Assembly: GCA_019058275.1 (NCBI GenBank)
Contig: JAHLVW010000059.1
Coordinates: 1 to 64,000 of the forward strand
Reading direction: 5' to 3'
Length of the DNA: 64,000 bases
Source of the DNA: Candidatus Heimdallarchaeota archaeon
Lineage (GTDB): Archaea; Asgardarchaeota; Heimdallarchaeia; JABLTI01
The position numbers were made by a program, and so were the translations under genes. The notes beneath the pieces are model-generated. The model ran no database searches. It was given only the letters and a program-made list of their open reading frames with translations, and was not told the DNA's origin. This document shows, piece after piece, positions 1-64,000 of the stretch. Positions within the stretch are counted from its first letter, which is position 1; each line of letters opens with the position of its first letter.

Positions 1-1085
1 CATGAAATGTTAATTATATGTACAATATTTGGAATATTCATTCCCAATTCTAGCAAAGATGTTGCAAATAAAAACCTGATAGTGCCATTATAAATTCCTT
101 TTAGTATGCTTGTTTTTTCTTTGTTGTTTAATTGACTGTTAATGCAAGCAAATGGTGAATGTATTTTTAGAATTTCATCTGGAATATTTGTTTTTTTCTT
201 TAGCAATTCATTGCATTTTGCAACCAACTCACCTACCTTTCGAATATCATCAACAAAGATAACACAAACTCCTTTTACCTTACGCAAGTAGGGATCTATT
301 TTTTCTAAAAGTAGATCTTCTATTGATTCTGGCTGTAGGAGCATTACCCTTACGGAACCTCTTGTAGCATTTCCTGTAATAATTTGGGCAGAAGGAAGAA
401 ATTTATCACGAAAAGTCTCGACTTCTTTTACAGTAGCAGAAGCTAGAATAACTCTTAGCTTAGGATTAATTCTTTTAAAGATAGCAATTATTTCACGAAC
501 ATGAGCAAGATACCCACCTGAACCTGCATGAATTTCATCAACAACAAAAGCACCAGCATTTAACAACCAATCTAAAAAATCATTATTGCTTTCTTTAAAG
601 AAACGATAAAATAGTTTGTCAATCGTTGCTAGAATAATATTAGGTTTGCTCTTTTCTATGAATTCAATTTCCTTTCGTTTTAAATCACCATTGTATCTGC
701 TGTAGGTAATTTTTTTTCCTGTTGCTTCATGAATTTTATTGCAATATTTGGCAATTCGTTTTTCTTGGTCCTCTGCTAATTGCTTAGTTGGATAGATAAT
801 AATAGCACAGTTAATCTTACCATTAATGACCTCCTCCAAAATCGGGAATAAAAATGCTTCAGATTTACCTGAACCTGTTCCGACTGCAAGGAAGCAATCA
901 TTTCCTTTAAGTACAGTTCCAATGGCTTCTAATTGATAAGAGTAAAGCTTATTTGGAAATATTTCTTGAATACTTTTGCCAATTTCCTTTAATCCTACTT
1001 CATCACTACCTATATAATAATCTGATACATAACACTTCGATGGTGGTAAATCAAAAACTGATTTCACGAGTGCTCCATTAGACAT
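1..1085 (-). CDS. SF2 DEAD/DEAH-box helicase (Hrq1/SftH/Lhr-like), 3' end runs off the window
   Basis: Not in the ORF track; translated by hand from ATG 1085: MSNGALVKSV...LYSYQLEAI (Q motif), AVGTGSGKS (Walker A), IYPTKQLAEDQ (Ia), VVDEIH (II), LASAT (III), ATSLLELGMNI (V). Open to position 1. Confidence 0.9.
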   Translation of the reverse strand, partial: MSNGALVKSVFDLPPSKCYVSDYYIGSDEVGLKEIGKSIQEIFPNKLYSYQLEAIGTVLKGNDCFLAVGTGSGKSEAFLFPILEEVINGKINCAIIIYPTKQLAEDQEKRIAKYCNKIHEATGKKITYSRYNGDLKRKEIEFIEKSKPNIILATIDKLFYRFFKESNNDFLDWLLNAGAFVVDEIHAGSGGYLAHVREIIAIFKRINPKLRVILASATVKEVETFRDKFLPSAQIITGNATRGSVRVMLLQPESIEDLLLEKIDPYLRKVKGVCVIFVDDIRKVGELVAKCNELLKKKTNIPDEILKIHSPFACINSQLNNKEKTSILKGIYNGTIRFLFATSLLELGMNIPNIVHIINIS

Positions 1086-1088
1086 TTC

Positions 1089-1640
1089 TTATCCCACCAC
1101 TATTCTTGCTCCAACAATGTATTCCCAAATTGAATTAAGCTTGCCCTTCAGATATAGCTCGAATTTCTCATCAAAATCCATTGGTGAATACTTCTCAACA
1201 ATTTCATCAATTACTGATTCAATCATTTCAAATTGCTCATTCACTTCAATAAATTCCAATTGACCAAGCAATTCCTTGATTTCTTTCTGAAGGAGCTCTT
1301 CTTGTTTCTTTATCTCAGAATTTCTCAGAAAATTGTCTGCTATTTCATCAAGCTTCTTATAATCAAATAGCAACTCAGAAGGAAATTCTTTTCCTTTAAT
1401 CAAACAATTATATAGCTTGTTTAGATGAGCCAAAGATTCTTCTTTTATTCCATATCTATATTGATTTTTTCTTCCCAGACGCCAAATCAGCTTGTCTTTT
1501 TGCAATGCCTTGAGTGTAAGATATGTTTCACTGAGAGGTAAGTTTACCTCTATAGAGATCTCTTTTGCGCTCTTAGGATGAATTGCGCCTAACTCATTAT
1601 AATCCTTAAGTAAAAAGAGCATTACTCCAAATTTATCCAT
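1089..1640 (-). CDS. Winged-helix DNA-binding protein with helical C-terminus
   Basis: SAKEISIEVNLPLSETYLTLKALQKDKLIWRLGRKNQYRYGI has wHTH spacing. Overlaps the upstream stop and ends 3 nt before the helicase start. Confidence 0.6.
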   Translation of the reverse strand: MDKFGVMLFLLKDYNELGAIHPKSAKEISIEVNLPLSETYLTLKALQKDKLIWRLGRKNQYRYGIKEESLAHLNKLYNCLIKGKEFPSELLFDYKKLDEIADNFLRNSEIKKQEELLQKEIKELLGQLEFIEVNEQFEMIESVIDEIVEKYSPMDFDEKFELYLKGKLNSIWEYIVGARIVVG

Positions 1641-3118
1641 GATACAGGTAGCTCCAATAATGTTTCACTATATTCTTTAGTAATTGGTGATAATTGACCG
1701 ATTTTTTTGCCATGTTTTAGAAGGTGCTTATCTTCTCTATCAGTAAATAAGAATGCAAGTTTCTCAAAATTAGCAATTTCATGGTTTACCCTTTGATCTA
1801 TATGTTTTGATCTCATCCAAACCAATGGTTGAAAGTCAAGTTTTTGGATTTCCTCTTGACAGATTTGAAAAGTACATTCACCTAAGTCATCCCTTACTTT
1901 TGCTGGCAAATATTCCCATTCTAACATTAACCGCCAAAGTTTAACCGCAAAATTATTCCCCAAGTCTGAACCTCTGATAAGCAGATGTTCCTCTTCTAAC
2001 CTATCACCAATATTCGATAACAAAAGATCAAATTCATCAATTTCTTCCCTGCAAGCATCTCTAAAAGAGGAATAATGTTTTCCTCTATGATAACATGAGC
2101 TTTCGAAAAGTTCTTCCTTCTTCTCATAAAGGATATCGCATCCAAATCTTGAAACGATATAAAGATTCTCTCCTTTGAAACCTCTTAATCGATCAACTTC
2201 ATCTCGAGTAATTTCTTCAGCTAATATTGCATCGACCAGTTTAGTGTGCCCTGCTTTCTTTAAGGAATCGCAAAGATCTAATGGCAATCCCATCCAAGAA
2301 AGGTCTGAATAATAACTGAAATGAGAAAATCCACCAACTCCTAAATAGTTAATATTTTTCTCTTCAAGAAGCTTCCACATTTCTTCCTCATAGAACTGGT
2401 ATGTTGTATTAAATAAGGCATCTGCAGATGTTCGAGCCATACTATTATAATTTCCTACCATGCGTTTTAGTTGGTAGAGTCTGTCAGAAATACGATGGCT
2501 TATTTTAAAATTAAATGGTTCTATCAGCTTGTTAGTAAATTTCCAGAGAATTTCTGCTACAAGACCTTCTGCTGAATTGCATAGCATGTTTGCATGACTA
2601 TGATAACCATAGAGATGTGCATCTCCAATTTTATCTACATACTTTTGTAACGCTCTTTGTTCAGGTATCATTCCTTGCAAGGTAAAAATTATACTAAGAT
2701 CACTTTTTATTGCTGATTTTAAGTAAAGATTGTTGAATCCATTGCTTAATCTTATTGCATCAACATAAATTGCTCTCCTGGGTTCTATTCTTTCGACATT
2801 AAACCAACTGCTTAAGTGAGTTTTTCGTTCATAATAACAACCATGGTCAAGTAATCTTTGTTTTATCTCTTCTTGAATACCTGCATAATCATAGATGAAT
2901 TTAATATCTTCTAGTTTATATCTAATATCTCCAATAAAGAGATCATCATTGATTATTCTTACATCATATCCTTGATATATTGTTATGCCTAAATTAGTTC
3001 TTGCTTTTTCTATCTCTTCAACTCCCAAGCCTGTTAACTGATATATCTGGTCATAAAGTATATGACTGCTATCTTTTATGCATTTTACATATTGTTTTTT
3101 GGTATTTTTTTTATTCAT
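1622..3118 (-). CDS. cas1: Highly diverged Cas1/casposase-like integrase (solo, no CRISPR)
   Basis: Cas1-like N-terminal beta domain (YDVRIINDDLFIGDIRYKLEDIKFI...LLDHG), then NSAEGLVAEILW (E184), SADALFNTTY (cf. DPvNAlLNYgY), GGFSH (H266), LPLDLCDSLK (D281/D284, cf. LvyDLmEpfR) and C-terminal DFQP, in Cas1 order and spacing. Confidence 0.72.
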   Translation of the reverse strand: MNKKNTKKQYVKCIKDSSHILYDQIYQLTGLGVEEIEKARTNLGITIYQGYDVRIINDDLFIGDIRYKLEDIKFIYDYAGIQEEIKQRLLDHGCYYERKTHLSSWFNVERIEPRRAIYVDAIRLSNGFNNLYLKSAIKSDLSIIFTLQGMIPEQRALQKYVDKIGDAHLYGYHSHANMLCNSAEGLVAEILWKFTNKLIEPFNFKISHRISDRLYQLKRMVGNYNSMARTSADALFNTTYQFYEEEMWKLLEEKNINYLGVGGFSHFSYYSDLSWMGLPLDLCDSLKKAGHTKLVDAILAEEITRDEVDRLRGFKGENLYIVSRFGCDILYEKKEELFESSCYHRGKHYSSFRDACREEIDEFDLLLSNIGDRLEEEHLLIRGSDLGNNFAVKLWRLMLEWEYLPAKVRDDLGECTFQICQEEIQKLDFQPLVWMRSKHIDQRVNHEIANFEKLAFLFTDREDKHLLKHGKKIGQLSPITKEYSETLLELPVSWINLE

Positions 3119-3144
3119 TTTTATCTCTCAACTAGTTAATTTAA

Positions 3145-5251
3145 TCAATTTCTCTCCTGTACTAGCTTAAATGCTGAGCCGCATCTTGAGCAACGTGTTT
3201 GAATTGATCCTTGCTGAGGAAACGCAGCATTGCCTAATGCCTTTAGTGGGACCTTTTCTTTACGTTCACTGCAGAATGGGCAAAAATGTGTGAATTCTTC
3301 CTCCCCGTCTGCTGAATAACCATCAAATCTTTTAGGCACTATTTTATTGAATTCATCAATGGTGAAATGGATCTCTAAAATATCTGCCTTTAGAAATGCC
3401 TCGCAAGCAACAGTATTTTTTCTAAGAATCGAGGTTGAAATATAGCCCATTTTGTCTTTTGGAACCTTTCGCTCTGCAGTATCTCTCACTTCTCGCCAAA
3501 AATTGCAGCAGTTTTTATTGAAATGGGTAGCAGTTGCCACATTTCTCAAAGAAATGCTTTGGGATTTCTTTTGTTGAATAGTATGTAACGCTTCTCCCAA
3601 TTGGTGGTTTTACTGTAATAGTGTTTAGTGATAATGAACTGTTTTTTTCAAGATTATCCAATGCTAGTTCAACATCTGAATTCAGTAATGAGAGGTTGAG
3701 AGCAATTTGTGTTCTAGTTAATGGTTGTGTTGCATATTCTAGTTCTTCCTTTATTGCTTGCTCGATAGCTAATCTATCTTTCTTTCCAACTAATGGTTCA
3801 TCTAATATTTCGAGATTTTGAACTATTGCTTTGCTAATGAGAGTGAAGTTCTTTTTAGCTCCTGGTGACATTTGGTCTTGAAAACTTACTAATAATCTAT
3901 AAACTTTAAAAACGGAATAGCTATCTTGTGTTCGTGAAAGAATTTTAGCAATTGTTTCTTCTTCATCATTCTTTTTTGTTTTTAGTCTTCCAAGCAGTAT
4001 TTGTAGATCATTGTAAGCTAATCTTCCATCAGTAAAATTATGAAATATTTCTGAAATAATGTTCCAATCTATAATATCATTTTGTGTTCTGTTTTTGATA
4101 TCTAATAATACGCCAATTGGATCTTCTTGTATTTCTTTGAAATATGTCGATGCTATAAGGAATTTCTTGCCAAATGTGGTAAGAGTATATTTTCCTGAAT
4201 TTCCATTGGCTCTCAAAACTAAAGCGAATTTTCCTAGACTTTGTTGGCACAATTCAAATAAACATTCAGAGGAATATGTTGATTTAAATAATTCCTCAAA
4301 TAAAATTTCTTGAAGAAATTCTGGATTGGTTCTTGACTCGTGAGTATTTTGAAGCAAACGATAGTTAGCTGAATTTTGTATTCGTTTCGTTAATTGTTTT
4401 TTAGTAGGATGACCTGAATAAAGTCTTAGTAACATAGAATATGGGAGAACATATCGCAGATTTTCTTTAATAGAATGTCTATCCATATAAGAACTAAAAT
4501 CAAGCTCATGATCTCCCGTAATTTTAGCTGTTGTTGTTACCTTTAGCATGCTCTTCTGTTCATCTAAAGAAACTATTCCAGGAGAGATATAATGCATTCT
4601 AATGTTTAAGTTATTCATTCTTCTCTTAAAAAACAATATCCCATCTATATCAAAAGTTGTGAAACTCTCTGTAGCTCTTCTTAGAGATCTGTTTTCACCA
4701 AAAGGATCAACAAAAATATACGCATTGGTAAGTGGTAAAGTAACTCTGTTCTTTAATTCTACTACGGAACTTTTCCGATAGAGTAAATTTCGAAGAAGGT
4801 TATCATAGCTTGTAATTATTATACAGTCATTAGCTGAAGGATAACTGTTTCCTTTGAATTTTGAAAAAGTGGAAGCAACACGAATAGCATATTTATCTAT
4901 TGGAGGAGAAATAGTTTCATTTGTTAAGTCATCACTGGAAAAGTTATTCTTTTGATGTGGATTGAGTATGTTGTATATTTTTCTTGCTTCAGCAGAAGTT
5001 CGAACCACAATTAATGATGAAGTATTGACAAAACGAGCATTCAGAAGAGCTAAAGTAACAGCAATTTGCAATTGCTCATCTAGATCTGGTGTTGCAAAAA
5101 GCAAGTCTTCTCTGCAATTAACAGCTTTTCGAATACTTTCTTTGTCAATGTTTGAAGGAAATGGAAAATCTCGCAGAACTGTAGTAATAGCTTTAGGTAG
5201 AGCATTTATGAATCCCAAGTTAATCCCCCTTATTATCTTGTAGAAAATCAT
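3145..5251 (-). CDS. Probable single ~700-aa gene split by a +1 frameshift at ~3525: inactivated Hel308/Ski2-like helicase domain, winged helix, wHTH, Cys cluster, Zn ribbon
   Basis: Track ORFs 3515..5251 and 3145..3600 overlap. Removing one C from TACCCAT gives CGNCYHFNKNCCNFW. The N-terminus follows the SF2 RecA1 layout with degenerate motifs (ATPDLDEQ for Walker A, IIITSYDNL, IFVDP for DExH). C-terminal CPFC...CSRC. Confidence 0.55.
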
Positions 5252-5852
5252 TTAGTGTAGGAATTTTAGTTACGCTTGTTCCTTCGCTGAATACTCTAAT
5301 TATGGACTTAAAAGAGTCTTTGATTTCATCTTTTGAAGAGTCTGATAAATCAAAGTTATCAGTTAATTCATTCAGCAAATCTTCTCGAAGGTCTGATAAA
5401 TAATCGTCCTTTGACTTTAAACAATCTAAAATTGACTGAAGATGCTCTTTAACATCTTGTAACTTCTCAATTCTTGTGGAATCTACCTTATGTTTTTGAG
5501 TTAAAGAAACTTCATGATGAGGTTGGAATAAACTCATTATAAACCTGAATAATGGATTATTGACTTTAACTCGATAAGATTGAGTATTTGATCGTGGAAG
5601 CTTTATTAAAATGCCAAATTCTATAAAAGATAAAACTAAACGATCTATTGTTCTAGAAGATAAGGATAATTTTTCATCGAATTTGAAAGTGTTTAATGAA
5701 GGATAATAATATCTACCATGTTTTATAGCGCTGTTAAATAAGTATTTGCAGAAAATTTTCACCAAGTTTGTAATTTTAACCCTTACACTTGGCAATTCCT
5801 TGTAAATGTCCTTTTCTTGAGCTATTGATGATTCCGAAGACATTATTCTCAT
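5220..5852 (-). CDS. Hypothetical protein with probable wHTH; first gene of the Cas1 operon
   Basis: LSLSSRTIDRLVLSFIEFGILIKLPRSNTQSYRV resembles a wHTH recognition helix plus wing; overlaps the next gene. Confidence 0.5.
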   Translation of the reverse strand: MRIMSSESSIAQEKDIYKELPSVRVKITNLVKIFCKYLFNSAIKHGRYYYPSLNTFKFDEKLSLSSRTIDRLVLSFIEFGILIKLPRSNTQSYRVKVNNPLFRFIMSLFQPHHEVSLTQKHKVDSTRIEKLQDVKEHLQSILDCLKSKDDYLSDLREDLLNELTDNFDLSDSSKDEIKDSFKSIIRVFSEGTSVTKIPTLNDFLQDNKGD

Positions 5853-6163
5853 ACTCTTTCTATCAAGTTTTGTTTAAAAAGCGCTAAATTCGTCAGAAAA
5901 CAGAAAGAAAAATGAATTATGAGGATTAAAATCATCAAAAACCAGAAACAAGATTATGAAGAATATGAAGCATTCGCCAATAGACAAAAAGGCTCAAAAA
6001 ATCAGTCAAAAAAGAAGGCAGGAGAAGGCTTCTTTTTATATAGCGGAAGGTTACTTTAAGTCCCTTTAGAATTAACAAAATGATGTAATTTTGTATTTTT
6101 TACTGTTTTTTTGTTTTTTTTCTGTAGAGGTACTCACAAACAATTTATCTTCTTTGTTTCTCT

Positions 6164-6243
6164 CTGAAGCTCGTGTCGAAGACGACTGTAAAAGGAGGTC
6201 TCCACGAAGTGGAGGAAATAGGTCGCACGAGGGGAGCGTTCAG
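6164..6243 (+). other. GC-rich nested hairpin cluster with cGAAg triloops
   Basis: CTGAA(6164-68)/TTCAG(6239-43), CTCGTG(6170-75)/CACGAG(6226-31), CTCCAC-GAA-GTGGAG(6200-14) and GTC-GAA-GAC(6175-83) in otherwise very AT-rich DNA. Confidence 0.6.
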
Positions 6244-6356
6244 TGACTGAGAAGGATGGAATAGGAAATAGTTACACTTTCAGATTTTGAGGGTAATTCT
6301 AAAGTCTTCTTTCTGCTCAACATTTCGGAATTGCTCTTCAAATCTCTAAATTATTT

Positions 6357-7970
6357 CTATTCTTTTTTAATTCGAAAGAATGTTGTTATATATTGATAGA
6401 GAACTGAATTTTGTAGTTGGTTATTTGTTACTTTCACACCAAAATAGTCACTAAGTGTTTTGTGTAAGTCAGTCTTTTTTTCAGCCGGTTGTTTAATAAG
6501 TAGATACCTTCTTCTTATTGCTAAGTTTTTTACTAGATTCAACAATTTCTCATTTGGTTGCAAATCTAATCGTGCCATAGCTTTTCGAGAACGAAAATAC
6601 TCTAATTTATTTTCAACTAGAAACTGCATTAATTGTTCAGAGGTATTTAGTAATTTTGGTAAGAGTTTTACTAGAAGAGGAAGGGGAAAACTATTACGTC
6701 TTTCATAAGCTGCTAAATGTCCTTTAGGTATAGTTAGAAAGTCTGCGAGCTCTTGTTGAGTCCACGACCAAATCTTCCGGACTGTTCTCATGAATTCTGT
6801 ACAATTATTAACATTTAGATTAGGGATGAGTGCAAAATTAAAATAAGATTCACCATTTAGCGTAATGATGGTTTCAAGATTGATATTATCAATTCGGTAC
6901 TTGTTTGGATCTTCAATTAAATGAAGCCTTTTTTTAGAAAGATATCGATGATATTCCTTTCGTTTTAGGGGGTGTCTTGGGTGCAAAAACTTGCTTAGAA
7001 GATCTTTAGAAGTTGCTTTAATATCTAATGAATAACTAGTGCCAAATTCAGTATTGATAGTTCGAGTGGAATATTTTATGTTATAGTTAGTGAGGACTTT
7101 TACAAATTCCTTAACAAAAAACTTAGAAGAAGAGCAGAAATTAACGTTGTTCTTATAACTGCCATCTGCATCTAAAACACCACTCCAAAACTCCCATCGC
7201 AGTTTTTCATCTGAAACAAAAATGAGAGGTTCTCGTAATGCATGGTATTTTTTACCGGTAATAGGTTGATCAGTTAAGAAATTGACCAATCGTACAAGCC
7301 ATTTATTGTTTAAGTGAAGCAACCAGACATTTTTCTCTCCAGTAATTGATCCCTCAAGACTAAAAAGAGACATTGCTAGTGCTTGTAGCATGAGTATATG
7401 TTCTTGTGAGAAATCAACCAATTCAATATTATGATAATTGAGATGACCATCACCAATAACAATTCCGAGGAAATAAGCTAAATCATCTATCAGTTTTGTA
7501 GGCATGCGAAATTGTTCTCCACGAGCAGATTGGAAAGGAACATGATCTTGGCTGAGGAAATCTTGCCAGAAATCACACAACCGGAAAAGAGGAAAAGGTA
7601 ATCGTTGTTGATTCTCTGTATAATCAATGATTTTTTGCTGCCATTTCTTGATAGAGTAATCAATAGCTGTATCTTGGAAATAATAATGGCATCTCTCAGC
7701 TACCTTCAGTGACTGTTTGCGTAAATTGAGCGCTAAATTAGATGGAAGAGAAATATAAGGCAACCGCTGAAGCTGTCGCTTTCCTGCAAGAAAGTCGTGC
7801 TTGCGAACCATAATGGTATAAAGGTTAAGGATGTTTGGTTTAAGGAATATCTTTGATTGTTTGTGCTGTTCTATTAGTTTGTTTGCTGTCAGCCAATCAT
7901 TTTCCTTTGTTGGATTTGAATCTATAAGCAATGGATCCTTTGACCAGTGGAGATGAGTGGTAATTTTCAT
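6357..7970 (-). CDS. Free-standing double-motif LAGLIDADG endonuclease with C-terminal XRE-type HTH
   Basis: LAYFLGIVIGDG and EFWSGVLDADGS motifs; WSWTQQELADFLTIPKGHLAAYER HTH; GGAGGA SD upstream; no intein splice residues. Confidence 0.8.
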   Translation of the reverse strand: MKITTHLHWSKDPLLIDSNPTKENDWLTANKLIEQHKQSKIFLKPNILNLYTIMVRKHDFLAGKRQLQRLPYISLPSNLALNLRKQSLKVAERCHYYFQDTAIDYSIKKWQQKIIDYTENQQRLPFPLFRLCDFWQDFLSQDHVPFQSARGEQFRMPTKLIDDLAYFLGIVIGDGHLNYHNIELVDFSQEHILMLQALAMSLFSLEGSITGEKNVWLLHLNNKWLVRLVNFLTDQPITGKKYHALREPLIFVSDEKLRWEFWSGVLDADGSYKNNVNFCSSSKFFVKEFVKVLTNYNIKYSTRTINTEFGTSYSLDIKATSKDLLSKFLHPRHPLKRKEYHRYLSKKRLHLIEDPNKYRIDNINLETIITLNGESYFNFALIPNLNVNNCTEFMRTVRKIWSWTQQELADFLTIPKGHLAAYERRNSFPLPLLVKLLPKLLNTSEQLMQFLVENKLEYFRSRKAMARLDLQPNEKLLNLVKNLAIRRRYLLIKQPAEKKTDLHKTLSDYFGVKVTNNQLQNSVLYQYITTFFRIKKE

Positions 7971-8031
7971 GTCCTCCTAGGAATTAGTTAGGGATTTCAA
8001 TTCTTAAATACCTCTTTGTACAACCATTGAA

Positions 8032-9781
8032 ATAGCTAATTGTTTAACTATTTTTTTAAATTAAAAATTATTTTTTCTAGTATATAATTAATACTTTCGG
8101 TATACTCCTTAGAAAATAGCTATATATCTAGCTGTATATATATTTTGTTGAAGAAAAATGCCCCGAAAAGAGAACCTACTCATCAAAAGCTACCAATTCA
8201 AGTTGCCAAAAGACGAACGTTTGGTTGGTTTCCAAGAACTCACAATAACAGCAGCGAAAAAACTACTCGAAAAACTCTGGTCAAAAGAATGGCTCTTGAA
8301 ACTTGGAACGGGTGACCTCAAAGCCTACAAGATCATCAACGAAGTACAAGTAGAACTAGAAGGCATTTACTTCCCATCTAGAGTTTGAAGGGGAATAGCA
8401 GAATGGGCAGGACGAATAATTAGAGGGCAATACAAACGTTTCTGTTGCTTTAAAGACTGCCTTGAAATAATCAATTGGTTGGGTGAAACATCGAGTAAAG
8501 CAAAATTAGTAGCTGCAGTAATGAAACATTGCCGAGAGACAATAAAAACAAAGAAAGGCAAAAGGACCTATGCACGATACAAGAAAATCATGGTGGAGCA
8601 AACAATAACGATGATTACTAAATGGCTGAAGCAATTGCCTAATATCTTTGAGCTGTTCGCTTACACTGATTTCGTGAAACCAAAAATAAAACGATTCGCT
8701 TTTCCTTTTGGACCAGATGAGGGGAACGCAATACAATACTTCTCTAACAAGGAAAAAGTCCACATTAAAATGAAGCTACCAACTTGTACAAAGCCAAGAA
8801 GCAGAAAAGACTGGGAGTGGATAGAGCAAGAACTAACTACCCCAACAAAAATACGAGCAAAAATAGAGCTAGCTTTATCACTGCAACCTAAAAATCCGAC
8901 CCTGAGAAATCAAAAGCTCAAAGGAGGACTAACCCATTTCTTCCTCCAGTTTCCATGGGAATACCCAAAAACAAGAAAAAAAGAAGAGAATGGTCAAGTA
9001 TTAGCAGTTGACCTTGGCCTGAAAAAAGTCGCGACAATAGTTATATTCGAGAACGGCAAACAAATCTCACATCCGATCACAATCAAGCTCAAAGGCTCGC
9101 AGTATCGCCACGTCGAACGGATTTATAATCAAATCGTTGGTATTCAAAAGCAGCTTGCAAAAGAAAAGAAAGGTAAGCAAACAAAGAGGAGTAAGAATAA
9201 AAGAAGAGGAAAGAAGAAGGCTCTACCAAAAGAGAAATCGTCTGGGAGAGGAATTAGCACATAATTCGACAAGTATCTTGATACTGTTAGCTCTCGAGTG
9301 GTCTTGCTCGAAAATAGTCATAGAAGATCTTCGCTCGTTCAAACCACCAAGAGGTAGGAGAAGCTGGTCAAGAAGACTCTCACAATGGCTGAGAGGAAGA
9401 ATAGCATTCCTTCTAGAATACAAGTGCAAAGAAGCAGGACTAACGCTTTTAAAAGTCTGCCCATGGAATACTTCAAGTCATTGCCCACGCTGCACAGCAA
9501 AGGGAGTGAAAGTTAAGGGACCAAACAATTTGGTCGCTGATAAGAAAGGTCGCTGGTTCCACTGCCCAGAATGCGGTTTTACAGCAGATCGCGACTATAT
9601 CGCAGCTGTGAATATTTACCGAGCAAGCTTTATCGATTATAAAAAAATTAAATGTCTCAAAGACACCAGTCCCGTGCCCTATATGGACCCGGGAACCCTC
9701 TGCTCAACTGTTCCTAGCGGGGGACTAGAGATGAACCATAACGGACTCGTTATGGTAACTGGGAATAGATAAATATTTCAA
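8032..9781 (+). mobile_element. Non-autonomous tnpB-only (IS1341-like) element; boundaries tentative
   Basis: Visibly higher GC than flanks; perfect subterminal hairpin ACCATAACG-GACT-CGTTATGGT (9735-9756) followed by TTCAA (9777-81); TTGAA at 8027-31 as candidate left target motif; no tnpA. Confidence 0.5.
8158..9772 (+). pseudogene. tnpB: TnpB (IS200/IS605-family RNA-guided nuclease, long ~540-aa type), disrupted
   Basis: RuvC-I VLAVDLG, RuvC-II IVIEDL, Zn finger CPRC...CPEC, RuvC-III DRDYIAAVNI. In-frame TGA at 8386-8388 and a frameshift in the A-rich tract at ~9160-9190 join three track ORFs. Confidence 0.88.
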
Positions 9782-9806
9782 TGATTTTGTCCATAAAAGA
9801 AGGAAC

Positions 9807-9882
9807 GGTTCGCTCTAACCTTAAGCTTTACAGAGATAATGGATTCTCCATTCTATGATGTAAAATGAGTCAAGGGCGAACC
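9807..9882. repeat. ~76-nt imperfect palindrome / long hairpin
   Basis: GGTTCGCTCT(9807-16)/AGGGCGAACC(9873-82), inner TTTACA/TGTAAA, apical AATGGA-TTC-TCCATT. Confidence 0.6.
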
Positions 9883-9888
9883 TACAAT

Positions 9889-10608
9889 TTACACAAGTTC
9901 TTTTGCTTTTGAGATATTCATATCTATGATATCTTTTGCATTTGGATTGATCTCAAATCCAACATATTTTCTATTTAATTTAATGCATGCAACAGCGGTT
10001 GTGCCATTCCCCATAAAGGGATCGAGAACTAAATCATTTTCTTTACTTGAGTACTTTAGAAGTTTTTCAACTAATTCGTTTGGTAATTTAGTGGAGTTTT
10101 TCTTTTCACCTGGAAGGTATTCACGCTTGATTTCCCAAACATCTTCCGGATAATGATCAACCTTATTGAAGAAATATTTCTTTGGATTTTTCACTAAAAA
10201 CAAGATATGATAGTGACTCGTAACAAATTTCCTTTTTGTAAAAACACCAAATTGGTACTTCCATATGATATGATTTTGTGTTGTAAAACCAGCTTCATCT
10301 ATAGCAATCAAAATATCCTTCAAATTTGTCCAACCTGAGATAATGTAAGCACTACCTGTTTCTTTCAGTACAGGATAAATTGCTTTTATCCATCCTTTAG
10401 AGAATTCAAAGTAATCCTCTCGAGTTATTTCACTATAGCCCTTTACAACAAACTCACTTTTTCTGTTGTACTGGCTACCTTTACCATCAAAACTTATACC
10501 AAAAGGAGGATCAGCAATAATGAGGTCTATGGAATTCTCATCTATTCTTTTGGAGATATTTTCTATACAGTCCTCATAATAGATAACATCGAATACCATA
10601 AGCTTCAA
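9889..10608 (-). CDS. Orphan beta-class N4/N6 DNA methyltransferase
   Basis: IIADPPF (motif IV) near the N-terminus, VLDPFMGNGTT (motif I) near the C-terminus. Confidence 0.9.
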   Translation of the reverse strand: MKLMVFDVIYYEDCIENISKRIDENSIDLIIADPPFGISFDGKGSQYNRKSEFVVKGYSEITREDYFEFSKGWIKAIYPVLKETGSAYIISGWTNLKDILIAIDEAGFTTQNHIIWKYQFGVFTKRKFVTSHYHILFLVKNPKKYFFNKVDHYPEDVWEIKREYLPGEKKNSTKLPNELVEKLLKYSSKENDLVLDPFMGNGTTAVACIKLNRKYVGFEINPNAKDIIDMNISKAKELV

Positions 10609-10823
10609 ACCTAGTAAGATTGGATAGTTTTTCTTAAAATGGTTAATATTAAGGTGAGTACATAATACTTTCGATTATCTCTCTACTTGTAACTATTATT
10701 TTTGTTTAGAGAAGTTCTTCTCTTAATTGTCAGGTAAATATCAAATTAAAGATAAGACTTTAGTTAAGTCTATCAACAAACAGCTTAACTTCATGATAAA
10801 TTTGATTTATATAACATAACCTA

Positions 10824-10849
10824 AAATCATGAATTAAGTGTCATGATTT
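10824..10849. promoter_or_regulatory. Inverted-repeat operator candidate upstream of uvrA
   Basis: AAATCATGA-N8-TCATGATTT just downstream of TATA-like TTTATATA (10806-13). Confidence 0.45.
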
Positions 10850-10890
10850 AAATCACCTTGTTTAGAACCAAAAAACTTGTCGAGGATTAT

Positions 10891-13800
10891 ATGGTTTTGA
10901 CAACTGAGGAAATACAAGAACATATCATTATCAAGGGTGCTAGACAACATAATCTTAAGAATGTCAACCTAGATATACCAAGGAATAAACTTGTGGTCTT
11001 AACAGGTGTATCTGGTTCTGGAAAATCTTCACTAGCGTTTGATACTATTTTTGCAGAAGGACAAAGAAGGTATATTGAATCTTTATCAGCATATGCTAGA
11101 CAATTTATGGCTCAAATGAGTAAACCAGATATTGATTCTATTGAAGGTTTATCACCAGCAGTTTCTATAAGTCAGAAAACAACCAGCTATAATCCGAGAA
11201 GTACAGTCGGAACTGTAACAGAAATTTATGATTTTATGAGAGTGTTATTTGCCAGAATAGGTATTCCTCATTGTCCTAAATGTAACATTGAGATTAAGGC
11301 TCAAACTGTAACTAATATAGTTCAACAAGTTTTGAAAGATTATTCAGGTATGGAAATCATGGTTTTATCACCCATTGTAAGAGATCGAAAAGGTGAATAC
11401 CGTAAAGAGCTCAAAGGGTTGCTTGAATCGGGTTACTCTCGAGCAAGAATCGATTTTGAAATAAAACGCTTAGATGAGATGAAAAGTGAAGAAATGGTTC
11501 TTTCACGATATTTCCGCCATACAATAGAGGCTGTTATTGATAGAATTAGTGTTGATGTAGAAGAAGAAGATCGAATCGCTGAATCAATTGAAACCGCAGT
11601 GACTCTTTCAGATGGATTAGTTATAATAACAACCTTAGAAGCTTCTCAGATAAAGAGACGTCTTACACAAGAGAAGAAGAAAACTGATGATAAAAATGAA
11701 GAGGAGTTAGAGGGAAAAATACTTGAAGAACAAATTGGTGAAATGTTATTCTCTATTCATTTAGCATGTCCTAAATGTGGACTAAGTTTTCCAAAATTAG
11801 AACCAAGAAACTTCTCGTTTAACTCAATACATGGTGCTTGTCCTGATTGTAAAGGACTTGGAACAACTATTGAAGTTGATCCAGAAATTCTAGTTGTAAG
11901 CAAGGAATTATCATTAGCTAATGGAGCGTTAGCAGATTATGATCCTAATACGAAACGATTTAGACTAGCAAATATGAGAATCAATAGGATTAAAGCTATA
12001 GCTGAGAAACTAGAATTTTCAATTGATACTCCTCTTAAAGAACTAACAGATCAACAATGGAATGATTTCTTTTATGGTCCGAAGAAACCAATAATGGTTA
12101 ATTATGAGTTCTCATGGTCGGATAAACGAGGGGGGAGAGGGAAAGGAACTGCAAAGCTAAAATTCTCAGGTTTAGGACCAATAATAATGAATCGTTTTAG
12201 GCGTACAAGCTCGCAATATATTCGAGATTTTATTCAGGAATTTAGCTCCCCTGTGAAATGTTCCAAATGTAATGGTTCAGGTTTAAAGGTTGAAAGTCGA
12301 TCAGTAGTTTTCAAAGGAAAAACTATTGCAGATTTAGCTGGTATGTCAATTACTGATTGCATAGATTTTGTAAATTCAATAAAGCTGTTTAAGAATGAGA
12401 AAAAGATTGCTGAAAATTTACTCAAAGAAATAACAATGAGACTAGAATTTCTCATCAATGTAGGATTACCTTATTTAACTTTAAGCAGAAGAGCAAACTC
12501 CTTATCAGGTGGCGAAAGTCAAAGAATAAGATTAGGGACACAAATTGGATCCAGTCTTGAAAACGTACTATATATTTTAGATGAACCAAGTATTGGATTA
12601 CACAACCGAGATAACTTGAAGCTCATAAAAACCCTTGAGAGCTTGAGAGATAAGGGAAATACTGTACTTGTTTCAGAGCATGATATTGATACAATGCTAG
12701 CTGCAGATTGGTTAATTGATATAGGACCAAAAGCAGGTAACTTTGGTGGAGAAATATTAACTGAAGGACCTCCAGAAATAATCGCTAAGCATAAGAAATC
12801 CATTACAGGGAAATATCTTTCAGGTAAAGCTAAAATTAAAACTCCAAGGAAAAGGAGAATTGGTAATGGCAAGATACTGAAAGTTTTAGGTGCTGCTGAA
12901 AACAACTTGAAAGCTATTGATGTGGAGTTTCCATTAGGACTTTTCATATGTGTTACAGGAGTAAGTGGTTCCGGTAAAAGCTCACTTGTTAGCGATGTAA
13001 TGTGGAAGACCCTTGCCAGAACCCTAAATAGAGCAAAAACTAAGCCTGGAAAACATGTGGGGATGGAAGGCACAGAGCATCTTGATAAGGTAATTGAAAT
13101 AGATCAATCACCAATAGGTTACACTCCAAGATCAGTTCCTGCGACATACACTAAAGTGTTAGATCATATAAGAGATTTTTATTCTGCATTACCCATATCC
13201 AAGGCAAGAGGGTTCAAGAAAGGTAGATTCTCTTTCAATACAAAATTAGGCAGATGTTCTGCTTGTAATGGTTTAGGATATAATAGAATAGAGATGCAAT
13301 TTTTACCTAATATCGAAGTTGAGTGTGAAATTTGTTTAGGGAAAAGATATAGTGCGGAAACTCTTGAGATTAAATATCACGATAAGAGCATTCACCAAGT
13401 ATTGGATATGACTGTTAATAATGCACTCGAATTCTTTAAGGATCATCCAAAAATCTCTACCATCCTAAAAACTATGCAAGAAGTTGGTCTAGGATATATT
13501 AAATTGGGGCAGTCCTCAACTACTTTATCAGGTGGTGAGGCACAACGAATTAAGATTTCTCGAGAGTTAAGTAAGAAAGCCACAGGAAAGACACTTTACA
13601 TTCTTGAAGAACCAACCGTAGGTTTACATTCATATGATGTGAATAATTTATTGGCTGTTCTGAATCGATTAGTAGATGCAGGAAATACAGTTGTTGTTGT
13701 TGAGCATAATTTAGATGTAATAAAGTGTGCAGATTGGATCATTGATCTTGGACCTGAGGGAGGAGAAGCAGGAGGGCAAGTAATAGCAACTGGCACACCA

Positions 13801-16779
13801 GAGAATTTAGTAAAGAATGATAACTCATACACGGGTATTGCTTTAAGAAAAGCCCTTACAGACAAATTAATTGTTGACCCAAGCACCATATCTTCGCGTG
13901 AAAAATCATTTGATAGTGTAAAGTCAAGAAACTCTATTAGTATAACTGGGGCAAGAAAGAACAACCTGAAAAATATCAATCTAAGTATACCTAAAAATAA
14001 GCTAATAGTTATAACAGGAATAAGTGGATCTGGTAAATCCTCACTAGCTCTTGATACCCTCTTTGCTGAAGGACAAAGAAGATTTATTGAATCATTATCA
14101 ACTTATGCTAGACAATTTCTAGGTACAATGGATACTACAAGTGTTGACAAGATTGAAGGATTGTCTCCAGCAATTGCTATAGGCCAGAAATCTGCAGGTA
14201 GAAACCCAAGATCAACTGTAGGTACAGTTACTGAAATTAATGATTATTTGAGATTATTATTTGCAACTGTTGGAATCGCTTATTGTCCAATTTGCAACAA
14301 GGACATAAGTCCTTTGACTTTACAAGAAATGGTAAAAAGAACTCTAAGCCTAGGTGAAGGAACTCGAATTAAGATTATTGCTCCATTGGTAAAGGAATCC
14401 CAAGGAAATTTCAAACCACTAATTAAGGAACTGATTAAGGAAGGTTTTACCCGAGTAATAATTGACAATAAGGATGAAGTTCTATTAGAAGAAATAACAT
14501 TTACAGGTAAAGGAAAAGCTGTTCTAGTTAAAGATAAACTAAATACAATAGAACTTGTTGTAGATCGTTTAGTGGTTGATAAAGATGATATTGGTCAATT
14601 ATATGATTCAATTGAGATTGCTTTGCATAAAGGTGAGGGAGTAGTTAGAATAAGTGCAAATGGAGATACTTTGTCCTTCAGTACAAGAAGAAAGTGTTTT
14701 GACTGTGGAGTAGAATTACCTGAAAAATTCACTCCAAAGATGTTTTCATTTAACACTCATGTAGGAGCATGTGACAAATGTTCAGGGTTAGGAGTGATCA
14801 AGTCAATAGATCCAAAATTATTCATAGCAGATACTAGCAAATCCATCAGGCAAGGAGCTATTGGACCAATTACTAAGAACAAAGTTGAAAGCAATTGGAT
14901 GGTATCATTGATTAAAAGTTTGGGAGATGCTTTTGGATTTACACTAGATACACCAATAAAGGACTTAACTGAGGAACAATATCAAATTCTATTTTACGGT
15001 TCAGATAAGAAATTCAAGCAAGTAAGAGATGTTAAGAGAAGAAATTATGCTTATACCTATGAGAGAGAAAGAGAGTTTCGAGGATTAATACCCATTTATG
15101 AAGGATGGTTATCTAAAACAACATCCTATTGGTGGCTTAATTGGATGGAAAAATTCGTCCGAGTTCAAGAATGTTCTAGTTGCCATGGTACAAGGTTAAA
15201 GCCAGAGTTACTAGCAATTCGTGTAGGTGGCTTAAACATTGATGAAATGACAAAGTGCTCTATCGCTGAAGCTTACAATTTCTTCGGTAATCTATCTTTT
15301 GGAGGAGCGGATCAGATTATAGCTGAAGGATTAATTGAGGAAGTACTAGATAGACTCAAGTTTCTTATTGATGTTGGACTTGATTATCTCACATTGAATA
15401 GGGAAGCTCGTACTCTCGCTGGTGGAGAAGCCCAAAGAATTAGATTAGCAAATCAGATTGGGAATAAACTCGTTGGTGTGTTATATGTTTTGGATGAACC
15501 AAGTATAGGATTACATCCAAGAGATAATCAAAGATTGATTAATACTCTAACTGAGTTGCGAGATTTAGGAAACTCTGTTATTGTAATTGAACATGACGAA
15601 GCAACAATTAGAAGTGCAGACCATATAATAGATTTAGGACCAGGTGCTGGAGTAAATGGAGGAAACATTGTTGCTCAAGGTACAATAGAAGAAATTATGG
15701 GAAGTACAAATTCAATAACTGGAAAATATCTTAGTGGAAAGGAAAACATACCAATTCCTAAGAAAAGAAGAAAAGGTCAAGAATTTTTAACTATAAAAGG
15801 AGTTAGACAAAATAACCTTAGAAGTATAACAGCAAAATTCCCACTTGGTGTCTTTAATTGTGTTACTGGTGTAAGTGGTTCTGGTAAAAGTTCACTGGTA
15901 ATAGAAACATTGTATCGTGCTTTAGCAAAAACCTATCATAGATCAAAAGCAGAAGTAGGAAAATATGATTCAATAGATGGTTTGGAAAGTCTTGACAAAG
16001 TTATTATGATTAATCAGAATCCAATTGGTCGAACACCAAGATCTAATCCAGCGACCTATACTGGTTTGTTTGATCATATAAGAGACCTATTTGCTAAACT
16101 ACCTGAAGCAAAGATGAGGGGGTTCACAAATTCACGCTTTTCATATAATAGCTCTCGAGGGAGATGCCAAATTTGTCATGGCCGTGGAACAAAAGAGATA
16201 GAGATGCTGTTCTTAAGCAATGTTGAGATTATTTGTGAAGAATGTTATGGAAGAAGATACAATCGAGAAACACTTCGAGTGAAATTTAAAGGGAAAAGCA
16301 TTGCAGATGTTCTAGAGATGACAATTGAGGATGCAATGCCATTCTTTGAAAACCAACCAAAGATTCTCAAGATTTTAGAAGTGATGGATGAAGTAGGACT
16401 TGGATATTTACAACTCGGACAATCAGCAACGACATTATCAGGAGGAGAGGCTCAAAGAGTTAAGTTAGCCTCTGAGTTATGCCGACCTCAAACAAAGAAA
16501 ACTTTGTATATTTTAGATGAACCAACTGTAGGTTTATCAGCATATGATGTCCACAAATTATTGAACATTTTGAATAAATTAGTCAATGTTGGTAACACAG
16601 TAATAATTATTGAACACAACCTTGATGTAGTGAAAAGTGCAGATTGGATCATTGATCTTGGACCTGAGGGAGGAGACAAGGGTGGACAAGTTGTTGCTAC
16701 TGGAACACCTGAACAGATAAAAAGTAATGCAAAATCAATAACAGGGCAATATCTAAATGATTATTTGCAACTAAAATAG
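10891..16779 (+). CDS. uvrA: Double-length (tandem-fused) excinuclease ABC subunit UvrA
   Basis: Two complete UvrA units: four G(V/I)SGSGKSSL Walker A motifs, four L(S/A)GGExQR signatures, CxxC Zn modules. ATG 10891 has a GAGGA SD (track start 10858). Confidence 0.95.
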
Positions 16780-16892
16780 AACCTAATTTTGGATTAGTTT
16801 CAATTATCTCTCGAGTTTAGTTATTTATATAGAAAATCCCAAAGTGTAAGTACAGATGAAATACCTTCGCGGTTTATTGCTGAGGGATTAAA

Positions 16893-17129
16893 ATAAATCA
16901 AATTGAATCTAAAAAAGAAAAGAAACAAATTAAGGTAATCAATACGGAAGAAGAATACTCCTTTATATCAGATTCAGAGGAAGTTAGGTGCCCTCAATGC
17001 GGAAGCGATAAAGTTTTTGGTATGAGTCGCGTCGTCGGTTATTTTAGTGTTATTGAAAATTGGAATAGTTCTAAAAAAGCCGAGTTAAAAAGAAGACAAA
17101 AAGGTAATTACTGGCACAACGAGGATTAA
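16893..17129 (+). CDS. Small stand-alone NrdD C-terminal-like protein (CxxC plus glycyl-radical loop)
   Basis: Not in the track. Frame open 16884-17129: ...EVRCPQCGSDKVFGMSRVVGYFSVIENWNSSKKAELKRRQKGNYWHNED*. Start probably non-canonical ATA/ATT after GAGGG. Confidence 0.75.
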   Translation: MNQIESKKEKKQIKVINTEEEYSFISDSEEVRCPQCGSDKVFGMSRVVGYFSVIENWNSSKKAELKRRQKGNYWHNED

Positions 17130-18751
17130 ACTCGTCGCAATATTTTACCAGGTAAAATACCTTTGTGCTTACCTTGTTCTATAACAAGCTCACCATTTAC
17201 TATGACATATTCTATACCTTCTGGTAATTGAACTGGATCAGTAAACGTTCCTTTATCGATTACTCTATTTGGATCGAAAATGACAATATCTGCACACATA
17301 CCCGTTTTGAGAAGGCCTCGGTCAGTTAAACCTAATCTTTGAGCTGGGAACGAGGTCATTTTACGTATTGCTGTTTCTAATGGCATTATTTTTTTCTCTC
17401 TTACATATCGACCTAGAATACGCGGAAATGTACCAAAATAACGTGGATGAGGTTTACCATAACTTAATGGCCCAGTAAGAGGGATTGCTGCACCATCACA
17501 CCCAAATATTGTATATCTACCGTTCATTATTCTTTCAATATCTTCTTCGTCCATACTTTCAACTGTCATCCCACCTTTTGCTTCCTCATCTATCAGTATT
17601 TCACAAAGAACTTCAAACGCATCATCTTCACCTTTATCTTGAGCAATTTCTGCTATTGATTTACCCATATATTTAGACCATTTTTCGGTTTCTAACGAAG
17701 AGATGTAAACACATTCCCATCCAATGTTCTTTACAAAACTCTCAAAATTAATTCCTTCATAGAGATCTTTCTTGATTTTTTCCTTAATCTTTGGATCTTT
17801 TAGTCGTTCAATTAATTTCTCCGGACCGCCTTCATGAGTCCAAGGAGGGAGAAGAGTGATTAACGAAGTGGCACCTCGATTATAGGGATATTGATCACAA
17901 GTTATACTTATTCCCCGTTCATTTGTTTCTTCTATAAGCTGAAGCGTTTCTTTGCTTAATCCCCAGCTCGCTTTCCCGGAAACCTTGTGATGGGCAATTT
18001 GTCCTCCTTTGCAACCCGATTTTTCAACGATATCAATTACCTCTTGAATAGCTTCTAGAACTAATTCTCCTTCATTCCTTATGTGACTGAAATATAATCC
18101 ATCATATTTAGCAACTTCTTTTGTTATCTCGAGAACTTCATTAGTTTCAGCATAAGCTTGTGGTGTGTATATCAAACCAGTAGAAATTCCAAAAGCTCCT
18201 GCTTCCATAGCATTACGAATATAGCTTTTCATTTGCTGTAATTCTTCTTTTGTAGGAGGACGGTTTTCATAACCCATTGCTGCCAACCTTACCATTCCAA
18301 AACCTATGAAATGTGCTACATTAGAAGAACAGCTCATTTTTTCCACTTCATCAAGATATTCACTAAATGAGGACCAAGTAACATTAAACTCTAATCCAGG
18401 AGGAGATGCCATCGAAAATTCCTTGTCAAATAACTCTTTCTTCTTAGGATTAACGGGTGCTAATGATGCTCCACACATTCCAACAACCAATGTTGTAATG
18501 CCTTGATGAATTGTAGATACAACATTAGAGTCAAAAGGAATAGTGTAATCTGCATGCGAATGGATATCAATAAACCCGGGACTAACAACCAAACCTTTTG
18601 AATCAATAATCTTAGAGGTTTCTGTTTTCTTAGCATCAATAAATCCTATAAAAAAAATCTTACCTTTTGATATCCCAATATCAGCATTAAACCAAGGATT
18701 ACCTGTACCATCAATTACTTTTCCATTTTTTATTACTAAATCAAATTCCAT
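17126..18751 (-). CDS. N-acyl-D-amino-acid deacylase (D-aminoacylase)
   Basis: PGFIDIHSH, GMCG, SHIRNE, HPRYFGTFPR amidohydrolase motifs. Confidence 0.92.
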   Translation of the reverse strand: MEFDLVIKNGKVIDGTGNPWFNADIGISKGKIFFIGFIDAKKTETSKIIDSKGLVVSPGFIDIHSHADYTIPFDSNVVSTIHQGITTLVVGMCGASLAPVNPKKKELFDKEFSMASPPGLEFNVTWSSFSEYLDEVEKMSCSSNVAHFIGFGMVRLAAMGYENRPPTKEELQQMKSYIRNAMEAGAFGISTGLIYTPQAYAETNEVLEITKEVAKYDGLYFSHIRNEGELVLEAIQEVIDIVEKSGCKGGQIAHHKVSGKASWGLSKETLQLIEETNERGISITCDQYPYNRGATSLITLLPPWTHEGGPEKLIERLKDPKIKEKIKKDLYEGINFESFVKNIGWECVYISSLETEKWSKYMGKSIAEIAQDKGEDDAFEVLCEILIDEEAKGGMTVESMDEEDIERIMNGRYTIFGCDGAAIPLTGPLSYGKPHPRYFGTFPRILGRYVREKKIMPLETAIRKMTSFPAQRLGLTDRGLLKTGMCADIVIFDPNRVIDKGTFTDPVQLPEGIEYVIVNGELVIEQGKHKGILPGKILRRV

Positions 18752-18773
18752 TGTTTTTTCCTCTCATTAACAA

Positions 18774-19316
18774 TTATTTTAATCCATAGTAAGTGAACAT
18801 ATTTACATTAGCTTTTGCAACCCTCAAATATGACCATAGAATACCCTTATGCAAGGCAATATGTGCCACAAGTTTCGGTAAAAAGTGAGTCCAAGAACGC
18901 GATTCTGAATCGGGTTCATAAAATGGTTTTAATGATTTCTTTTGTAGTTCTTCATCAGCCATTTTGGCAAAGTAATTTCTTAAGTAAGCGCAACTTTCAT
19001 CGAAAACTTTCAAAGCATCATCTATTGTTGGTTGGTTCAATTCAACTTCAAGTTTGTGAGTATCTTCACCAGAAGCGAATTTACCTGAATAAATATCCAC
19101 ATCTATTCTTGGAATTTGTGCTATATGGTTAACTAAATCAAGAATAGGTCTGCTGTCTTTGGTCAAACAAAAATCTGAAGGGATTTCTTTTGTTTTTTCA
19201 ATAACAACTTTTACTTCTCTAATTTCATCTTCGAAGAAATCTAATAATACATTCTTTATAGGAGTCATAATGAAAAATTGTTTTTTGAGAATAAAATTAT
19301 TTCGAGTATTGTTCAA
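18774..19316 (-). CDS. DinB/YfiT-like protein (start probably ATG 19268)
   Basis: LVNHIA...AHIALHKG His pattern. Confidence 0.75.
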   Translation of the reverse strand: MNNTRNNFILKKQFFIMTPIKNVLLDFFEDEIREVKVVIEKTKEIPSDFCLTKDSRPILDLVNHIAQIPRIDVDIYSGKFASGEDTHKLEVELNQPTIDDALKVFDESCAYLRNYFAKMADEELQKKSLKPFYEPDSESRSWTHFLPKLVAHIALHKGILWSYLRVAKANVNMFTYYGLK

Positions 19317-19364
19317 TATTACAAATATTTTAAAAGTTTAAAGAATTAACTGTATGTTAAGCGA

Positions 19365-19682
19365 GTGCGTATGATTATGTCAAATTGGGATACGTCAATT
19401 AGAAGATATACCGAAAAGGAAAAGGAAGATTATATTGAGATTTGTAATTGCTACAATCCGGAAAGAATTCTTAGATTTGATATTAACTCAAAGAAATATG
19501 TTGGTGTAAGCGGTTGCAAGAAAGAATTTCCATGTGCTAAATTACAAATCAACAAACACAAAGTTGTTGTGCATATGCGTAAAAGAAGGTTGCTAGATCC
19601 ATATTTTGCTTATAAGAAGAAAAATCCTAAGATTGAAAAAGATCCCAATGATCAAACCTTAGATAAGTTCTTTGCTAAATAG
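19365..19682 (+). CDS. Small basic Cys-containing hypothetical protein
   Basis: CNC...GC...PC; C-terminal QTLDKFF. Confidence 0.5.
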   Translation: MRMIMSNWDTSIRRYTEKEKEDYIEICNCYNPERILRFDINSKKYVGVSGCKKEFPCAKLQINKHKVVVHMRKRRLLDPYFAYKKKNPKIEKDPNDQTLDKFFAK

Positions 19683-19689
19683 TTGATTC

Positions 19690-21726
19690 TTAACTCTTTT
19701 CTACAATTAACGGTAAACAAAAATCAATGATGTATTCATGGTTGCAGTTATTGCAATTATAAATAGCTTTTGCTTTTTCACATTTTAATCCTGATTCTTT
19801 CTTAAGAGTTATAATATAATTACCATCGCAATTTTGACATTTTTCAGGTATTACTAGTGCAACCTTTTCATTGGATCCTATTTCAAACAGCTTGAAATTA
19901 AAACTGCTAATATCATAAAATTTCAATTCATTTAGTAGGTCTTCGAAATATTGCATGCCTTTTTTACTTCTAGTCTCAGCTAATTCTCTGCCGCTTTTTG
20001 TCATCATGCTTTTTGGTGCAGTTAATGTATAGGTCAATTCTCTGCTTAAGCTTCTTATTATTGCACTAATTAGATTTACTCCTCTCAAAGTTAGTTTTCT
20101 AAAGAAACTTGCAATCCCTAAAGGACCTAGTTTGTCAAGTCGATCAGCATCATGAACGATTTTACAATTTATATTACATTCCAATTTATCATTGTATAAT
20201 GCAGTAATTGTTGATTTAACAGCTTCAATTTCCTCACGAGAAAAATTTTCTCTTAGAAGAATTTTTTCAGCTTCTGTAGCAGAATGTTCTTCTTCAGCTA
20301 TTTCATCTTGATGATATTTGCCAAAAACAAATTTACCAGCATCATGCATTATCGCTGCAATTGTAGGTATAAGCGGATCTATGCCTTCCTGTATAGCTAA
20401 TTTGTAAGCAATTTTTCCTACTCGTTGGGAATGATCCCATAAGAAATTTGATGTAAATTGAGGTGAAGATTCATTGAATTCCTCCTCAGTTTTTTGTATT
20501 AATTTTTTAGCTTTTTCTAGAAATCTGGGAGCTCGTTGATCAATAAGTAAATCAAAATTATGTTTTGTATAAACCTTCTTCTCTAATTTCATACTTTGCT
20601 TTAAAGCTGATATTTTATTTGAAAATTCCTTTTGGGTTGTATGATTAACATACTTTGAAATTAGATAAGCATCTGAGAAAGAATGAAGCTCTAAAAAATT
20701 AATTCCTTTGGTATTCCAATATTTTGCTTCTTTTACAAAGACATCGATGCAATTGTTTACCAATTGAGAATGTAGTTTTTTCATTACACTATCATTTATG
20801 AGTGCTGTTGATGGAAATGATTCAATAATACCATACAGTAAAATTCCTGAATGAAAATACATGCAGGATTTTGATAATTCATCAAACAATCTCATTATTG
20901 TTTTCAAGTTTTTGGAAGATGGTGCTAAAAACAAGTTTTGTCGTACATGTTCAATTAATTTTACTAGTTCAGTTTCATTTTGTTTGCTTTCAAGAGTAAA
21001 TGATTTTGAAGAATCAAAATAACCATTAGTTAGATTTGAGTTGTTGGAATTTACTGCAGCTAAAGCTTTTCTATCATTAATGCTTGTAAACAAACTACTT
21101 GTGATTTTCTCATTTTTCTTTGAAATTACTGCAAACTTTATCTTTGAAACAGCTCTATGAAAGTCATCAGCTCTACTTCTTTTTGTATGGATTAATAATT
21201 GAGAATGAATAAGCAAATCGTGCTTATTAAAAGCAAATACAAGAGGTTCTATTTTACCTGAGGAGAAATATGGTACAACAATAGAGTTTTCCTCTAAAAA
21301 TCCAAGTAGCTCCTCTAATAATTTTGCATTTAGTAAAGGCATGTCAACAGGTGTTACTATTACCTTATTGTTTGATATATGGTCTAATGCAGAAGCGATC
21401 CCAAGAGTGGGACCTGAACAGAAGTATCTATGATTGTCTTTTCTAATCTTGATTTTTCGTTTTACTTCATCAGATAAGGTATCTATCATTTTAGTATAAA
21501 GATGGAATCTACTACTATCATTTACCATTATAATTATTTCATCACAAATTTCTTTCAATGTATTAATTGTCTTAAGAAGAAAAGGTTTACCTGTGTTATC
21601 ATTAACGAGTGCCTTATCTTGCCAAGGTTCATTCTTAACTTGGAAGCGATTACTATATCCACCAGAAAGAATTAAGCCAGTAACAGCATTTGGAGATGGT
21701 TTTTGGTGGATCATTTTGTTCATCAT
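19690..21726 (-). CDS. MobA-like NTP transferase fused to HD hydrolase and Zn-binding tail
   Basis: LILSGGYSNRF...DKAL, GPTLGI, PVDMP; then DHSQRV, MHDAGK, HDADRLD; CQNC...C...CNNC. Confidence 0.8.
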   Translation of the reverse strand: MMNKMIHQKPSPNAVTGLILSGGYSNRFQVKNEPWQDKALVNDNTGKPFLLKTINTLKEICDEIIIMVNDSSRFHLYTKMIDTLSDEVKRKIKIRKDNHRYFCSGPTLGIASALDHISNNKVIVTPVDMPLLNAKLLEELLGFLEENSIVVPYFSSGKIEPLVFAFNKHDLLIHSQLLIHTKRSRADDFHRAVSKIKFAVISKKNEKITSSLFTSINDRKALAAVNSNNSNLTNGYFDSSKSFTLESKQNETELVKLIEHVRQNLFLAPSSKNLKTIMRLFDELSKSCMYFHSGILLYGIIESFPSTALINDSVMKKLHSQLVNNCIDVFVKEAKYWNTKGINFLELHSFSDAYLISKYVNHTTQKEFSNKISALKQSMKLEKKVYTKHNFDLLIDQRAPRFLEKAKKLIQKTEEEFNESSPQFTSNFLWDHSQRVGKIAYKLAIQEGIDPLIPTIAAIMHDAGKFVFGKYHQDEIAEEEHSATEAEKILLRENFSREEIEAVKSTITALYNDKLECNINCKIVHDADRLDKLGPLGIASFFRKLTLRGVNLISAIIRSLSRELTYTLTAPKSMMTKSGRELAETRSKKGMQYFEDLLNELKFYDISSFNFKLFEIGSNEKVALVIPEKCQNCDGNYIITLKKESGLKCEKAKAIYNCNNCNHEYIIDFCLPLIVEKS

Positions 21727-21801
21727 TCAATATTGAGGTACAATTACTACAAATTTTTTTTGTTAAAAATGAAGAAAAAAGAATTAAAGAAAGTATGATT
21801 T

Positions 21802-23085
21802 TTACCTTCTTCTTCTCCTCTCACTTCTTGAACGTGTTTTTGGAGGTTTCTTCTTGAGCTCATCTGAAATGCTTTTCATGTCGACTTCTTTTTCTTCTAC
21901 CGCTTCTTCTTCCTCGACATCTTCTTCATATACTTCGTCTTCAGCATAGTAAGCTTCTTCTATTTCTTTATCCACTTTCCTTCTGCTATCATCACGATCA
22001 CGCATTTTAATAATTGTTTCAGAGACTTCTACTCTTTTGGCTTCACGACCAACAGTATAGAAGATAGATCCAACAACCAATAGAATGAAGAATACTGCAA
22101 ATATTGAAATTGCAAATAAACCGAAGTTTGCTATAGGATTGTCTGCTTGGACTTCAGGTGTTTCAAGAAGTAGCCAAGCGATTATATTTTTCCATAATAA
22201 AGCATTATCATAGACTTCAAACCAAGCGAGTGCGCCATCTTCTGTGATGTTCATATCACTAAACATAATTGCTGAGCCACAAGATATCCCACGACCATTG
22301 TATTTCTCGTCAGCTAGTAGAATCGAGTGTTCAAAAACAGAGCCTTGATTTATTTCTCCATCTACATTAAGTTCATAGGTTGTTAGTGAAGTGTTTATTA
22401 CTGCTTTAGCATGAATAGTACTTCCATAGGTAGCATAAGTTAATAATTCCTTGACTGGTTCTGCACCATTATAACCTTCAATTATTTCATGATCATTTGC
22501 TAAAGTGTTATTATCAATGTAGATATAACGTTCATCGTCATATCTGTAGCTAAAATCGTTAAAGAGAACAGTATTGGAACGGAATAATTCCAAGCTACCA
22601 TAGGTACCTTCAGCTGGTTCATATTGATCTCCCATCATATTGTTGAGCTGAACAATATTGCTTGAATAATTTCTCATTTCATCTTCAAAGAAGAAAGGAT
22701 TTGCTAAGTATAATACTGAGCCACCATCTTGGTAAAACTCAACCATTGCTCTTCGTTCTGTACTGGTAAATGAGAGTTCTGTGTAGTAAAATGGAGCCAT
22801 TAAAATAACAAGATCAGCTCCTCTTAAACTAGTTAAAGTAATAGGATCATAGTTAATGTGAACTGTTGCATTAAACTCATTTTCGATTAATTCAATTGCT
22901 GATTGCATATGAGTGTGATTAAACCTTTGCTCGTGTGCAACATCAAAAATTATCAGTGGCTTACTTCCTTTAAAGCCATTGCTTTCTATAATATTGTTTG
23001 TACTTAGATTGAATTGGAACAATATTGAGAAACTCATTATAAGTATCAATAATGTGACATATTTCTTTGATTTCATAGCGATCAA
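21802..23085 (-). CDS. Membrane-anchored surface protein with GldG/IFT52 (GIFT)-like domain and charged cytoplasmic tail
   Basis: Signal peptide; IIFDVAHEQRF...ITLTSLRGADLVILMAP...FTSTERRAMVEFYQDGGSVL; C-terminal TM helix; acidic then Arg-rich tail. Confidence 0.6.
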   Translation of the reverse strand: MIAMKSKKYVTLLILIMSFSILFQFNLSTNNIIESNGFKGSKPLIIFDVAHEQRFNHTHMQSAIELIENEFNATVHINYDPITLTSLRGADLVILMAPFYYTELSFTSTERRAMVEFYQDGGSVLYLANPFFFEDEMRNYSSNIVQLNNMMGDQYEPAEGTYGSLELFRSNTVLFNDFSYRYDDERYIYIDNNTLANDHEIIEGYNGAEPVKELLTYATYGSTIHAKAVINTSLTTYELNVDGEINQGSVFEHSILLADEKYNGRGISCGSAIMFSDMNITEDGALAWFEVYDNALLWKNIIAWLLLETPEVQADNPIANFGLFAISIFAVFFILLVVGSIFYTVGREAKRVEVSETIIKMRDRDDSRRKVDKEIEEAYYAEDEVYEEDVEEEEAVEEKEVDMKSISDELKKKPPKTRSRSERRRRR

Positions 23086-23328
23086 CCATAATTAATCATT
23101 AGAGTTTTACTGATGACATTTCGACATTTATTAATTATATAACTTTTTTTACTCATTGCAAATAATGTCATTACTAAAGTATAGTTCCTTTTTTCTATAA
23201 TTCTTAAAACTTTCTTGGTATCGGAAATAATAGATTTAAGAAAAATCCTTACATAAATAGGTTGTTTATTCAATATTTGAGAGGAACATAAAAATTAAAT
23301 GTTGTAATAAAATGATTTAGAGAAAAAA

Positions 23329-23895
23329 GTGATGATAATGGCAACAGTTATTTTTGCAGTAACAGGAACTCAAGGTTCTGGTAAAACAGTTTTTACAGAA
23401 ATAGCAAAGAAACAATATAAAATCCCTACATTCCGATTAGGAGATGTTATAGTTGAAGAATGTAAAAATAGAGAGTTAGAAGTTAATGGTAGAAACATGG
23501 CAAAAATGGCTATTGTACTACGATATGAAGGCGGAGACCAAGCAATCGCAAGAAAAGCTTTACCTGCGATAAAAGATCTACTAAAAGACAAACCCAAGAT
23601 GATCCTAATTGATGGAATCAGATCTTATACTGAATTATCTTTTTTCCGTGCAGAATTGGGAGATGTAAAGCTAGTAGCAATAATATCCTCACTAAATGTC
23701 CGCAAGGAACGAGTAGAAGCAAGAAAAAGAATTGATCATGAGTCCAAGGGTGATTTTGAGGAAAGAGAACAAAGAGAGTTGGGATTTGGATTAGGTGATG
23801 TTATTACAAAAGCTGATTACTACATTCTAAATGAGAATATCTCTAAAAGACAATTCATTAGACAAATAGAAAATTTACTTGCAAAAATAAAATGA
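23329..23895 (+). CDS. Archaeal NMP/dephospho-CoA kinase-like P-loop protein (UPF0200)
   Basis: GTQGSGKT, IDGIRS, RELGFGLGDVI. Confidence 0.8.
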   Translation: MMIMATVIFAVTGTQGSGKTVFTEIAKKQYKIPTFRLGDVIVEECKNRELEVNGRNMAKMAIVLRYEGGDQAIARKALPAIKDLLKDKPKMILIDGIRSYTELSFFRAELGDVKLVAIISSLNVRKERVEARKRIDHESKGDFEEREQRELGFGLGDVITKADYYILNENISKRQFIRQIENLLAKIK

Positions 23896-24013
23896 TTGAT
23901 TCAGATACTATTGAGCTTATGATTAATGGAAATTAAAAGAAGTGAAATTAGCTGAATAAACCTATGCATAACAAAAAGAGTTTTGCTATCCAGCATAAGT
24001 AAATAATGAGAAA

Positions 24014-24169
24014 TTACCAGCTATGTTTTCGTATTTTTGCAGTAGCACCAAAGCCACAGCTAGCACAAATGGATTTCTTCATGTTATATGAATTTTTACC
24101 ACATCTTCTACAGCGCATGTGAGTTGGTGTTCGGTTTTTCTTTCCTTTGCTGGGAGTACCTTTACCCAT
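24014..24169 (-). CDS. rpl37e: 50S ribosomal protein L37e
   Basis: Not in the track; [51 protein letters not shown]; lies downstream of the Sm gene as is typical in archaea. Confidence 0.97.
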
Positions 24170-24205
24170 AATGTATCACCTTTTAGTGTAAGTTTCCTGT
24201 TGGTT

Positions 24206-24469
24206 TTACTTTTTATTGGCTTTAGGTGGTGGACTAATAATAATGACATTATCGCCACGTAAGATGATTGTTCCTAAAGAATTATTATCTCCATCGTCAA
24301 TAATCTCTTCAGCATCGTCTAATGTTAAATTGAGGTGTGCGTCATAATTCTTTAGCTTTCCTCTTAATTGCCTACCACCTTTCAATTTCACTAATACGAT
24401 ATCGTTGAGAGACATTGAAAGTAAATCCATTGGTCGATCTTTGTTCAATCGTTTCTCTTGTTTGCTCAT
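24206..24469 (-). CDS. Sm-like archaeal protein (SmAP1/Lsm)
   Basis: RPMDLL...GKLKNYDAHLNLTL...IILRGDNVIIISP. Confidence 0.95.
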   Translation of the reverse strand: MSKQEKRLNKDRPMDLLSMSLNDIVLVKLKGGRQLRGKLKNYDAHLNLTLDDAEEIIDDGDNNSLGTIILRGDNVIIISPPPKANKK

Positions 24470-24669
24470 TTTGATTAATCTCCAAGCATATAAATATGAA
24501 ACAATCTATATTCTTTTTGCGATTCATAGCTTTTTAAATTCTTTCTTTATTATTATTGTCTGTACAAACTTAGATTGCCTTTAAAGCTTTGGGATAATTG
24601 ATAGTGAGCGAAAAAATAAAAAGTTGCTGATAGTGATTAACTAATAATGTACAAGGAGCAGTTTATTTA

Positions 24670-25155
24670 ATGGAAATTATACGTAGACATACTTTAAGAA
24701 AGAGTGATTTCAGAGAACTTAAAGAAAAACTTGGAAGAACAGTTGGTAATTCAGCTGATACTTTGTTTGTTAAAGGTGCAGAATTAATTATTACCGATCA
24801 AGGAGAACTTTATGCTGAGAACAGAATTATTTTAGCATTTAAGTTAGATAATGAAGTTTTTCCAAGTTTACGAGCTTTAAACAATGATTTAGCTAAATTA
24901 CCTACAATTACAGTTGATATGGGAGCAGTTCCATATGTAACAAATGGTGCAGATGTAATGGCTCCTGGAATAACTAAAGTAACAAATGGATTACCTAAAG
25001 GAACTATTGTAACAATTATCGATGAAAATTATGGGAAGGCATTAGCTATTGGAAGATTGTTATTTGATAGTGAGGAAATTGCTGAATCTAAAAAGGGCAA
25101 AGTAATCAAAAACTTACATTATGTTAATGACTTCATCTGGTCTTTGAAGTTGTAA
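24670..25155 (+). CDS. PUA-domain RNA-binding protein (MCT-1/Tma20-like)
   Basis: VDMGAVPYVTNGADVMAPGI; KGKVIKNLHYVND. Confidence 0.9.
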   Translation: MEIIRRHTLRKSDFRELKEKLGRTVGNSADTLFVKGAELIITDQGELYAENRIILAFKLDNEVFPSLRALNNDLAKLPTITVDMGAVPYVTNGADVMAPGITKVTNGLPKGTIVTIIDENYGKALAIGRLLFDSEEIAESKKGKVIKNLHYVNDFIWSLKL

Positions 25156-25187
25156 ATGAATTTTTCTAAAAAAGCTGGCTGATTAAA

Positions 25188-25967
25188 TTGGGAAATTCAA
25201 GCTACAAAATATACAATTCAAATGAAAAGCAAGGATGGTTTATCAGTAAAAATCATGATGATTACTTCTATTCAAAGTATCTTGATGCAAGGAAAGACAA
25301 TTATATTGAACCATGGAAGGATGATAAAATACATTATCACACTATTTCCCAAGAAATATTCTTAGTGCTTGAGGGAGAAGTAACTCTTTTAATCGGTAAA
25401 AAATTATTCACATTGCAAAGAAGAAATCTCTTGATTGTGAATCCAAAGGTTTCACATGCTGTATTAGATGGTAAGGGAAAAATTCAATATTATAATATGA
25501 AAATACCACAAGATGATGATAAAAGGATAGTACTTCAAGAAGGAATTCAAAGTGATAAAATCATCAATAATACTAAATATGGGAAATTAGACAGTAACGA
25601 AGGATTCTTCGCTGATTTAACATTACCTGAAAATCAAAATTGTTGGCTAATAGGTTATGGAGTAGCTAAGTATTACTCAATAGAGTTTAGTATGGCTTAT
25701 ATAAATTTCAAATCAGAATCTGATTTCAAAGAAGTTAAACATCCAAATAATTTACACTATCATTCTAGCAATGAAGAATGGTATTTTACTTTTAATGGTT
25801 CACAGGAACTAATGATTGGAAAGGAAAAGGTTGAGGTTCCAGAAGATTTCTTACTAAAAGTAGAGATGAATACTTCTCATAAAATAATAAAAAGAAAATA
25901 TCCCTTCGAAGGCATCACTTTACGAACTCCTAATATTAGAGGTGATAAAGTAAGTCTTGAAGGATAA
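25188..25967 (+). CDS. Bicupin protein
   Basis: Two cupin motifs: HYHTISQEIF...H and HYHSSNEEWY...H. Confidence 0.8.
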   Translation: MGNSSYKIYNSNEKQGWFISKNHDDYFYSKYLDARKDNYIEPWKDDKIHYHTISQEIFLVLEGEVTLLIGKKLFTLQRRNLLIVNPKVSHAVLDGKGKIQYYNMKIPQDDDKRIVLQEGIQSDKIINNTKYGKLDSNEGFFADLTLPENQNCWLIGYGVAKYYSIEFSMAYINFKSESDFKEVKHPNNLHYHSSNEEWYFTFNGSQELMIGKEKVEVPEDFLLKVEMNTSHKIIKRKYPFEGITLRTPNIRGDKVSLEG

Positions 25968-25972
25968 TCTAT

Positions 25973-27886
25973 CTAAACTAGTCTAATCGTCTCGAGAACA
26001 TCCGGTGCTTTTGTTTCTATTTTTAGCATTTTATGTAAAGTGGATGCTAATGAAATACACTTTGATTTCTCTCCATGTATTAAGAAAAGCTTCTCTGGTC
26101 TAGGTGTGGCCTTTCTAGCATAATTTAACAATTCTTTACGATCACTGTGTCCTGAAAAACCAATGACGGTATGGACTTCCATTTCAATTTTTAGCATTCG
26201 TGCATGTCCTTTTTCCATTAAACTAATTTCATTAACGTTTTTCTGAACTTTTCTACCTAGTGAACCTTCACCTTGGTATGAAACAAAAACAATAGAGGTT
26301 TTGGGGTCGTCTGATAATTTTTCAAAATACTCAACAGATGGACCACCAGTCAACATACCACTAGTAGCCATAATTATACAAGGATCACCAAGTATTATCT
26401 GTGCTCGTTCATCTCTACTTTCAACCTTATGGAAACATTCTGCAAGGAATGGATTTTGTCCTATATGGAAGATCTTTTCTCTTAATCTTCTGCTGAGATA
26501 CTCTGGATGACAAGTTGTGACAGCAGTTGCTTCAGAAATCATACCATCAAGATAAATTGGCACTTTTGGAATAAGATCCTTAGACATTAGTGATTCTAAA
26601 ACGATCTGTAGTTCTTGTGCACGACCAACTGCTAATACTGGAATCAAAACCTTTCCACCACGATTCAGGGTTTCAACGACAATATTTCTCAATTGATTTT
26701 CTGCGTCTTTATTTGTAGGCATGACGTCTTGAGGATTACCATAAGTCGATTCCATAAAGAGTGCTTCTAATCTTGGAAACCTAGACATAGCAGAATCCAA
26801 TAGGTTAGTTTGTCTATATTTGAAATCTTGTGCTATTGCTAAGTTATAGAGACCATTACCGATATGCAAATGTACAATTCCAGATCCAAGAATGTGACCT
26901 GCATTGTGCAGTGTTAGTCTGACATCTGGTGAAATATCTGTTACTTCACCATAGCTTAAAGGTATCGTATGTAAGACCAAGGCTCTAACATCTTTAGAGC
27001 TATATGGTAGCATCTTACCTTCTTTTTTCGCTACATCTAAATAATCAATTTGTAAAAGGGTCATCAAATTACTAGTAGCTTTTGTTGTATAAACAGGACC
27101 CTCGTAACCATATTTGTATAAATAAGGCAAAAAGCCACAATGATCTAAATGAGCATGAGTAATTATTACTGCATCTAATTTCTCTATTGAAAATTCCATC
27201 ACATCGAGTCGTGGAAACATATCTTTTGTTGTATTTCTGCCAACATTTACTCCACAATCGACTAATATATTACTTTCAGGTGTTCGAATAAGAGTGGAAC
27301 TTCGACCGACCTCCCTATATCCACCAAGTGCAGTGAATCTAACCCAATCAGTTGGGAACATTTGTTTTCTATGAATTCTTCGACCAACCTTTCTTAGAAT
27401 TTTCTTGCGTTCTTCACTATTTTTGAATAATATATTCCTAACTGTTTTAATGATTCGTGACTCCAAAGGTGGAGTCCTTGAAACATTTGGTCTCCAGAAA
27501 GTTTCTGAGGTAATCTTCCTTAAAGTGGCACCATTCTTTCCGATAACCAAACCAGGTTTTACTGCTTCAATGAGTATTTCACCTATATTTGGATCAAATT
27601 GTATTTTTGAAATTTCAGCTTCATTTGGAACCAATTCTCGTACAGTAGCTTCAGCTTTTGTTTCAGGATTTCTCACACTTGGATCGGAGCGAATAACTAT
27701 TCTTTTTCGTAAATCTTTTGCTAATGTTTTAACTAAATCTCCGTTATCAACTAAAATTTGGGGATTACGTGAATAAACTGCTACTTCAGGTCCTTCAAAT
27801 TCTATTTCTGTAATATCTGCAGAAGGAGGTGTTTTTGCTAAAATCGCTGTTTTTATTTCGTTTAGTGTTTCTTGACTAATTAACAT
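25973..27886 (-). CDS. fttA: aCPSF1/FttA beta-CASP ribonuclease with KH domains
   Basis: KPGLVIGKNG KH motif, THAHLDH, NAGHILGS, GFSGHSD. Confidence 0.96.
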   Translation of the reverse strand: MLISQETLNEIKTAILAKTPPSADITEIEFEGPEVAVYSRNPQILVDNGDLVKTLAKDLRKRIVIRSDPSVRNPETKAEATVRELVPNEAEISKIQFDPNIGEILIEAVKPGLVIGKNGATLRKITSETFWRPNVSRTPPLESRIIKTVRNILFKNSEERKKILRKVGRRIHRKQMFPTDWVRFTALGGYREVGRSSTLIRTPESNILVDCGVNVGRNTTKDMFPRLDVMEFSIEKLDAVIITHAHLDHCGFLPYLYKYGYEGPVYTTKATSNLMTLLQIDYLDVAKKEGKMLPYSSKDVRALVLHTIPLSYGEVTDISPDVRLTLHNAGHILGSGIVHLHIGNGLYNLAIAQDFKYRQTNLLDSAMSRFPRLEALFMESTYGNPQDVMPTNKDAENQLRNIVVETLNRGGKVLIPVLAVGRAQELQIVLESLMSKDLIPKVPIYLDGMISEATAVTTCHPEYLSRRLREKIFHIGQNPFLAECFHKVESRDERAQIILGDPCIIMATSGMLTGGPSVEYFEKLSDDPKTSIVFVSYQGEGSLGRKVQKNVNEISLMEKGHARMLKIEMEVHTVIGFSGHSDRKELLNYARKATPRPEKLFLIHGEKSKCISLASTLHKMLKIETKAPDVLETIRLV

Positions 27887-28309
27887 TATATCAAACTCTC
27901 TCAAAATTTCTGAGTTTTTTTTATTTTATTATACAAATATGATTGGTTGATTTTTTCCTAAAATTCAAGTTTTCTTGGCAATCTTAGTTTCGAATTTGAA
28001 TTTTATTACTCGATAAGGAATAAGGAAATTCCATACAAAATCTTGGTTCCTTACCAGTCGTTGTGATGATGGCACTAATGCCAAAGAACTCCTTGTCTTA
28101 TGTTGAAATTTTTTAATATTTAAAACTATTCGTAAGGAATATTTTTTTGAAACATAAAAACCCCTTTGTTTTAATGTATCATACTTAATTTTGTAGAATT
28201 CTGTTTTTTCTAGATTGAATTTTGGCAAGTTAATACTAAATAATGAAAAAGCTATTAAAAGAAGAAAAAATTGGAGGAACAACCGAATTACACTTTTGGT
28301 GAGCTTTTG

Positions 28310-29224
28310 ATGTCAAATAAAAGAAAAATTGTAGAGTCAGTTCCTAATTATAGTGAAGGAACTGATGGGAAAGTTGTAGAAGCTATTGTTGATGAAATAC
28401 GACAAACTCCAAAAACTAGAATTGTAGATATACAATATGATTCTGATTATAACCGAGCAGTGATAACTTTCGTTGGAGAACCAGAAGCTGTTCTACAAGC
28501 CAATATTGTTGCTTCTAAAAAAGCACTTGAATTAATTGATATAACGAAGCATAAAGGACAACATCCTCGAATTGGTGCAACTGATGTCGTACCATTCATT
28601 CCAGCACAAAATGTGACAATGGAAGAATGTGATGCATTAGCGAAAAGATATGCTAAAGCAATGGCAGATCTTGGTGTTCCTATTTACCTTTATGAGGAAT
28701 CAGCTACAAAACTTGAAAGAAAAAATATTGATAATATACGTGTTGGCGATTACGAGGGATTGAGAAAGACCATAGAAACAAATCCAGATCATAAACCAGA
28801 TTTTGGACCAGCAAAATTTCATCCTAAAGGAGGAGCAACTGTTACAGGAGCAAGAATGCCATTAGTTTGTTTGAATATTAATCTTGGAACAACTAATGTT
28901 AAAATTGCTAAAAGAGTTGCTAGAAGAGTTCATCTAACCTCGGGCGGGCTGGTAAACATTAAAGCAATGGGAACTGCTATAGAAGGAAAAGATTACGTGC
29001 AAATTGGCATTAGTAATGTCAACTATAAGAAAACACCAATGTATAGGCAACTTGAACTTGTTAGAATTGAAGCAGCAAGATATGGTGTTCCAGTTGTAGG
29101 AACAGAACTAGTTGGCCCCATTCCTTTAGAATCTGCTTTGAATTCTTTGGAATATTACTTGCAACTAGTAAATCCAAAGCATTTGAAAGAAGAAAATCTA
29201 ATAGAACACTATTTTGATTTCTAA
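28310..29224 (+). CDS. ftcD: Glutamate formimidoyltransferase (no cyclodeaminase domain)
   Basis: ESVPNYSEG, HPRIGATDVVPF, GATVTGARMPL. Confidence 0.93.
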   Translation: MSNKRKIVESVPNYSEGTDGKVVEAIVDEIRQTPKTRIVDIQYDSDYNRAVITFVGEPEAVLQANIVASKKALELIDITKHKGQHPRIGATDVVPFIPAQNVTMEECDALAKRYAKAMADLGVPIYLYEESATKLERKNIDNIRVGDYEGLRKTIETNPDHKPDFGPAKFHPKGGATVTGARMPLVCLNINLGTTNVKIAKRVARRVHLTSGGLVNIKAMGTAIEGKDYVQIGISNVNYKKTPMYRQLELVRIEAARYGVPVVGTELVGPIPLESALNSLEYYLQLVNPKHLKEENLIEHYFDF

Positions 29225-29233
29225 ATTTTTAAA

Positions 29234-29260
29234 TTGTGAGTGATGAATATACACTCGCAA
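29234..29260. terminator. Hairpin between convergent ftcD and hutI
   Basis: TTGTGAGTG-N9-CACTCGCAA with T-rich flanks. Confidence 0.4.
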
Positions 29261-29275
29261 AAAGCTTTATTTTTC

Positions 29276-30571
29276 TCAGCTATTTTCAATAACAATTTTA
29301 CCATTCTTAACTACTTTTGATACCAGATTAATTCCAAATTGATAGGATAGGAAATAGTAATTTGGTACATCAAATATTACAATATCTGCTTTTTTACCAA
29401 CTTCTATACTCCCTACTTCATTTTCACGTTGTATTGCGCAAGCTGCATTAATAGTTGCTGCAGTAAGTGCTTCAGCGGGTGACATTTTCATATTGTAGCA
29501 TGATAATACTATGACCATCAACATTGATTCAGTCCAACAGTTTGGATTTAAGTCAGTCGCAATTGCAATTGGTATCCCATATTCTATCATTTTTCTTGCA
29601 GGAGCATAATCCTTTAACATTAAGCAGAAAGGTGTTCCAGGTAAGAGTGTTGCAATTACACCTGCTTTTGCCATTAATTGCAAACCAGAGTCATTAGATT
29701 GTAAAAGATGTCCAGTTTGAACAGCTTTTAATTCAGCAGCTAAAGCAGCACCATTGGTATCAACAATTTCGTCAATGTGTATTATTTTTTCAAGACCGTG
29801 ATTTTCAGCAGCTAACAAAATTCTTCTTGTTTGTTCAATTGAAAATATTCCCTTTTCACAAAATACATCACAAAATTCAGCAAGTCCTTTTTCAGAAATT
29901 TTGGGAATCATATCGGAAATAACCAAATCAACATATTCATCTGTTTTTCCTTTGAATTCTGGAGGGATTGCATGCGCTCCGAGGAATGTTGAAACAACAT
30001 CAATGGGATGAGTATCATTTAGGGTTTTTGCTGCTTCTAATGATTTAATTTCATCTTTGGTTGATAAGCCATAACCAGATTTGGCTTCTACTGTAGTTGT
30101 TCCATGGCGAAGCATTTTATCAAGGATGATTTTGCCATTGAAAACCAAATCATCTATTGATGCTTTCCTTGTCTCCCTAACAGTTTTGAGAATGCCACCA
30201 CCTGCATCTAGTATTTCTAAGTATGTTTTTCCAGCTAATTTCATTGCAAGCTCATTTTCTCTTGAACCTGCAAAAATAAGGTGAACATGCGAATCAATAA
30301 ATCCTGGTGTAACCAACTTATCGCTTGCATCAATTTTCGTTGTACTAGATGTTATTTGTACTTTCTCGAGTAAATCTTTAGTTGATCCAACAAAAGTAAT
30401 TTTGCCATCTTTAACTGCTACAGCACCATCATTAATTATTGCTAACTCTTCCATTTTCTTCCCAATTCTTGGAGCACCAAATTTTCTATCCATGGTGACC
30501 AATTCATGAGCATTCAGGATGACCAAATCAGCTGGTATTTTTTCATTATCCTTATTGGACATTGTACTCAT
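29276..30571 (-). CDS. hutI: Imidazolonepropionase
   Basis: PGFIDSHVHL, GGGILKTV, KSGYGL, FCDVFCE, ATDLNP. Confidence 0.95.
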   Translation of the reverse strand: MSTMSNKDNEKIPADLVILNAHELVTMDRKFGAPRIGKKMEELAIINDGAVAVKDGKITFVGSTKDLLEKVQITSSTTKIDASDKLVTPGFIDSHVHLIFAGSRENELAMKLAGKTYLEILDAGGGILKTVRETRKASIDDLVFNGKIILDKMLRHGTTTVEAKSGYGLSTKDEIKSLEAAKTLNDTHPIDVVSTFLGAHAIPPEFKGKTDEYVDLVISDMIPKISEKGLAEFCDVFCEKGIFSIEQTRRILLAAENHGLEKIIHIDEIVDTNGAALAAELKAVQTGHLLQSNDSGLQLMAKAGVIATLLPGTPFCLMLKDYAPARKMIEYGIPIAIATDLNPNCWTESMLMVIVLSCYNMKMSPAEALTAATINAACAIQRENEVGSIEVGKKADIVIFDVPNYYFLSYQFGINLVSKVVKNGKIVIENS

Positions 30572-30718
30572 TCCACATATTCTCGGTTTTCAATTGATGT
30601 AATCAACACTTAAGAAGATTGCTTTAATCAGAGAAAAAAGATTTAACAAATATTATAAAAAACTAAAATAAGCGAAAAATTGAAAGATAACCATATATCG
30701 CTTTAAGGCAGATGTTAT

Positions 30719-32554
30719 TTGGAGATATTTGTTTTGACAGACCTAAAGAAGGAAATTAAAATTTATGGGCGTCCAATGTATATGGATTTGAAACCAAAGA
30801 AATCCTTAGCAGCTGATGAAAGTACAGAAATCTTACAATGTAAAAATTGGGATGCTGAAGCAGCATTAAGAATGTTATTAAATAATCTACATCCAGAGGT
30901 TGCTCGTAATTGGGAAGAGCTAATTGTATATGGTGGTTCGGGTAGGGCAGCTAGAAACTGGAAGGAATATCACAAGATAATTAGAGCATTAAAAGAGCTT
31001 GAAGCTGATGAAACACTTTGTATTCAATCAGGAAAGCCAGTTTACATTGCTCCAACACATGAGCAAGCTCCTAGAGTTATTATTGCAAACTCAAACCTAG
31101 TTGGTAATTGGGCTACACAAGATCATTTTGATGAGTTAGATCGTTTCGGTCTTATGATGTATGGACAAATGACCGCAGGAAGTTGGATCTATATTGGAAC
31201 TCAAGGCATCTTGCAAGGTACCTATGAAAGCTTTGCTGCAGCTGGAAAAATAGATTTTGGGTCTGATTCATTAGCTGGTAAAATAATACTAACTGCTGGG
31301 ATGGGAGCTATGTCTGGTGCTCAACCAATGGCAGCTACTTTGAATGATGCAGTTATTATTAATGTAGAAATAAAAGAATCTGAAATTGCTCGAAAAGTTA
31401 AGGAGAACTACTGCGACAAAATAACATCTGATCTTGATGAAGCTGTAAAATGGGCTTTTGAAGCAAAAGAAAAGAAAGAACCATTATCAATAGGTCTTGT
31501 TGGAAATGCTGCAGATACACATCCCGAACTGGTACGCCGCGGTATAATTCCAGATATAGTAACAGATCAAACATCGGCTCATGAAGTAAAGAAATATGTT
31601 CCAAGCGGTTATGAAAAGAATTTTGTTGAATTACTTGAAAGCGGGGTTGAAATTAGCGAAGCTGAATATGTTCGTGAATCATTTAAATCAATGGCATTAC
31701 ATGTCAAAGCAATGATAGATATGCAAGAAAAGGGCGCAATTGTCTTCGATTATGGTAATGCTATCAGGAATCAAGTGGAATTGGCTTTAAACATCATAAA
31801 TGGAAAAGCACCTGCAGCAGCTGGCATGACTAAAGAAGACATTAATGATATGAAACAACACTTTACAAAAATAGGTCTTGCAACTGTTAGAAATGACAAA
31901 GGTGGATATGCTTTCCCAGGTTTTGTATTAAAATATGTAAGACCGCTCTTCTGTGAAGGGAAAGGACCATTTAGATGGGCAATTTTATCAGGTAATCCAA
32001 AAGATTTGGCAGCGATAGATGATGCATTAATTTCTACATTTCCAGATGATAAACCACTAGTAAGATGGATTGATCGTGTTCGTGAAAAAGTGCCAATTTT
32101 AGGTCTACCCACAAGAATATGTTGGTTAGGTTATGGCGATCGTGCAAAATTCGGTTTGATTATTAATGATTTGATTAAGGAAGGAACTGTTACTGCACCA
32201 GTTGTCATTGGACGGGATCATTTAGACTGTGGGTCAGTAGCTTCTCCTAGCAGGGAAACTGAAGGTATGAAGGATGGAAGTGATGCTATTGCAGATTGGC
32301 CTTTAATCAACTTTGCATTGAATACAGTTAATGGAGCAAGCTGGGTTTCCTTCCATAATGGTGGTGGTGTAGGAATAGGCAATTCATTACATGCTGGAAT
32401 GGTCATTGTTGCAGATGGAACTAAAGAACGAGCAAAAAGATTGCAAAGAGTATTAACTGTTGATCCGGGAACAGGAATTGCACGTCATGTTGATGCTGGA
32501 TATGATCTTGCATTAAAAGTTGCTAAAGATAGAAAAGTTAAGATTCCCAAATAA
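30719..32554 (+). CDS. hutU: Urocanate hydratase
   Basis: [37 protein letters not shown]. True start probably slightly downstream. Confidence 0.97.
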
Positions 32555-32573
32555 AAAATATCAGGTGTAAAAT

Positions 32574-33365
32574 ATGCTTTTAGATAAATCATCATTCGAT
32601 ATTGATTGTGAGAAAATTTGCAAAAGCGTTGAAAACTTTATCCAAGATATGGTGAAGAATTCGAAAACTAAGGGGGTTGTGGTTGGTCTAAGTGGCGGTA
32701 TTGATTCTGCTGTAGTAATGGTTTTAGCAGTTAGGGCTTTAGGAAAAGAAAAAGTACTTGGATTGATTTTACCAAATGCAAGATTAGATGAGGCTTTTGA
32801 AGATGATGCCACAAAACATGCTAAGCAGCTGGGAATCGAAGTCAAAAAAATTTCTCTAGCAGATTTTGAAGATGCTTTCATAAAAAACATTGACAAAGAA
32901 GTTGCTGAAAATCGACTCGCACTAGGAAATGCTATAGCTCGATTTAGAATGATCTTGCTATATGCATACTCGAATTATTTAAACTACTTAGTAATTGGAA
33001 CTAGTAATAAAACTGAGATTAAGGTGGGTTATATCACCAAATATGGGGATGGTGGCATTGATTTTGAACCATGTGGAGATTTATACAAAACTCAGATTCG
33101 TGTTCTTGCAAAGTATTTAGATATTCCAGAAGAAATTATAACGAAAGCACCTACAGCTGGTTTATGGGAAGGACAAACAGATGAAGGTGAAATGGGAATT
33201 TCGTATGATAATTTAGATCTCATTTTACTTGCAATAGAGAAAGGATATACCAAAGATCAGATAGTCGAAGAATTACAATTAGAGAAAGCATTAATAGAGA
33301 AAGTTGAAAAGATGATCAAGAACTCTGAACACAAAAGAAAAATGCCACCAATTCTAGATCATTAA
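32574..33365 (+). CDS. nadE: NH3-dependent NAD+ synthetase
   Basis: GLSGGIDSA, TKYGDG, PTAGLWEGQTDE. Confidence 0.95.
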   Translation: MLLDKSSFDIDCEKICKSVENFIQDMVKNSKTKGVVVGLSGGIDSAVVMVLAVRALGKEKVLGLILPNARLDEAFEDDATKHAKQLGIEVKKISLADFEDAFIKNIDKEVAENRLALGNAIARFRMILLYAYSNYLNYLVIGTSNKTEIKVGYITKYGDGGIDFEPCGDLYKTQIRVLAKYLDIPEEIITKAPTAGLWEGQTDEGEMGISYDNLDLILLAIEKGYTKDQIVEELQLEKALIEKVEKMIKNSEHKRKMPPILDH

Positions 33366-33468
33366 TCTAGTTAATTATCAAACTTTCTGATATTATTTAA
33401 AAACATAGAATAAATGACTTTTTAGAGGAAAGTTGTACAGTTCCATGTAGATAGAAGGAAGATTAACA

Positions 33469-34185
33469 TTGGTAAAAGGAATTATCAAACCAATTGCACT
33501 TGAAGAGCTTATCTTTGGACAGATAGTAAATTTTCAGCAACCACCAACAGATCTTATACATATTTTTGGTGAAGCAGGCTCTGGTAAAACAACATTAGCA
33601 TTACAATTAGCTATTGGTTTCTGTGATAATGGAAAGAAAGTTGTCTTTATTGATACAGAAGGTAAAGTAACTGGTTCTAAAATAAAAGATCTAGCTCCCA
33701 ATAAAGATTTCTTAAGAATTAATAGTCTGCTAAAACTACATATTCTTTCTAATTTTGATGAGCAAAATTCATTGATTTGTTCTCTTGAACACTTCCTGAA
33801 GAATCAAGAACTTGGATTACTTATTATCGACACGATAACTAACTTATATCGACAGGAAGTAAATTATGGGAAAAACAAGAAAAGTAATTATGAAAAATTA
33901 GCTTTTCAAGTAGCACTTTTAAGGAAAATATCAAGTGACTGTAAATTTCCAGTAATTCTATTCAATCAAGCAACTATGTATAAGGCTGATGAAACAGATA
34001 TAATAGCTAATCTTCGTCGAGAAAAAGTAAATCCTGTAGCAAGAGCCATAATGACTTATTGGACTGATCGAGAGATTATTTTAGTTTCACATGGATGGGG
34101 TAATTATGAAGCAAGAGTCCCAAGTGAATTTAAGGGAAGAGTTAAATTTAGAATTGATACAAAAGGAATTGTTCCAGTAGAATAG
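33469..34185 (+). CDS. radB: RadB-like RecA-family ATPase
   Basis: GEAGSGKT, FIDTEG, IIDTITNLYR, NQ; lacks the RadA N-terminal domain. Confidence 0.7.
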   Translation: MVKGIIKPIALEELIFGQIVNFQQPPTDLIHIFGEAGSGKTTLALQLAIGFCDNGKKVVFIDTEGKVTGSKIKDLAPNKDFLRINSLLKLHILSNFDEQNSLICSLEHFLKNQELGLLIIDTITNLYRQEVNYGKNKKSNYEKLAFQVALLRKISSDCKFPVILFNQATMYKADETDIIANLRREKVNPVARAIMTYWTDREIILVSHGWGNYEARVPSEFKGRVKFRIDTKGIVPVE

Positions 34186-34208
34186 TAAGTAAATAGTAGT
34201 GAATTAGC

Positions 34209-35207
34209 ATGTCTAATGAAATCGAACAATCTGAAGATTTTACCGACGATCCAGAAGTTCTCGAATTACAGAAAAAACTCACAGGTATGAGTAAGGATGT
34301 AATGAAGAAAACAACTGATGGTTTACGTACTGAAATATCACAGATCTCCTCGAAAATAAGTCAGCTAAAGAAGAAGAGAGAGGAGCACAATTCACAAGCA
34401 AGACACTACCGAAGTATGAGAGATAATGTTTCTGATGAAAAGTTTACTCAAATTGAGCATTTAAGAGAAGAAGCAGATAAAGAAAAGAATCAAAGAGATG
34501 AATGTAATGAGAAAATCAGAACAAATAAACAACGAAGAGAGGATCTGAAAGAGAATATTAGAGCTGCTTGGGATAAAGTAAAGGAATTAAAAGCTAAATA
34601 CTATAAAATGAAAGATGAAGTTGGAGTGTTGCCTGAAGATATTACTAACGAAATTAGGGATCTTGAATGGAAACAACAAACAACTACTATGAGTCCCGAT
34701 GATGATGCAGAATTAACAAAGCGAATTACTGAATTATATGTAAAGGCATACACAGCTCATATGATAGGATTTTCATCTGAAGAGTTAGAACAAGCTATTG
34801 AGACAGCAAAACAATTATCAGAAGAACATGATACTGCTCATCAAAATGTAGTTCATTTTGCTGAAGAAGGACAAAAACATCACCAAAGAATGTTGAATCT
34901 CTACAAAGAGCTTGATGAAGTCCGTTCTAGTGGTGGTGGATTACATGGTAAATATCTCGAGGCTAGACAAGCAGCAGATATTGCTCATCAGAGAATAGTA
35001 GAATTATATGAGAAAATAAAGCTAAATCAACATATGATGGATATGATTGATGAGGAGCAAATAAGAAGAAGACAGGAAAAATCCTTAAAACTAAAACAGG
35101 AAAAAATTGTAGAAACTAAAAAGAAACAAGCCTCGAGTAAAAGAATGACTTTAGATGAACTTAAGCTTTTGATGGGTGAGGATGAGGAAGAAGAAGAAAT
35201 GGAATAG
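34209..35207 (+). CDS. Archaeal long coiled-coil protein (COG1340-like)
   Basis: Heptad-rich; LEWKQQTT, ADIAHQ, KRMTLDEL. Confidence 0.7.
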   Translation: MSNEIEQSEDFTDDPEVLELQKKLTGMSKDVMKKTTDGLRTEISQISSKISQLKKKREEHNSQARHYRSMRDNVSDEKFTQIEHLREEADKEKNQRDECNEKIRTNKQRREDLKENIRAAWDKVKELKAKYYKMKDEVGVLPEDITNEIRDLEWKQQTTTMSPDDDAELTKRITELYVKAYTAHMIGFSSEELEQAIETAKQLSEEHDTAHQNVVHFAEEGQKHHQRMLNLYKELDEVRSSGGGLHGKYLEARQAADIAHQRIVELYEKIKLNQHMMDMIDEEQIRRRQEKSLKLKQEKIVETKKKQASSKRMTLDELKLLMGEDEEEEEME

Positions 35208-35271
35208 AATTCTTATTCCAACGCAAAATTATTGAATAAAGTAATTTGGTTATGCAAAAGAATACTAGATT

Positions 35272-37137
35272 GTGGTAAGTGATATGACTAGAATAGCTAT
35301 CGTTGAAAGGGCAAAATGCAATAAGAAAAAATGTGCTCTTGAGTGTATAAAATTCTGTCCAGTAAATCGAACATCTGATGAACCATGTGTAGATATAGAT
35401 GAGAAAACAGGAAAAGCAAAAATCATTGAAATCTTGTGTACTGGTTGTGGTATTTGTATAAAGAAATGTCCTAGAACAGCTATTCAAATAATTAACTTGC
35501 CAGATGAACTTGAATCAGATCTTGTTCACCGTTATGGACGAAATGGGTTCAAGCTTTATCGATTGCCTAAGCCAAAACCGGGACAAGTATTAGGATTAAT
35601 TGGTCAAAATGGTGCTGGTAAATCCACTTCTTTGAAAATCTTATCTGGACAATTGAAACCAAACCTAGGAAAATGGGATGATCCACCAGATTGGTCAGAA
35701 ATTATAGATTATTTTAAGGGATCTGAACTTCAGAACTACTTTGATGCTATGCAAAATGATGAACTTCTTACTGCTGCAAAACCACAGGAAATAAGTGGAT
35801 TACCTCAAGTTACGAAAGGTATTGTTAAAGACCTAATAACAAAAGTCGATGATAAAGGAATGATAGATGAAGTAAAGCCGTTACTGAATCTCGACAAGTT
35901 CTGGGAAAGAGAGCTAAAAGTTCTTAGTGGTGGGGAATTGCAAAGGGTTGCTATAGCAGCAACAATAGTTAAAGATGCAGATGTTTACTTGTTTGACGAA
36001 CCTTCAAGTTTTCTAGATGTAAAAGAAAGAATGAATGCAGCGAAAGCAATTCGAACACTAATAGCAGATGACAAATATGTACTAAACGTAGAACATGATT
36101 TAGCTGTTTGTGATGCAATTAGTGATCAGATTAGTATGTATTACGGGTCACCTGGAGGGTATGGAATTGTTACTCATCCAAAAGGTGTTAGAGATGGAAT
36201 CAACGTCTTCTTAGAAGGTTTTATCCCTGATGAAAATATGAGATTTAGAGATTATGCTATAACTTTTAGTCGAACACCAGCTCCTACAGAAGCAAGTACA
36301 AGTCATAAGATTGCGCTAAGATATGGTAATTTTAGTAAGGATTTTAACGGTTTCAAATTCAGTGCAAAAGCAAGTAATATACATAGTGCTGAAGTTATAG
36401 GAATTATTGGACCAAATGGAATTGGGAAAACTACTTTTGCTAAAATTCTTGCAGGAGATGAAACTCCAACTACAGGCGAAGTTATACTAGACAAGGAAAT
36501 GAAGAAGAAACCTCTAAAAGAGAAGGAAGAGAAAGAGGGAATTAAAATTGGTCACAAACCTCAATATATAACGATTGATTTTAAAGGAACAGTTGAGGAA
36601 TTCTTCTATTTAATAAATAATACATTACTGAGAGATCCATGGACAAGAGCTGAAATCATACGACCATTGCAAATTGAAACCTTACTTCAAAGAAATGTAA
36701 GTGATCTAAGTGGTGGTGAACTTCAAAAAATCGCTATTGCTGGAACTCTAGCACAAGATTGTGACATGTACCTTTTAGACGAACCAAGCGCTTTTCTTGA
36801 CTCTGAAACAAGAATGGTTGTTGCTAAAGTTATACAAAAGATTGTTCGGTCAAAAACCAAGGCAGCATTTATAATCGACCATGATTTGATGTTTATTGAT
36901 TATTTAAGTGATAGTCTAATGGTTTTTGAAGGTGAACCCGGAACTAAAGGAAAGGCTAAATCTCCAGGTAGTTTAAGACGAGGTATGAATCGTTTTCTAA
37001 AAACTGTAGATATTACTTTTAGAAGAGATAAAGTAAGCGGTAGACCTAGAGTCAATAAAAAAGATTCTAGACTAGATAGAGCACAAAGAGATATTGGTGA
37101 ATTTTATTACGTGCCTACAACATTAGAAAAGGAATAA
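35272..37137 (+). CDS. rli: Ribosome recycling ATPase ABCE1/RLI1
   Basis: N-terminal Fe-S Cys clusters, two ABC domains, C-terminal TFRRD...RPRVNK. Confidence 0.97.
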   Translation: MVSDMTRIAIVERAKCNKKKCALECIKFCPVNRTSDEPCVDIDEKTGKAKIIEILCTGCGICIKKCPRTAIQIINLPDELESDLVHRYGRNGFKLYRLPKPKPGQVLGLIGQNGAGKSTSLKILSGQLKPNLGKWDDPPDWSEIIDYFKGSELQNYFDAMQNDELLTAAKPQEISGLPQVTKGIVKDLITKVDDKGMIDEVKPLLNLDKFWERELKVLSGGELQRVAIAATIVKDADVYLFDEPSSFLDVKERMNAAKAIRTLIADDKYVLNVEHDLAVCDAISDQISMYYGSPGGYGIVTHPKGVRDGINVFLEGFIPDENMRFRDYAITFSRTPAPTEASTSHKIALRYGNFSKDFNGFKFSAKASNIHSAEVIGIIGPNGIGKTTFAKILAGDETPTTGEVILDKEMKKKPLKEKEEKEGIKIGHKPQYITIDFKGTVEEFFYLINNTLLRDPWTRAEIIRPLQIETLLQRNVSDLSGGELQKIAIAGTLAQDCDMYLLDEPSAFLDSETRMVVAKVIQKIVRSKTKAAFIIDHDLMFIDYLSDSLMVFEGEPGTKGKAKSPGSLRRGMNRFLKTVDITFRRDKVSGRPRVNKKDSRLDRAQRDIGEFYYVPTTLEKE

Positions 37138-37245
37138 GGTATGCTTCATTTCTTAGTTTACTTTATTTATTGAAAAATGAAATATTATACAAAACAGAAC
37201 AATAAGCTCAAAAAGAATTCTAAGCAATACTTATGTGGTGATATC

Positions 37246-38136
37246 ATGTTAAAATGTCTTGTAGTTGGTGGAGCAGGATTTATTGGTTCAAATCTTGTAG
37301 AAAAATTGGTTGAAAACAAACATGATGTTGTCGTTATTGATAATTTATTCTTTGGAACAAAAGACAATCTAAAAGCTGTAGAAGATAAAATACAATTTTA
37401 CCAAACCGATCTCACTAAAGCTCATAAGAATTCATTATTCCAAGATAAGAAGTTTGATTTTGTTTTTCTTATGGGAAACTACTCTTCAGCACCAATGTTT
37501 TATACGGACACTCGAGATCGAATCGATGAAACACTAAAGGATTTTCTTTACGCATTAGAATTAGCAAAGGACAATAAAGCTAAATTCATTTACGCATCAT
37601 CTTCCAGCATCCAAGGACCAAGAACATATTATTCAGGCATTAGAGAAACCTATGAAATTTTAGCTTCAATGTACTATGTAGAGACCGGATTAAATAGCAT
37701 TGGATTTAGATTTTTCAGTATTTATGGTGGAGACAAGTACCATGAAACACACAAGACAAAATATGCCAATGTGATAAGTCAGTTTTATTGGAAATTCAAA
37801 GAAGGGAAGAATTTTGAGATCTTTGGCGATGGGTCACAATCAAGAGATTTCATTCATGTACTAGATGTTGTTGAAGCAACGGTCAAAGCTATGGAATATG
37901 ATAAACCAGGTGCCTTTGTGTTTGAAGTTGGTACTGAAATTGATCATTCTTTTAATGATATATTTCAAATGCTTACAAAGGTAATGAAACTTGATTTTAA
38001 ACAGATTTATATTGAAAATCCTATCAAGAATTACGTACAAAAAACATTATCAACTGAAAGCAAAGAAACAATGAAAGAGCTAAACTGGAAACCAAAGATA
38101 AGTCTCAAAGATGGGATTTCAATGATGGTAGACTAA
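37246..38136 (+). CDS. NAD-dependent epimerase/dehydratase (extended SDR)
   Basis: GGAGFIGS, YASSSS, GDGSQSRDFIHV; YxxxK appears as YxxxR. Confidence 0.88.
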   Translation: MLKCLVVGGAGFIGSNLVEKLVENKHDVVVIDNLFFGTKDNLKAVEDKIQFYQTDLTKAHKNSLFQDKKFDFVFLMGNYSSAPMFYTDTRDRIDETLKDFLYALELAKDNKAKFIYASSSSIQGPRTYYSGIRETYEILASMYYVETGLNSIGFRFFSIYGGDKYHETHKTKYANVISQFYWKFKEGKNFEIFGDGSQSRDFIHVLDVVEATVKAMEYDKPGAFVFEVGTEIDHSFNDIFQMLTKVMKLDFKQIYIENPIKNYVQKTLSTESKETMKELNWKPKISLKDGISMMVD

Positions 38137-39125
38137 GTTTTTAATGAGCTCTTTTTTAGCATCTCAATATTTATTTTGCCAGCTGTAAGTAATTTACCCG
38201 TTCTGAGATTATTTACTGTAAGTTTTGCAGGTGCAAAAAGAGCGGGATCTATTTTATAGAAATCACCTTTTACCTCTTTAACAACATCATAAAATAATGA
38301 ACCATAACTGGAGGAAGAAGAGGAGGCTGCTTGATTTATGAATTCGGTTAGTTCATCTTCATTCTTGTAGTCTACTTGTAGATATACATCAGCACCGTAA
38401 ATTAGCATATCATTAGTTCGACCCAACATGAGATCTGATTTTCTTGTTGAAACTGGAGCTATTGGAGCTGTTCCGCAAGCAGAAACAATAGAAGTAACGT
38501 CCATACCCAAGTCAAATAATTTGTGAATTGCAGTTTCAACAGATCTGCCAGAAACCTGTGTTGATCCTGCGACACTGGTAGTTGGTGTAATAATTATGCA
38601 TAACCCATCGAGTTTAATTTTACATTTTTCAGCAATATAGTTCATAATTGATTCAGGTGGATATTGATTTGTTTCCAAAACTATTACTGTTTCATCATGA
38701 GTTTCATGAATTTGAATTTTTTCAAAAATATGCTTAGGTTTCTTTGCTAGAATTCTTGCAGGACCACTTGCCATTGCATGGTAGTTATCCTTATTTATTG
38801 ACCAGCCAGCAAATTGAGAAGCCATTGTTGATTCTATTGGAAAATCAGTTACTACGGTAATTGTTGGGAAAACTAAATTTTCATCATAGTTTTTTAGACC
38901 GAGTGAAACCTCTGATAAACCACCCATGCATACTTGAGTGATATACTCACCAGCTAGAAATCCACCAACAGCATTTAGTCCAAGATCGAAGATGGTTGGC
39001 CCAAGATCGAGTTCATTCATAACACCTCTAAGTAATTCTTCCATCTCCAACATTTCATCGAAAAGATCTACTACAGCTTTGTTTATGTTGGTTTCTTTCT
39101 GCTTTTTATTAGACATAAGTATCAC
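38133..39125 (-). CDS. mch: Methenyl-H4MPT cyclohydrolase
   Basis: CMGGL, SQFAGW, SGPAR, AGSTQVSGRSVE, GRTND, FYKIDPALFAPA. Confidence 0.93.
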   Translation of the reverse strand: MILMSNKKQKETNINKAVVDLFDEMLEMEELLRGVMNELDLGPTIFDLGLNAVGGFLAGEYITQVCMGGLSEVSLGLKNYDENLVFPTITVVTDFPIESTMASQFAGWSINKDNYHAMASGPARILAKKPKHIFEKIQIHETHDETVIVLETNQYPPESIMNYIAEKCKIKLDGLCIIITPTTSVAGSTQVSGRSVETAIHKLFDLGMDVTSIVSACGTAPIAPVSTRKSDLMLGRTNDMLIYGADVYLQVDYKNEDELTEFINQAASSSSSSYGSLFYDVVKEVKGDFYKIDPALFAPAKLTVNNLRTGKLLTAGKINIEMLKKSSLKT

Positions 39126-39142
39126 CCATTTAGTATAACCAA

Positions 39143-40039
39143 TTAGTTTTTGATAAGATCTTTAAGGTTAATTTTTACACTACCCAATTCACCATTGAAA
39201 TTTGAGCTGGTAATTTGGAGCATATGTTTGTTATCTTTTAGTGTAGTAATTGCTTCACTCATAGCTTTTCTTAATTCATTCTCAGAAACAGCATTTATTA
39301 CAATTTCATAAACACACTTTGCATTTTTTGGTAATAAACTATCATCTACAATACCAACAAGTGAAGGACAGAATTGATGATTTGATGATTCATTTAAGAA
39401 TGAATATTTTGAGCCAATTTTTGATCCTGATCTACAAATACCCGATGGAAAGGAAGTAATCGCTTTTGCAGATGATTCATGAATTGCTTTTACTGCAGCT
39501 CTTGCAGCAGCTAAAGTATCCTTTTCAGATGTTCCAATAATAACAATTAAACCTCCAGCAACTCCCTTCGCAAAATTAAAGGTTTCTTCAATATGAAAAA
39601 GTCCATCCATTACAGGAATTTCCCACAAATCTCGATTGTATTTCTTAATCTTCTTTTGATGACCATCACCAAAATATGAAATCAGTTTTCCAATTAGTTC
39701 ACTTTTTGGACCTTCTTCCAGCATGTTAAATACTCGAGTAGTAGGTGCAGTCATGGCACATTGTGAAATTCGTGCAAGTATTTCATCTTTCATCTTTTTA
39801 CTTCTTCGAGTCCAGATTTGTATAAGAACACCAGGTCTCCCATCAGGCGTTTGATCAGCAAGCATTATTTTCTCTATCCCAGCTTCAGCAGAACACAATA
39901 TTATACTTGTAGCAAAACCAACTGTGCTTCTTGCAGCAGCTAAAGCAAGCTCCTCATCAATAGCAGTTATAAGTATCCTTGAATACCACATTTCAAAACA
40001 TTCTGAAAATGTATCCTTTACCTCGACCATTTCAACCAT
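39143..40039 (-). CDS. ftr: Formylmethanofuran:H4MPT formyltransferase
   Basis: DTFSECF, GFATSIILCSAEAG, TPDGRPG, FGDG, GVAGG, SGSK, YEIVIN. Confidence 0.92.
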   Translation of the reverse strand: MVEMVEVKDTFSECFEMWYSRILITAIDEELALAAARSTVGFATSIILCSAEAGIEKIMLADQTPDGRPGVLIQIWTRRSKKMKDEILARISQCAMTAPTTRVFNMLEEGPKSELIGKLISYFGDGHQKKIKKYNRDLWEIPVMDGLFHIEETFNFAKGVAGGLIVIIGTSEKDTLAAARAAVKAIHESSAKAITSFPSGICRSGSKIGSKYSFLNESSNHQFCPSLVGIVDDSLLPKNAKCVYEIVINAVSENELRKAMSEAITTLKDNKHMLQITSSNFNGELGSVKINLKDLIKN

Positions 40040-40502
40040 CTCGTTTTTTTCTTCTTTTTCTTTTTGCGTGTTTCTTATGGGCCAATATGTGATCATTAAA
40101 TGCCTTTTGCCATCGATGTTCATGAATTATAGGTAGAACTCCCAATGTACAAATACCAAAGACCAGAAAAACAACAACAGCCTCGTATGCAACAGTACAA
40201 TTTTCTTTACCACGAATATTGGATGTAGCTATATGTTCATGCAATAATTGATATTTAACGTAAATCGGATAAATAGGAAACAGGATCAAAAAAATAATCA
40301 TAGTTGGAGGATTAATCTTAGTAGGATAAGATTCTGCTTCTACTTCAAAAGCTCTTTTGAAATGCTCATCTAAATCTCTGAACAACCAAAAAAGATAGAA
40401 GAAATAGTAAATGCCAAATGTCAGTAGAGAAAAGAAAACCACTCTACCATATTTCCTTATTGAACCATAACTTTGGATATTAATCATAATATCTACCAAC
40501 AT
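40032..40502 (-). CDS. DUF4234-like membrane protein
   Basis: LLTFGIYYFFYLF and GICTLG...WQ repeats. Confidence 0.6.
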   Translation of the reverse strand: MLVDIMINIQSYGSIRKYGRVVFFSLLTFGIYYFFYLFWLFRDLDEHFKRAFEVEAESYPTKINPPTMIIFLILFPIYPIYVKYQLLHEHIATSNIRGKENCTVAYEAVVVFLVFGICTLGVLPIIHEHRWQKAFNDHILAHKKHAKRKRRKKRDG

Positions 40503-40573
40503 TTATCGTTAACATATATAATTAAAGAAAAAAGTATGTGAATCTTTTTCCTTGATTTACTATTTTTTTAATT

Positions 40574-41308
40574 CTATTTTAGCATTTCAGTTGTTTTAAG
40601 ACTCTTCCAAGCTAATGCTTCACCATTTTTAATTCGATTGAATTCAGGGATATGTCTTAGAACTAATACTAGCATGCCTAGAAATGCATAAAGTAAGATA
40701 AATTGCCAACCCATTCCATCCATGAAATATGCATGTGGCCAGAAAGCTCCAGGTAAATTAAATCTGAAAGAGGTACTCTCTGTAAATAGATCTATCAGAT
40801 ACCAGAATGGTGTTACAAATGCTGATGCCCAACATGCTCCGATACCTGAAAATCCACTTAAACAGATTAGAATGAACATCATAATTATCCAGAAGAAGGC
40901 AGTTGGCCAATAGAAGAAAAACAGTAAACCTACGTATGTCCCCAATCCCTTTCCTCCTTGGAATTTCAAGTAAGGCATCCAACAATGACCAGCTACTGCA
41001 GCTATAGCAGTTAAAATGACGTAATACTCACCAAAAATATCTGGATCTCCAGACAAAGGTACAATGAGATACTCTACAATAGATGCTGCAAACATTCCTT
41101 TTACAATATCAACTGAGAATGTAATGGCACCCCAAGGCCATAGACCAGCAGCTCGGATGGTGTTTCTGGTGCTAACAGAACCAGATCCAAAATTTCGTGG
41201 ATCAATTCCAGCAACAGTCTTAGACACAATATATGCAGTGGGAAAGCCTCCAATAAGCAATCCAATAATAGGTGAAATAATAAATGGCCAAATATTCGCG
41301 AATGACAA
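40574..41308 (-). CDS. plsY: Glycerol-3-phosphate acyltransferase PlsY (bacterial-type), intact
   Basis: GGFPTAY, DPRNFGSGS...N..R, DIVKG, AAVAGH, GGKG, RH...RIKNGE. Confidence 0.85.
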   Translation of the reverse strand: MSFANIWPFIISPIIGLLIGGFPTAYIVSKTVAGIDPRNFGSGSVSTRNTIRAAGLWPWGAITFSVDIVKGMFAASIVEYLIVPLSGDPDIFGEYYVILTAIAAVAGHCWMPYLKFQGGKGLGTYVGLLFFFYWPTAFFWIIMMFILICLSGFSGIGACWASAFVTPFWYLIDLFTESTSFRFNLPGAFWPHAYFMDGMGWQFILLYAFLGMLVLVLRHIPEFNRIKNGEALAWKSLKTTEMLK

Positions 41309-41402
41309 TGTGAATCACTAAAACGATTCTATAATATTATTACTTAAAAAAAATTCGCTCTTGGAGATATTAATTATAATAAAAAGTATGAAAAGACTTA
41401 GT

Positions 41403-42101
41403 TTAGACCAAAATTATTTGGTCCTTCTCTAACTGAATTAAGCCACTTCTTTCAAGCACAAGTATTCGTTCTTTCAATGTATTTTCAGATAAATTAAGAA
41501 CTAATGCCAGATCATTGATGGTTAAATCTCCACCTCGAGATGTTAGTGATTGAATGATTCGTTGATCTATTCGTTGAGGAAGAAGCTCATATGAAATCGT
41601 TCTTATTTTACGTCTAATATTGGAATATGTTGCTTCAGCAATGGATTTAGCAATATTGACCTTATTCAACTCCTTTCCGATTTTTTTCAGCAAGTCACTA
41701 TATAAAGAGATTTTTTCTTTGGAGTTTGGTGATTTTGATAGTTTATTGCATTCAGAAACTATTTTTCCTAGTTCCGGGAATTCTTTTGGTGTTTGAATCT
41801 CAATTCTCGGAACATCGAATAAACCAACATCAAACATCTCAGGAGATATTTGTACCTCCACTCGTACTGCTCGAGCAATTTGATAGTAACGTCTGGGTGC
41901 ACCTTGTCCTGCATCTTTAAAATCAGATTCCAATAATCCTGACTCTTCCAAAAGCTGTAGATGACGAAAAATCGCTTGTTGACCCAATTCAAGATTATAA
42001 GCTAACTGTGTAAGATACATAGGTTCTGATGCTAACATAGAAAGAATTTTGCGTCTAGTTTCGCTTTTCAAAGCGAGAAAAATCTTATTAGTGTCTGACA
42101 T
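41403..42101 (-). CDS. ArsR-family heat-shock regulator (HSR1/Phr-like), two HTH domains
   Basis: ALKSETRRKIL...AIFRHLQLLEESGL...PRRYY; last gene of the hsp20-cdc48 operon. Confidence 0.8.
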   Translation of the reverse strand: MSDTNKIFLALKSETRRKILSMLASEPMYLTQLAYNLELGQQAIFRHLQLLEESGLLESDFKDAGQGAPRRYYQIARAVRVEVQISPEMFDVGLFDVPRIEIQTPKEFPELGKIVSECNKLSKSPNSKEKISLYSDLLKKIGKELNKVNIAKSIAEATYSNIRRKIRTISYELLPQRIDQRIIQSLTSRGGDLTINDLALVLNLSENTLKERILVLERSGLIQLEKDQIILV

Positions 42102-42148
42102 AAATTATCACACATGTTTACATTCATATTTTAGGTTTTGGAGGAATT

Positions 42149-44389
42149 TTAAATGTAAGAAATTCCTCCTTCTTTGAACCTATCTGAGATTCCACGATAT
42201 TTCTTCATGTCTTCTGAAGAGCTTTTGTGGATTTTGTTTAGAGCTTCTTCAAACAAACGATGAGTTATTTTGAATTCTTTTGATTTTAATTTCTCTAATG
42301 CGCCTTCGCTTGTTTTTGCTTTACCAATGAATTCTCTTATAGCAAGCATGCCTGCTTCCTTTGTAATTGCAGCTATATCAGCTCCTGTTAAACCATCAGT
42401 CATTTTAGCTAATTCACCCAGGTTAACATTTGTAGCAAGGGGCATACTTCGTGTGTGGATATTGAATATTACCTTGCGTGCTTTTAAGTTAGGTAAATCA
42501 ATGGAAATGTATCTATCAGTTCTTCCTGGACGTAATATTGCTGGGTCGATTATATCTGGACGATTTGAAGCCATGATGACAACAACATTCTTGAGTTTGG
42601 AAAGACCATCAATTTCTGTTAGTATTTGACTAACGACACGTTCTGTAACATTACTGTCATTAGCTCCACCTCTCGTAGGTGTGATACTTTCAACTTCATC
42701 CATAAATATGATACAAGGTGATGCTTGGCGTGCCTTTCTAAACAATTCACGAATGGCTTTCTCAGATTCTCCAACCCATTTACTCATAACTTCTGGTCCT
42801 TTAATACTAATGAAATTAGCTTCACTTTCAGATGCAACTGCTTTTGCCAGTAATGTTTTACCAGTTCCTGGTGGACCGTAAATTAAAATTCCTTTAGGTG
42901 GGTCAATACCTGCTTCTTCAAAAACTTCAGGATATTTTAAAGGCCACTCTATTGCTTCTCTTAATTCCTGGATAGCAGAATCTAATCCGCCAATTTCATC
43001 CCATTTAACATCTGGACTTTCTATGAAAACCTCTCGCATAGCAGAGGGTTCTACCATTGCTAAAGCATTTTCAAAATCAGATTGATTGACTTCAATTTCT
43101 TGGAGTATTTCTGGTGGTACAGTTTCTTCTTGCCAATCAATTTTCGGTAAAATTCTTCTCAAAGAACTCATTGCTGCTTCTTTAACTAAAGTAGCAAGAT
43201 CTGCACCAACGAAGCCATGAGTCACTTTTGCCATATTTGGAAGTTCAACATCTTCTACTAGAGGCATACCTCGAGTATGAATATGTAAGATATCTAATCT
43301 TCCCTGTGAATCAGGAACTCCAATCTCAATTTCACGGTCAAATCGACCTCCTCGTCTGAGAGCTGGATCAAGTGAATTTGGTCTATTAGTAGCAGCAATA
43401 ACAACTACCTGACCTCTGCTTTCGAGTCCGTCCATAAGTGCTAATAATTGAGCTACGACTCTTCGTTCAACTTCACCTGTTACTTCAGATCTTTTGGGTG
43501 CGATGGCATCAATTTCATCAATGAAAACAATTGATGGAGCATTATCTTCAGCTTCCTTGAAAACTCCTCGTATGTTTGCTTCACTTTCGCCATAAAACTT
43601 GGACATAATTTCGGGACCACTTAAGTGAATGAAATGAGCATCAGTTTCATTGGCGACTGCTTTTGCAAGCATTGTTTTACCGGTTCCAGGTGGTCCATAA
43701 ATAAGCAACCCTTTTGGAGCTTCAACTCCAAGCTTTTCAAAAATTTCAGGATATCGTAAAGGTAATTCAATCATTTCACGAAGCTTCTGAATAACATCCT
43801 CTAAACCACCAATATCCTCATAGCTAATTTGAGCTATTTTTCCATCTTCAACAGCAACTGGAGTTGAACGTAAATCAATTTTGGTATTTGCAGATACAAC
43901 TACGGTATTAAGCTGCTTAGGACTTACTCGAGCAACTTTGAAGACAATCTGATTTCCACCAAGAATTTGAATTCTTATTTGATCGCCAACAGAAACTGGT
44001 CGACCATTTAAAATTTGTAAAAGAAACTTACTATCTAGCTCTCCTCGAATAGCTTGAGTTGGAGCAACAATAACTTTAGTGCCCATAGGAGGTTTTATCT
44101 TTTTAATTATTACAAATTCGTCTAAACGCACACCAGAATTTAATCTAATAGTGCCATCTATCCTGATTATTCCTTTTTTCTCATCTTCTGGATAACCAGG
44201 CCAAACTTTTGCAGCAGTTCTTGTTTTACCGATAATTTCAATAATATCTCCTGCAGTTAAATCAAACTGTTTCATAACAGCATGACCAATTCTAGCTAAT
44301 CCTTTCCCTACATCACGATATTGTGAGTCGGATACACGTAAACGTATAGTATTATCAACACTACTGCCTTTACTGTCAATTGTAGACAT
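42149..44389 (-). CDS. cdc48: CDC48/VAT AAA+ ATPase
   Basis: N domain plus two AAA modules (GPPGTGKT x2); C-terminal ...SYI. Confidence 0.97.
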
Positions 44390-44434
44390 TATTCTAGTTC
44401 TCCTAAATTTTAATTAAATATTTTAGAAAGGATT

Positions 44435-45019
44435 TTACTCAATTTTCACTTCAAATCCTTCTTCTATTTTAGCGGGTTCTTTTCGTTGAATGGTTAATTC
44501 TAAAATACCATTTTTGTATTTGGCAGAGGCAGTTTTAGGGTTGACTTTTACAGATAGATCCCTATCACATGAATATAGTCTACCACCACTTTTAGCATCG
44601 ATAATTATCTTTGATTCAGTAGTTTTTACATTAATATCATTCTTATCAACACCAGGGAGTTCAGCCACTACCCTAACAACTTTATCTTCTATGAAGACAT
44701 CAACCAATGGTTCTCTATCCTTGGATGTTACTGGAGCACCTTTTATTGAAGGTTTTACATTTCCAAATTCCTTAAAAACAGGTTTGCCATCAGGGCCAAC
44801 ACTAAGATTCCAACCCCAAACCATAGGACCAAATTTCTTCCGAATTGCTTCAGGATCATTTACATCCATATGTTGCATCATACGTTCAATTTCATTCATT
44901 AATTGATCCATAAATTCATTGTTAAAGAAACCACTTTCTTCAAATAAATCGAAAGGTAACCATGGAAACATTTCTTTCCATCGTTTGTACTCATCATCTT
45001 TTTTCTTTCGCCATGACAT
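44435..45019 (-). CDS. hsp20: Archaeal small heat-shock protein Hsp20
   Basis: GPDGKPVFKEFGN, REPLVDV, AELPGV, YKNGILE. Confidence 0.95.
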   Translation of the reverse strand: MSWRKKKDDEYKRWKEMFPWLPFDLFEESGFFNNEFMDQLMNEIERMMQHMDVNDPEAIRKKFGPMVWGWNLSVGPDGKPVFKEFGNVKPSIKGAPVTSKDREPLVDVFIEDKVVRVVAELPGVDKNDINVKTTESKIIIDAKSGGRLYSCDRDLSVKVNPKTASAKYKNGILELTIQRKEPAKIEEGFEVKIE

Positions 45020-45061
45020 TTTTTATCCTCACAAACTTTTATTTTAGTGTTTTTCTCACAA

Positions 45062-45082
45062 TTTAGTGAATTACTCACTAAA
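45062..45082. promoter_or_regulatory. Palindromic operator upstream of the heat-shock operon
   Basis: TTTAGTGA-ATTAC-TCACTAAA, a perfect 8-5-8 inverted repeat ~45 nt upstream of hsp20. Confidence 0.7.
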
Positions 45083-45226
45083 AAGTTAATATTAAAATGT
45101 TTATTTAAGTAATATTTAAACCTTATCATATAATAAAAAAATCAAGTCTTATTGAGAAGTTAAAAAAGATAGAAAAAAAACAAGGAAAAAGAAAAGGAAA
45201 TTTAGTTATTAGAAGACATCTAACAA

Positions 45227-46072
45227 CTAATCAATATCAACTTTTAGTCGAGCTAAAATCTCATTCATGGTTCTTTCCTTTTTATCAATACCAATTACAT
45301 TTTTCAAAATAATTGAGCGAGTAGATCGGGGGGGTGTTAGGATAAGTGTACCAGAGCGGAAAACCAAGAATTCAATTATGTCAGGATATTCTTTTACTAT
45401 AGACATATTGGTTGCTGGGTAGCGTTCTACACCACCGCCAATACCTCGATGATGTAAGAGTTCATTTCCTTCAACTACGTAATAATTGAATAAAGATCCA
45501 AGTAAGGTAAGGGCAATTATGAATAGTAACAAAGCTGCTAGACCAAAATAAACTTGTGTCGAGAAGTATATTCTCATTGGTCTTTGTTCAGCTCCGGGGT
45601 CACCGCCAGATAAGAAACCAGTGTAAGCATTAACTAAGAGTAGAATAGCAATAATTGCTATGATAAGTACAATAATGATAATTGTACGAGCACGACTGAA
45701 ATCGAATGCTATTAAGATCAAGTTTAAGGAAAAGATTACTAAGAAGATAATTCCAATTACATCCATGTAACCAGAACCACGGACAGCTTCTTCTAAAGGC
45801 ACATCTCTATATCTATTCAACAACATTTGAGTTAGACCACATACCAAAGCAGCTATGAATGAAGGGATAAACAAAATCATAGAAGAATAGGATCTAATGA
45901 CCATTCTATCTTTGTATTCCTTTTCTTCGCTATCTTCTTGTGGCGTTGCTTTTTCTATATATATAGTTTCTACTTTCTTTACTACTTGAGTAGGTTCGTC
46001 ATGACGAGCTTCAACAATTTCTCGTTGAACTTCTTCATATTCTTCTACATGTTGTTCTGTTTCTTCGTACAA
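45227..46072 (-). CDS. Four-TM membrane protein with PH-like C-terminal domain
   Basis: Acidic N-terminus, hydrophobic helices, C-terminal HHRGI...EFLVFRSGTLIL. Confidence 0.55.
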   Translation of the reverse strand: MYEETEQHVEEYEEVQREIVEARHDEPTQVVKKVETIYIEKATPQEDSEEKEYKDRMVIRSYSSMILFIPSFIAALVCGLTQMLLNRYRDVPLEEAVRGSGYMDVIGIIFLVIFSLNLILIAFDFSRARTIIIIVLIIAIIAILLLVNAYTGFLSGGDPGAEQRPMRIYFSTQVYFGLAALLLFIIALTLLGSLFNYYVVEGNELLHHRGIGGGVERYPATNMSIVKEYPDIIEFLVFRSGTLILTPPRSTRSIILKNVIGIDKKERTMNEILARLKVDID

Positions 46073-46263
46073 AGAAAATCACCACTGAGAAAGAAAGAAC
46101 TTTCTAGTAAAAAAAGCTTCTTTAAGAGGTAATTTTGTGAGTTACGACCAAATGGATAACCATTTCTCATTCTACTGATTTTTTTTTTTCACTTTTTTCA
46201 GTATTCTGAAAAGAAATTTGCCATGCGAAATATTTAATAAGGAATAAGAGTATAGTCTCATAA

Positions 46264-46285
46264 TTATAAGAATGGGTTCTTATAA
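46264..46285. promoter_or_regulatory. Palindrome upstream of a wHTH gene
   Basis: TTATAAGAA-TGGG-TTCTTATAA. Confidence 0.5.
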
Positions 46286-46310
46286 AGTATAGGTCACTTA
46301 TCCTCAAGAA

Positions 46311-46778
46311 GTGAGAAAGAAGGCGAAAAAAATGTTTGTAGAATTAATGACAAGTACCATAAAAGATCGAGAAATGCGAATATGGGAATCACTTGAGAGA
46401 AAGAAAGGAACAAGAGGAAGGAAAAAGAGCAAGAAAACAGTCAGAGTTCAAGAGTTAATAATGGACCTGTTATATCTAAGCAGGCGATTAATGCGATCCT
46501 CAGAAATACGTATAGCTGTTGGTAGAAGGGTAAAAGGACTAAGTAATTATTTATTTTTCTCAGCTTTAACGGATTTACAAAAACAAGGTACGATTATCAA
46601 GAAGAAGAATTTGTTAAACATGAAATATACTTTCTATGCACTATCTGAAGATGAGAGAAGTCTTAGACACAGAGATAGTATGCCACGAGAACAAATAAGT
46701 GGTATAGAGCTTAAATACATCACATCACTTTATCAATTAGAAAGAGATCTTGTTTTAACAACAAGATTTTTCTTCTGA
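46311..46778 (+). CDS. Basic winged-helix DNA-binding protein
   Basis: MRSSEIRIAV...FFSALTDLQKQGTI...YTFYALS. Confidence 0.55.
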   Translation: MRKKAKKMFVELMTSTIKDREMRIWESLERKKGTRGRKKSKKTVRVQELIMDLLYLSRRLMRSSEIRIAVGRRVKGLSNYLFFSALTDLQKQGTIIKKKNLLNMKYTFYALSEDERSLRHRDSMPREQISGIELKYITSLYQLERDLVLTTRFFF

Positions 46779-46938
46779 CACTTTTTCTTTTATTTTTTAA
46801 CTGTTTTTTAATTGACAGTAGGCTATAAAATCAACGTAAATTGATGTTTTAAAGGAAAGGAGAAGCTAGATTAATTACTTAGTATGTTCTATACTTTATT
46901 GGTAATTGATATTTTGTACATTACCAAGGAGATTATAG

Positions 46939-47598
46939 ATGGCACCCGATTACAAAAAGCTTTACGAAATTATTTGCGACCTTTATTCGAATACAAACCA
47001 TTTTTATTATGGACAATGGGATGAGACTTTCTATACATTGCGTGTTTTTGAGACTTGCAAGCAATTGATAAAGAAAACCTGGACGAAGATTGATGAAGAG
47101 ATAGTTTTGACAGCAGCTCTCTTTCATGATGTAGGAAAAACAAAACTTGATACTGAAAAGAAAATCAAAGAGGAATGGGATGATCACCCAACCTATGGTG
47201 CAGAAATAGCTCGTAAAATTCTTCGTGATCAAGGATTTGTTAATGATTTTGTAGAAAAGGTTGTTTATCTAGTGAAACATCATGGTGATAGACCAAATAA
47301 GTTACAAATGGTTCGTACAGAAGAGCTTAAGATACTACAAGATGCAGATTTACTTGCAGATATGGGTATTGCTAGTTTTATCAGGCCATTCCTTTATAGT
47401 GGCAAAAATAAGAGGAAAACGATAAATAGTGTCAACTATATAAAATCTGCAAGAGGAAAAGATGGAAGTATATCAAAAGAAAACCTTTACCGATTAAATC
47501 TGAAAGCATCAAAACGATTAGCTGCTAAAATGATTAAAGAATCAGACAAACTAAATAATAAAATCTTTAAACTAACGGAATCAGACCTGCTCGATTGA
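46939..47598 (+). CDS. HD-domain phosphohydrolase
   Basis: ALFHDVGK, DDH, KHHG, QDADLL; first His replaced by Tyr (FYTLRV). Confidence 0.8.
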   Translation: MAPDYKKLYEIICDLYSNTNHFYYGQWDETFYTLRVFETCKQLIKKTWTKIDEEIVLTAALFHDVGKTKLDTEKKIKEEWDDHPTYGAEIARKILRDQGFVNDFVEKVVYLVKHHGDRPNKLQMVRTEELKILQDADLLADMGIASFIRPFLYSGKNKRKTINSVNYIKSARGKDGSISKENLYRLNLKASKRLAAKMIKESDKLNNKIFKLTESDLLD

Positions 47599-47665
47599 TT
47601 TGAAATTAATCAATCATTCTATCACCAAAATCCTTTAAACTGCTTGACGTGTACGATTGTTTTAG

Positions 47666-48523
47666 GTGGTATTATTGAAAGCGTTCATTTCTGTTGATTT
47701 GGAAGGGTTACCATATTTGGTAATACCAGGTCATTTAGGGTTGAAAGGGTCACTTTATAATGAAGCTCGCGAAATAGCTACAAAAATTACTATGATTATA
47801 GCTGAAGAATTGCATAGCAATGGTTTTGAGGAAATCATAATTGCAGATAGTCATGGACCAATGGTGAATTTACTAGTAGATGACCTACCTGAATATGTCG
47901 AAATAATAAGAGGGAATCCAAGACCTATAAGCATGGTTAATGGAGTAGAGGGTTGTGATGTAGCACTTTTTCTTGGCTATCATGCAAAATTTGGTACCGC
48001 AAGATCAACATTTGATCACACCTATAGTGGGAGAACAATACATTGTGTTGAGGTTAATGGAGACCCAGCAAGTGAATTTCTCCTCAATACGTATGTAGCT
48101 GGTGATCATAATGTTCCGGTTATACTTGTCGCGGGTGATGCACAATTATTGAAAGATGATGTTGCAAAATTCACTCCATGGGCGGAAGGAATTATACTTA
48201 AACAATCATTAAGTAGGCTTTCTGCAAGAAGTAAAAGTATGATTAAGATAGAAAAAGAACTTAGGGAAGGAACAAAGAGAGCGATTAAAAATTATAAAGA
48301 TAAACAAGTTAAGCCTTTAGTTGCAAAGAAGGAAGTGAAAATGGAAATAGCATTCCAAACCAGTCTTAGTGCTGATATCATTGAATTATTACCTTTTATA
48401 AAACGAATAGATGGTTTGAAAGTTGAATACCTAGCGAAAGATATGATTGAAGCCTATAACATCTTTCAAGTTCTTGTTACTGCTGCTAGCGGATTAAATG
48501 CCCTTATGCAATATTTACAATGA
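47666..48523 (+). CDS. dppA: M55 D-aminopeptidase (DppA family)
   Basis: ISVDLEG, ADSHG, GYHA, FDHT, SE. Confidence 0.9.
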   Translation: MVLLKAFISVDLEGLPYLVIPGHLGLKGSLYNEAREIATKITMIIAEELHSNGFEEIIIADSHGPMVNLLVDDLPEYVEIIRGNPRPISMVNGVEGCDVALFLGYHAKFGTARSTFDHTYSGRTIHCVEVNGDPASEFLLNTYVAGDHNVPVILVAGDAQLLKDDVAKFTPWAEGIILKQSLSRLSARSKSMIKIEKELREGTKRAIKNYKDKQVKPLVAKKEVKMEIAFQTSLSADIIELLPFIKRIDGLKVEYLAKDMIEAYNIFQVLVTAASGLNALMQYLQ

Positions 48524-48616
48524 AAATAAGAATAACTAATTCCTTTTTTCTCTTCGAAAGATTCAACTACTTAAAGTTGCAAAGGTACCAGAGTTATTTC
48601 TTGGTGGTGGAAAAAT

Positions 48617-48841
48617 ATGGTTGAACCTAAGTGTCCAGAATGTGAGAAAAGTGAATTTGAGTTTAGATATATTCTTCAAGAAGGAATGACCCAAGAATGG
48701 AAAGAACGGTTAATTCAGTATAGAGCAGACGGTAGAAATGAAAAATGGATTGAAGATGTAAAGAAACAATTTAATGAAGATAATCCTTGTGCTATTGCAT
48801 TTTGTACAAGTTGTGGTTATATTGTTGGAGTGGCAAAGTAA
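48617..48841 (+). CDS. Small Zn-ribbon protein with helical insert
   Basis: CPEC...FCTSCG. Confidence 0.6.
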   Translation: MVEPKCPECEKSEFEFRYILQEGMTQEWKERLIQYRADGRNEKWIEDVKKQFNEDNPCAIAFCTSCGYIVGVAK

Positions 48842-48852
48842 TTTTGTATAAC

Positions 48853-49719
48853 TTACTTTGCTTCAGTAAGTTTTTCACTCAATTCCCAAAGTTCTTCTTG
48901 TAGCTGTTTATTACTTGCAATCCTAGTGGGTTCTTTTATTTTATATCGGTAGAAGTACTTCCCGGTAACTCCATCTATTTCAGGGGAAGTTGCTAAATAT
49001 ATCGCATGTTTAGCAGCCTTTTCGGAGCTATCAGCAATGAATGACGATAATTTTGCTGTGATTTTCATCATCAAACTAGTACTACCAAGATTTGTTCTTG
49101 TATAACCTGGTGAGAAAGAGGTTACTGTAACATTTGCTTTCTTTAAACGTTCAGCTAAAGTATATGTAAACATATTAATGTACAGCTTAGATTCGGAGTA
49201 TGCTTTAAAGAGAGAATATCTCCTTTTGTCAAAATTATAGTCATCTAAATGGATTTTTCGTACTGCTGCAAATGAACCCGAACTCACATTAACAATTCGG
49301 GATGGTGAGCTTGATTTTATTATCTCTAGTAATAAATTCGTCAGAAGAAAATATCCTAAGTAATTAATTGCAAATGTGCTCTCTAAACCATTTTCAGTGA
49401 GTTGTTTCTTTGGTAACATAACTCCATGATTGTTAACTAAAACATCAAGTCGTTTGTATTTTTTCATGAATTCAGATACAAAATTCCTGATGGATTTTTG
49501 AGAAGCAAAATCACATATCATCAAATCCAAAGAATCTTTCTTGGTTTCTTCCTTAGTCTCTATCAAAGCTTTTTGCCCTTTTTCTTCATTTCTTACAACC
49601 ATAACTACATGAGCATCAAGCTCTGCTAATTGTTTAGCTGTTTCTTTACCAATACCTGAATTTGCACCTGTGACAATACAAATTTTGCCTTTCATTGATT
49701 CTGAAGTCAAATTAGTCAA
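48853..49719 (-). CDS. Short-chain dehydrogenase (retinol dehydrogenase-like)
   Basis: TGANSGIG, YSESK. Confidence 0.9.
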   Translation of the reverse strand: MTNLTSESMKGKICIVTGANSGIGKETAKQLAELDAHVVMVVRNEEKGQKALIETKEETKKDSLDLMICDFASQKSIRNFVSEFMKKYKRLDVLVNNHGVMLPKKQLTENGLESTFAINYLGYFLLTNLLLEIIKSSSPSRIVNVSSGSFAAVRKIHLDDYNFDKRRYSLFKAYSESKLYINMFTYTLAERLKKANVTVTSFSPGYTRTNLGSTSLMMKITAKLSSFIADSSEKAAKHAIYLATSPEIDGVTGKYFYRYKIKEPTRIASNKQLQEELWELSEKLTEAK

Positions 49720-50650
49720 TTTCCAATGTATTCGTACCTAACTTTGTTACTGAAGGATTTATTTTCGCAGAATTTATCTTTTCAGTATCCACTGAAATGT
49801 TTTCATCCTCTATGACGTTCGACTTTCGTTTAGGTATTTTAATAGCTATGATTACTGCGATAATGACAATCATATATACAGTATAAGCAATTAACTCAAG
49901 CCATGTAGGTTTATCTTGATAACCTATAAGTGCACGCAGAAATTGTCCAAGCTGAATCGTTTTATCATTTAGAATGGAGCTTGTATCCCAAACAACATTC
50001 TGAAGAAAGAAATCTTCAGATCCAAACCAACCAAGTTCTTGAAGTTCATGTAATCCATGTGTAAACAGGCCAGCAGCAAAAATGATTAGCACTATGCTAG
50101 TAATATTAAAGAAGTGTTTCAGGCTTATTTTTTGACCAGACCAGAAAATAGCTATAGCAAGTACAACTGAAACAGCAATACCAGTTATGCCACCCAAGAT
50201 TATAGCTCCAATATTGGTTTCAGTAGCAAAAACACCCACCATAAACAACGAGGTTTCAATACCTTCTCTTAGAACAGAAATAAATGCTAATATGATTAAA
50301 CCAAAGCGATGCTCATTGCTAATTGCTAGCTCAATTTTTTCTTCTAATTCTCCTTTAATATTCTTACTAGTTTTCATCATCCAAATAATAACCCAAGTAA
50401 GAATAATCGCAGCTATTATCATTGAAAATCCTTCAATGATTTTTTCATATTGTTCAAAGCTCCCCAAAATAAAGTAAAAAATTAACCCTAAGCTAATAGA
50501 TACAATAATTGCTGATATAGTACCAATCCAAATGTCCTTTCTTAGCTCCCTTCTTTCAACTTTCTTAACGTAACCTAATAAAATTCCAATAATCAGAGCT
50601 GCTTCAATACTTTCCCTCAGAGTTATTAAGAAAGTTGCTAGACTAAACAA
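49712..50650 (-). CDS. FTR1/EfeU iron permease
   Basis: Two RExxE motifs (RESIE, REGIE) and multiple TM helices. Confidence 0.92.
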   Translation of the reverse strand: MFSLATFLITLRESIEAALIIGILLGYVKKVERRELRKDIWIGTISAIIVSISLGLIFYFILGSFEQYEKIIEGFSMIIAAIILTWVIIWMMKTSKNIKGELEEKIELAISNEHRFGLIILAFISVLREGIETSLFMVGVFATETNIGAIILGGITGIAVSVVLAIAIFWSGQKISLKHFFNITSIVLIIFAAGLFTHGLHELQELGWFGSEDFFLQNVVWDTSSILNDKTIQLGQFLRALIGYQDKPTWLELIAYTVYMIVIIAVIIAIKIPKRKSNVIEDENISVDTEKINSAKINPSVTKLGTNTLEID

Positions 50651-50960
50651 AACTAAACACCTTATATAGTATAAGGAAGTTATATCTTAAATTAACCAGC
50701 ATTTCAAAAATGTAGTTTCTTTTATTAAAAAATAAATAAACTAAAGTTAGTTGTTTTCTGAACGGACATTATTTGGCAATTTCTTCAGATAGTTGCACAT
50801 AGCTAAAACAACATGGGATGTCTGCAATCATCAGAGGACTAACAAGAAATACAATCAAAGCAGTTCTAACAAGTATAAAAATAACTCCAGAATCTAAGCT
50901 TCAATATTTATCTCTCCGAGTTTACAAGCAGGATATAAGATATAGCTCTGAAAAATATAT

Positions 50961-51670
50961 TCATAATTTTTTAATTAATTTCAAGAACAGAAAATGAGGT
51001 TTAGTCGTTAAATTTTCATAAGATTCTGGAGAAATTTTCTTCGCTCAGGAACTGGCAATGGTTCAAGCAAGATGTCTACAAAAAAACCCGCTCTTCGAAA
51101 AATAGCTAACATATTGGCTAGGGCTCGATGATAGTATTTAAAAGTATAAGGTTTCCCATTAATGGTCCATGTTTCCTCATAAAGTTCTTTTTTAAAGTAA
51201 TTTGGTCTATTATGCCACTTCCAATCTGCATGAGGATGATGGGTAGAGATAATTATTGAACCATTGTTTCTAAGAACTCGATGAAATTCATCAAACACAG
51301 GCAACCAATTACTAATATAATGCAAGACAAGTGAAGCAATGATAACATCAATGGAATCTGTTTCTACAAAATCTAGAGGTTTTGATACATCAGCAACAAA
51401 AACCTTAGCTTTAGAACCTAGACGTTTTTTCGTATATTCAATCATTTTTTCACTAATATCAATAGCTATGATCTTTGCTCTTTGGTCAACTAGCCATTCA
51501 GTTAATGCTCCACCAGCACATCCAACTTCTAAAATCGTTTTGTCTTTAACTTCAAATGTCAATGATTTAATTGCTGGACGATCGTAATATACATAGTGAA
51601 CTTGTTTTTCACTTTTGAGAATATAGGCTTCACTCATGTTGTTATATTCTTTAGCAGGATCATTTTTCAT
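50961..51670 (-). CDS. Class I SAM-dependent methyltransferase with probable frameshift near the C-terminus
   Basis: LEVGCAGG motif I. A shift at ~51043 restores AKKISPESYENLTTKPHFLFLKLIKKL* (stop 50961). Confidence 0.75.
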
Positions 51671-51768
51671 AAGTTATTACTATTGTAGGTTCTAAAAAGT
51701 TCTTCTGCTGTTAAGTAAAAAGAAATTCATCAACTCATTCCTTATTTTGATTAATAAGTTTATTATGT

Positions 51769-53319
51769 GTGAAGATAAATGAAATAATATGTGTGAGAAA
51801 AATGAGTTATGTTGAGAAGTCTGTTTATAGGTATTTACGAAGAATTGTTACTTCAGGTATTAAAGCACTTTTTACTCGAAAATTCCTAATTTACACAATA
51901 TTCTTTCTAGTAGTTATACTAACATCTACAATCACAGCATTAATGAGCAATCCAGATATTAATCTAACAATTTTTGGCATTCCCCCTGAAGATATGATTA
52001 ATTATATCTTTTATTTCGAATTAGCATTCGCTTTAGCATATATTCTAGTTGGTCTATTTTTGGCAAAAACACCCACCTATTTGCATATTCTTTTTGTATT
52101 AATAATAGCTGGAGGTTTAACTACTGGATTCTATTATATTGATAATATTGTAGTGATTGCCATTGTTGGGTTTGTAATGTTTGTTTTATGGATGCTAATA
52201 ACTATAGTTTCAACATATTCATTTAGCAAGAATCTATTTGGTAGCAGAATAACTGGAAGCATTTTATTCATGGGAAAAAAGGAAGGAGAAAGTGCTCTAT
52301 TCTCAGGTATTTTAACGCCACTAATCCTTGGTTGTATCGGATTAGATGGTTACATTCTATATCAAGGAATTGTAATGCCTTCTTGGCTATACATTTCAAC
52401 AGGATCTGTTGGAATAATAATGGGAGCATTTATTATCTTAGTGATTTGGCGATTGGCAAGAAAAAATGATGTTTACTATACCATTCTTTCCTTTTTCTAC
52501 ATTTTAACGAACACTCATGCAATTCAATTAGTTATTAGATTAGTAAAAGGAGATACTAATTACATAGCATGGTTAAATATTATAATTTCAGCCTTTTTCC
52601 TTTTGAACAGCATTTCAAAGTATTATCGGAAAGTAGAGAAGCTAGATGCTGACTTTCTTCCAAGACAAAATCTGGATGAAATAGTAGAAGAGCCAACTAA
52701 AAAGAAGAAATGGAGAAGAAAGGAAAGTGAACTAATTAAAGAGGAATTCTTCATTAGTGATGTTTTTAAATTTATTTCAGATCGAGGGGTAATAATGGGA
52801 ATTCTAGGTTTTGCGTTGGCTTATCATAGCATGATACTTCAAATAGGCTTTAACAGAGAGAATATCTCAGCAATCTTTGATATGATACCTGGTGGAATAG
52901 TACAAACTGCACATAGCATATCATTACTGTTTGCAGTAATAGTAGTAATTTTCAGCATTATCCTATATTACTCCAGCAATCGATTTAGAAATTATACCTC
53001 TCCAAAGATTTTCCGGTTGAATTTTCTCCCTCCATATGAAGATGTAGAGAGATTCGTCGTAGATGCAAGATCAGGCAATATCAATTGGACAATGTTTGCA
53101 CGAGATGCAACTATAAATCTAGCAAAGAAAGGATTAAGTGCTACAACAAGAATTAGTGTTTCAGCCAAAGAGCAATCAATAGATCTAGCTAAGAAGGGTA
53201 TTGATATAGTAAAGACCAAGGCTTCTACAACTATTGAGAAAGCAAAGAAATGGGGTCAAAAATTTATAAGTAGCTCAGATGAAACACATAAGGAAGAACA
53301 TGAAGAAGATGACTTTTAA
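51769..53319 (+). CDS. Multi-pass membrane hypothetical protein
   Basis: About ten hydrophobic helices and an amphipathic C-terminal tail. Confidence 0.65.
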   Translation: MKINEIICVRKMSYVEKSVYRYLRRIVTSGIKALFTRKFLIYTIFFLVVILTSTITALMSNPDINLTIFGIPPEDMINYIFYFELAFALAYILVGLFLAKTPTYLHILFVLIIAGGLTTGFYYIDNIVVIAIVGFVMFVLWMLITIVSTYSFSKNLFGSRITGSILFMGKKEGESALFSGILTPLILGCIGLDGYILYQGIVMPSWLYISTGSVGIIMGAFIILVIWRLARKNDVYYTILSFFYILTNTHAIQLVIRLVKGDTNYIAWLNIIISAFFLLNSISKYYRKVEKLDADFLPRQNLDEIVEEPTKKKKWRRKESELIKEEFFISDVFKFISDRGVIMGILGFALAYHSMILQIGFNRENISAIFDMIPGGIVQTAHSISLLFAVIVVIFSIILYYSSNRFRNYTSPKIFRLNFLPPYEDVERFVVDARSGNINWTMFARDATINLAKKGLSATTRISVSAKEQSIDLAKKGIDIVKTKASTTIEKAKKWGQKFISSSDETHKEEHEEDDF

Positions 53320-53345
53320 TTAAAATCTTTTAGGAATCGAAAAAA

Positions 53346-54335
53346 ATGAAAGTTTTAGTTATCCGATCAAGATTAGCTGAATTGTTAGAGAAACAAGAAA
53401 ATTTGCTCCCAGATAGCATTGAATTTGTTGTACCTGAAATTGGAGATGAGAAGGAATTAGTACAGCTAGCTAAGGATGTAGAGATAATAGTTTGTACTCG
53501 AATCTCTGAAGATGTTGTTAAAGCAGCAAAGAAGCTAAAATTCATTCAAAAAACTGGAGCAGGTGTAGATGCCATACCTTTCAATGTTATTCCTGAAGAT
53601 GTTTATGTAGCAAATACATCAGGGGCTAATCCTAGACCAATGGCTGAGGGAGCAATTGGTATGATTTTTGCACTAGCAAAGAAAATAGTTTATCGTCATA
53701 ATCTCTTTCCAGAAAGAAGTGCTGAAAGAGGAGTTGAACTATATGGTAAAAAAGTAGGAATAATTGGATTAGGAGCAATTGGAGTGGAGGTTGCTAAAAA
53801 ATTACAAGCCTTTGGTATGAACATTCTTGCAATTAAAAGACAACCAGAAAAGGAGTTAAAGGAAGAATTAAAGTTAGAATACTTAGGTAGTCCTGATGAT
53901 CTAAACCACGTTTTAAGAGAATCTGATTTTGTAGTTGTAACTACACCACTTACACCAGCTACTCGAGGTATGATTGGAGCGCAAGAGCTTGGCTTGATGA
54001 AACCCACTGCTTATATTGTGAATATTGCTCGTGCAGCGATCATTCAAGAAGAACCGCTATACAATGCTTTGAAAGAAAATCAAATTGCAGGAGCAGCACT
54101 AGATGTCTGGTGGATACCACATTGGTGGGATCCAAAATGGAAACCAGAAATTGATAAACCTTCAAGATATCCCATTTGGGAATTACCGAATGTTATAGTA
54201 ACTCCTCATAATATTGGTTTCACAAAAGACTCAGCAAAATCTGGAGTATCAGTACGAATAATGGCAGAAAATATCGGTCGTATTGCTGAAGGAAAGGTAC
54301 CTATTAAACTTGTAGATAAGGAACATGAGTATTGA
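53346..54335 (+). CDS. D-2-hydroxyacid dehydrogenase
   Basis: GIIGLGAIG, NIARA, ALDVW, TPH. Confidence 0.92.
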   Translation: MKVLVIRSRLAELLEKQENLLPDSIEFVVPEIGDEKELVQLAKDVEIIVCTRISEDVVKAAKKLKFIQKTGAGVDAIPFNVIPEDVYVANTSGANPRPMAEGAIGMIFALAKKIVYRHNLFPERSAERGVELYGKKVGIIGLGAIGVEVAKKLQAFGMNILAIKRQPEKELKEELKLEYLGSPDDLNHVLRESDFVVVTTPLTPATRGMIGAQELGLMKPTAYIVNIARAAIIQEEPLYNALKENQIAGAALDVWWIPHWWDPKWKPEIDKPSRYPIWELPNVIVTPHNIGFTKDSAKSGVSVRIMAENIGRIAEGKVPIKLVDKEHEY

Positions 54336-54404
54336 TGACTTTATTGGAAAGTGTTTATTTTTTTTCCCCTTTATTCAAAACAAAATGGGAAATACTTGGT
54401 TCTT

Positions 54405-54953
54405 CTACACAGAACTGACAATAGATTGACCAAGAGTAATTGCTTCATCCTTAAAATCTTCAAGTTTAGTTAAAGCACCAATCTCCAATACACCACTAGC
54501 AATTATTTTTCCCTTGTAAATCATTTTTCTATCATTGACTAGTTTCATTAATATATTTAGCATACAATTCAAAGTTTGATCGGTTTTTGATTCTGTTATT
54601 ATAGCAAAAACAACTCCTGTGTTTTCAAAAACCCCTTTTTCAGTAAGAACAACTCTGTCAAGAATTAATTTTAGAAAGGATGAAGTAAACCAATTACTGA
54701 TAGGTGTTCCAAAAACAATATTTTTAGCTTTTAAACCAGCATCTAATACAATGTTAATATCATCATTTAATATACAATTATCAGATTTCGTGCATCTAAG
54801 ACAATTAATGCATGGCCTAATGTTTAAATTGCTCAAAAGAATGTTTTCAACTTCCCCACCCATGTTTAGTACACCTTTCTCAATATAAGACAATAATGTG
54901 GTAGTGTTACCATCTATTCTAGGGCTGCCATTTAAAATTAGAACCTTAGACAT
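54405..54953 (-). CDS. Iron-sulfur flavoprotein / flavodoxin family
   Basis: GSPRIDGNT; CINCLRC-x5-C. Confidence 0.85.
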   Translation of the reverse strand: MSKVLILNGSPRIDGNTTTLLSYIEKGVLNMGGEVENILLSNLNIRPCINCLRCTKSDNCILNDDINIVLDAGLKAKNIVFGTPISNWFTSSFLKLILDRVVLTEKGVFENTGVVFAIITESKTDQTLNCMLNILMKLVNDRKMIYKGKIIASGVLEIGALTKLEDFKDEAITLGQSIVSSV

Positions 54954-55034
54954 TTATTACCCTCCATTATAATATAGGTAAAACAACTATGAAAACATTC
55001 TTCAAAAAAGATAAGAAAGGAGAATTATCTTTCT

Positions 55035-56111
55035 CTATTCCTCTGATTTTTCAACGATCTTTTTTCTTGTTAGTTTTTCTTTTAATTCATCCCTTTTTGA
55101 GATTATTCCAGCCTTTATTTCATCTGATTTATCATAAAGCGAATCTTTCAGAGCTTTTGAGGTTTCGCTAATGTTTACTTTTATTCGCTCTTTTGCTTTT
55201 AATCCTTCTTCAGGAACTACTGCTTCTAGGAAATTAATTGCACTAGAATGAACGTCACAAGGGTGAGAATATTTCTCAGAATTTGGTTTAAACCCATCAG
55301 TCCTTAACCAATCTTTTGCTTTTTTATAAGCTTCATTAATTAAATAATTCGATTTCGAAAAATCATGTGGACGAACATCAATACATTCTGGTGGAGGTAC
55401 TATCACCAACTCAACTTTATTTTTGTAGATCTGGATATCAGTTGCGAGCTGTCGATTAAGGAGATAAATGAAGCTTCGAATAAGTATTTCCATAACATTT
55501 TTTGGGTCTTGATCAGCAGAAGGAACACCAATTGGAAAAATTACCACACATTCAGCACCTAATTTTACAGCTGTTGAGATTGGTGTATTATTAACTAATG
55601 CTCCATCAACCATTGCACGATCTTCCATATGTTGTGGTGGGAATACTCCGGGTATTCCAACACTTGCCATCAAAGCTTCTATCAAAAGTCCCTTATCAAA
55701 AACGACTTCTTCGCTACATTTGATGTCAGTACTAATAATATATAATGGAAGTTTTGTTTCTTCTATTCGCTCAAATGGAATCTTCTCGGTAATTAGCTTG
55801 CGTAAATTCTTAGGCGACACTAAATAATGACCAAAAGTAGAAAGACTTACAACAGGAGTGATTGGAGATGGTGTAAAAACGTTCCATACTTTGATATTAC
55901 GCCAAATCTAATCGATGACTTCTACACCTTCAAAAGTTGGATTGTAAGCATACATTGCACTAATTAAACTACCTACTAATGTTCCTAAAACTAAATCTGT
56001 TTGTATTTTTTGTTCTACTAAAGCCTTTAAAGCACCTAATTCCACTGCACCTAAACTAGCTCCTCCTGAAAAAACAAAAGCAGTCTTTGGGTTATTCGAA
56101 CGTTCTTTCAT
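55035..56111 (-). pseudogene. Patatin-like phospholipase, disrupted
   Basis: FSGGASLG and DGA motifs; in-frame TAG at 55908-10; catalytic GxSxG reads GTLVG. Confidence 0.85.
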
Positions 56112-56222
56112 AAAAATTAATTTGGATTGATTATTTAATAAGATTCTTTCAAATTTTTCATTTAGTGAGATAAATTAAGAGCAGTTATATTCATATAAAC
56201 AACTCCTTTATCAAGGAAGGAA

Positions 56223-56937
56223 TCATTTCATTACATCTTTAGATGAAAATTGAGACCAAACTTTGGCTTTACCAGCTTTTATCTTTTTGAACTCAGGTAA
56301 ATATCTAAGCAGAATGATAACTAAGATTCCAAATCCATAAAGAATTGTAAAGGGTATACCAAAACCAGAATTATCCAAAAGATATGGATGAGGTATGGGC
56401 TGTATAATCTGAGAGCTAGGACCAATCAAATCAATTATGAAGAACAAGGGGGAAATGAATGAAACACCCCAAACTGATCCAAATCCTGCGTAACCGGATA
56501 GTAGGCTCAGTAGTGTTATTAGAATTGGGAAGATGAAAGGACCAAAGGGCCAATAGAAAAATAATAAAGTACCACCCATTGTAGCTAATCCTTTTCCACC
56601 TTTAAAACCTAAATAAGGCATCCAACAATGACTAGCAACAGCCAGCTAAAGCTGTTTAAACAACTAGATAATCTATGTATGGATGATCATAAAAAAGTGC
56701 AAATTCAACTATTACACAAGCAATAGCACCTTTCATAAAATCAATTGCACCATTTAATAATCCCCATGGCCAAAAACCTGCAGCTCGGATAACATTTCTA
56801 GTACTAACAGAACCCGATCCAAATTCACGTGGATCAATTTTCTTAACAGCTTTACAGATAATAAATGCAGTTGGAAAGCCACCTAAAACTATACCAATTA
56901 ATGGTGCTACAAAAAATTGCCAAACGACTGTTGCCAT
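56223..56937 (-). pseudogene. plsY: Second plsY paralogue, disrupted
   Basis: Clearly paralogous to 40574..41308; TAA at 56656-58 (Leu in the paralogue) plus a +1 frameshift at ~56642. Confidence 0.85.
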
Positions 56938-56957
56938 TGATTATTCCTCGCATTACC

Positions 56958-57856
56958 TTAAAGTTGTTTTTTTGCATCTAGTAACCAATTTTTGTCAAAT
57001 GATCCAATATATCCGAAAGTTAAGGCTTTTTTACCAACAAAATTAGCAACAATTGCTCCTGTTTCTTGAATTATAATTTTCATTTTTCTAGAATTATTTT
57101 CTTCAAGATGCTTTGCTATAATTTCTGCTGCTTCAGGCCAACGACTATGTCCAATGAAAATATGATTAGCATCATCGATTAGATTATCAAGAACGTGACA
57201 ACCATATTTCTTCATTTGATTAATGATGTGTTGATCATTTGCACGAATTTTGTCTTGAATTGAAACTTGCCCATCAACAAATTAAACAATGGGTTTTATT
57301 TTGAAGAAATCCACTAGATATTTCTTTGTTTTTGGTACCCTGCCAGTTCGCACTAAATTTTCGAGTGTAAACATAATCCCTGCGTAGTTAACATGCTCTA
57401 TCCATTCTTTGATTTTTATATTTAATTCTTCAAATGAACATCCATTTTCTATTAGCAATAAAGATTCTAAAACTAAAGCAGCTAAAGCAACACCGGTTAC
57501 CTTGGAATCATAAATTCGGATATTCTTATCTGGAAAATTTTGATTAATAACAATTTGTGAGCTAGGAGCAATAGGTGAAAGATGTTTTGAGAGAAATATT
57601 CCAATTACAGAATCGGCTTCTTGTAAAGCTGTCTCAAAAATTTATGAATTAAACCAGGTGAAGGTGTTGATGTTGTTGGGAGCTCTGATTCAGCTCGGGT
57701 ATAATATTCATCTAATGATAATTCACCAGTTACACCGCAAGAAGAAAACACTTTGTCTGGAAAAATAACTTTAGTAGGAATAATAGTAAGGTTAAATTTT
57801 TCTATATATTCTTTTGGCAAATCACAAGTATCATCCGTTACGATAGCTATTGTCAT
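56958..57856 (-). pseudogene. DegV/FakB fatty-acid-binding protein, disrupted
   Basis: IVTDDTCDL, PTTSTPSPG, IYDSK, LENLVRTGRV, IKPI; frameshift at ~57636-42 and in-frame TAA at 57282-84. Confidence 0.85.
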
Positions 57857-58215
57857 GAGAGTAATTCTCCTAATTGTTGGAAATAATTAAAAACAATCTA
57901 AGATCGATTAGATTAATTATTTAATAATAAAAAAAGCATATAAAAATTGCTTCTATAATCATTATTTAATCTTGTACTAATAGGAATAAAAATGTGATAC
58001 TCATAACGAAAATTGATTTCGATTCAACGACCACTGAACAGATTATTATCTTACTTATTCAAAAAATACTTCTCAATTTAATATATACAAAGTTGTCTCA
58101 TAACCTAATTTTGTTAATCACAATCCAATCTGCAAATTTGGATTTATAGAATTAAATTATGAGTATATTTTCTTTATATTCTACAAATCCAGAGTTAAAT
58201 AATGATTTATTATGA

Positions 58216-59406
58216 ATGAAAATTATTGACTCATATTTGAATGAATTTAGATTTGAAAAAATACAATCTGAAACGAGGATGAGTTGCTTGAGGATTCACT
58301 TAATAAGATGCATTAAAACAGCAATTGTATTAGTATTAACAACTGTTTTTGTCACAGCTCCATTTGTTAATTGCACAGCTATAGAAAAACGAATGCTATT
58401 GAATGAGATAGGTTCTATTGATACTAATGGTGAAGCAATGAATGTTGTCTTAAATGGAGAAGTAGCTTTTGTTTTAGATACTGCAGATAATAATCCTGGT
58501 GGGTTGGTTATAATCGATGTATCAGATCCAACAAATCCAGTGAAATTAGCATCTTTCTATGATGGAGGGGAACCCAAGGAATTAGCCATAAAAGATGATT
58601 TGGTATTCGTTGCTGATAGTACAGATGGATTAGAGATTCTAAATATATCGGATTTAGAGAATCCCTATGAAATTTATCAATATCCTGTTAATCAATTTTC
58701 AAGTGATGTTGAAGTTATTGATAATTTATTATTCGCAGCTAATTGGGATTTAGGATTTGAAATCTTTAATATCACAAATCCTAACAGTCCCGTTAAAATC
58801 ACACAATATAATGATAATTCGCTTAATTGTGTTCAACTTGACATAAAAGGTGATATTGCTTGTATTAGTGATCATAGAAATGACTATACAAGTCTAAGGA
58901 TATTAAACATTTCAAACCCAAATTCACCTCAGTTATTATCAACTTTTTCACCAGCAAATGTTGATTTTTGGGATCCGAAAATATATGGGAACCATATCTA
59001 TGTAGGAAATCATCAATTAAATGCCGGTGAATTGCAAGTACTCGATATAACTGATCCTACTAGCATTATGAAAATAGGAGAATTTGATGATGGCGGTAGT
59101 ATCTATTCTATCAATTTCAATAATAGCCTAGGTTTCGTTGCTGATTATGATGATGGTGTAGAAGTACTAGATATTAAAAATCCAACAAATCCTATTGAGA
59201 TAGGTGAATATTATGACGGAGGACATGCAAAGGAGATTGTAGTAAAAGATAATTTATTATTTGTTGCTGATCGAGATGATGGTTTAGAAATATTACAAGC
59301 AGAAATCTCTACTGATGCAGTTCCAGGTTTTAAGTTTCAAATAATACTTTTCTCATTTCCTCTCATAGTTTTTCTATATGTTAAGAGAAATCGATCAAAA
59401 GAATGA
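58216..59406 (+). CDS. LVIVD-repeat beta-propeller surface protein with PGF-CTERM-like anchor
   Basis: Repeats of GLVIIDVSDP/GLEILNISD; C-terminal VPGF, TM helix, KRNRSKE. Confidence 0.85.
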   Translation: MKIIDSYLNEFRFEKIQSETRMSCLRIHLIRCIKTAIVLVLTTVFVTAPFVNCTAIEKRMLLNEIGSIDTNGEAMNVVLNGEVAFVLDTADNNPGGLVIIDVSDPTNPVKLASFYDGGEPKELAIKDDLVFVADSTDGLEILNISDLENPYEIYQYPVNQFSSDVEVIDNLLFAANWDLGFEIFNITNPNSPVKITQYNDNSLNCVQLDIKGDIACISDHRNDYTSLRILNISNPNSPQLLSTFSPANVDFWDPKIYGNHIYVGNHQLNAGELQVLDITDPTSIMKIGEFDDGGSIYSINFNNSLGFVADYDDGVEVLDIKNPTNPIEIGEYYDGGHAKEIVVKDNLLFVADRDDGLEILQAEISTDAVPGFKFQIILFSFPLIVFLYVKRNRSKE

Positions 59407-59410
59407 AATT

Positions 59411-61222
59411 CTAATCAGAAAACACTTCACTTATCTCAGAAATCCATTCAGCAGACTGGTGTTTGAAGTAGGTTTCATAAAGCTCAGAGTAAAGACCACC
59501 ATTGCTCATTAAATCGTCATGGTTTCCTTCTTCAACAATTTTACCCTTATCAAGAACTATTATCCTGTCAGAATTCTTAATAGTAGTTAATCGGTGAGCA
59601 ATAACTATTGAGGTTCTATTAGCAAGAAGTTTATCAAGTGCATCTTGGATTTTTGATTCTGTGTAAGCATCCACAGCTGCAGTAGCTTCATCAAGAATCA
59701 GGATTTTTGGGTCTGTTAACAATGTTCTAGCAAACGAGATCATCTGTCTTTGTCCCGCTGAAAGACCTTTTCCTCGCTCACCTAATTCTGTTTCCAAACC
59801 ATCAGGTAAAGCATCAATAAACTCTTGAGCGGAGACAATGCCAATTACTTTTTCAACTTCTTTATTTGAAGCATCTGGTTTTCCAAATCTAATATTATCA
59901 AGTACTGTTCCACTGAATAGAAAAACATCTTGACCTACTAAACCAATTTGGGATCTAAGGTCTTGTAAGTCATAGTCTCGAATATCAATATTATCAATTT
60001 TGATTGACCCACCATTTATATCGTAAAATCTCATGAGTAATGAAGCAATAGTTGTTTTTCCCGCACCAGTTTCACCTACTATAGCAATTGATTCTCCTGG
60101 TTTAATATCAAGGTTAATATTTTTCAAAACAGGTTCATTTGGTTCATACTCATGATAAACTTGATCGAAGGTGATATGTCCTGTTACTTTCTCAAAAACT
60201 GGTTTCTCTGGATTTTTCACCACTTTTTCAGCATCTATAATACTGAATATTCTCTCCATTGCAGCAAATCCACTTTGTATTGTTGATATTTGTGAAGCAA
60301 CTCTTGCAAGAGGATATAGAAACCTGTTCAATAACAGAATGAAGAAGATGATTGTTGAAGTTGAGGTTATACCTTCGAATACTAACCAACTGCCAAATAG
60401 ATTAATACCAAATATTCCTAGAACACTAATACCATCCATTACTGGCCATATACCTGAAAGTGCAAATGCTCTTTTCTTTGCATAAAGAAATGTAGTATCG
60501 TTAATTACTTCGAATTCTTCTTTGGATTTTTCTTCTCTACCGAAAGCTTTAGCTACTGATATCCCTGAAACACTTTCTTGAAATGATGCATTTACTTGAC
60601 CTATTGCTGCTCTCCATTTACCACTAGTTCTTCTAGTAAATCTCCTAAACAGAAATGCAGCTGCAAAAACAATTGGTCCCATACCTAAAGCTATGAGCGA
60701 TAGCTGCCAATTAACGTAAAACATAATCCCAAGTACTGAAAATACAATAACAAAATTCGAAATAAACTGAGCAACAACATTGATCATGTCATTTAATTCT
60801 TGCGAGTCATTTGTCAAACGTGACATTATTTCCCCAGTAGCTTGTTTATCAAAGAACCCTAAATCATGTTCTTGCAAACTCTCATATGTATCCATCTGGA
60901 TTCGTTGTATGATTTTTTGCGTGACAATTGTTACTAGAATATTCTGAACTACTTGAAGTACCCATAATATTATTGATAGTCCAACATAAGCAATAGCATA
61001 TGATGCTACAGCTATCCATTCCCCACTCTCCTCTAAAAGATTAAAAGCTCTTTCTACCATTAATGGAGGAACAATACTTATTCCAGATATCGCTAGAACA
61101 AGTAAAATGATGAACACTAATTGTAATTTGTATGCAGTCAAATATCTCCAGAAACGACCAATTAGCTCTCTATCGGAATATATCATGGTATATTCATCTT
61201 TTAGAGTCCTTGTTTCTGTCAT
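59411..61222 (-). CDS. ABC exporter subunit (fused TMD-NBD)
   Basis: GETGAGKT, degenerate LSAGQ signature, LDEAT. Confidence 0.93.
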   Translation of the reverse strand: MTETRTLKDEYTMIYSDRELIGRFWRYLTAYKLQLVFIILLVLAISGISIVPPLMVERAFNLLEESGEWIAVASYAIAYVGLSIILWVLQVVQNILVTIVTQKIIQRIQMDTYESLQEHDLGFFDKQATGEIMSRLTNDSQELNDMINVVAQFISNFVIVFSVLGIMFYVNWQLSLIALGMGPIVFAAAFLFRRFTRRTSGKWRAAIGQVNASFQESVSGISVAKAFGREEKSKEEFEVINDTTFLYAKKRAFALSGIWPVMDGISVLGIFGINLFGSWLVFEGITSTSTIIFFILLLNRFLYPLARVASQISTIQSGFAAMERIFSIIDAEKVVKNPEKPVFEKVTGHITFDQVYHEYEPNEPVLKNINLDIKPGESIAIVGETGAGKTTIASLLMRFYDINGGSIKIDNIDIRDYDLQDLRSQIGLVGQDVFLFSGTVLDNIRFGKPDASNKEVEKVIGIVSAQEFIDALPDGLETELGERGKGLSAGQRQMISFARTLLTDPKILILDEATAAVDAYTESKIQDALDKLLANRTSIVIAHRLTTIKNSDRIIVLDKGKIVEEGNHDDLMSNGGLYSELYETYFKHQSAEWISEISEVFSD

Positions 61223-61223
61223 G

Positions 61224-62978
61224 TTAATTGCCCTCCATTTCTATCATCGGTGGTAGTTCTGAAAATCTCTCAAATAAACGTCTATAATCGATGTTTCTAA
61301 GAATGAGTTCAGAATGGGTACCGTTATCCATAAGTACACCATTTCGTAAAACGATAATTAGGTCAGCATTTTTGATGGTTGCTAATCTATGGGTTATGAT
61401 AAAAGTGGTTCTATTTCGCAAAACATTTGCAATAGCTGTTTGAATTTTCCTTTCTGTTTCAGCATCGATAGCACTACTTGCATCATCTAAAACCAAAATA
61501 GCTGGGTTAACTAATAATGCTCTAGCAATAGCTATTCTCTGTTTTTGTCCACCCGAAAGCGTAACGCCTCTTTCACCTACTATTGTATCATAACCATATT
61601 CAAAAAATAGGATAAAATCATGAGCTTGGGCTAACTTTGCTGCAGTCTCAATCTCTTCTTGTCTTGCATCTGGTTTACCATAAGCTATGTTATCTCGTAT
61701 CGTTTTACTAAACAGAAAAAGCTCTTGTTCGATTACTCCAATATTATCCCTTAGATTTGACAAATTCATTTCTTTAATATTTATACCATCAATATGTATT
61801 GTTCCATCGGTAGGATCATATAACCTCATTAGTAATTTAATTAACGTTGATTTTCCGGAACCTGGATTGCCAATTATAGCTACATTTGCTCCTTCAGGAA
61901 CTTCAAAATCTATCCCTTTTAACGCCATTCTTCTGCTGCTTTTTCCGTTAAATGAAAAGGATACATTTTCAAACTTAATATTACCTTTCTTCTCTACCCA
62001 ATCAATTGGTTTATCAGGATTTGGAACATATTCTTCTCTTTCTTTCATTTCATGAATTCTCTTAGCTGCAGCCATTCCTATTTGGAATTGAGTTATTGTC
62101 CAACCAAATTGCCATGTAGGCATATTCAAAGTCATCATTAGCATTACAAAAGTAACTAAATCACCAAGAGACAAGTTTCCTTGTGATACCTCGTATGCAC
62201 CCCAAAAAAAGCTAATTGCTATCAGGAAAATGGTTATTACAATAGCATAATATCTTGCACTAATTATTCCTCGACGAGTATTTATTTCTCTCAGTTTCTC
62301 AGTTTCATTATCGAATTGATTAATTTCCGATTCTTCTTTTACAAATGCTCTTACAACTCGTATTCCAGTAATACTTTCTTGCAAACGAACATTTAAGAGA
62401 CTATTTTGTTCCATTTGTGCTTTTGAGATTGGCCTTAATCTTCTATTGTAATCCCAAATTGTAATAATGTAGAAGGGAAGAGCCCCAGCTATAAGGAGGG
62501 TTAATTTAGGGCTGATCCAGATCATTAACGAAACTGAAAAGATTACAGTAAAGAAGGCTTCAAATAGAAATTTCAGTCCAGGAGCGATAAAGATATTCAT
62601 CTGTCGTGTATCATATGTGGCTCTTGCCATCATATCACCAATTTTAACACGGTCATGGAATTCTTGGCTCTTTTTTAACATATCATCATAAAATTCTTCT
62701 GTGACGTTTTTTGTCACTTTATGGGCTATTACTTCATTAGTATAACTTTGGATATAATCACCTAATGTTCTACCGATACCAGCTATGGCAATGAACAATG
62801 ATGTCATAATAATAATAGTAAATGATCTATCTGGTTTAGCTAATTCATCGAATATATTACCAATTAATAATGGTGTAAATGAAACTGTACCAATGAATAA
62901 CATGAGAAATATTAACATTCGTAGAAATAGCCACTTTTCTCTAAGAATGTGCTTAGCAAACCATTTTTTGTAACCCAT
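61224..62978 (-). CDS. ABC exporter subunit (fused TMD-NBD), heterodimer partner
   Basis: GNPGSGKS, LSGGQ, degenerate Walker B LDDAS, as in TM287/288-type asymmetric exporters. Confidence 0.93.
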   Translation of the reverse strand: MGYKKWFAKHILREKWLFLRMLIFLMLFIGTVSFTPLLIGNIFDELAKPDRSFTIIIMTSLFIAIAGIGRTLGDYIQSYTNEVIAHKVTKNVTEEFYDDMLKKSQEFHDRVKIGDMMARATYDTRQMNIFIAPGLKFLFEAFFTVIFSVSLMIWISPKLTLLIAGALPFYIITIWDYNRRLRPISKAQMEQNSLLNVRLQESITGIRVVRAFVKEESEINQFDNETEKLREINTRRGIISARYYAIVITIFLIAISFFWGAYEVSQGNLSLGDLVTFVMLMMTLNMPTWQFGWTITQFQIGMAAAKRIHEMKEREEYVPNPDKPIDWVEKKGNIKFENVSFSFNGKSSRRMALKGIDFEVPEGANVAIIGNPGSGKSTLIKLLMRLYDPTDGTIHIDGINIKEMNLSNLRDNIGVIEQELFLFSKTIRDNIAYGKPDARQEEIETAAKLAQAHDFILFFEYGYDTIVGERGVTLSGGQKQRIAIARALLVNPAILVLDDASSAIDAETERKIQTAIANVLRNRTTFIITHRLATIKNADLIIVLRNGVLMDNGTHSELILRNIDYRRLFERFSELPPMIEMEGN

Positions 62979-63235
62979 TTTTACAACCTTAAACTTAAGC
63001 CATCATTATTTGTAGATTTATAAAAATCCTTCAATGTCTTTTGAATGCTCAATTAGGATTGAAAAAGATTATTTATCTTTTTAATACTTTCCGTTTAAAT
63101 CGATTCTTTAAAAATTTAATAAAGAAAAGCTTAATATTCTTTCAAATAAACAGCAGATATAATTGACCACACAATTCCGATAGTATACTATTTGATTAAT
63201 TTCTAACTACATTTAGGTTTGAAGAGGTTAAATGG

Positions 63236-64000
63236 ATGTTCAAAAGTCAATTCAAAAATCTTCACGAAGCTGAACAGCTTTTGCTTGAAGGAAAAATTGA
63301 ATTGGCTTTATCGAAAGTTAAACAGCTCGAAAAAGAAAATAATCTAGCTAAAGAAGAAGAAATTGCATGTAAAATCCTAAGAAGCAATTTGCTTTTTAAA
63401 CAAGGAGATTTTAGAAATAGTCTTGATTTAGTAGAAGAATCTTTGAAAACATGTCAAGAAAATGAAGATCAACTGTTAATTATTCGTTGTCTTTTAACCA
63501 AAGTAAGAAATTACTTACAATTAAAGAAATTTGATGATTGTGATCAACTACTTGAACAAGTCGAGGAATTGCACAAGAAATATGTCCAAACAGAAAAAAA
63601 CATTGCAATTTCTAATCAACAAGAAGCCATTCTATTGAATTACAAAGGAGAAGTTTCTTAAAATAAAAGAGAGCTTGAACAGGCAATTAAGTATGCTAAT
63701 AAAAGTTTGAACCTTTTTAAAAAACAGGATGATAAATACGGTAAAGCAGAAGTCTTTACTAATATTGCTAAAATTTACAGCATAAAAGGTGAACTAGATC
63801 AAGCACTTAATTACTTCAAGAAGAGTTTAAGGCTCTGGGAACAAATTGGTAACAAGCGTAATTTCGCAAAGAATCTAATGAATATTGGGAATATTTACAC
63901 AGATAAAGGTGAGTTAGATGTAGCTCTTGACTATTTCAAACGAAGCTTTGAGATATGCAAACAAATAGATGAAAAACAAACTTTAGCAAATAGTCTCGGA
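63236..64000 (+). pseudogene. TPR-repeat protein with internal stop, runs off the window
   Basis: After TAA 63659-61 the same frame continues with TPR repeats (NIAKIYSIKGELDQALNYFKKSL; NIGNIYTDKGELDVALDYFKRS). Confidence 0.8.

Follow-up and report, generated by a model that had tools for sequence, protein, structure and literature searches.

A diverged Cas1 homologue in the probable core operon of a TnpB-bearing mobile element from a Heimdallarchaeial genus

Introduction

CRISPR is believed to have acquired Cas1 from a transposon, and each independent Cas1-bearing mobile element is therefore a test of the flexibility of the enzyme. TnpB, in turn, is the ancestor of Cas12. Integrations carried out by the casposase and by Cas1-Cas2 leave duplications of 14-15 bp or of repeat length. 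Cas1 homologues from Asgard archaea were reportedly treated by Makarova et al. in 2020, a study cited by Altae-Tran et al. in 2023. Altae-Tran et al. (2023; PMC10691335, section 9) describe repeat-flanked Asgard aCas1-TnpB loci in which aCas1 is a likely transposase and distinguish the TnpB branches Cas1H-Asgard-1 and Cas1H-Asgard-2. Downstream of tnpB they report a hypervariable stretch, after which comes a conserved GTTCACTCA motif, no frequency being given.

Here we analysed a 64,000-nt stretch of DNA from a Candidatus Heimdallarchaeota archaeon (contig JAHLVW010000059.1; hereafter the window). A tnpB gene (8158-9772) and a gene for a diverged Cas1 homologue, aCas1 (1622-3118), lie within one insertion bounded by terminal inverted repeats (TIRs), which is the layout of the published aCas1-TnpB loci. 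Also in common, as far as the available portion of that paper describes them, are the Asgard host, a diverged Cas1 without Cas2 or array, tnpB within the locus, flanking repeats and the proposed role as a transposon. Hence the element probably belongs to this already published kind, and the preliminary description of the locus, which offered it as a candidate new mobile element or defence system, had itself raised the possibility of a variant of a published Asgard Cas1 locus type. Two differences were found. The GTTCACTCA motif is absent near the window tnpB, the seven one-mismatch matches in the window being no more than chance would give, and the helicase, metallophosphoesterase, pseudo-helicase partner, LAGLIDADG-HTH protein, empty sites and miniature copies described below do not appear in the main text of PMC10691335, as far as it was available.

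Like casposons, this is a TIR-bounded archaeal element with a Cas1-family protein, and its sister copies share with family 2 casposons the use of tRNA 3' ends as sites. It differs in having helicase, nuclease and TnpB in place of the polymerase PolB, in a sequence identity between casposase and aCas1 of only ~11-14%, and in the absence of a 14-15-bp target duplication at the window insertion despite the TIRs. The IS200/IS605 elements resemble it in the abutment of the tnpB 3' end on the terminus, in showing no evident target duplication and in their miniature non-autonomous derivatives; in contrast to them, it has inverted repeats as ends, a length of 11.8 kb and a seven-gene core, and its host genome has no Y1 TnpA. 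A DEXH helicase gene directly followed by a small binuclear metallophosphoesterase gene is also the arrangement of MrfAB and Lhr-MPE, but the present pair forms part of a mobile element that also encodes a Cas1 homologue, and the MZB match of its helicase is weak. The family pairs Cas1 with helicases and a nuclease, not with a polymerase or Cas2, and the presence of Cas1 together with TnpB places both CRISPR 'ancestors' in one element.

Extent and insertion site of the element

Sequence beyond the window start was taken from a 99.4%-identical locus of 21.5 kb (L010). In six congeners (G081, G082, G083, G084, G086 and G090) the genes UvrA2, MTase, DUF1295, p165 and TrkA_C/PhoU are contiguous with a gap of ~300 nt, into which the window and L010 have ~11.8 kb of additional sequence inserted; the element is thus missing from the site between methyltransferase and DUF1295 in these six species, all of the same genus. 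The additional sequence is an 11,757-bp block enclosing the helicase operon, a LAGLIDADG-HTH gene and a long tnpB, with inverted repeats of ~26 nt at both limits. The repeat at the tnpB side (9786..9810; AACCGTTCCTTCTTTTATGGACAAA on the minus strand) lies at the exact point where homology to the empty sites ends. Its partner lies outside the window, 3' of the metallophosphoesterase gene (L010 15036-15061), and local alignment of the two gives 23/26 matches, a score equalled by 0 of 2000 shuffles. These termini were missed by a generic repeat finder and were recognised only once the empty sites were compared. The unit had earlier been drawn as positions 1-5852; the element in fact reaches position 9810 and takes in both the LAGLIDADG-HTH gene and tnpB.

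Comparison of the junctions with the six empty sites showed no target-site duplication ≥5 nt in length. The host sequence at the insertion reads GAGCG^AACC with an ambiguity of at most 1-4 nt, and the style of insertion is one without duplication and with a short T-rich motif beside one end. There is no tRNA gene at the window copy and no contrast in base composition between element and flanks. Circular forms had been suggested as something to look for, and in the contigs of the sequencing runs we found no excised form or circle junction, no record spanning the element and no empty site; these contigs break within the repeated tnpB-end region.

The same ends recur at ~13 further places in the genome, which were located by BLAST after two loose pattern scans had proved too noisy. 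The tnpB-side end is conserved at C5, C27, C45, C53, C73, C78, C88 and C117, at eight other tnpB 3' ends, and the other-side end at C19, C45, C50 and C117 (two places). In a second element, C50, tnpB is terminal on one side, and the terminal repeat of the opposite side comes directly after the phosphoesterase gene. Two miniature copies of ~340 bp, consisting of the ends only, are 97.3% identical and sit at different loci. The site empty in six congeners, the inverted repeats at the junctions, the multi-copy ends and the miniature copies show that the window locus is a mobile element. Of the two options offered in the preliminary description, a mobile element or a defence module, the first is therefore strongly favoured over the second in the sense of a fixed module.

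The gene next to the operon encodes a 537-aa protein with LAGLIDADG and XRE-type HTH domains (6357..7970, minus strand; Pfam LAGLIDADG_3, 5e-5). Its place beside the operon is conserved in both types of element, and its paralogs in the genome (>20) outnumber the Cas1-like genes. Beyond it lies the long tnpB (8158..9772, plus strand; ~538 aa; OrfB_IS605, and Cas12f1-like_TNB at 3.6e-20), a pseudogene interrupted by a TGA codon (8386-8388) and by the loss of 5 nt at 9157; the L010 tnpB carries a different stop, at 8533. A 125-aa ORF upstream of tnpB was considered as a Y1 transposase and rejected, as it is the N-terminus of TnpB. No Y1 transposase (PF01797) was detected in the genome at E<=10, at which controls were detected, nor was a serine transposase anywhere in the genome; no element ORF matched a recombinase family, and there was no family B DNA polymerase among all ORFs of the 11.8-kb element.

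The aCas1 protein and its operon partners

As described earlier, the operon is tightly packed on the minus strand, with ORFs at 5220-5852, 3515-5251, 3145-3600, 1622-3118, 1089-1640 and 3-1085 that overlap or sit a few nucleotides apart. The 498-aa product of 1622..3118 had been credited with a Cas1 layout, and structural comparison bears this out. Its AF2 model (pLDDT 69, pTM 0.66, a pLDDT at which loop detail is unreliable) gave in Foldseek a top 50 made up entirely of Cas1 proteins and casposases (E 3.5e-7). Over model residues 108-435 the match in VIA to 7mi4_A reached Z 17.8 with an rmsd of 3.2 Å over 245 aligned residues, and the casposase 6opm_B aligns to residues 50-439.

At the sequence level the protein has no Cas1 match in Pfam, NCBIfam or PADLOC (PF01867 at E<=1), and a profile search of PDB sequences found no Cas1 match either. 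Since there is no direct HMM match, aCas1 is linked to Cas1 by sequence only through profile-profile comparison and through C48, a member of its paralog family that does match the Cas1 HMM (25.6 bits). Comparison by hhalign with 29 canonical Cas1 proteins of the same class gave a probability of 67% and an E of 5e-5. The metal-binding motifs of Cas1 consist of an E (EG motif), an H (G.xH), and a D and a D/E (LD..E). Motif for motif, hhalign places E184, N237, H266, D281 and D284 of aCas1 on the Cas1 motifs, and E184, H266 and D281 are invariant among 17 homologues. All 12 paralogs and fusions compared retain the catalytic motifs, in a family that reaches down to ~22% identity, and so the ligands first proposed (E184, H266 and D281/D284) stand. 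Modelling and sequence comparison thus show aCas1 to be a real, very diverged relative of Cas1 with the two-domain Cas1 fold, in which a beta domain at the N-terminus precedes an alpha-helical catalytic domain, and the predicted residues suggest a catalytically intact active site.

Neither cas2 nor a CRISPR array is present in the window operon or in the 21.5 kb of L010. Their reported absence from view, and that of PolB, was confirmed for the window and also applies to the 8.4 kb beyond its start. With the Cas1 fold present, no cas operon or PolB beyond the window start, and the locus not fixed in relatives, none of the counter-evidence named in the preliminary description was encountered, and its interpretation was upheld in part. 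Canonical cas1 genes occur elsewhere in the same genome (C26 and C76); among the 10 other genomes of the genus, only 2 yielded a canonical Cas1.

A DEAH(DEIH)-box SF2 helicase (3..1085, minus strand) is represented in the window by its first 361 residues, the gene being truncated by the contig start; the full-length protein in L010 has 778 aa and its gene is followed by one for a 218-aa metallophosphoesterase. The intact DEIH helicase of the preliminary description is borne out by matches to Pfam DEAD (4.6e-29) and Helicase_C (2.3e-12) and by the DEIH motif, and the protein is TIGR03817/TIGR04121-like. MrfA/YprA (DUF1998) helicases combine a DEXH core with an MZB zinc-binding domain at the C-terminus. 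The core is clear in the present protein, and an MZB/DUF1998 tail is weakly indicated, with E 0.023 in the C33 paralog and a faint match in L013, and the MZB-matched stretch of a 799-aa sequence is without a cysteine cluster.

The gene upstream of that for aCas1 (3145..5251, minus strand) specifies a Hel308-like pseudo-helicase that bears a Zn ribbon and a Cys cluster; it is split into ORFs of 578 aa and 151 aa by a +1 frameshift due to a 1-nt insertion near 3525. The same frameshift is found in L010, its paralogs are single genes of 690-709 aa, and a contig of run X6 lacks one base at 3525, giving a frame of 701 aa. In keeping with the earlier reading as a dead helicase, no Walker A G-K-T is invariant in the family, but eight Cys are; the model matches Hel308/Brr2-type SF2 helicases only weakly (E 1.5e-4, TM 0.25, pLDDT 59). 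Elsewhere the pseudo-helicase is fused to the Cas1 domain in proteins of 1000-1376 aa. Two further ORFs on the minus strand encode putative winged-helix proteins, a proposal for which only weak HMM matches were found. The 183-aa protein (1089..1640), which occupies the same position in all split-type copies, matches TrmB (E 0.059) and the Csa3 C-terminal region (E 5.5e-4), and the first operon gene (5220..5852, 210 aa), likewise of conserved position, gives weak HTH matches in its C33 orthologue.

The window copy is decaying: the pseudo-helicase gene is frameshifted, and tnpB is broken by its nonsense codon and by the loss of 5 nt. Because of these disabling mutations it is uninformative about present activity.

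Distribution of the core

The gene order is shared by at least four other elements of the genome, whose core proteins are only 22-37% identical, and a second-round HMM joins their 1284-1376-aa proteins to the aCas1 family. The set of Cas1, helicase and phosphoesterase is therefore a core and not an occasional cargo. The core is ~80% identical at other sites in G082 and G085, and its accessory arm is of one of two kinds, either TnpB or, in copies located at tRNA genes, NERD/MazE. Within the phylum the aCas1 family was found in only 11 of 400 genomes, 8 of them in the genus; a whole-library phmmer search had recovered only 6 representatives.

Possible modes of transposition

Based on these data, we regard the operon as the probable conserved core of a mobile element that is 11,757 bp long and belongs to one Heimdallarchaeial genus, with aCas1 as the putative strand-transfer enzyme. 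The gene set comprises TnpB, the LAGLIDADG-HTH protein, a small wHTH protein, the Hel308-like ATPase-dead Zn-ribbon protein, aCas1, a second small wHTH protein, a DEAH helicase of the MrfA/Lhr kind and the metallophosphoesterase. We propose a model in which aCas1 would be the transposase, joining the 3'-OH ends of the element to the target, with the pseudo-helicase/Zn-ribbon protein, one polypeptide with aCas1 in sister lineages, as its likely DNA-binding partner. The helicase and phosphoesterase nuclease would unwind and trim the ends, and TnpB may cut emptied sites such that the element is restored, as in IS200/605. The preliminary description inferred a Cas1-driven element, but the lack of a casposon-like target duplication is evidence against canonical Cas1 integration, and the LAGLIDADG-HTH protein, which is equally conserved, could itself be the mover of the element. 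A more specific mechanism, put forward as a rather doubtful proposal, gives aCas1 a helicase-derived partner in place of Cas2; aided by the helicase and the phosphoesterase nuclease, aCas1 would then transpose a large element and leave no staggered target duplication. If true, it would be a third Cas1-based form of DNA movement, different both from casposons and from the integration of CRISPR spacers, found in the closest archaeal relatives of eukaryotes and with its core coupled to TnpB or to tRNA-site integration. The exact element ends, the empty target site, intact paralogs (C33 copy) and the 340-bp natural mini-elements are usable experimental material, the value of which is tempered by a locus type already in the literature and a window copy that is degenerating.

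It is possible, if not the likelier case, that the element was moved by homing of LAGLIDADG-HTH, by copying with the help of TnpB or by a trans-acting transposase. The Cas1-like/helicase/phosphoesterase operon would then be its cargo, for instance a non-programmable defence or DNA-repair module of benefit to the element or the host. The missing duplication, an insertion style resembling IS200/605 and the greater number of LAGLIDADG-HTH paralogs are consistent with this. So are the resemblance of the helicase to the defence and repair helicases BrxHI, DruE, Cas3, MrfA and Lhr, its succession by a metallophosphoesterase as in a known repair pair, and the MazE and NERD/Hjc-like nuclease encoded by other copies, one of which is adjoined by VapBC genes. 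Cargo, however, is normally variable, whereas this operon is present with conserved catalytic motifs in all full-length elements, including those at 22-28% identity. Furthermore, it is the core and not TnpB that stays constant between the two arms, and no other recombinase was found.

Sister copies abut tRNA 3' ends: that of tRNA-Pro in C33, of tRNA-Ala in L012 and of intron-bearing tRNAs in L011 and C84. In L012, direct repeats of 23-30 nt of the tRNA-Ala 3' end occur ~13.9 and 14.5 kb away. These copies would fit a tRNA-targeting integrative element akin to family 2 casposons or integrase islands, of which the window copy would be an aberrant example with an eroded Cas1 staggered-cut duplication. 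We regard this as improbable, since the window copy lies at no tRNA and has inverted, not direct, repeats, and its ends are those of TnpB elements and miniature copies, in which long duplications are likewise missing. In addition, a 364-aa protein encoded next to the distal repeat of the tRNA-type copies may be a hidden integrase.

A fixed, non-mobile host DNA-repair operon with a domesticated Cas1-like nuclease and a coincidental tnpB neighbour would suit the age of the paralogs (44-82% identity, unlike the near-identical copies of a recently bursting IS) and the resemblance of the helicase-phosphoesterase pair to Lhr-MPE, but is very hard to reconcile with a site empty in six congeners, the joint enclosure of operon and tnpB by inverted repeats, the second element C50 with tnpB and the other-side repeat at opposite ends, and the sparse distribution of the family.

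The window element was inserted at the 3' foot of a conserved host hairpin (9811..9888, minus strand) that directly follows the methyltransferase gene. The hairpin has no Rfam match; its predicted fold has an energy of -23.5 kcal/mol (z -2.9), and it is common to 6/6 empty sites, with compensatory changes in the stem.

The operon lies in an element missing from related species

Six minus-strand open reading frames, overlapping or almost abutting, fill positions 1-5852 of the window, in agreement with the preliminary description. Five of their products are 210 aa, 578 aa and 151 aa (these two from frames that overlap out of register), 498 aa and 183 aa long, and the sixth is the N-terminal 361 aa of a DEAD/DEAH helicase carrying a DEIH motif. 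The contig begins with the window (assembly of 4.1 Mb in 118 contigs, 93% complete), and the DNA past the window start was read from L010, a locus in a public genome (GCA_050009915.1) that is 99.4% identical across window 1-13114. There the remaining sequence brings the helicase to a full length of 778 aa and is followed by a gene for a 218-aa metallophosphoesterase and then by ordinary genes (DUF1295, TrkA_C/PhoU and MgtE). No cas2, CRISPR array or polymerase was found in this DNA left of position 1, where the preliminary description had advised looking. At 6188-6247, in the intergenic stretch that separates the operon from the LAGLIDADG-HTH gene, contigs of two metagenome runs break or bear small insertions; this interval coincides with a GC-rich hairpin island noted in the preliminary description.

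An empty site, likewise suggested as a check, was found in six further species of this genus. In these, the genes for UvrA2, an N6/N4-methyltransferase, DUF1295, p165 and TrkA_C/PhoU form an uninterrupted run, in which the methyltransferase and DUF1295 genes are separated by a gap of about 300 nt. In the window and L010 the same gap is about 11.8 kb and holds tnpB, the LAGLIDADG-HTH gene, the six-gene operon and the gene for the phosphoesterase. Homology with the empty-site sequences ends at a conserved hairpin directly 3' of the methyltransferase gene and restarts about 40 nt past the phosphoesterase stop, and imperfect inverted repeats sit exactly at these two points. The repeat on the tnpB side (window 9810-9786, AACCGTTCCTTCTTTTATGGACAAA) and that on the far side (L010 15036-15061, complement of TTTGTCTATAAAAAGAAGCAACGGTT) agree in 23 of 26 positions; none of 2000 shuffles scored as high. 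The element measures 11,757 bp, and comparison of its junctions with the empty sites allows a possible target duplication of at most 1-4 nt (GAGCG^AACC).

The hairpin itself (about 77 nt, window 9808-9884, minus strand) is conserved right after the methyltransferase gene in all seven species, including the empty-site loci L068-L073, and the insertion point is its 3' foot. Three of its stem pairs differ on both strands of the stem between two other genomes of the genus (G081 and G083), and it has no Rfam match. Window 10858-16779 encodes a tandem-duplicated UvrA of 1973 aa, whose position is conserved in six congeners.

Other copies of the element

The tnpB-side end was found at eight further places in the source genome, each at the 3' end of a tnpB where the assembly was long enough, and the other end at five. 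Contigs C11, C17, C27 and C50 carry elements with the order tnpB, LAGLIDADG-HTH, Cas1 fusion, helicase and phosphoesterase; the fusion is 1284-1376 aa (the open frame on C11 is 537 aa), their core proteins share only 22-37% identity with those of the window, and on C50 the far end follows immediately after the phosphoesterase gene. Two MITE-like copies of about 340-350 bp consist of both ends only (C45:13187-13527 and C117:50576-50925). They lie at unrelated loci with a similar TGATAC flank on one side of each, and their identity of 97.3% suggests that a non-autonomous derivative moved recently.

In two other species a core about 80% identical to that of the window occupies other sites, joined to a tnpB arm in one (G085) and, in its place, to an arm encoding MazE, a NERD nuclease and a 364-aa protein in the other (G082). 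Copies with the latter arm abut tRNA 3' ends, and at the far side of the sister locus L012 the 3' end of tRNA-Ala recurs as direct repeats of 23-30 nt. Of 10 other genomes of the genus, 7 have the Cas1-like family; among the rest of 400 sampled from the phylum, only three do. The mobile-element reading of the operon offered in the preliminary description is well supported by the empty sites, inverted repeats, multiple ends and miniature copies.

At two sister elements, tRNA-like genes abut the phosphoesterase end (L011 15040-15180 and L006, on C84, 1-90). These are apparently intron-bearing, one with an intron in the T-loop, and were not called by ARAGORN.

The 498-aa protein is a diverged Cas1 homologue

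The 498-aa protein (1622-3118, minus strand) had no match in curated HMM libraries and belongs to a very small family, with 20 clusters among 5.8 billion proteins and 6 representatives among 1.8 billion. Seventeen homologues served as the basis for an AlphaFold model (pLDDT 69, pTM 0.66), whose best 50 Foldseek matches were all Cas1 or casposase (top E 3.5e-7). With VIA-align the catalytic domain scored Z 17.8 (rmsd 3.2 Å over 245 residues), and casposase aligned to residues 50-439, including the N-terminal beta domain. In hhalign against canonical Cas1 from the same archaeal class (29 proteins; E 5e-5, probability 67%), AEG (E184) paired with the EG glutamate of Cas1, LFN (N237) with NaLL, GGFSH (H266) with GflH and LDLCD (D281, D284) with LDl.E. 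Predicted fold and alignment thus bear out the earlier Cas1 assignment and place its proposed ligands, E184, H266 and D281/D284, on Cas1 motifs. E184, H266 and D281 are invariant across the 17 homologues, and paralogs and fusion proteins keep all four motifs even at identities as low as about 22%, the exceptions being Asn at position 284 on C84 and Asp replacing Glu on C48.

Contig C48 encodes a 623-aa Cas1-like paralog (25004-26872), the sole one whose score, 25.6 bits with neighbours, reaches the cut-off of Pfam Cas_Cas1; next to it lie a LAGLIDADG-HTH gene and a 720-aa gene of NERD type.

The partner protein

In paralogs and 16 database homologues the partner (window 3145-5251) is a single protein of 675-709 aa; in the window it is split into 578 and 151 aa by a frameshift, also present in L010, within a C-x2-C...C cluster. 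Contig C33 holds intact paralogs of both the Cas1 homologue and its partner, the latter of 709 aa. A contig from run X6, an unrelated study of a subsurface metagenome (depth only 4.5), has one base fewer at window 3525, and dropping this base yields an uninterrupted frame of 701 aa. The invariant residues include eight cysteines and lack the Walker A Gly-Lys-Thr. A poor model (pLDDT 59) had Hel308, Brr2 and Pol-theta helicase as top matches (E 1.5e-4, TM about 0.25), and a pseudo-helicase with a Zn ribbon appears a reasonable, if weakly tested, description. In other lineages the partner and the Cas1 domain form one chain of 1000-1376 aa, which argues that the two proteins act jointly.

What may move the element

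Both element types have in common the LAGLIDADG-HTH protein, Cas1 and its partner, the helicase and the phosphoesterase, and of these only Cas1 has a known DNA-joining chemistry. Because this chemistry is known and the active site is kept, we prefer the window's Cas1 homologue (aCas1) as the plausible integrase, which would join element DNA to the target. No Y1 transposase was found in the source genome, and none of the element's ORFs matched a recombinase of the serine, tyrosine or DDE type. The lack of a target duplication is a genuine objection to this choice: unlike a casposon, the element inserts without evident duplication, and its insertion style looks closer to that of IS200/605. Cas1 might instead act by a non-canonical, perhaps single-strand, reaction, or homing driven by the equally conserved LAGLIDADG protein might move the element. 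For the "Cas1-driven element" of the preliminary description, the element stands on its empty sites and terminal repeats, and Cas1 as its transposase is plausible only.

In the tRNA-type elements, the 364-aa protein (L012 1194-2288, L074 2731-3597) adjoins the distal tRNA-derived repeat and could be a hidden integrase.

Relation to described loci, and the accessory genes

Section 9 of Altae-Tran et al. 2023 (PMC10691335) associates some TnpBs with Asgard Cas1 variants, at loci often flanked by repeats, and, citing Makarova et al. 2020, considers aCas1 the likely transposase of a distinct transposon family. We file the present locus, going by that section, as a further member of this published aCas1-TnpB kind, to which its anatomy is added here; the newness claimed in the preliminary description was too high. 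The motif GTTCACTCA, reported there downstream of tnpB, is absent near the window's tnpB.

An apparent 125-aa gene upstream of tnpB was ruled out as a separate gene, being the N-terminus of a TnpB of about 538 aa. The window's tnpB (8158-9772) is interrupted by a TGA at 8386 and has lost 5 nt at 9157, and that of L010 (3343-4962) has a different disabling mutation, a stop at 8533, despite the 99.4% identity of the two genomes. The LAGLIDADG and XRE-HTH family (window 6357-7970) has more than 20 paralogs in the source genome at 27-65% identity, some of them far from any Cas1-like gene (contigs C70, C71, C89, C104 and C105).

Follow-up and report, generated by a model that had tools for sequence, protein, structure and literature searches.

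Introduction

Cas1 is thought to have descended from the casposases. The latter act as tetramers without Cas2, depend on their helix-turn-helix (HTH) domain for integration, duplicate 14–15 bp of target and have an active site composed of E162, H232 and E247 (PMC6977970); the corresponding residues of E. coli Cas1 are E141, H208, D218 and D221 (PMC9939771). IS607 elements insert at GG and generate no duplication (PMC6188088). The diversity of Cas1 homologues in Asgard archaea (aCas1) was treated by Makarova et al. 2020 (CRISPR J 3:156, as cited in PMC8730458), and aCas1–TnpB loci, forming the groups Cas1H-Asgard-1 and -2, were described as probable transposons (Altae-Tran et al. 2023, PMC10691335). 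Assays of Asgard aCas1 proteins were not found in the literature covered. While aCas1 and the aCas1–TnpB class are, hence, already published, new here are a residue-level verdict on the Cas1 motifs, the fission origin of both terminal extensions and the exact insertion site of one copy.

A distant Cas1 homologue in a Heimdall-group archaeon

The 498-aa ORF at positions 1622–3118 (minus strand) of the window, by which the whole 64,000-nucleotide stretch of contig JAHLVW010000059.1 is meant, encodes a distant Cas1 relative of a Heimdall-group Asgard archaeon. It was identified by structure and profile searches only: Pfam, NCBIfam, PADLOC and single-sequence PDB searches yielded no Cas1 match for the ORF, and identity to solved Cas1 proteins is 10–15%. 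When a profile of 23 Asgard homologues was compared with PDB sequences, the single match was the M. mazei casposase 6OPM (E = 4e-7). With an AlphaFold model built from 20 homologues (pLDDT 68, pTM 0.69), the best 50 Foldseek matches were all Cas1 or casposase, and VIA aligned the model with Cas1 of A. fulgidus (4N06; Z 20.3, rmsd 4.7, 284 aligned residues) and with 6OPM (Z 19.2, rmsd 7.0, 268 aligned residues), the first unrelated chain scoring Z 5.9. The N-terminal β domain and the helical catalytic domain of the superfamily are both present in the model, in which the Cas1 fold begins at residue 42–44 and finishes near 436–442. All named homologues are from records labeled Heimdallarchaeota. 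The gene is under purifying selection (dN/dS 0.12–0.14 versus three paralogues).

Catalytic residues and motif changes

The preliminary description had called D233-A-L-F-N237 (2408–2422; D233 codon 2422–2420), G263-F-S-H266 (2321–2332; H266 codon 2323–2321) and D281-L-C-D284 (2267–2278; D281 and D284 codons 2278–2276 and 2269–2267, respectively; all minus strand) non-standard versions of the Cas1 motifs, and all three are found at these residues of the ORF. In the profile alignment to 6OPM, D233 falls on the first Asn of N-x-x-L-N-Y, H266 on the His of GFLH (casposase H232) and D281/D284 on DLxE; motif and spacing suggest that E184 (2567–2569, minus strand) is the catalytic Glu equivalent to casposase E162, which completes the E, H and D-x-x-D/E set of the superfamily. 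Across 20 close homologues, E184, D233, N237, H266 and D281 are invariant, and position 284 is acidic in 18 (12 D and 6 E; the other two have N), so that the conservation of the catalytic set that had been proposed as a check was indeed observed. In a wider set of 68 Asgard Cas1 homologues, which reaches down to about 20% identity and includes many close kin, so that the counts are not independent, 64 sequences have E and four have D at residue 184, N237 is kept in all 68, and H266 and D281 are each kept in 67 of 67. Position 284 is D in 34, E in 30 and N in three sequences; by contrast, position 233 (D in 43, N in 16 and S, H or A in nine) and position 265 (12 different residues) vary. Together with the structural matches (Z about 19–20), this near-fixed catalytic set bears out the assignment to the Cas1 family.

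As casposase E247 and E. coli D221 hold the equivalent place, D284 is an ordinary metal ligand; and as positions 233 and 265 vary while the catalytic set is near-fixed, the deviations are ordinary variation at non-catalytic positions. Judged from these alignments, the motif changes are harmless and without special meaning: they exist, but to call them non-standard overstates the case, because E. coli Cas1, too, has Asp in the last place, and residues 233 and 265 differ from member to member of the family. The motif changes are, in other words, not the interesting part of this protein. A more distinctive family trait is a basic loop (2423–2494, minus strand), which starts with R209-x3-R213, both Arg residues being invariant in 23 distant homologues, and continues for 18–20 residues in all homologues (19 residues before D233 here); it is probably a DNA contact. 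Fold, residue set and purifying selection predict that the ORF product is probably a catalytically competent aCas1 integrase.

Operon context

Cas1 is preceded on the minus strand by a ∼200-aa, putatively HTH-like gene (5220–5852), which is the first of the operon and conserved in all split-type cassettes, and by a gene for a protein with a Hel308/Ski2-like helicase fold and a winged HTH (wHTH; 3515–5251), as recognized by a fold search with an intact homologue. Walker or other recognizable ATPase motifs were not seen in the latter, and the gene is frameshifted near 3520, which detaches its C-terminal Cys-rich/Zn-ribbon part (3145–3600, minus strand). Cas1 is followed, with an overlap of 19 nt at its stop codon, by a gene for a winged-helix protein of 183 aa (1089–1640, minus strand; weak profile match, E = 0.0013), and then by an SF2 DEAD/DEAH helicase gene (1–1085, minus strand) cut by the contig end. 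In L012, the corresponding locus of a sister strain, the helicase measures 778 aa and is followed by a metallophosphoesterase. A LAGLIDADG/WhiA-like protein with HTH (537 aa; 6357–7970, minus strand) is encoded ahead of the operon, and beyond it tnpB (8158–9772, plus strand), whose frame is interrupted at codon 77 (an in-frame TGA) and near 9170 (a frameshift) and which has kept the RuvC D-E-D residues. The order ∼200-aa gene, helicase-like/Zn gene, Cas1, wHTH gene, DEAD helicase and metallophosphoesterase, preceded by the LAGLIDADG-HTH gene, is the same wherever a locus extends far enough to reveal it.

Gene calls in the cassette revealed neither cas2, cas4, a CRISPR array nor polB (the latter was checked in L012–L014), and no unassigned ORF of ≥70 aa in the operon. 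PADLOC matched none of Cas1 and its partners except the helicase. Scans of the window for repeats and tRNAs gave nothing beyond chance, and there was no Rfam match. Elsewhere in the window, at 10858–16779, a tandem (double-length) UvrA of 1973 aa is encoded. Of this LAGLIDADG-HTH family, the genome (G000) has about 20 genes, and several are divergently paired with tnpB across a conserved spacer of 170–190 bp.

Evidence for fission of a larger protein

The alignments to known structures cover residues 42–442, so residues 1–41 and 437–498 lie outside the Cas1 fold. An N-terminal extension, a helical insert ahead of FQP and a tail had all been noticed earlier, and each stood up: residues 1–41 precede the fold (extension of aa 1–43; 2990–3118), ∼50 residues (377–427; 1838–1990) form two helices in the model, and residues 437–498 (1625–1810; all minus strand) follow it. 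The insert is of variable length in the family, the distance from residue 366 to 429 being 62 here and 6–68 in relatives. Seen within the whole model only, insert and tail gave no structural match.

Fused relatives are single chains of 1300+ aa, made up of a dead helicase, wHTH, Zn ribbon/Cys clusters, Cas1 and a winged helix, and the upstream gene and the Cas1 N-terminus are collinear with them. In these proteins, the N-terminal extension corresponds to the strand and helix after the second Zn ribbon; hhalign of aa 4–96 against them gave 96.6% (E = 5e-10), and the match of the extension alone was weak (25%, E = 7.5e-4). The break point lies between the last Zn-ribbon strand and the strand at aa 9–16. 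At the other terminus, the tail aligns with the linker to the winged helix in C27, C50, C17, P0037, P0039 and P0041. The wHTH is fused to Cas1 in C17 and C27 and encoded separately in C11, where it is 52% identical to the C17 tail; the 183-aa protein of the window is the probable counterpart of this fused domain, as far as sequence comparison can tell. Since each extension can be aligned with a linker of the fused proteins, the two are best read as fission scars facing the flanking genes rather than as new substitutes for Cas2, which casposases do without as well. According to these alignments, a giant protein was split in three, namely into dead Hel308-like helicase–wHTH–Zn ribbon, Cas1 and wHTH, with Cas1 as the central part; within the phylum, this form is confined to this genus. 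The suggestion that the extensions are partner- or target-binding surfaces fits insofar as the partners would be the products of the flanking genes, but neither extension arose as a novelty in this protein, both being linkers in its fused relatives. When complex formation between Cas1 residues 1–112 and the upstream Zn domain was predicted, the score was 0.28 (mark, 0.32). The fact that the HTH of casposases is essential for integration suggests a role for the separate wHTH gene.

Relatives at tRNA 3′ ends

Besides being multi-copy, the cassette encodes a phosphoesterase and an SF2 helicase that looks active. The genome contains four split paralogues and about 11 longer aCas1 genes. In many relatives, the phosphoesterase stop codon abuts the 3′ end of a tRNA gene (Ala, Pro or Lys), and 25–36 bp of that tRNA 3′ end recur 13–16 kb upstream, a duplication found at six loci. 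Up to four extra copies of the tRNA-end repeat are present at one locus, and once the repeat is accompanied by the remnant of an older cassette. Cas1 proteins 74–82% identical to that of the window reside at four different sites, and one tRNA-Ala site is occupied by two different Cas1 clades in different genomes, which together indicate that the cassette is mobile. The closest relatives of this Cas1 are without tnpB. Terminal inverted repeats were not found in tRNA-type copies. No tyrosine recombinase was called inside L013 or L014; the genome has six of them, and these, acting in trans, could give rise to duplications of the same kind at tRNA ends.

Tyrosine and serine recombinases of the host are among the observations that would fit a different and rather doubtful reading, namely that the operon is cargo for defense, repair or DNA capture, Cas1 being a nuclease or an integrase of fragments, and that other recombinases do the moving. 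The helicase resembles defense helicases, the tRNA-type copies carry a PD-(D/E)xK nuclease and toxin–antitoxin genes, and the junctions of the copy in the window (see below) are not of the Cas1 type. However, a junction right after the phosphoesterase stop that recurs at many different tRNAs, along with repeated scars, suits a self-mobilizing unit, and PADLOC recognized none of the partners but the helicase.

Several further observations concern these loci. In L033/L034 (G086:C110), four extra tRNA-Ala 3′ ends, 1.0–3.6 kb apart and lying between cargo genes, make up a tandem accretion array. Scars of the phosphoesterase 3′ end are located beside tRNA fragments in L013 (444–669, 15385–15468 and 17257–17482), in L017 (6739–6822) and near the tRNA-Ala of C19. 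Between C84 of this genome and the sister strain, the tRNA-Lys locus differs by an inversion. The nuclease of the tRNA-type copies is a ∼720-aa protein (L013 4132–6321 and homologues) that has a NERD/Hjc-like nuclease at its C-terminus and may contain another PD-(D/E)xK domain, and it is absent where tnpB stands; its identification as ARAMP (Cas5/Cas7) was rejected, as it is a PD-(D/E)xK nuclease and not a RAMP.

Non-coding elements and CRISPR links

Upstream of the operon, a GC-rich conserved non-coding stretch (6140–6270, minus strand; no Rfam match) with a UUCG-type hairpin is about 80% conserved in nine cassettes and also present on C70 and C61. Its fold z-score is about −2.3, and one compensatory pair was observed in the nine sequences, which is weak covariation; it is possibly an RNA and, for now, a candidate. 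A quasi-palindrome at 6010–6036, whose 8-bp arms flank an asymmetric spacer of 11 bp, the latter inverted in some copies, lies upstream of aCas1 operons and also in two CRISPR leader-like regions of the genome (other sites: C76 372, C39 9891, C25 12780, C91 284 and C33 100782); it is possibly a shared regulator or recombination site. The genome further contains two canonical Cas1 genes with CRISPR repeats, on C26 and C76.

A 55%-identical cassette (L022 8217–9901, L023 554–740) lies between CRISPR repeats, with a three-repeat mini-array upstream and a degenerate repeat followed by 22 RF01320 repeats about 25 bp past the phosphoesterase stop. This relative between two CRISPR arrays, and the palindrome common to CRISPR leaders, are the reasons to entertain a speculative idea that we regard as rather improbable: a polymerase-free and Cas2-free Cas1, composed of three gene products, might insert gene-sized DNA at tRNA 3′ ends, with duplications of 25–36 bp (the size of a CRISPR repeat) and tandem arrays separated by repeats, and might as such represent an intermediate between casposons and CRISPR adaptation.

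Insertion site and ends of this copy

The copy in the window is not at a tRNA 3′ end, as its close relatives are. Its Cas1 gene lies within an 11.8-kb insertion that eight congeners are missing; at the empty site, a methyltransferase and a DUF1295 gene are about 300 bp apart, and about 11.8 kb separate them in L012. Because the contig stops at window base 1, inside the helicase gene, the distal element end was taken from L012 (99.4% identical). Compared with the eight empty sites, the junctions have a GG(TT) core of at most 4 bp in common; as the empty-site strains are about 20% diverged, a 4-bp duplication is indistinguishable from a shared core. Within these limits of empty-site divergence, the IS607 features of a GG core and no target duplication beyond it are present. 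The right end (9780–9810, plus strand; GG core at 9807–9808, host DNA resuming about 9810) follows tnpB and represents the right end that members of this tnpB family have in common; the GTTCACTCA motif of PMC10691335 was not seen there. A near match to the distal end, as read in L012, is the end that precedes a serine-recombinase gene on C117. The end motif had also been considered as an inverted repeat of the Cas1 type, which was rejected because it matches the end upstream of the IS607-type TnpA. Serine recombinase tnpA is absent in cis, and the genome has only two PF00239 genes, on C117 and C11, one of them frameshifted.

The nearest relatives of tnpB, the LAGLIDADG gene and Cas1 of this copy are discordant (as seen in a quick tree without bootstrap, used for near relationships only), and tnpB is mosaic with respect to Cas1: the TnpB proteins of L016 and C27 are 88% identical, and their Cas1 proteins belong to distant clades. 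In three scars, degenerate tRNA-end remnants lie between the phosphoesterase gene and the IS607 end. Both observations suggest a capture of tRNA-type cassettes between ends of the IS607 type. The broken tnpB and the frameshifted helicase-like gene, whose +1 frameshift is common to L012 (which carries a second one), indicate that the element is decaying. Cas1 is intact and differs from that of L012 by one synonymous and three non-synonymous changes, too few to judge relaxation.

Discussion

The best explanation, to which we assign a probability of roughly 55%, is that the locus is a polymerase-less, tRNA-targeting cassette, whose aCas1 derives from a split giant protein and which was captured here between IS607 ends and is decaying. 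The three split pieces would reassemble, Cas1 would oligomerize like a casposase, and the separate wHTH would take the part of the essential casposase HTH. The cassette would be inserted by staggered transesterification at tRNA 3′ ends, whereby 25–36 bp become duplicated. In the case of this copy, cassette and tnpB would have come to lie between IS607 ends; the GG core and the lack of a duplication suggest IS607 TnpA, acting in trans, as the last mover, and decay would have set in since.

Less convincing, in our view unlikely, is that aCas1 is the in-cis transposase of an IS607-ended tnpB element, having replaced TnpA and recognizing the ends, as proposed for such loci (Altae-Tran et al. 2023, PMC10691335). 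That the layout of tnpB, LAGLIDADG gene, aCas1, helicase and end motif is repeated at loci whose Cas1 proteins are only about 20% alike would be explained by this proposal, as would the about 20 bp of imperfect inverted similarity between the two ends and the scarcity of TnpA genes in the genome. Yet the GG(TT) core with a duplication of ≤4 bp is at variance with the 14–15 bp of casposases (PMC6977970), one end is a near match to that of an element encoding TnpA, and the mosaic relation of tnpB to Cas1 (L016/C27) and the tRNA-end remnants between phosphoesterase and IS607 end in three scars point to capture. That the protein is an inactive scaffold, or of another family, is very improbable: the lack of a Pfam or NCBIfam Cas1 match, the 10–15% identity to solved Cas1 proteins, the N at position 284 of three homologues and the broken neighbors of this copy are outweighed by structural Z-scores of 19–20, a catalytic set near-invariant in 68 sequences and a dN/dS of about 0.13.

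The split form offers a compact catalytic core of 498 aa with two candidate partners and two defined substrates, that is, tRNA 3′ ends and IS607-type ends. The question whether aCas1 moves these elements or is carried by them thereby becomes testable.

Comparison with known systems

With the Cas1 of CRISPR adaptation (A. fulgidus 4N06), the protein shares fold and catalytic set; unlike there, cas2, cas4 and an array are absent from the cassette. It has the Cas1 fold, the E/H/D-x-x-E set, the absence of Cas2 and an HTH function at the C-terminus in common with casposases (M. mazei 6OPM; A. boonei), and its relatives likewise target tRNA 3′ ends. Unlike casposons, the cassette lacks a family B polymerase gene (polB), its HTH is encoded by a separate, overlapping gene instead of the casposase C-terminus, helicase and Zn partners are present, and duplications of 25–36 bp in the relatives replace those of 14–15 bp; casposon-like terminal inverted repeats were not found. 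The GG core, the lack of a target duplication, short direct repeats near the end and tnpB beside the right end are as in IS607 (PMC6188088), in which, however, tnpA takes the place held here by about 10 kb of aCas1 cassette. Most similar are the Cas1H-Asgard loci, given the Asgard host, a highly diverged Cas1 without array, the linked tnpB, helicase and WhiA/LAGLIDADG-like genes, flanking repeats and a proposed transposase. In contrast to these, Cas1 stands alone here as the central part of a protein split in three, its nearest relatives reside without tnpB at tRNA 3′ ends, and the ends of this copy are of the IS607 type.

Follow-up and report, generated by a model that had tools for sequence, protein, structure and literature searches.

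We analyzed a window of 64,000 nucleotides of Candidatus Heimdallarchaeota DNA, one end of which carries a run of conserved genes around an interrupted gene at positions 3145-5251. The genes and features of this end of the window are as follows:

3..1085, minus strand: active SF2 helicase (MrfA/YprA- and Lhr-like), the N-terminal part of a 779-aa protein, cut by the contig start
1089..1640, minus strand: conserved operon member of 183 aa with weak wHTH signals
1622..3118, minus strand: aCas1, by predicted structure a distant Cas1/casposase homologue, 498 aa, fused in relatives to the domains encoded at 3145-5251
3145..5251, minus strand: the gene under study, 701 codons when read through
3524..3527, minus strand: one-base insertion in that gene, at a CCC run (TAC-CCA-TTT, where relatives read Y-[YHC]-...)
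5220..5852, minus strand: conserved upstream gene of 210 aa, overlapping the start of the 3145-5251 gene
6357..7970, minus strand: LAGLIDADG-HTH gene of 537 aa, of a kind that accompanies aCas1 modules
8158..9806, plus strand: a broken TnpB gene and, 34 nt past its stop, the left junction at which the inserted block ends (9806/9807)

The conserved order runs from the LAGLIDADG-HTH gene through a gene of ~210 aa, the 3145-5251 gene, aCas1, a gene of ~185 aa, and an SF2 helicase of ~780 aa to a metallophosphoesterase of ~215 aa. In a second (sister) assembly, a metallophosphoesterase of 218 aa follows the helicase. The motifs of the operon helicase were intact; its closest solved relative by sequence was YprA/MrfA, and its nearest models in a defense library were BrxHI, Cas3, SngC, and DruE. 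About ten diverged versions of the module were detected in the genome, most of them beside a LAGLIDADG-HTH paralogue, and in nearly all of the paralogous modules the helicase and the phosphoesterase come after aCas1. Paralogues of the 537-aa LAGLIDADG-HTH protein itself number more than 20 in this 4.1-Mb genome, at 28-65% identity, and the majority lie beside an aCas1/helicase module; homing, regulation, and element maintenance are candidate roles that the protein may serve. In a more distant relative (locus L001, 6191-9115), genes for a 729-aa NERD-domain protein and a HEAT-repeat protein stand upstream, replacing the LAGLIDADG-HTH and TnpB genes, which indicates that the upstream part of the element is variable.

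The operon gene set lies on a block of ~11.8 kb between methyltransferase and DUF1295 genes (5413 to about 17169 at the sister-assembly locus L011; positions 1-9806 of the window are its assembled part). Seven congeneric species were found without the block. In these, the UvrA-dimer, methyltransferase, and DUF1295 genes are neighbors, with the last two ~300 bp apart. Because the same site is empty in seven congeners, the ~11.8-kb block was inserted as a unit. The tnpB gene at its left end is in at least two pieces in the window (an OrfB_IS605 piece at 8479-9264 and a TNB piece at 9137-9772) and is intact on a related contig. At the junctions we detected neither terminal inverted repeats inside the insertion nor a long or 14- to 15-bp target duplication, the right junction being fixed to a few tens of bases. 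Since a 4-nt AACC repeat is all that the two junctions share, the insertion looks unlike casposon-type staggered integration, and in showing no 14- to 15-bp duplication the aCas1 block differs from casposase elements. As neither a long target duplication nor casposon-like inverted repeats at the termini were seen, transposition driven by aCas1 is only putative. Searching the block for repeats gave nothing convincing: the single flanking inverted pair (18 nt, 83%) was rejected for the element ends, as its left arm falls outside the insertion. No tandem repeats or CRISPR-like array were detected within the window.

The host flank at the block junction reads GGTTCGCTCT and resembles the GTTCACTCA motif; in its treatment of these genes, the paper deposited as PMC10691335 describes the GTTCACTCA motif downstream of aCas1-linked tnpB genes. 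Bordering the insertion on the host side is a gene for an N6/N4 DNA methyltransferase (9889-10608, minus strand; Pfam E 9e-45), near which no partner restriction gene was noticed. Farther along, a 1,973-aa open reading frame (10858-16779, plus strand) carries two full UvrA domain sets, that is, a covalent UvrA dimer, and its synteny was kept in 7/7 congeners examined.

State of the 3145-5251 gene

On the minus strand, the 3145-5251 gene is divided between two overlapping open reading frames in different frames, ORF A (3515-5251, 578 aa) and ORF B (3145-3600, 151 aa). The gene may in fact begin at the TTG near position 5218 that is annotated as the start in the sister assembly. In an alignment with 19 relatives, all uninterrupted and 674-709 aa long, no gap separates the two pieces (...CGNCY / HFNKNCCNFW...). 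The break is therefore explained by one extra base at the CCC run (approximately 3524-3527), which brings a TAA stop into frame at 3515-3517, and the joined pieces come to 701 aa, the same frameshift-corrected length that had been given in an initial annotation made from the sequence. The sister assembly (99.88% identity over 12 kb, 14 mismatches) has an identical frameshift, which is thus no one-off assembly error. Programmed frameshifting at 3524-3527 was considered and rejected: it would require a +1 shift at TAC-CCA-TTT, for which we found no support, and we know of no slippery pattern that this string matches.

All of the family-invariant residues (76/76) are intact across both sides of the frameshift, which argues that the lesion is young. 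The window copy is probably either a young pseudogene or a gene whose product is made as two pieces. In another species of the genus (G082:C11:83280-85350), a homologue with internal stops lies in two pieces beside an intact aCas1, so decay of this gene recurs. We give an even chance to the reading that the copy in the window no longer has any function and is just a leftover in decay. Its insertion is present in two assemblies, the tnpB gene of the same inserted block is in pieces, and the copy in the other species is likewise broken. However, the invariant residues are preserved on either side of the break, the remaining operon genes are all open, and translation of the distal piece could begin anew at a GTG 26 nt ahead of the stop, where the gene caller of the sister assembly has a 131-aa ORF.

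Predicted fold of the pseudo-helicase protein

Searches with Pfam, NCBIfam, and PADLOC returned no significant family for the 3145-5251 protein, and its family profile matched nothing among PDB sequences. Given these empty profile searches, the helicase likeness of the protein is structural only. The structure used here was an AlphaFold2 model of P0006, a relative 69% identical to the 3145-5251 protein (mean pLDDT 66.8, pTM 0.64), in which residues 30-400 were mostly at pLDDT 75-89 and the C-terminal 130 residues at 30-69. The top PDB matches of this model in Foldseek were all Hel308, the PolQ helicase domain, Brr2, and ASCC3 (E 3e-6 to 5e-4). With VIA-align, model residues 20-476 aligned to Hel308 residues 2-627 at Z 19.4 (rmsd 5.0, 344 residues aligned), and both Brr2 cassettes, ASCC3, Slh1, and PolQ aligned at Z 17-19. 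The nearest ESM Atlas cluster consisted of archaeal DEAD+Helicase_C+Sec63 helicases (388 residues aligned); single-domain DEAD/ResIII proteins in the Atlas aligned to P0006 residues 18-249 alone (rmsd 3.7-3.9, 183-185 residues). The resulting domains and sites, all within the 3145-5251 gene, are as follows:

4502..5200, minus strand: RecA1-like alpha/beta domain without Walker A or DExH, residues ~18-249, from model and alignment
4151..4480, minus strand: Hel308-type winged-helix (WH) domain, residues 257-366, helices and a single hairpin
3779..4138, minus strand: all-helical ratchet-like domain, residues 371-490; joined to the WH as the second component of a Sec63-type unit
3575..3775, minus strand: wHTH, residues 492-558, three helices and a beta hairpin
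3403..3541, minus strand: first invariant Cys4 site, CxxC-x7-C-x33-C, from the alignment; the frameshift falls inside this site
3160..3300, minus strand: second invariant Cys4 site, zinc-ribbon-like, CxxC-x26-CxxC, from the alignment

Residues 18-249 of P0006 adopt, in the model, the RecA1 fold of Ski2-like/Hel308 helicases, matching both DEAD/ResIII proteins and Hel308 domain 1. A WH plus ratchet unit of the Sec63 type follows: the alignment reaches Hel308 residue 627 and the Brr2 cassettes, and the best Atlas cluster has Pfam Sec63. RecA2 is absent, with no Helicase_C match by Pfam and a chain that passes from residue 249 to the helix-rich WH. Since what follows residue 249 is a WH with one hairpin (257-366) and then an all-helical stretch (371-490), a RecA2 of ~205 residues has no place.

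Neither GxGKT nor DExH was found at its expected place in any of 19 relatives (0/19) or in the fused relatives scanned. The sole Walker-A-like string in the latter, GKIGKT at residue 329 of the giant C27 protein, is unrelated and does not lie at the P-loop position. Across the family, the P-loop position (strand-loop-helix) reads T-P-D-L-D-E-Q, the motif II strand reads Y-I-F-V-D-P-x-x-E, and the place of motif III reads I-S-P-G. Ghosts of motifs Ia, Ic, II, and III can thus be made out in the RecA1-like domain (IVVRT, IIITSY, YIFVDP, and ISPG, respectively), and the conserved strings at the motif Ia and Ic places suggest that its nucleic-acid-facing side has been retained. As modeled, the 3145-5251 protein is a Hel308/Brr2-type cassette minus RecA2 and minus every ATPase motif. 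Comparison of its family with the operon helicases by hhalign gave a probability of 0.1, which argues that the protein is no recent, detectable duplicate of its partner helicase.

These results agree in most respects with the initial annotation, which had described a dead Hel308-type RecA1 lacking GKT and DExH, no RecA2, and a Hel308-like winged helix straight after RecA1. Helicase-fold matches, whose absence from residues 1-370 it had named as evidence that would count against it, were strong in that region. The domain order that it gave (RecA1, WH, wHTH) stood as far as it went, but the ratchet domain between WH and wHTH had been missed. Its wHTH is seen in the secondary structure of the model and at the corresponding place in distant relatives, where HTH-type Pfam matches (FaeA, GntR/HTH_11, S25) were found; HTH_11 was matched in a paralogue from the same genome.

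Eight cysteines are invariant in the family: C570, C573, C581, and C615, followed by C656, C659, C686, and C689 (P0006 numbering). Where a cluster CxxC-x6-CC...C had been proposed, the family has a four-Cys site, but of the window's "CC" the second Cys alone is conserved. This first Cys4 site is a candidate for either the Fe-S cluster suggested in the initial annotation or zinc. Strands were predicted around the last four cysteines, a region of low pLDDT. Matches to Zn_ribbon_5 (8/19 members) and PF0610-like_N (7/19) were weak and all under Pfam thresholds. As the C-terminal 130 residues are poorly modeled, the zinc sites rest on the sequence pattern together with these sub-threshold matches; on that footing the double Cys4 module probably binds zinc. 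Language-model look-alikes of the C-terminal 215 residues scored 0.80 or less and gave no lead.

Association with aCas1

The 498-aa protein encoded at 1622-3118 had no match in Pfam. By structure (model pLDDT 77.2), its top 50 PDB matches were exclusively Cas1 or casposase (E 8e-8, TM by target 0.56), and these matches place it in the Cas1 two-domain fold. E184, H266, and D281, a candidate catalytic Glu/His/Asp triad, are invariant in its family with Cas1-like spacing, as judged by sequence alignment. A 623-aa paralogue in the same genome matched the family profile (E 1.5e-15) and scored 22.8 bits against Pfam Cas_Cas1, the gathering threshold being 22.3 bits. The identification of this neighbor as a Cas1 in the initial annotation is therefore upheld by the structure matches and by a paralogue that passes Pfam Cas_Cas1. 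This paralogue (G000 contig C48, 25004-26872; locus L019) was the sole family member here to reach the Pfam Cas1 threshold. In it a wHTH-Zn part is fused directly to aCas1, and its module is without the MrfA/Lhr-like helicase.

A search of 5.8 billion proteins returned 21 relatives of the 3145-5251 protein, of which the full-length ones were 674-709 aa and uninterrupted. The two named relatives are Heimdallarchaeota hypothetical proteins, and none carried a Pfam domain. A full-library search with the family HMM gave 19 matches among 1.84 billion representatives. The family occurred in 8 of 400 Asgard genomes, 7 of them from one genus, and the aCas1 family in 14 of 400, spread over five genera. 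Directly downstream of every full-length 3145-5251 homologue found (seven genomes of the genus) was aCas1.

In many relatives, several of them in the window's own genome, the domains of the 3145-5251 protein are joined to Cas1 in fused chains of 620-1,376 aa (fused forms were found in P0026, C93, C106, C17, C50, C27, G083, and G397). For example, P0026 (1,215 aa) matches first the complete 3145-5251 protein (residues 41-723) and then the complete aCas1 (residues 721-1212). Fusions in the window's own genome include proteins of 1,009 aa and 1,046 aa and giants of 1,284-1,376 aa, the first ~640 residues of which align to residues 77-699 of the 3145-5251 protein (99.5% probability, E 1.7e-22). 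Shorter fusions retain the wHTH-Cys8 module alone, immediately before the Cas1 domain. Because these domains and aCas1 occupy one chain in relatives, the 3145-5251 protein is the split-off N-terminal half of aCas1. The initial annotation had linked the protein physically to Cas1 and had looked to co-occurrence with this Cas1 clade as a check: the natural fusions provide the link, and aCas1 was adjacent at all loci found, or fused. The adaptor between Cas1 and the active helicase that it had also proposed is putative, operon co-occurrence being the support for it. A complex prediction for aCas1 with residues 488-701 of the 3145-5251 protein (score 0.20, mark 0.32) weighs neither for nor against binding.

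Proposed role and comparison with known systems

We propose, at a probability of roughly 0.6, that aCas1 is split here and that the 3145-5251 gene supplies its non-catalytic, N-terminal half, a putative DNA-binding scaffold on an ~11.8-kb element with TnpB at one end. According to this proposal, the protein would remain attached to aCas1, much as the two are joined in the single-chain forms, and would act as a static scaffold that holds and recognizes DNA. Binding of duplex DNA would fall to the wHTH-zinc module; the RecA1-WH-ratchet remnant would grip a single-stranded tail or a junction but would not translocate on it. Between them, the two would set the aCas1 integrase in place, either at the target or at the ends of the element. 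DNA ends would probably be processed, in preparation or in repair, by the co-encoded MrfA/Lhr-like helicase and metallophosphoesterase. A more specific version, which we offer as speculation and consider unlikely, makes the RecA2-less Hel308 cassette a static clamp on ssDNA tails or forks that would present a structure-specific substrate or target to a Cas1-family integrase and would also dock the MrfA/Lhr-like helicase. Such an assembly would amount to a transposition machine in which Cas1 is coupled to a helicase, and we know of no described counterpart. If true, it would show how a helicase becomes a DNA-recognition domain through deletion of one motor half.

The same operon could be imagined as a CRISPR-less innate defense system, in which the dead cassette and the wHTH-Zn module would sense foreign DNA and pass it to the helicase and phosphoesterase, with the Cas1-like protein serving as a nuclease. 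The partner helicase has its best defense-library matches in BrxHI, Cas3, SngC, and DruE; one genome holds about ten diversified paralogous modules, a pattern often seen in defense genes; and the junctions show no clear terminal repeats or long duplication. Nonetheless, the 3145-5251 protein and the other small proteins match no PADLOC model, copies are often broken, and the block is an insertion that ends 34 nt after the tnpB gene. In addition, loci of this type have been published as transposons, with aCas1 as the likely transposase, in the part of Altae-Tran et al. (2023, PMC10691335) that deals with them. We consequently regard a defense function as doubtful, although the two readings can overlap, defense islands being themselves possibly mobile. 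Less probable still is a role in which the dead cassette mainly regulates the active MrfA/Lhr-like helicase by docking to it in the manner of Brr2, tuning or targeting its unwinding, with the tie to Cas1 secondary. In its favor, the best structural matches include the two cassettes of Brr2 (Z 18-19), of which the C-terminal one is inactive, and the helicase and phosphoesterase accompany aCas1 in nearly all modules. Against such a role, the protein has no sequence relation to its partner helicase, all fusions found are to aCas1 and none to the helicase, and one wHTH-Zn-aCas1 module is without this helicase. Moreover, the inactive cassette of Brr2 has a RecA2 and a bound nucleotide, whereas the 3145-5251 cassette has neither.

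Cas1 integrases underlie CRISPR adaptation and casposon transposition. To our knowledge, no Cas1 relatives have diverged further than those of Asgard archaea, and the latter are wholly uncharacterized. The primary paper on these Asgard Cas1 homologues (aCas1) is Makarova et al. 2020 (CRISPR J 3:156). The casposase (PDB 6opm), among the best structural matches of the 1622-3118 protein, is likewise an integrase of the Cas1 family and depends on an extra DNA-binding domain of the HTH type. That domain is small and C-terminal in the casposase, whereas the accessory domains of aCas1 here amount to ~700 residues and are N-terminal or in a separate chain. The window locus fits the Asgard aCas1-TnpB loci as they are characterized in the relevant part of PMC10691335: an Asgard-only, CRISPR-less, very diverged Cas1 beside TnpB, predicted to be a transposase. 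Because the empty-site comparison shows that the block was inserted, it supports the published guess in that part of the paper that aCas1 loci are mobile elements (PMC10691335). The passages on aCas1 there make no mention of a dead helicase cassette ahead of aCas1 or of its split into separate genes.

The wHTH followed by a CxxC...CxxC ribbon resembles the PF0610 / TFE-type combination of wHTH and zinc ribbon, from which the 3145-5251 protein differs by an extra Cys4 site between the two, the Pfam matches all being sub-threshold. Relative to Hel308/Hjm (PDB 2p6r, 2va8, 2zj8), RecA1, WH, and ratchet are in the same order and arrangement (Z 17-19.4). However, the 3145-5251 protein is without RecA2, Walker A, DExH, and the HhH domain 5, carries wHTH and Cys8 modules instead, and has no detectable sequence similarity to these helicases. 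The inactive C-terminal cassette of Brr2 (and the tandem cassettes of ASCC3 and Slh1) is likewise of the Ski2/Hel308 type, serves as a non-catalytic platform, and matches as well as Hel308 does. In Brr2 the inactive cassette is fused to an active one; in contrast, the natural fusion partner of the 3145-5251 protein is a Cas1 integrase. The inactive cassette of Brr2 has both RecA1 and RecA2 and is able to bind nucleotide. Helicase decay in the 3145-5251 family is therefore unusual in that RecA2 has been lost, whereas known dead cassettes such as that of Brr2 keep both RecA domains. Up to half of the giant aCas1 proteins consists of a gutted Hel308-type helicase and a wHTH-zinc module, as modeled and aligned here, and one lineage has split off that part as a gene of its own. 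With these data, the domains of aCas1 integrases are mapped concretely for the first time, together with a subunit model that is open to testing; the architecture is new and brings together two kinds already known, the dead helicase cassette and the Asgard Cas1 element.
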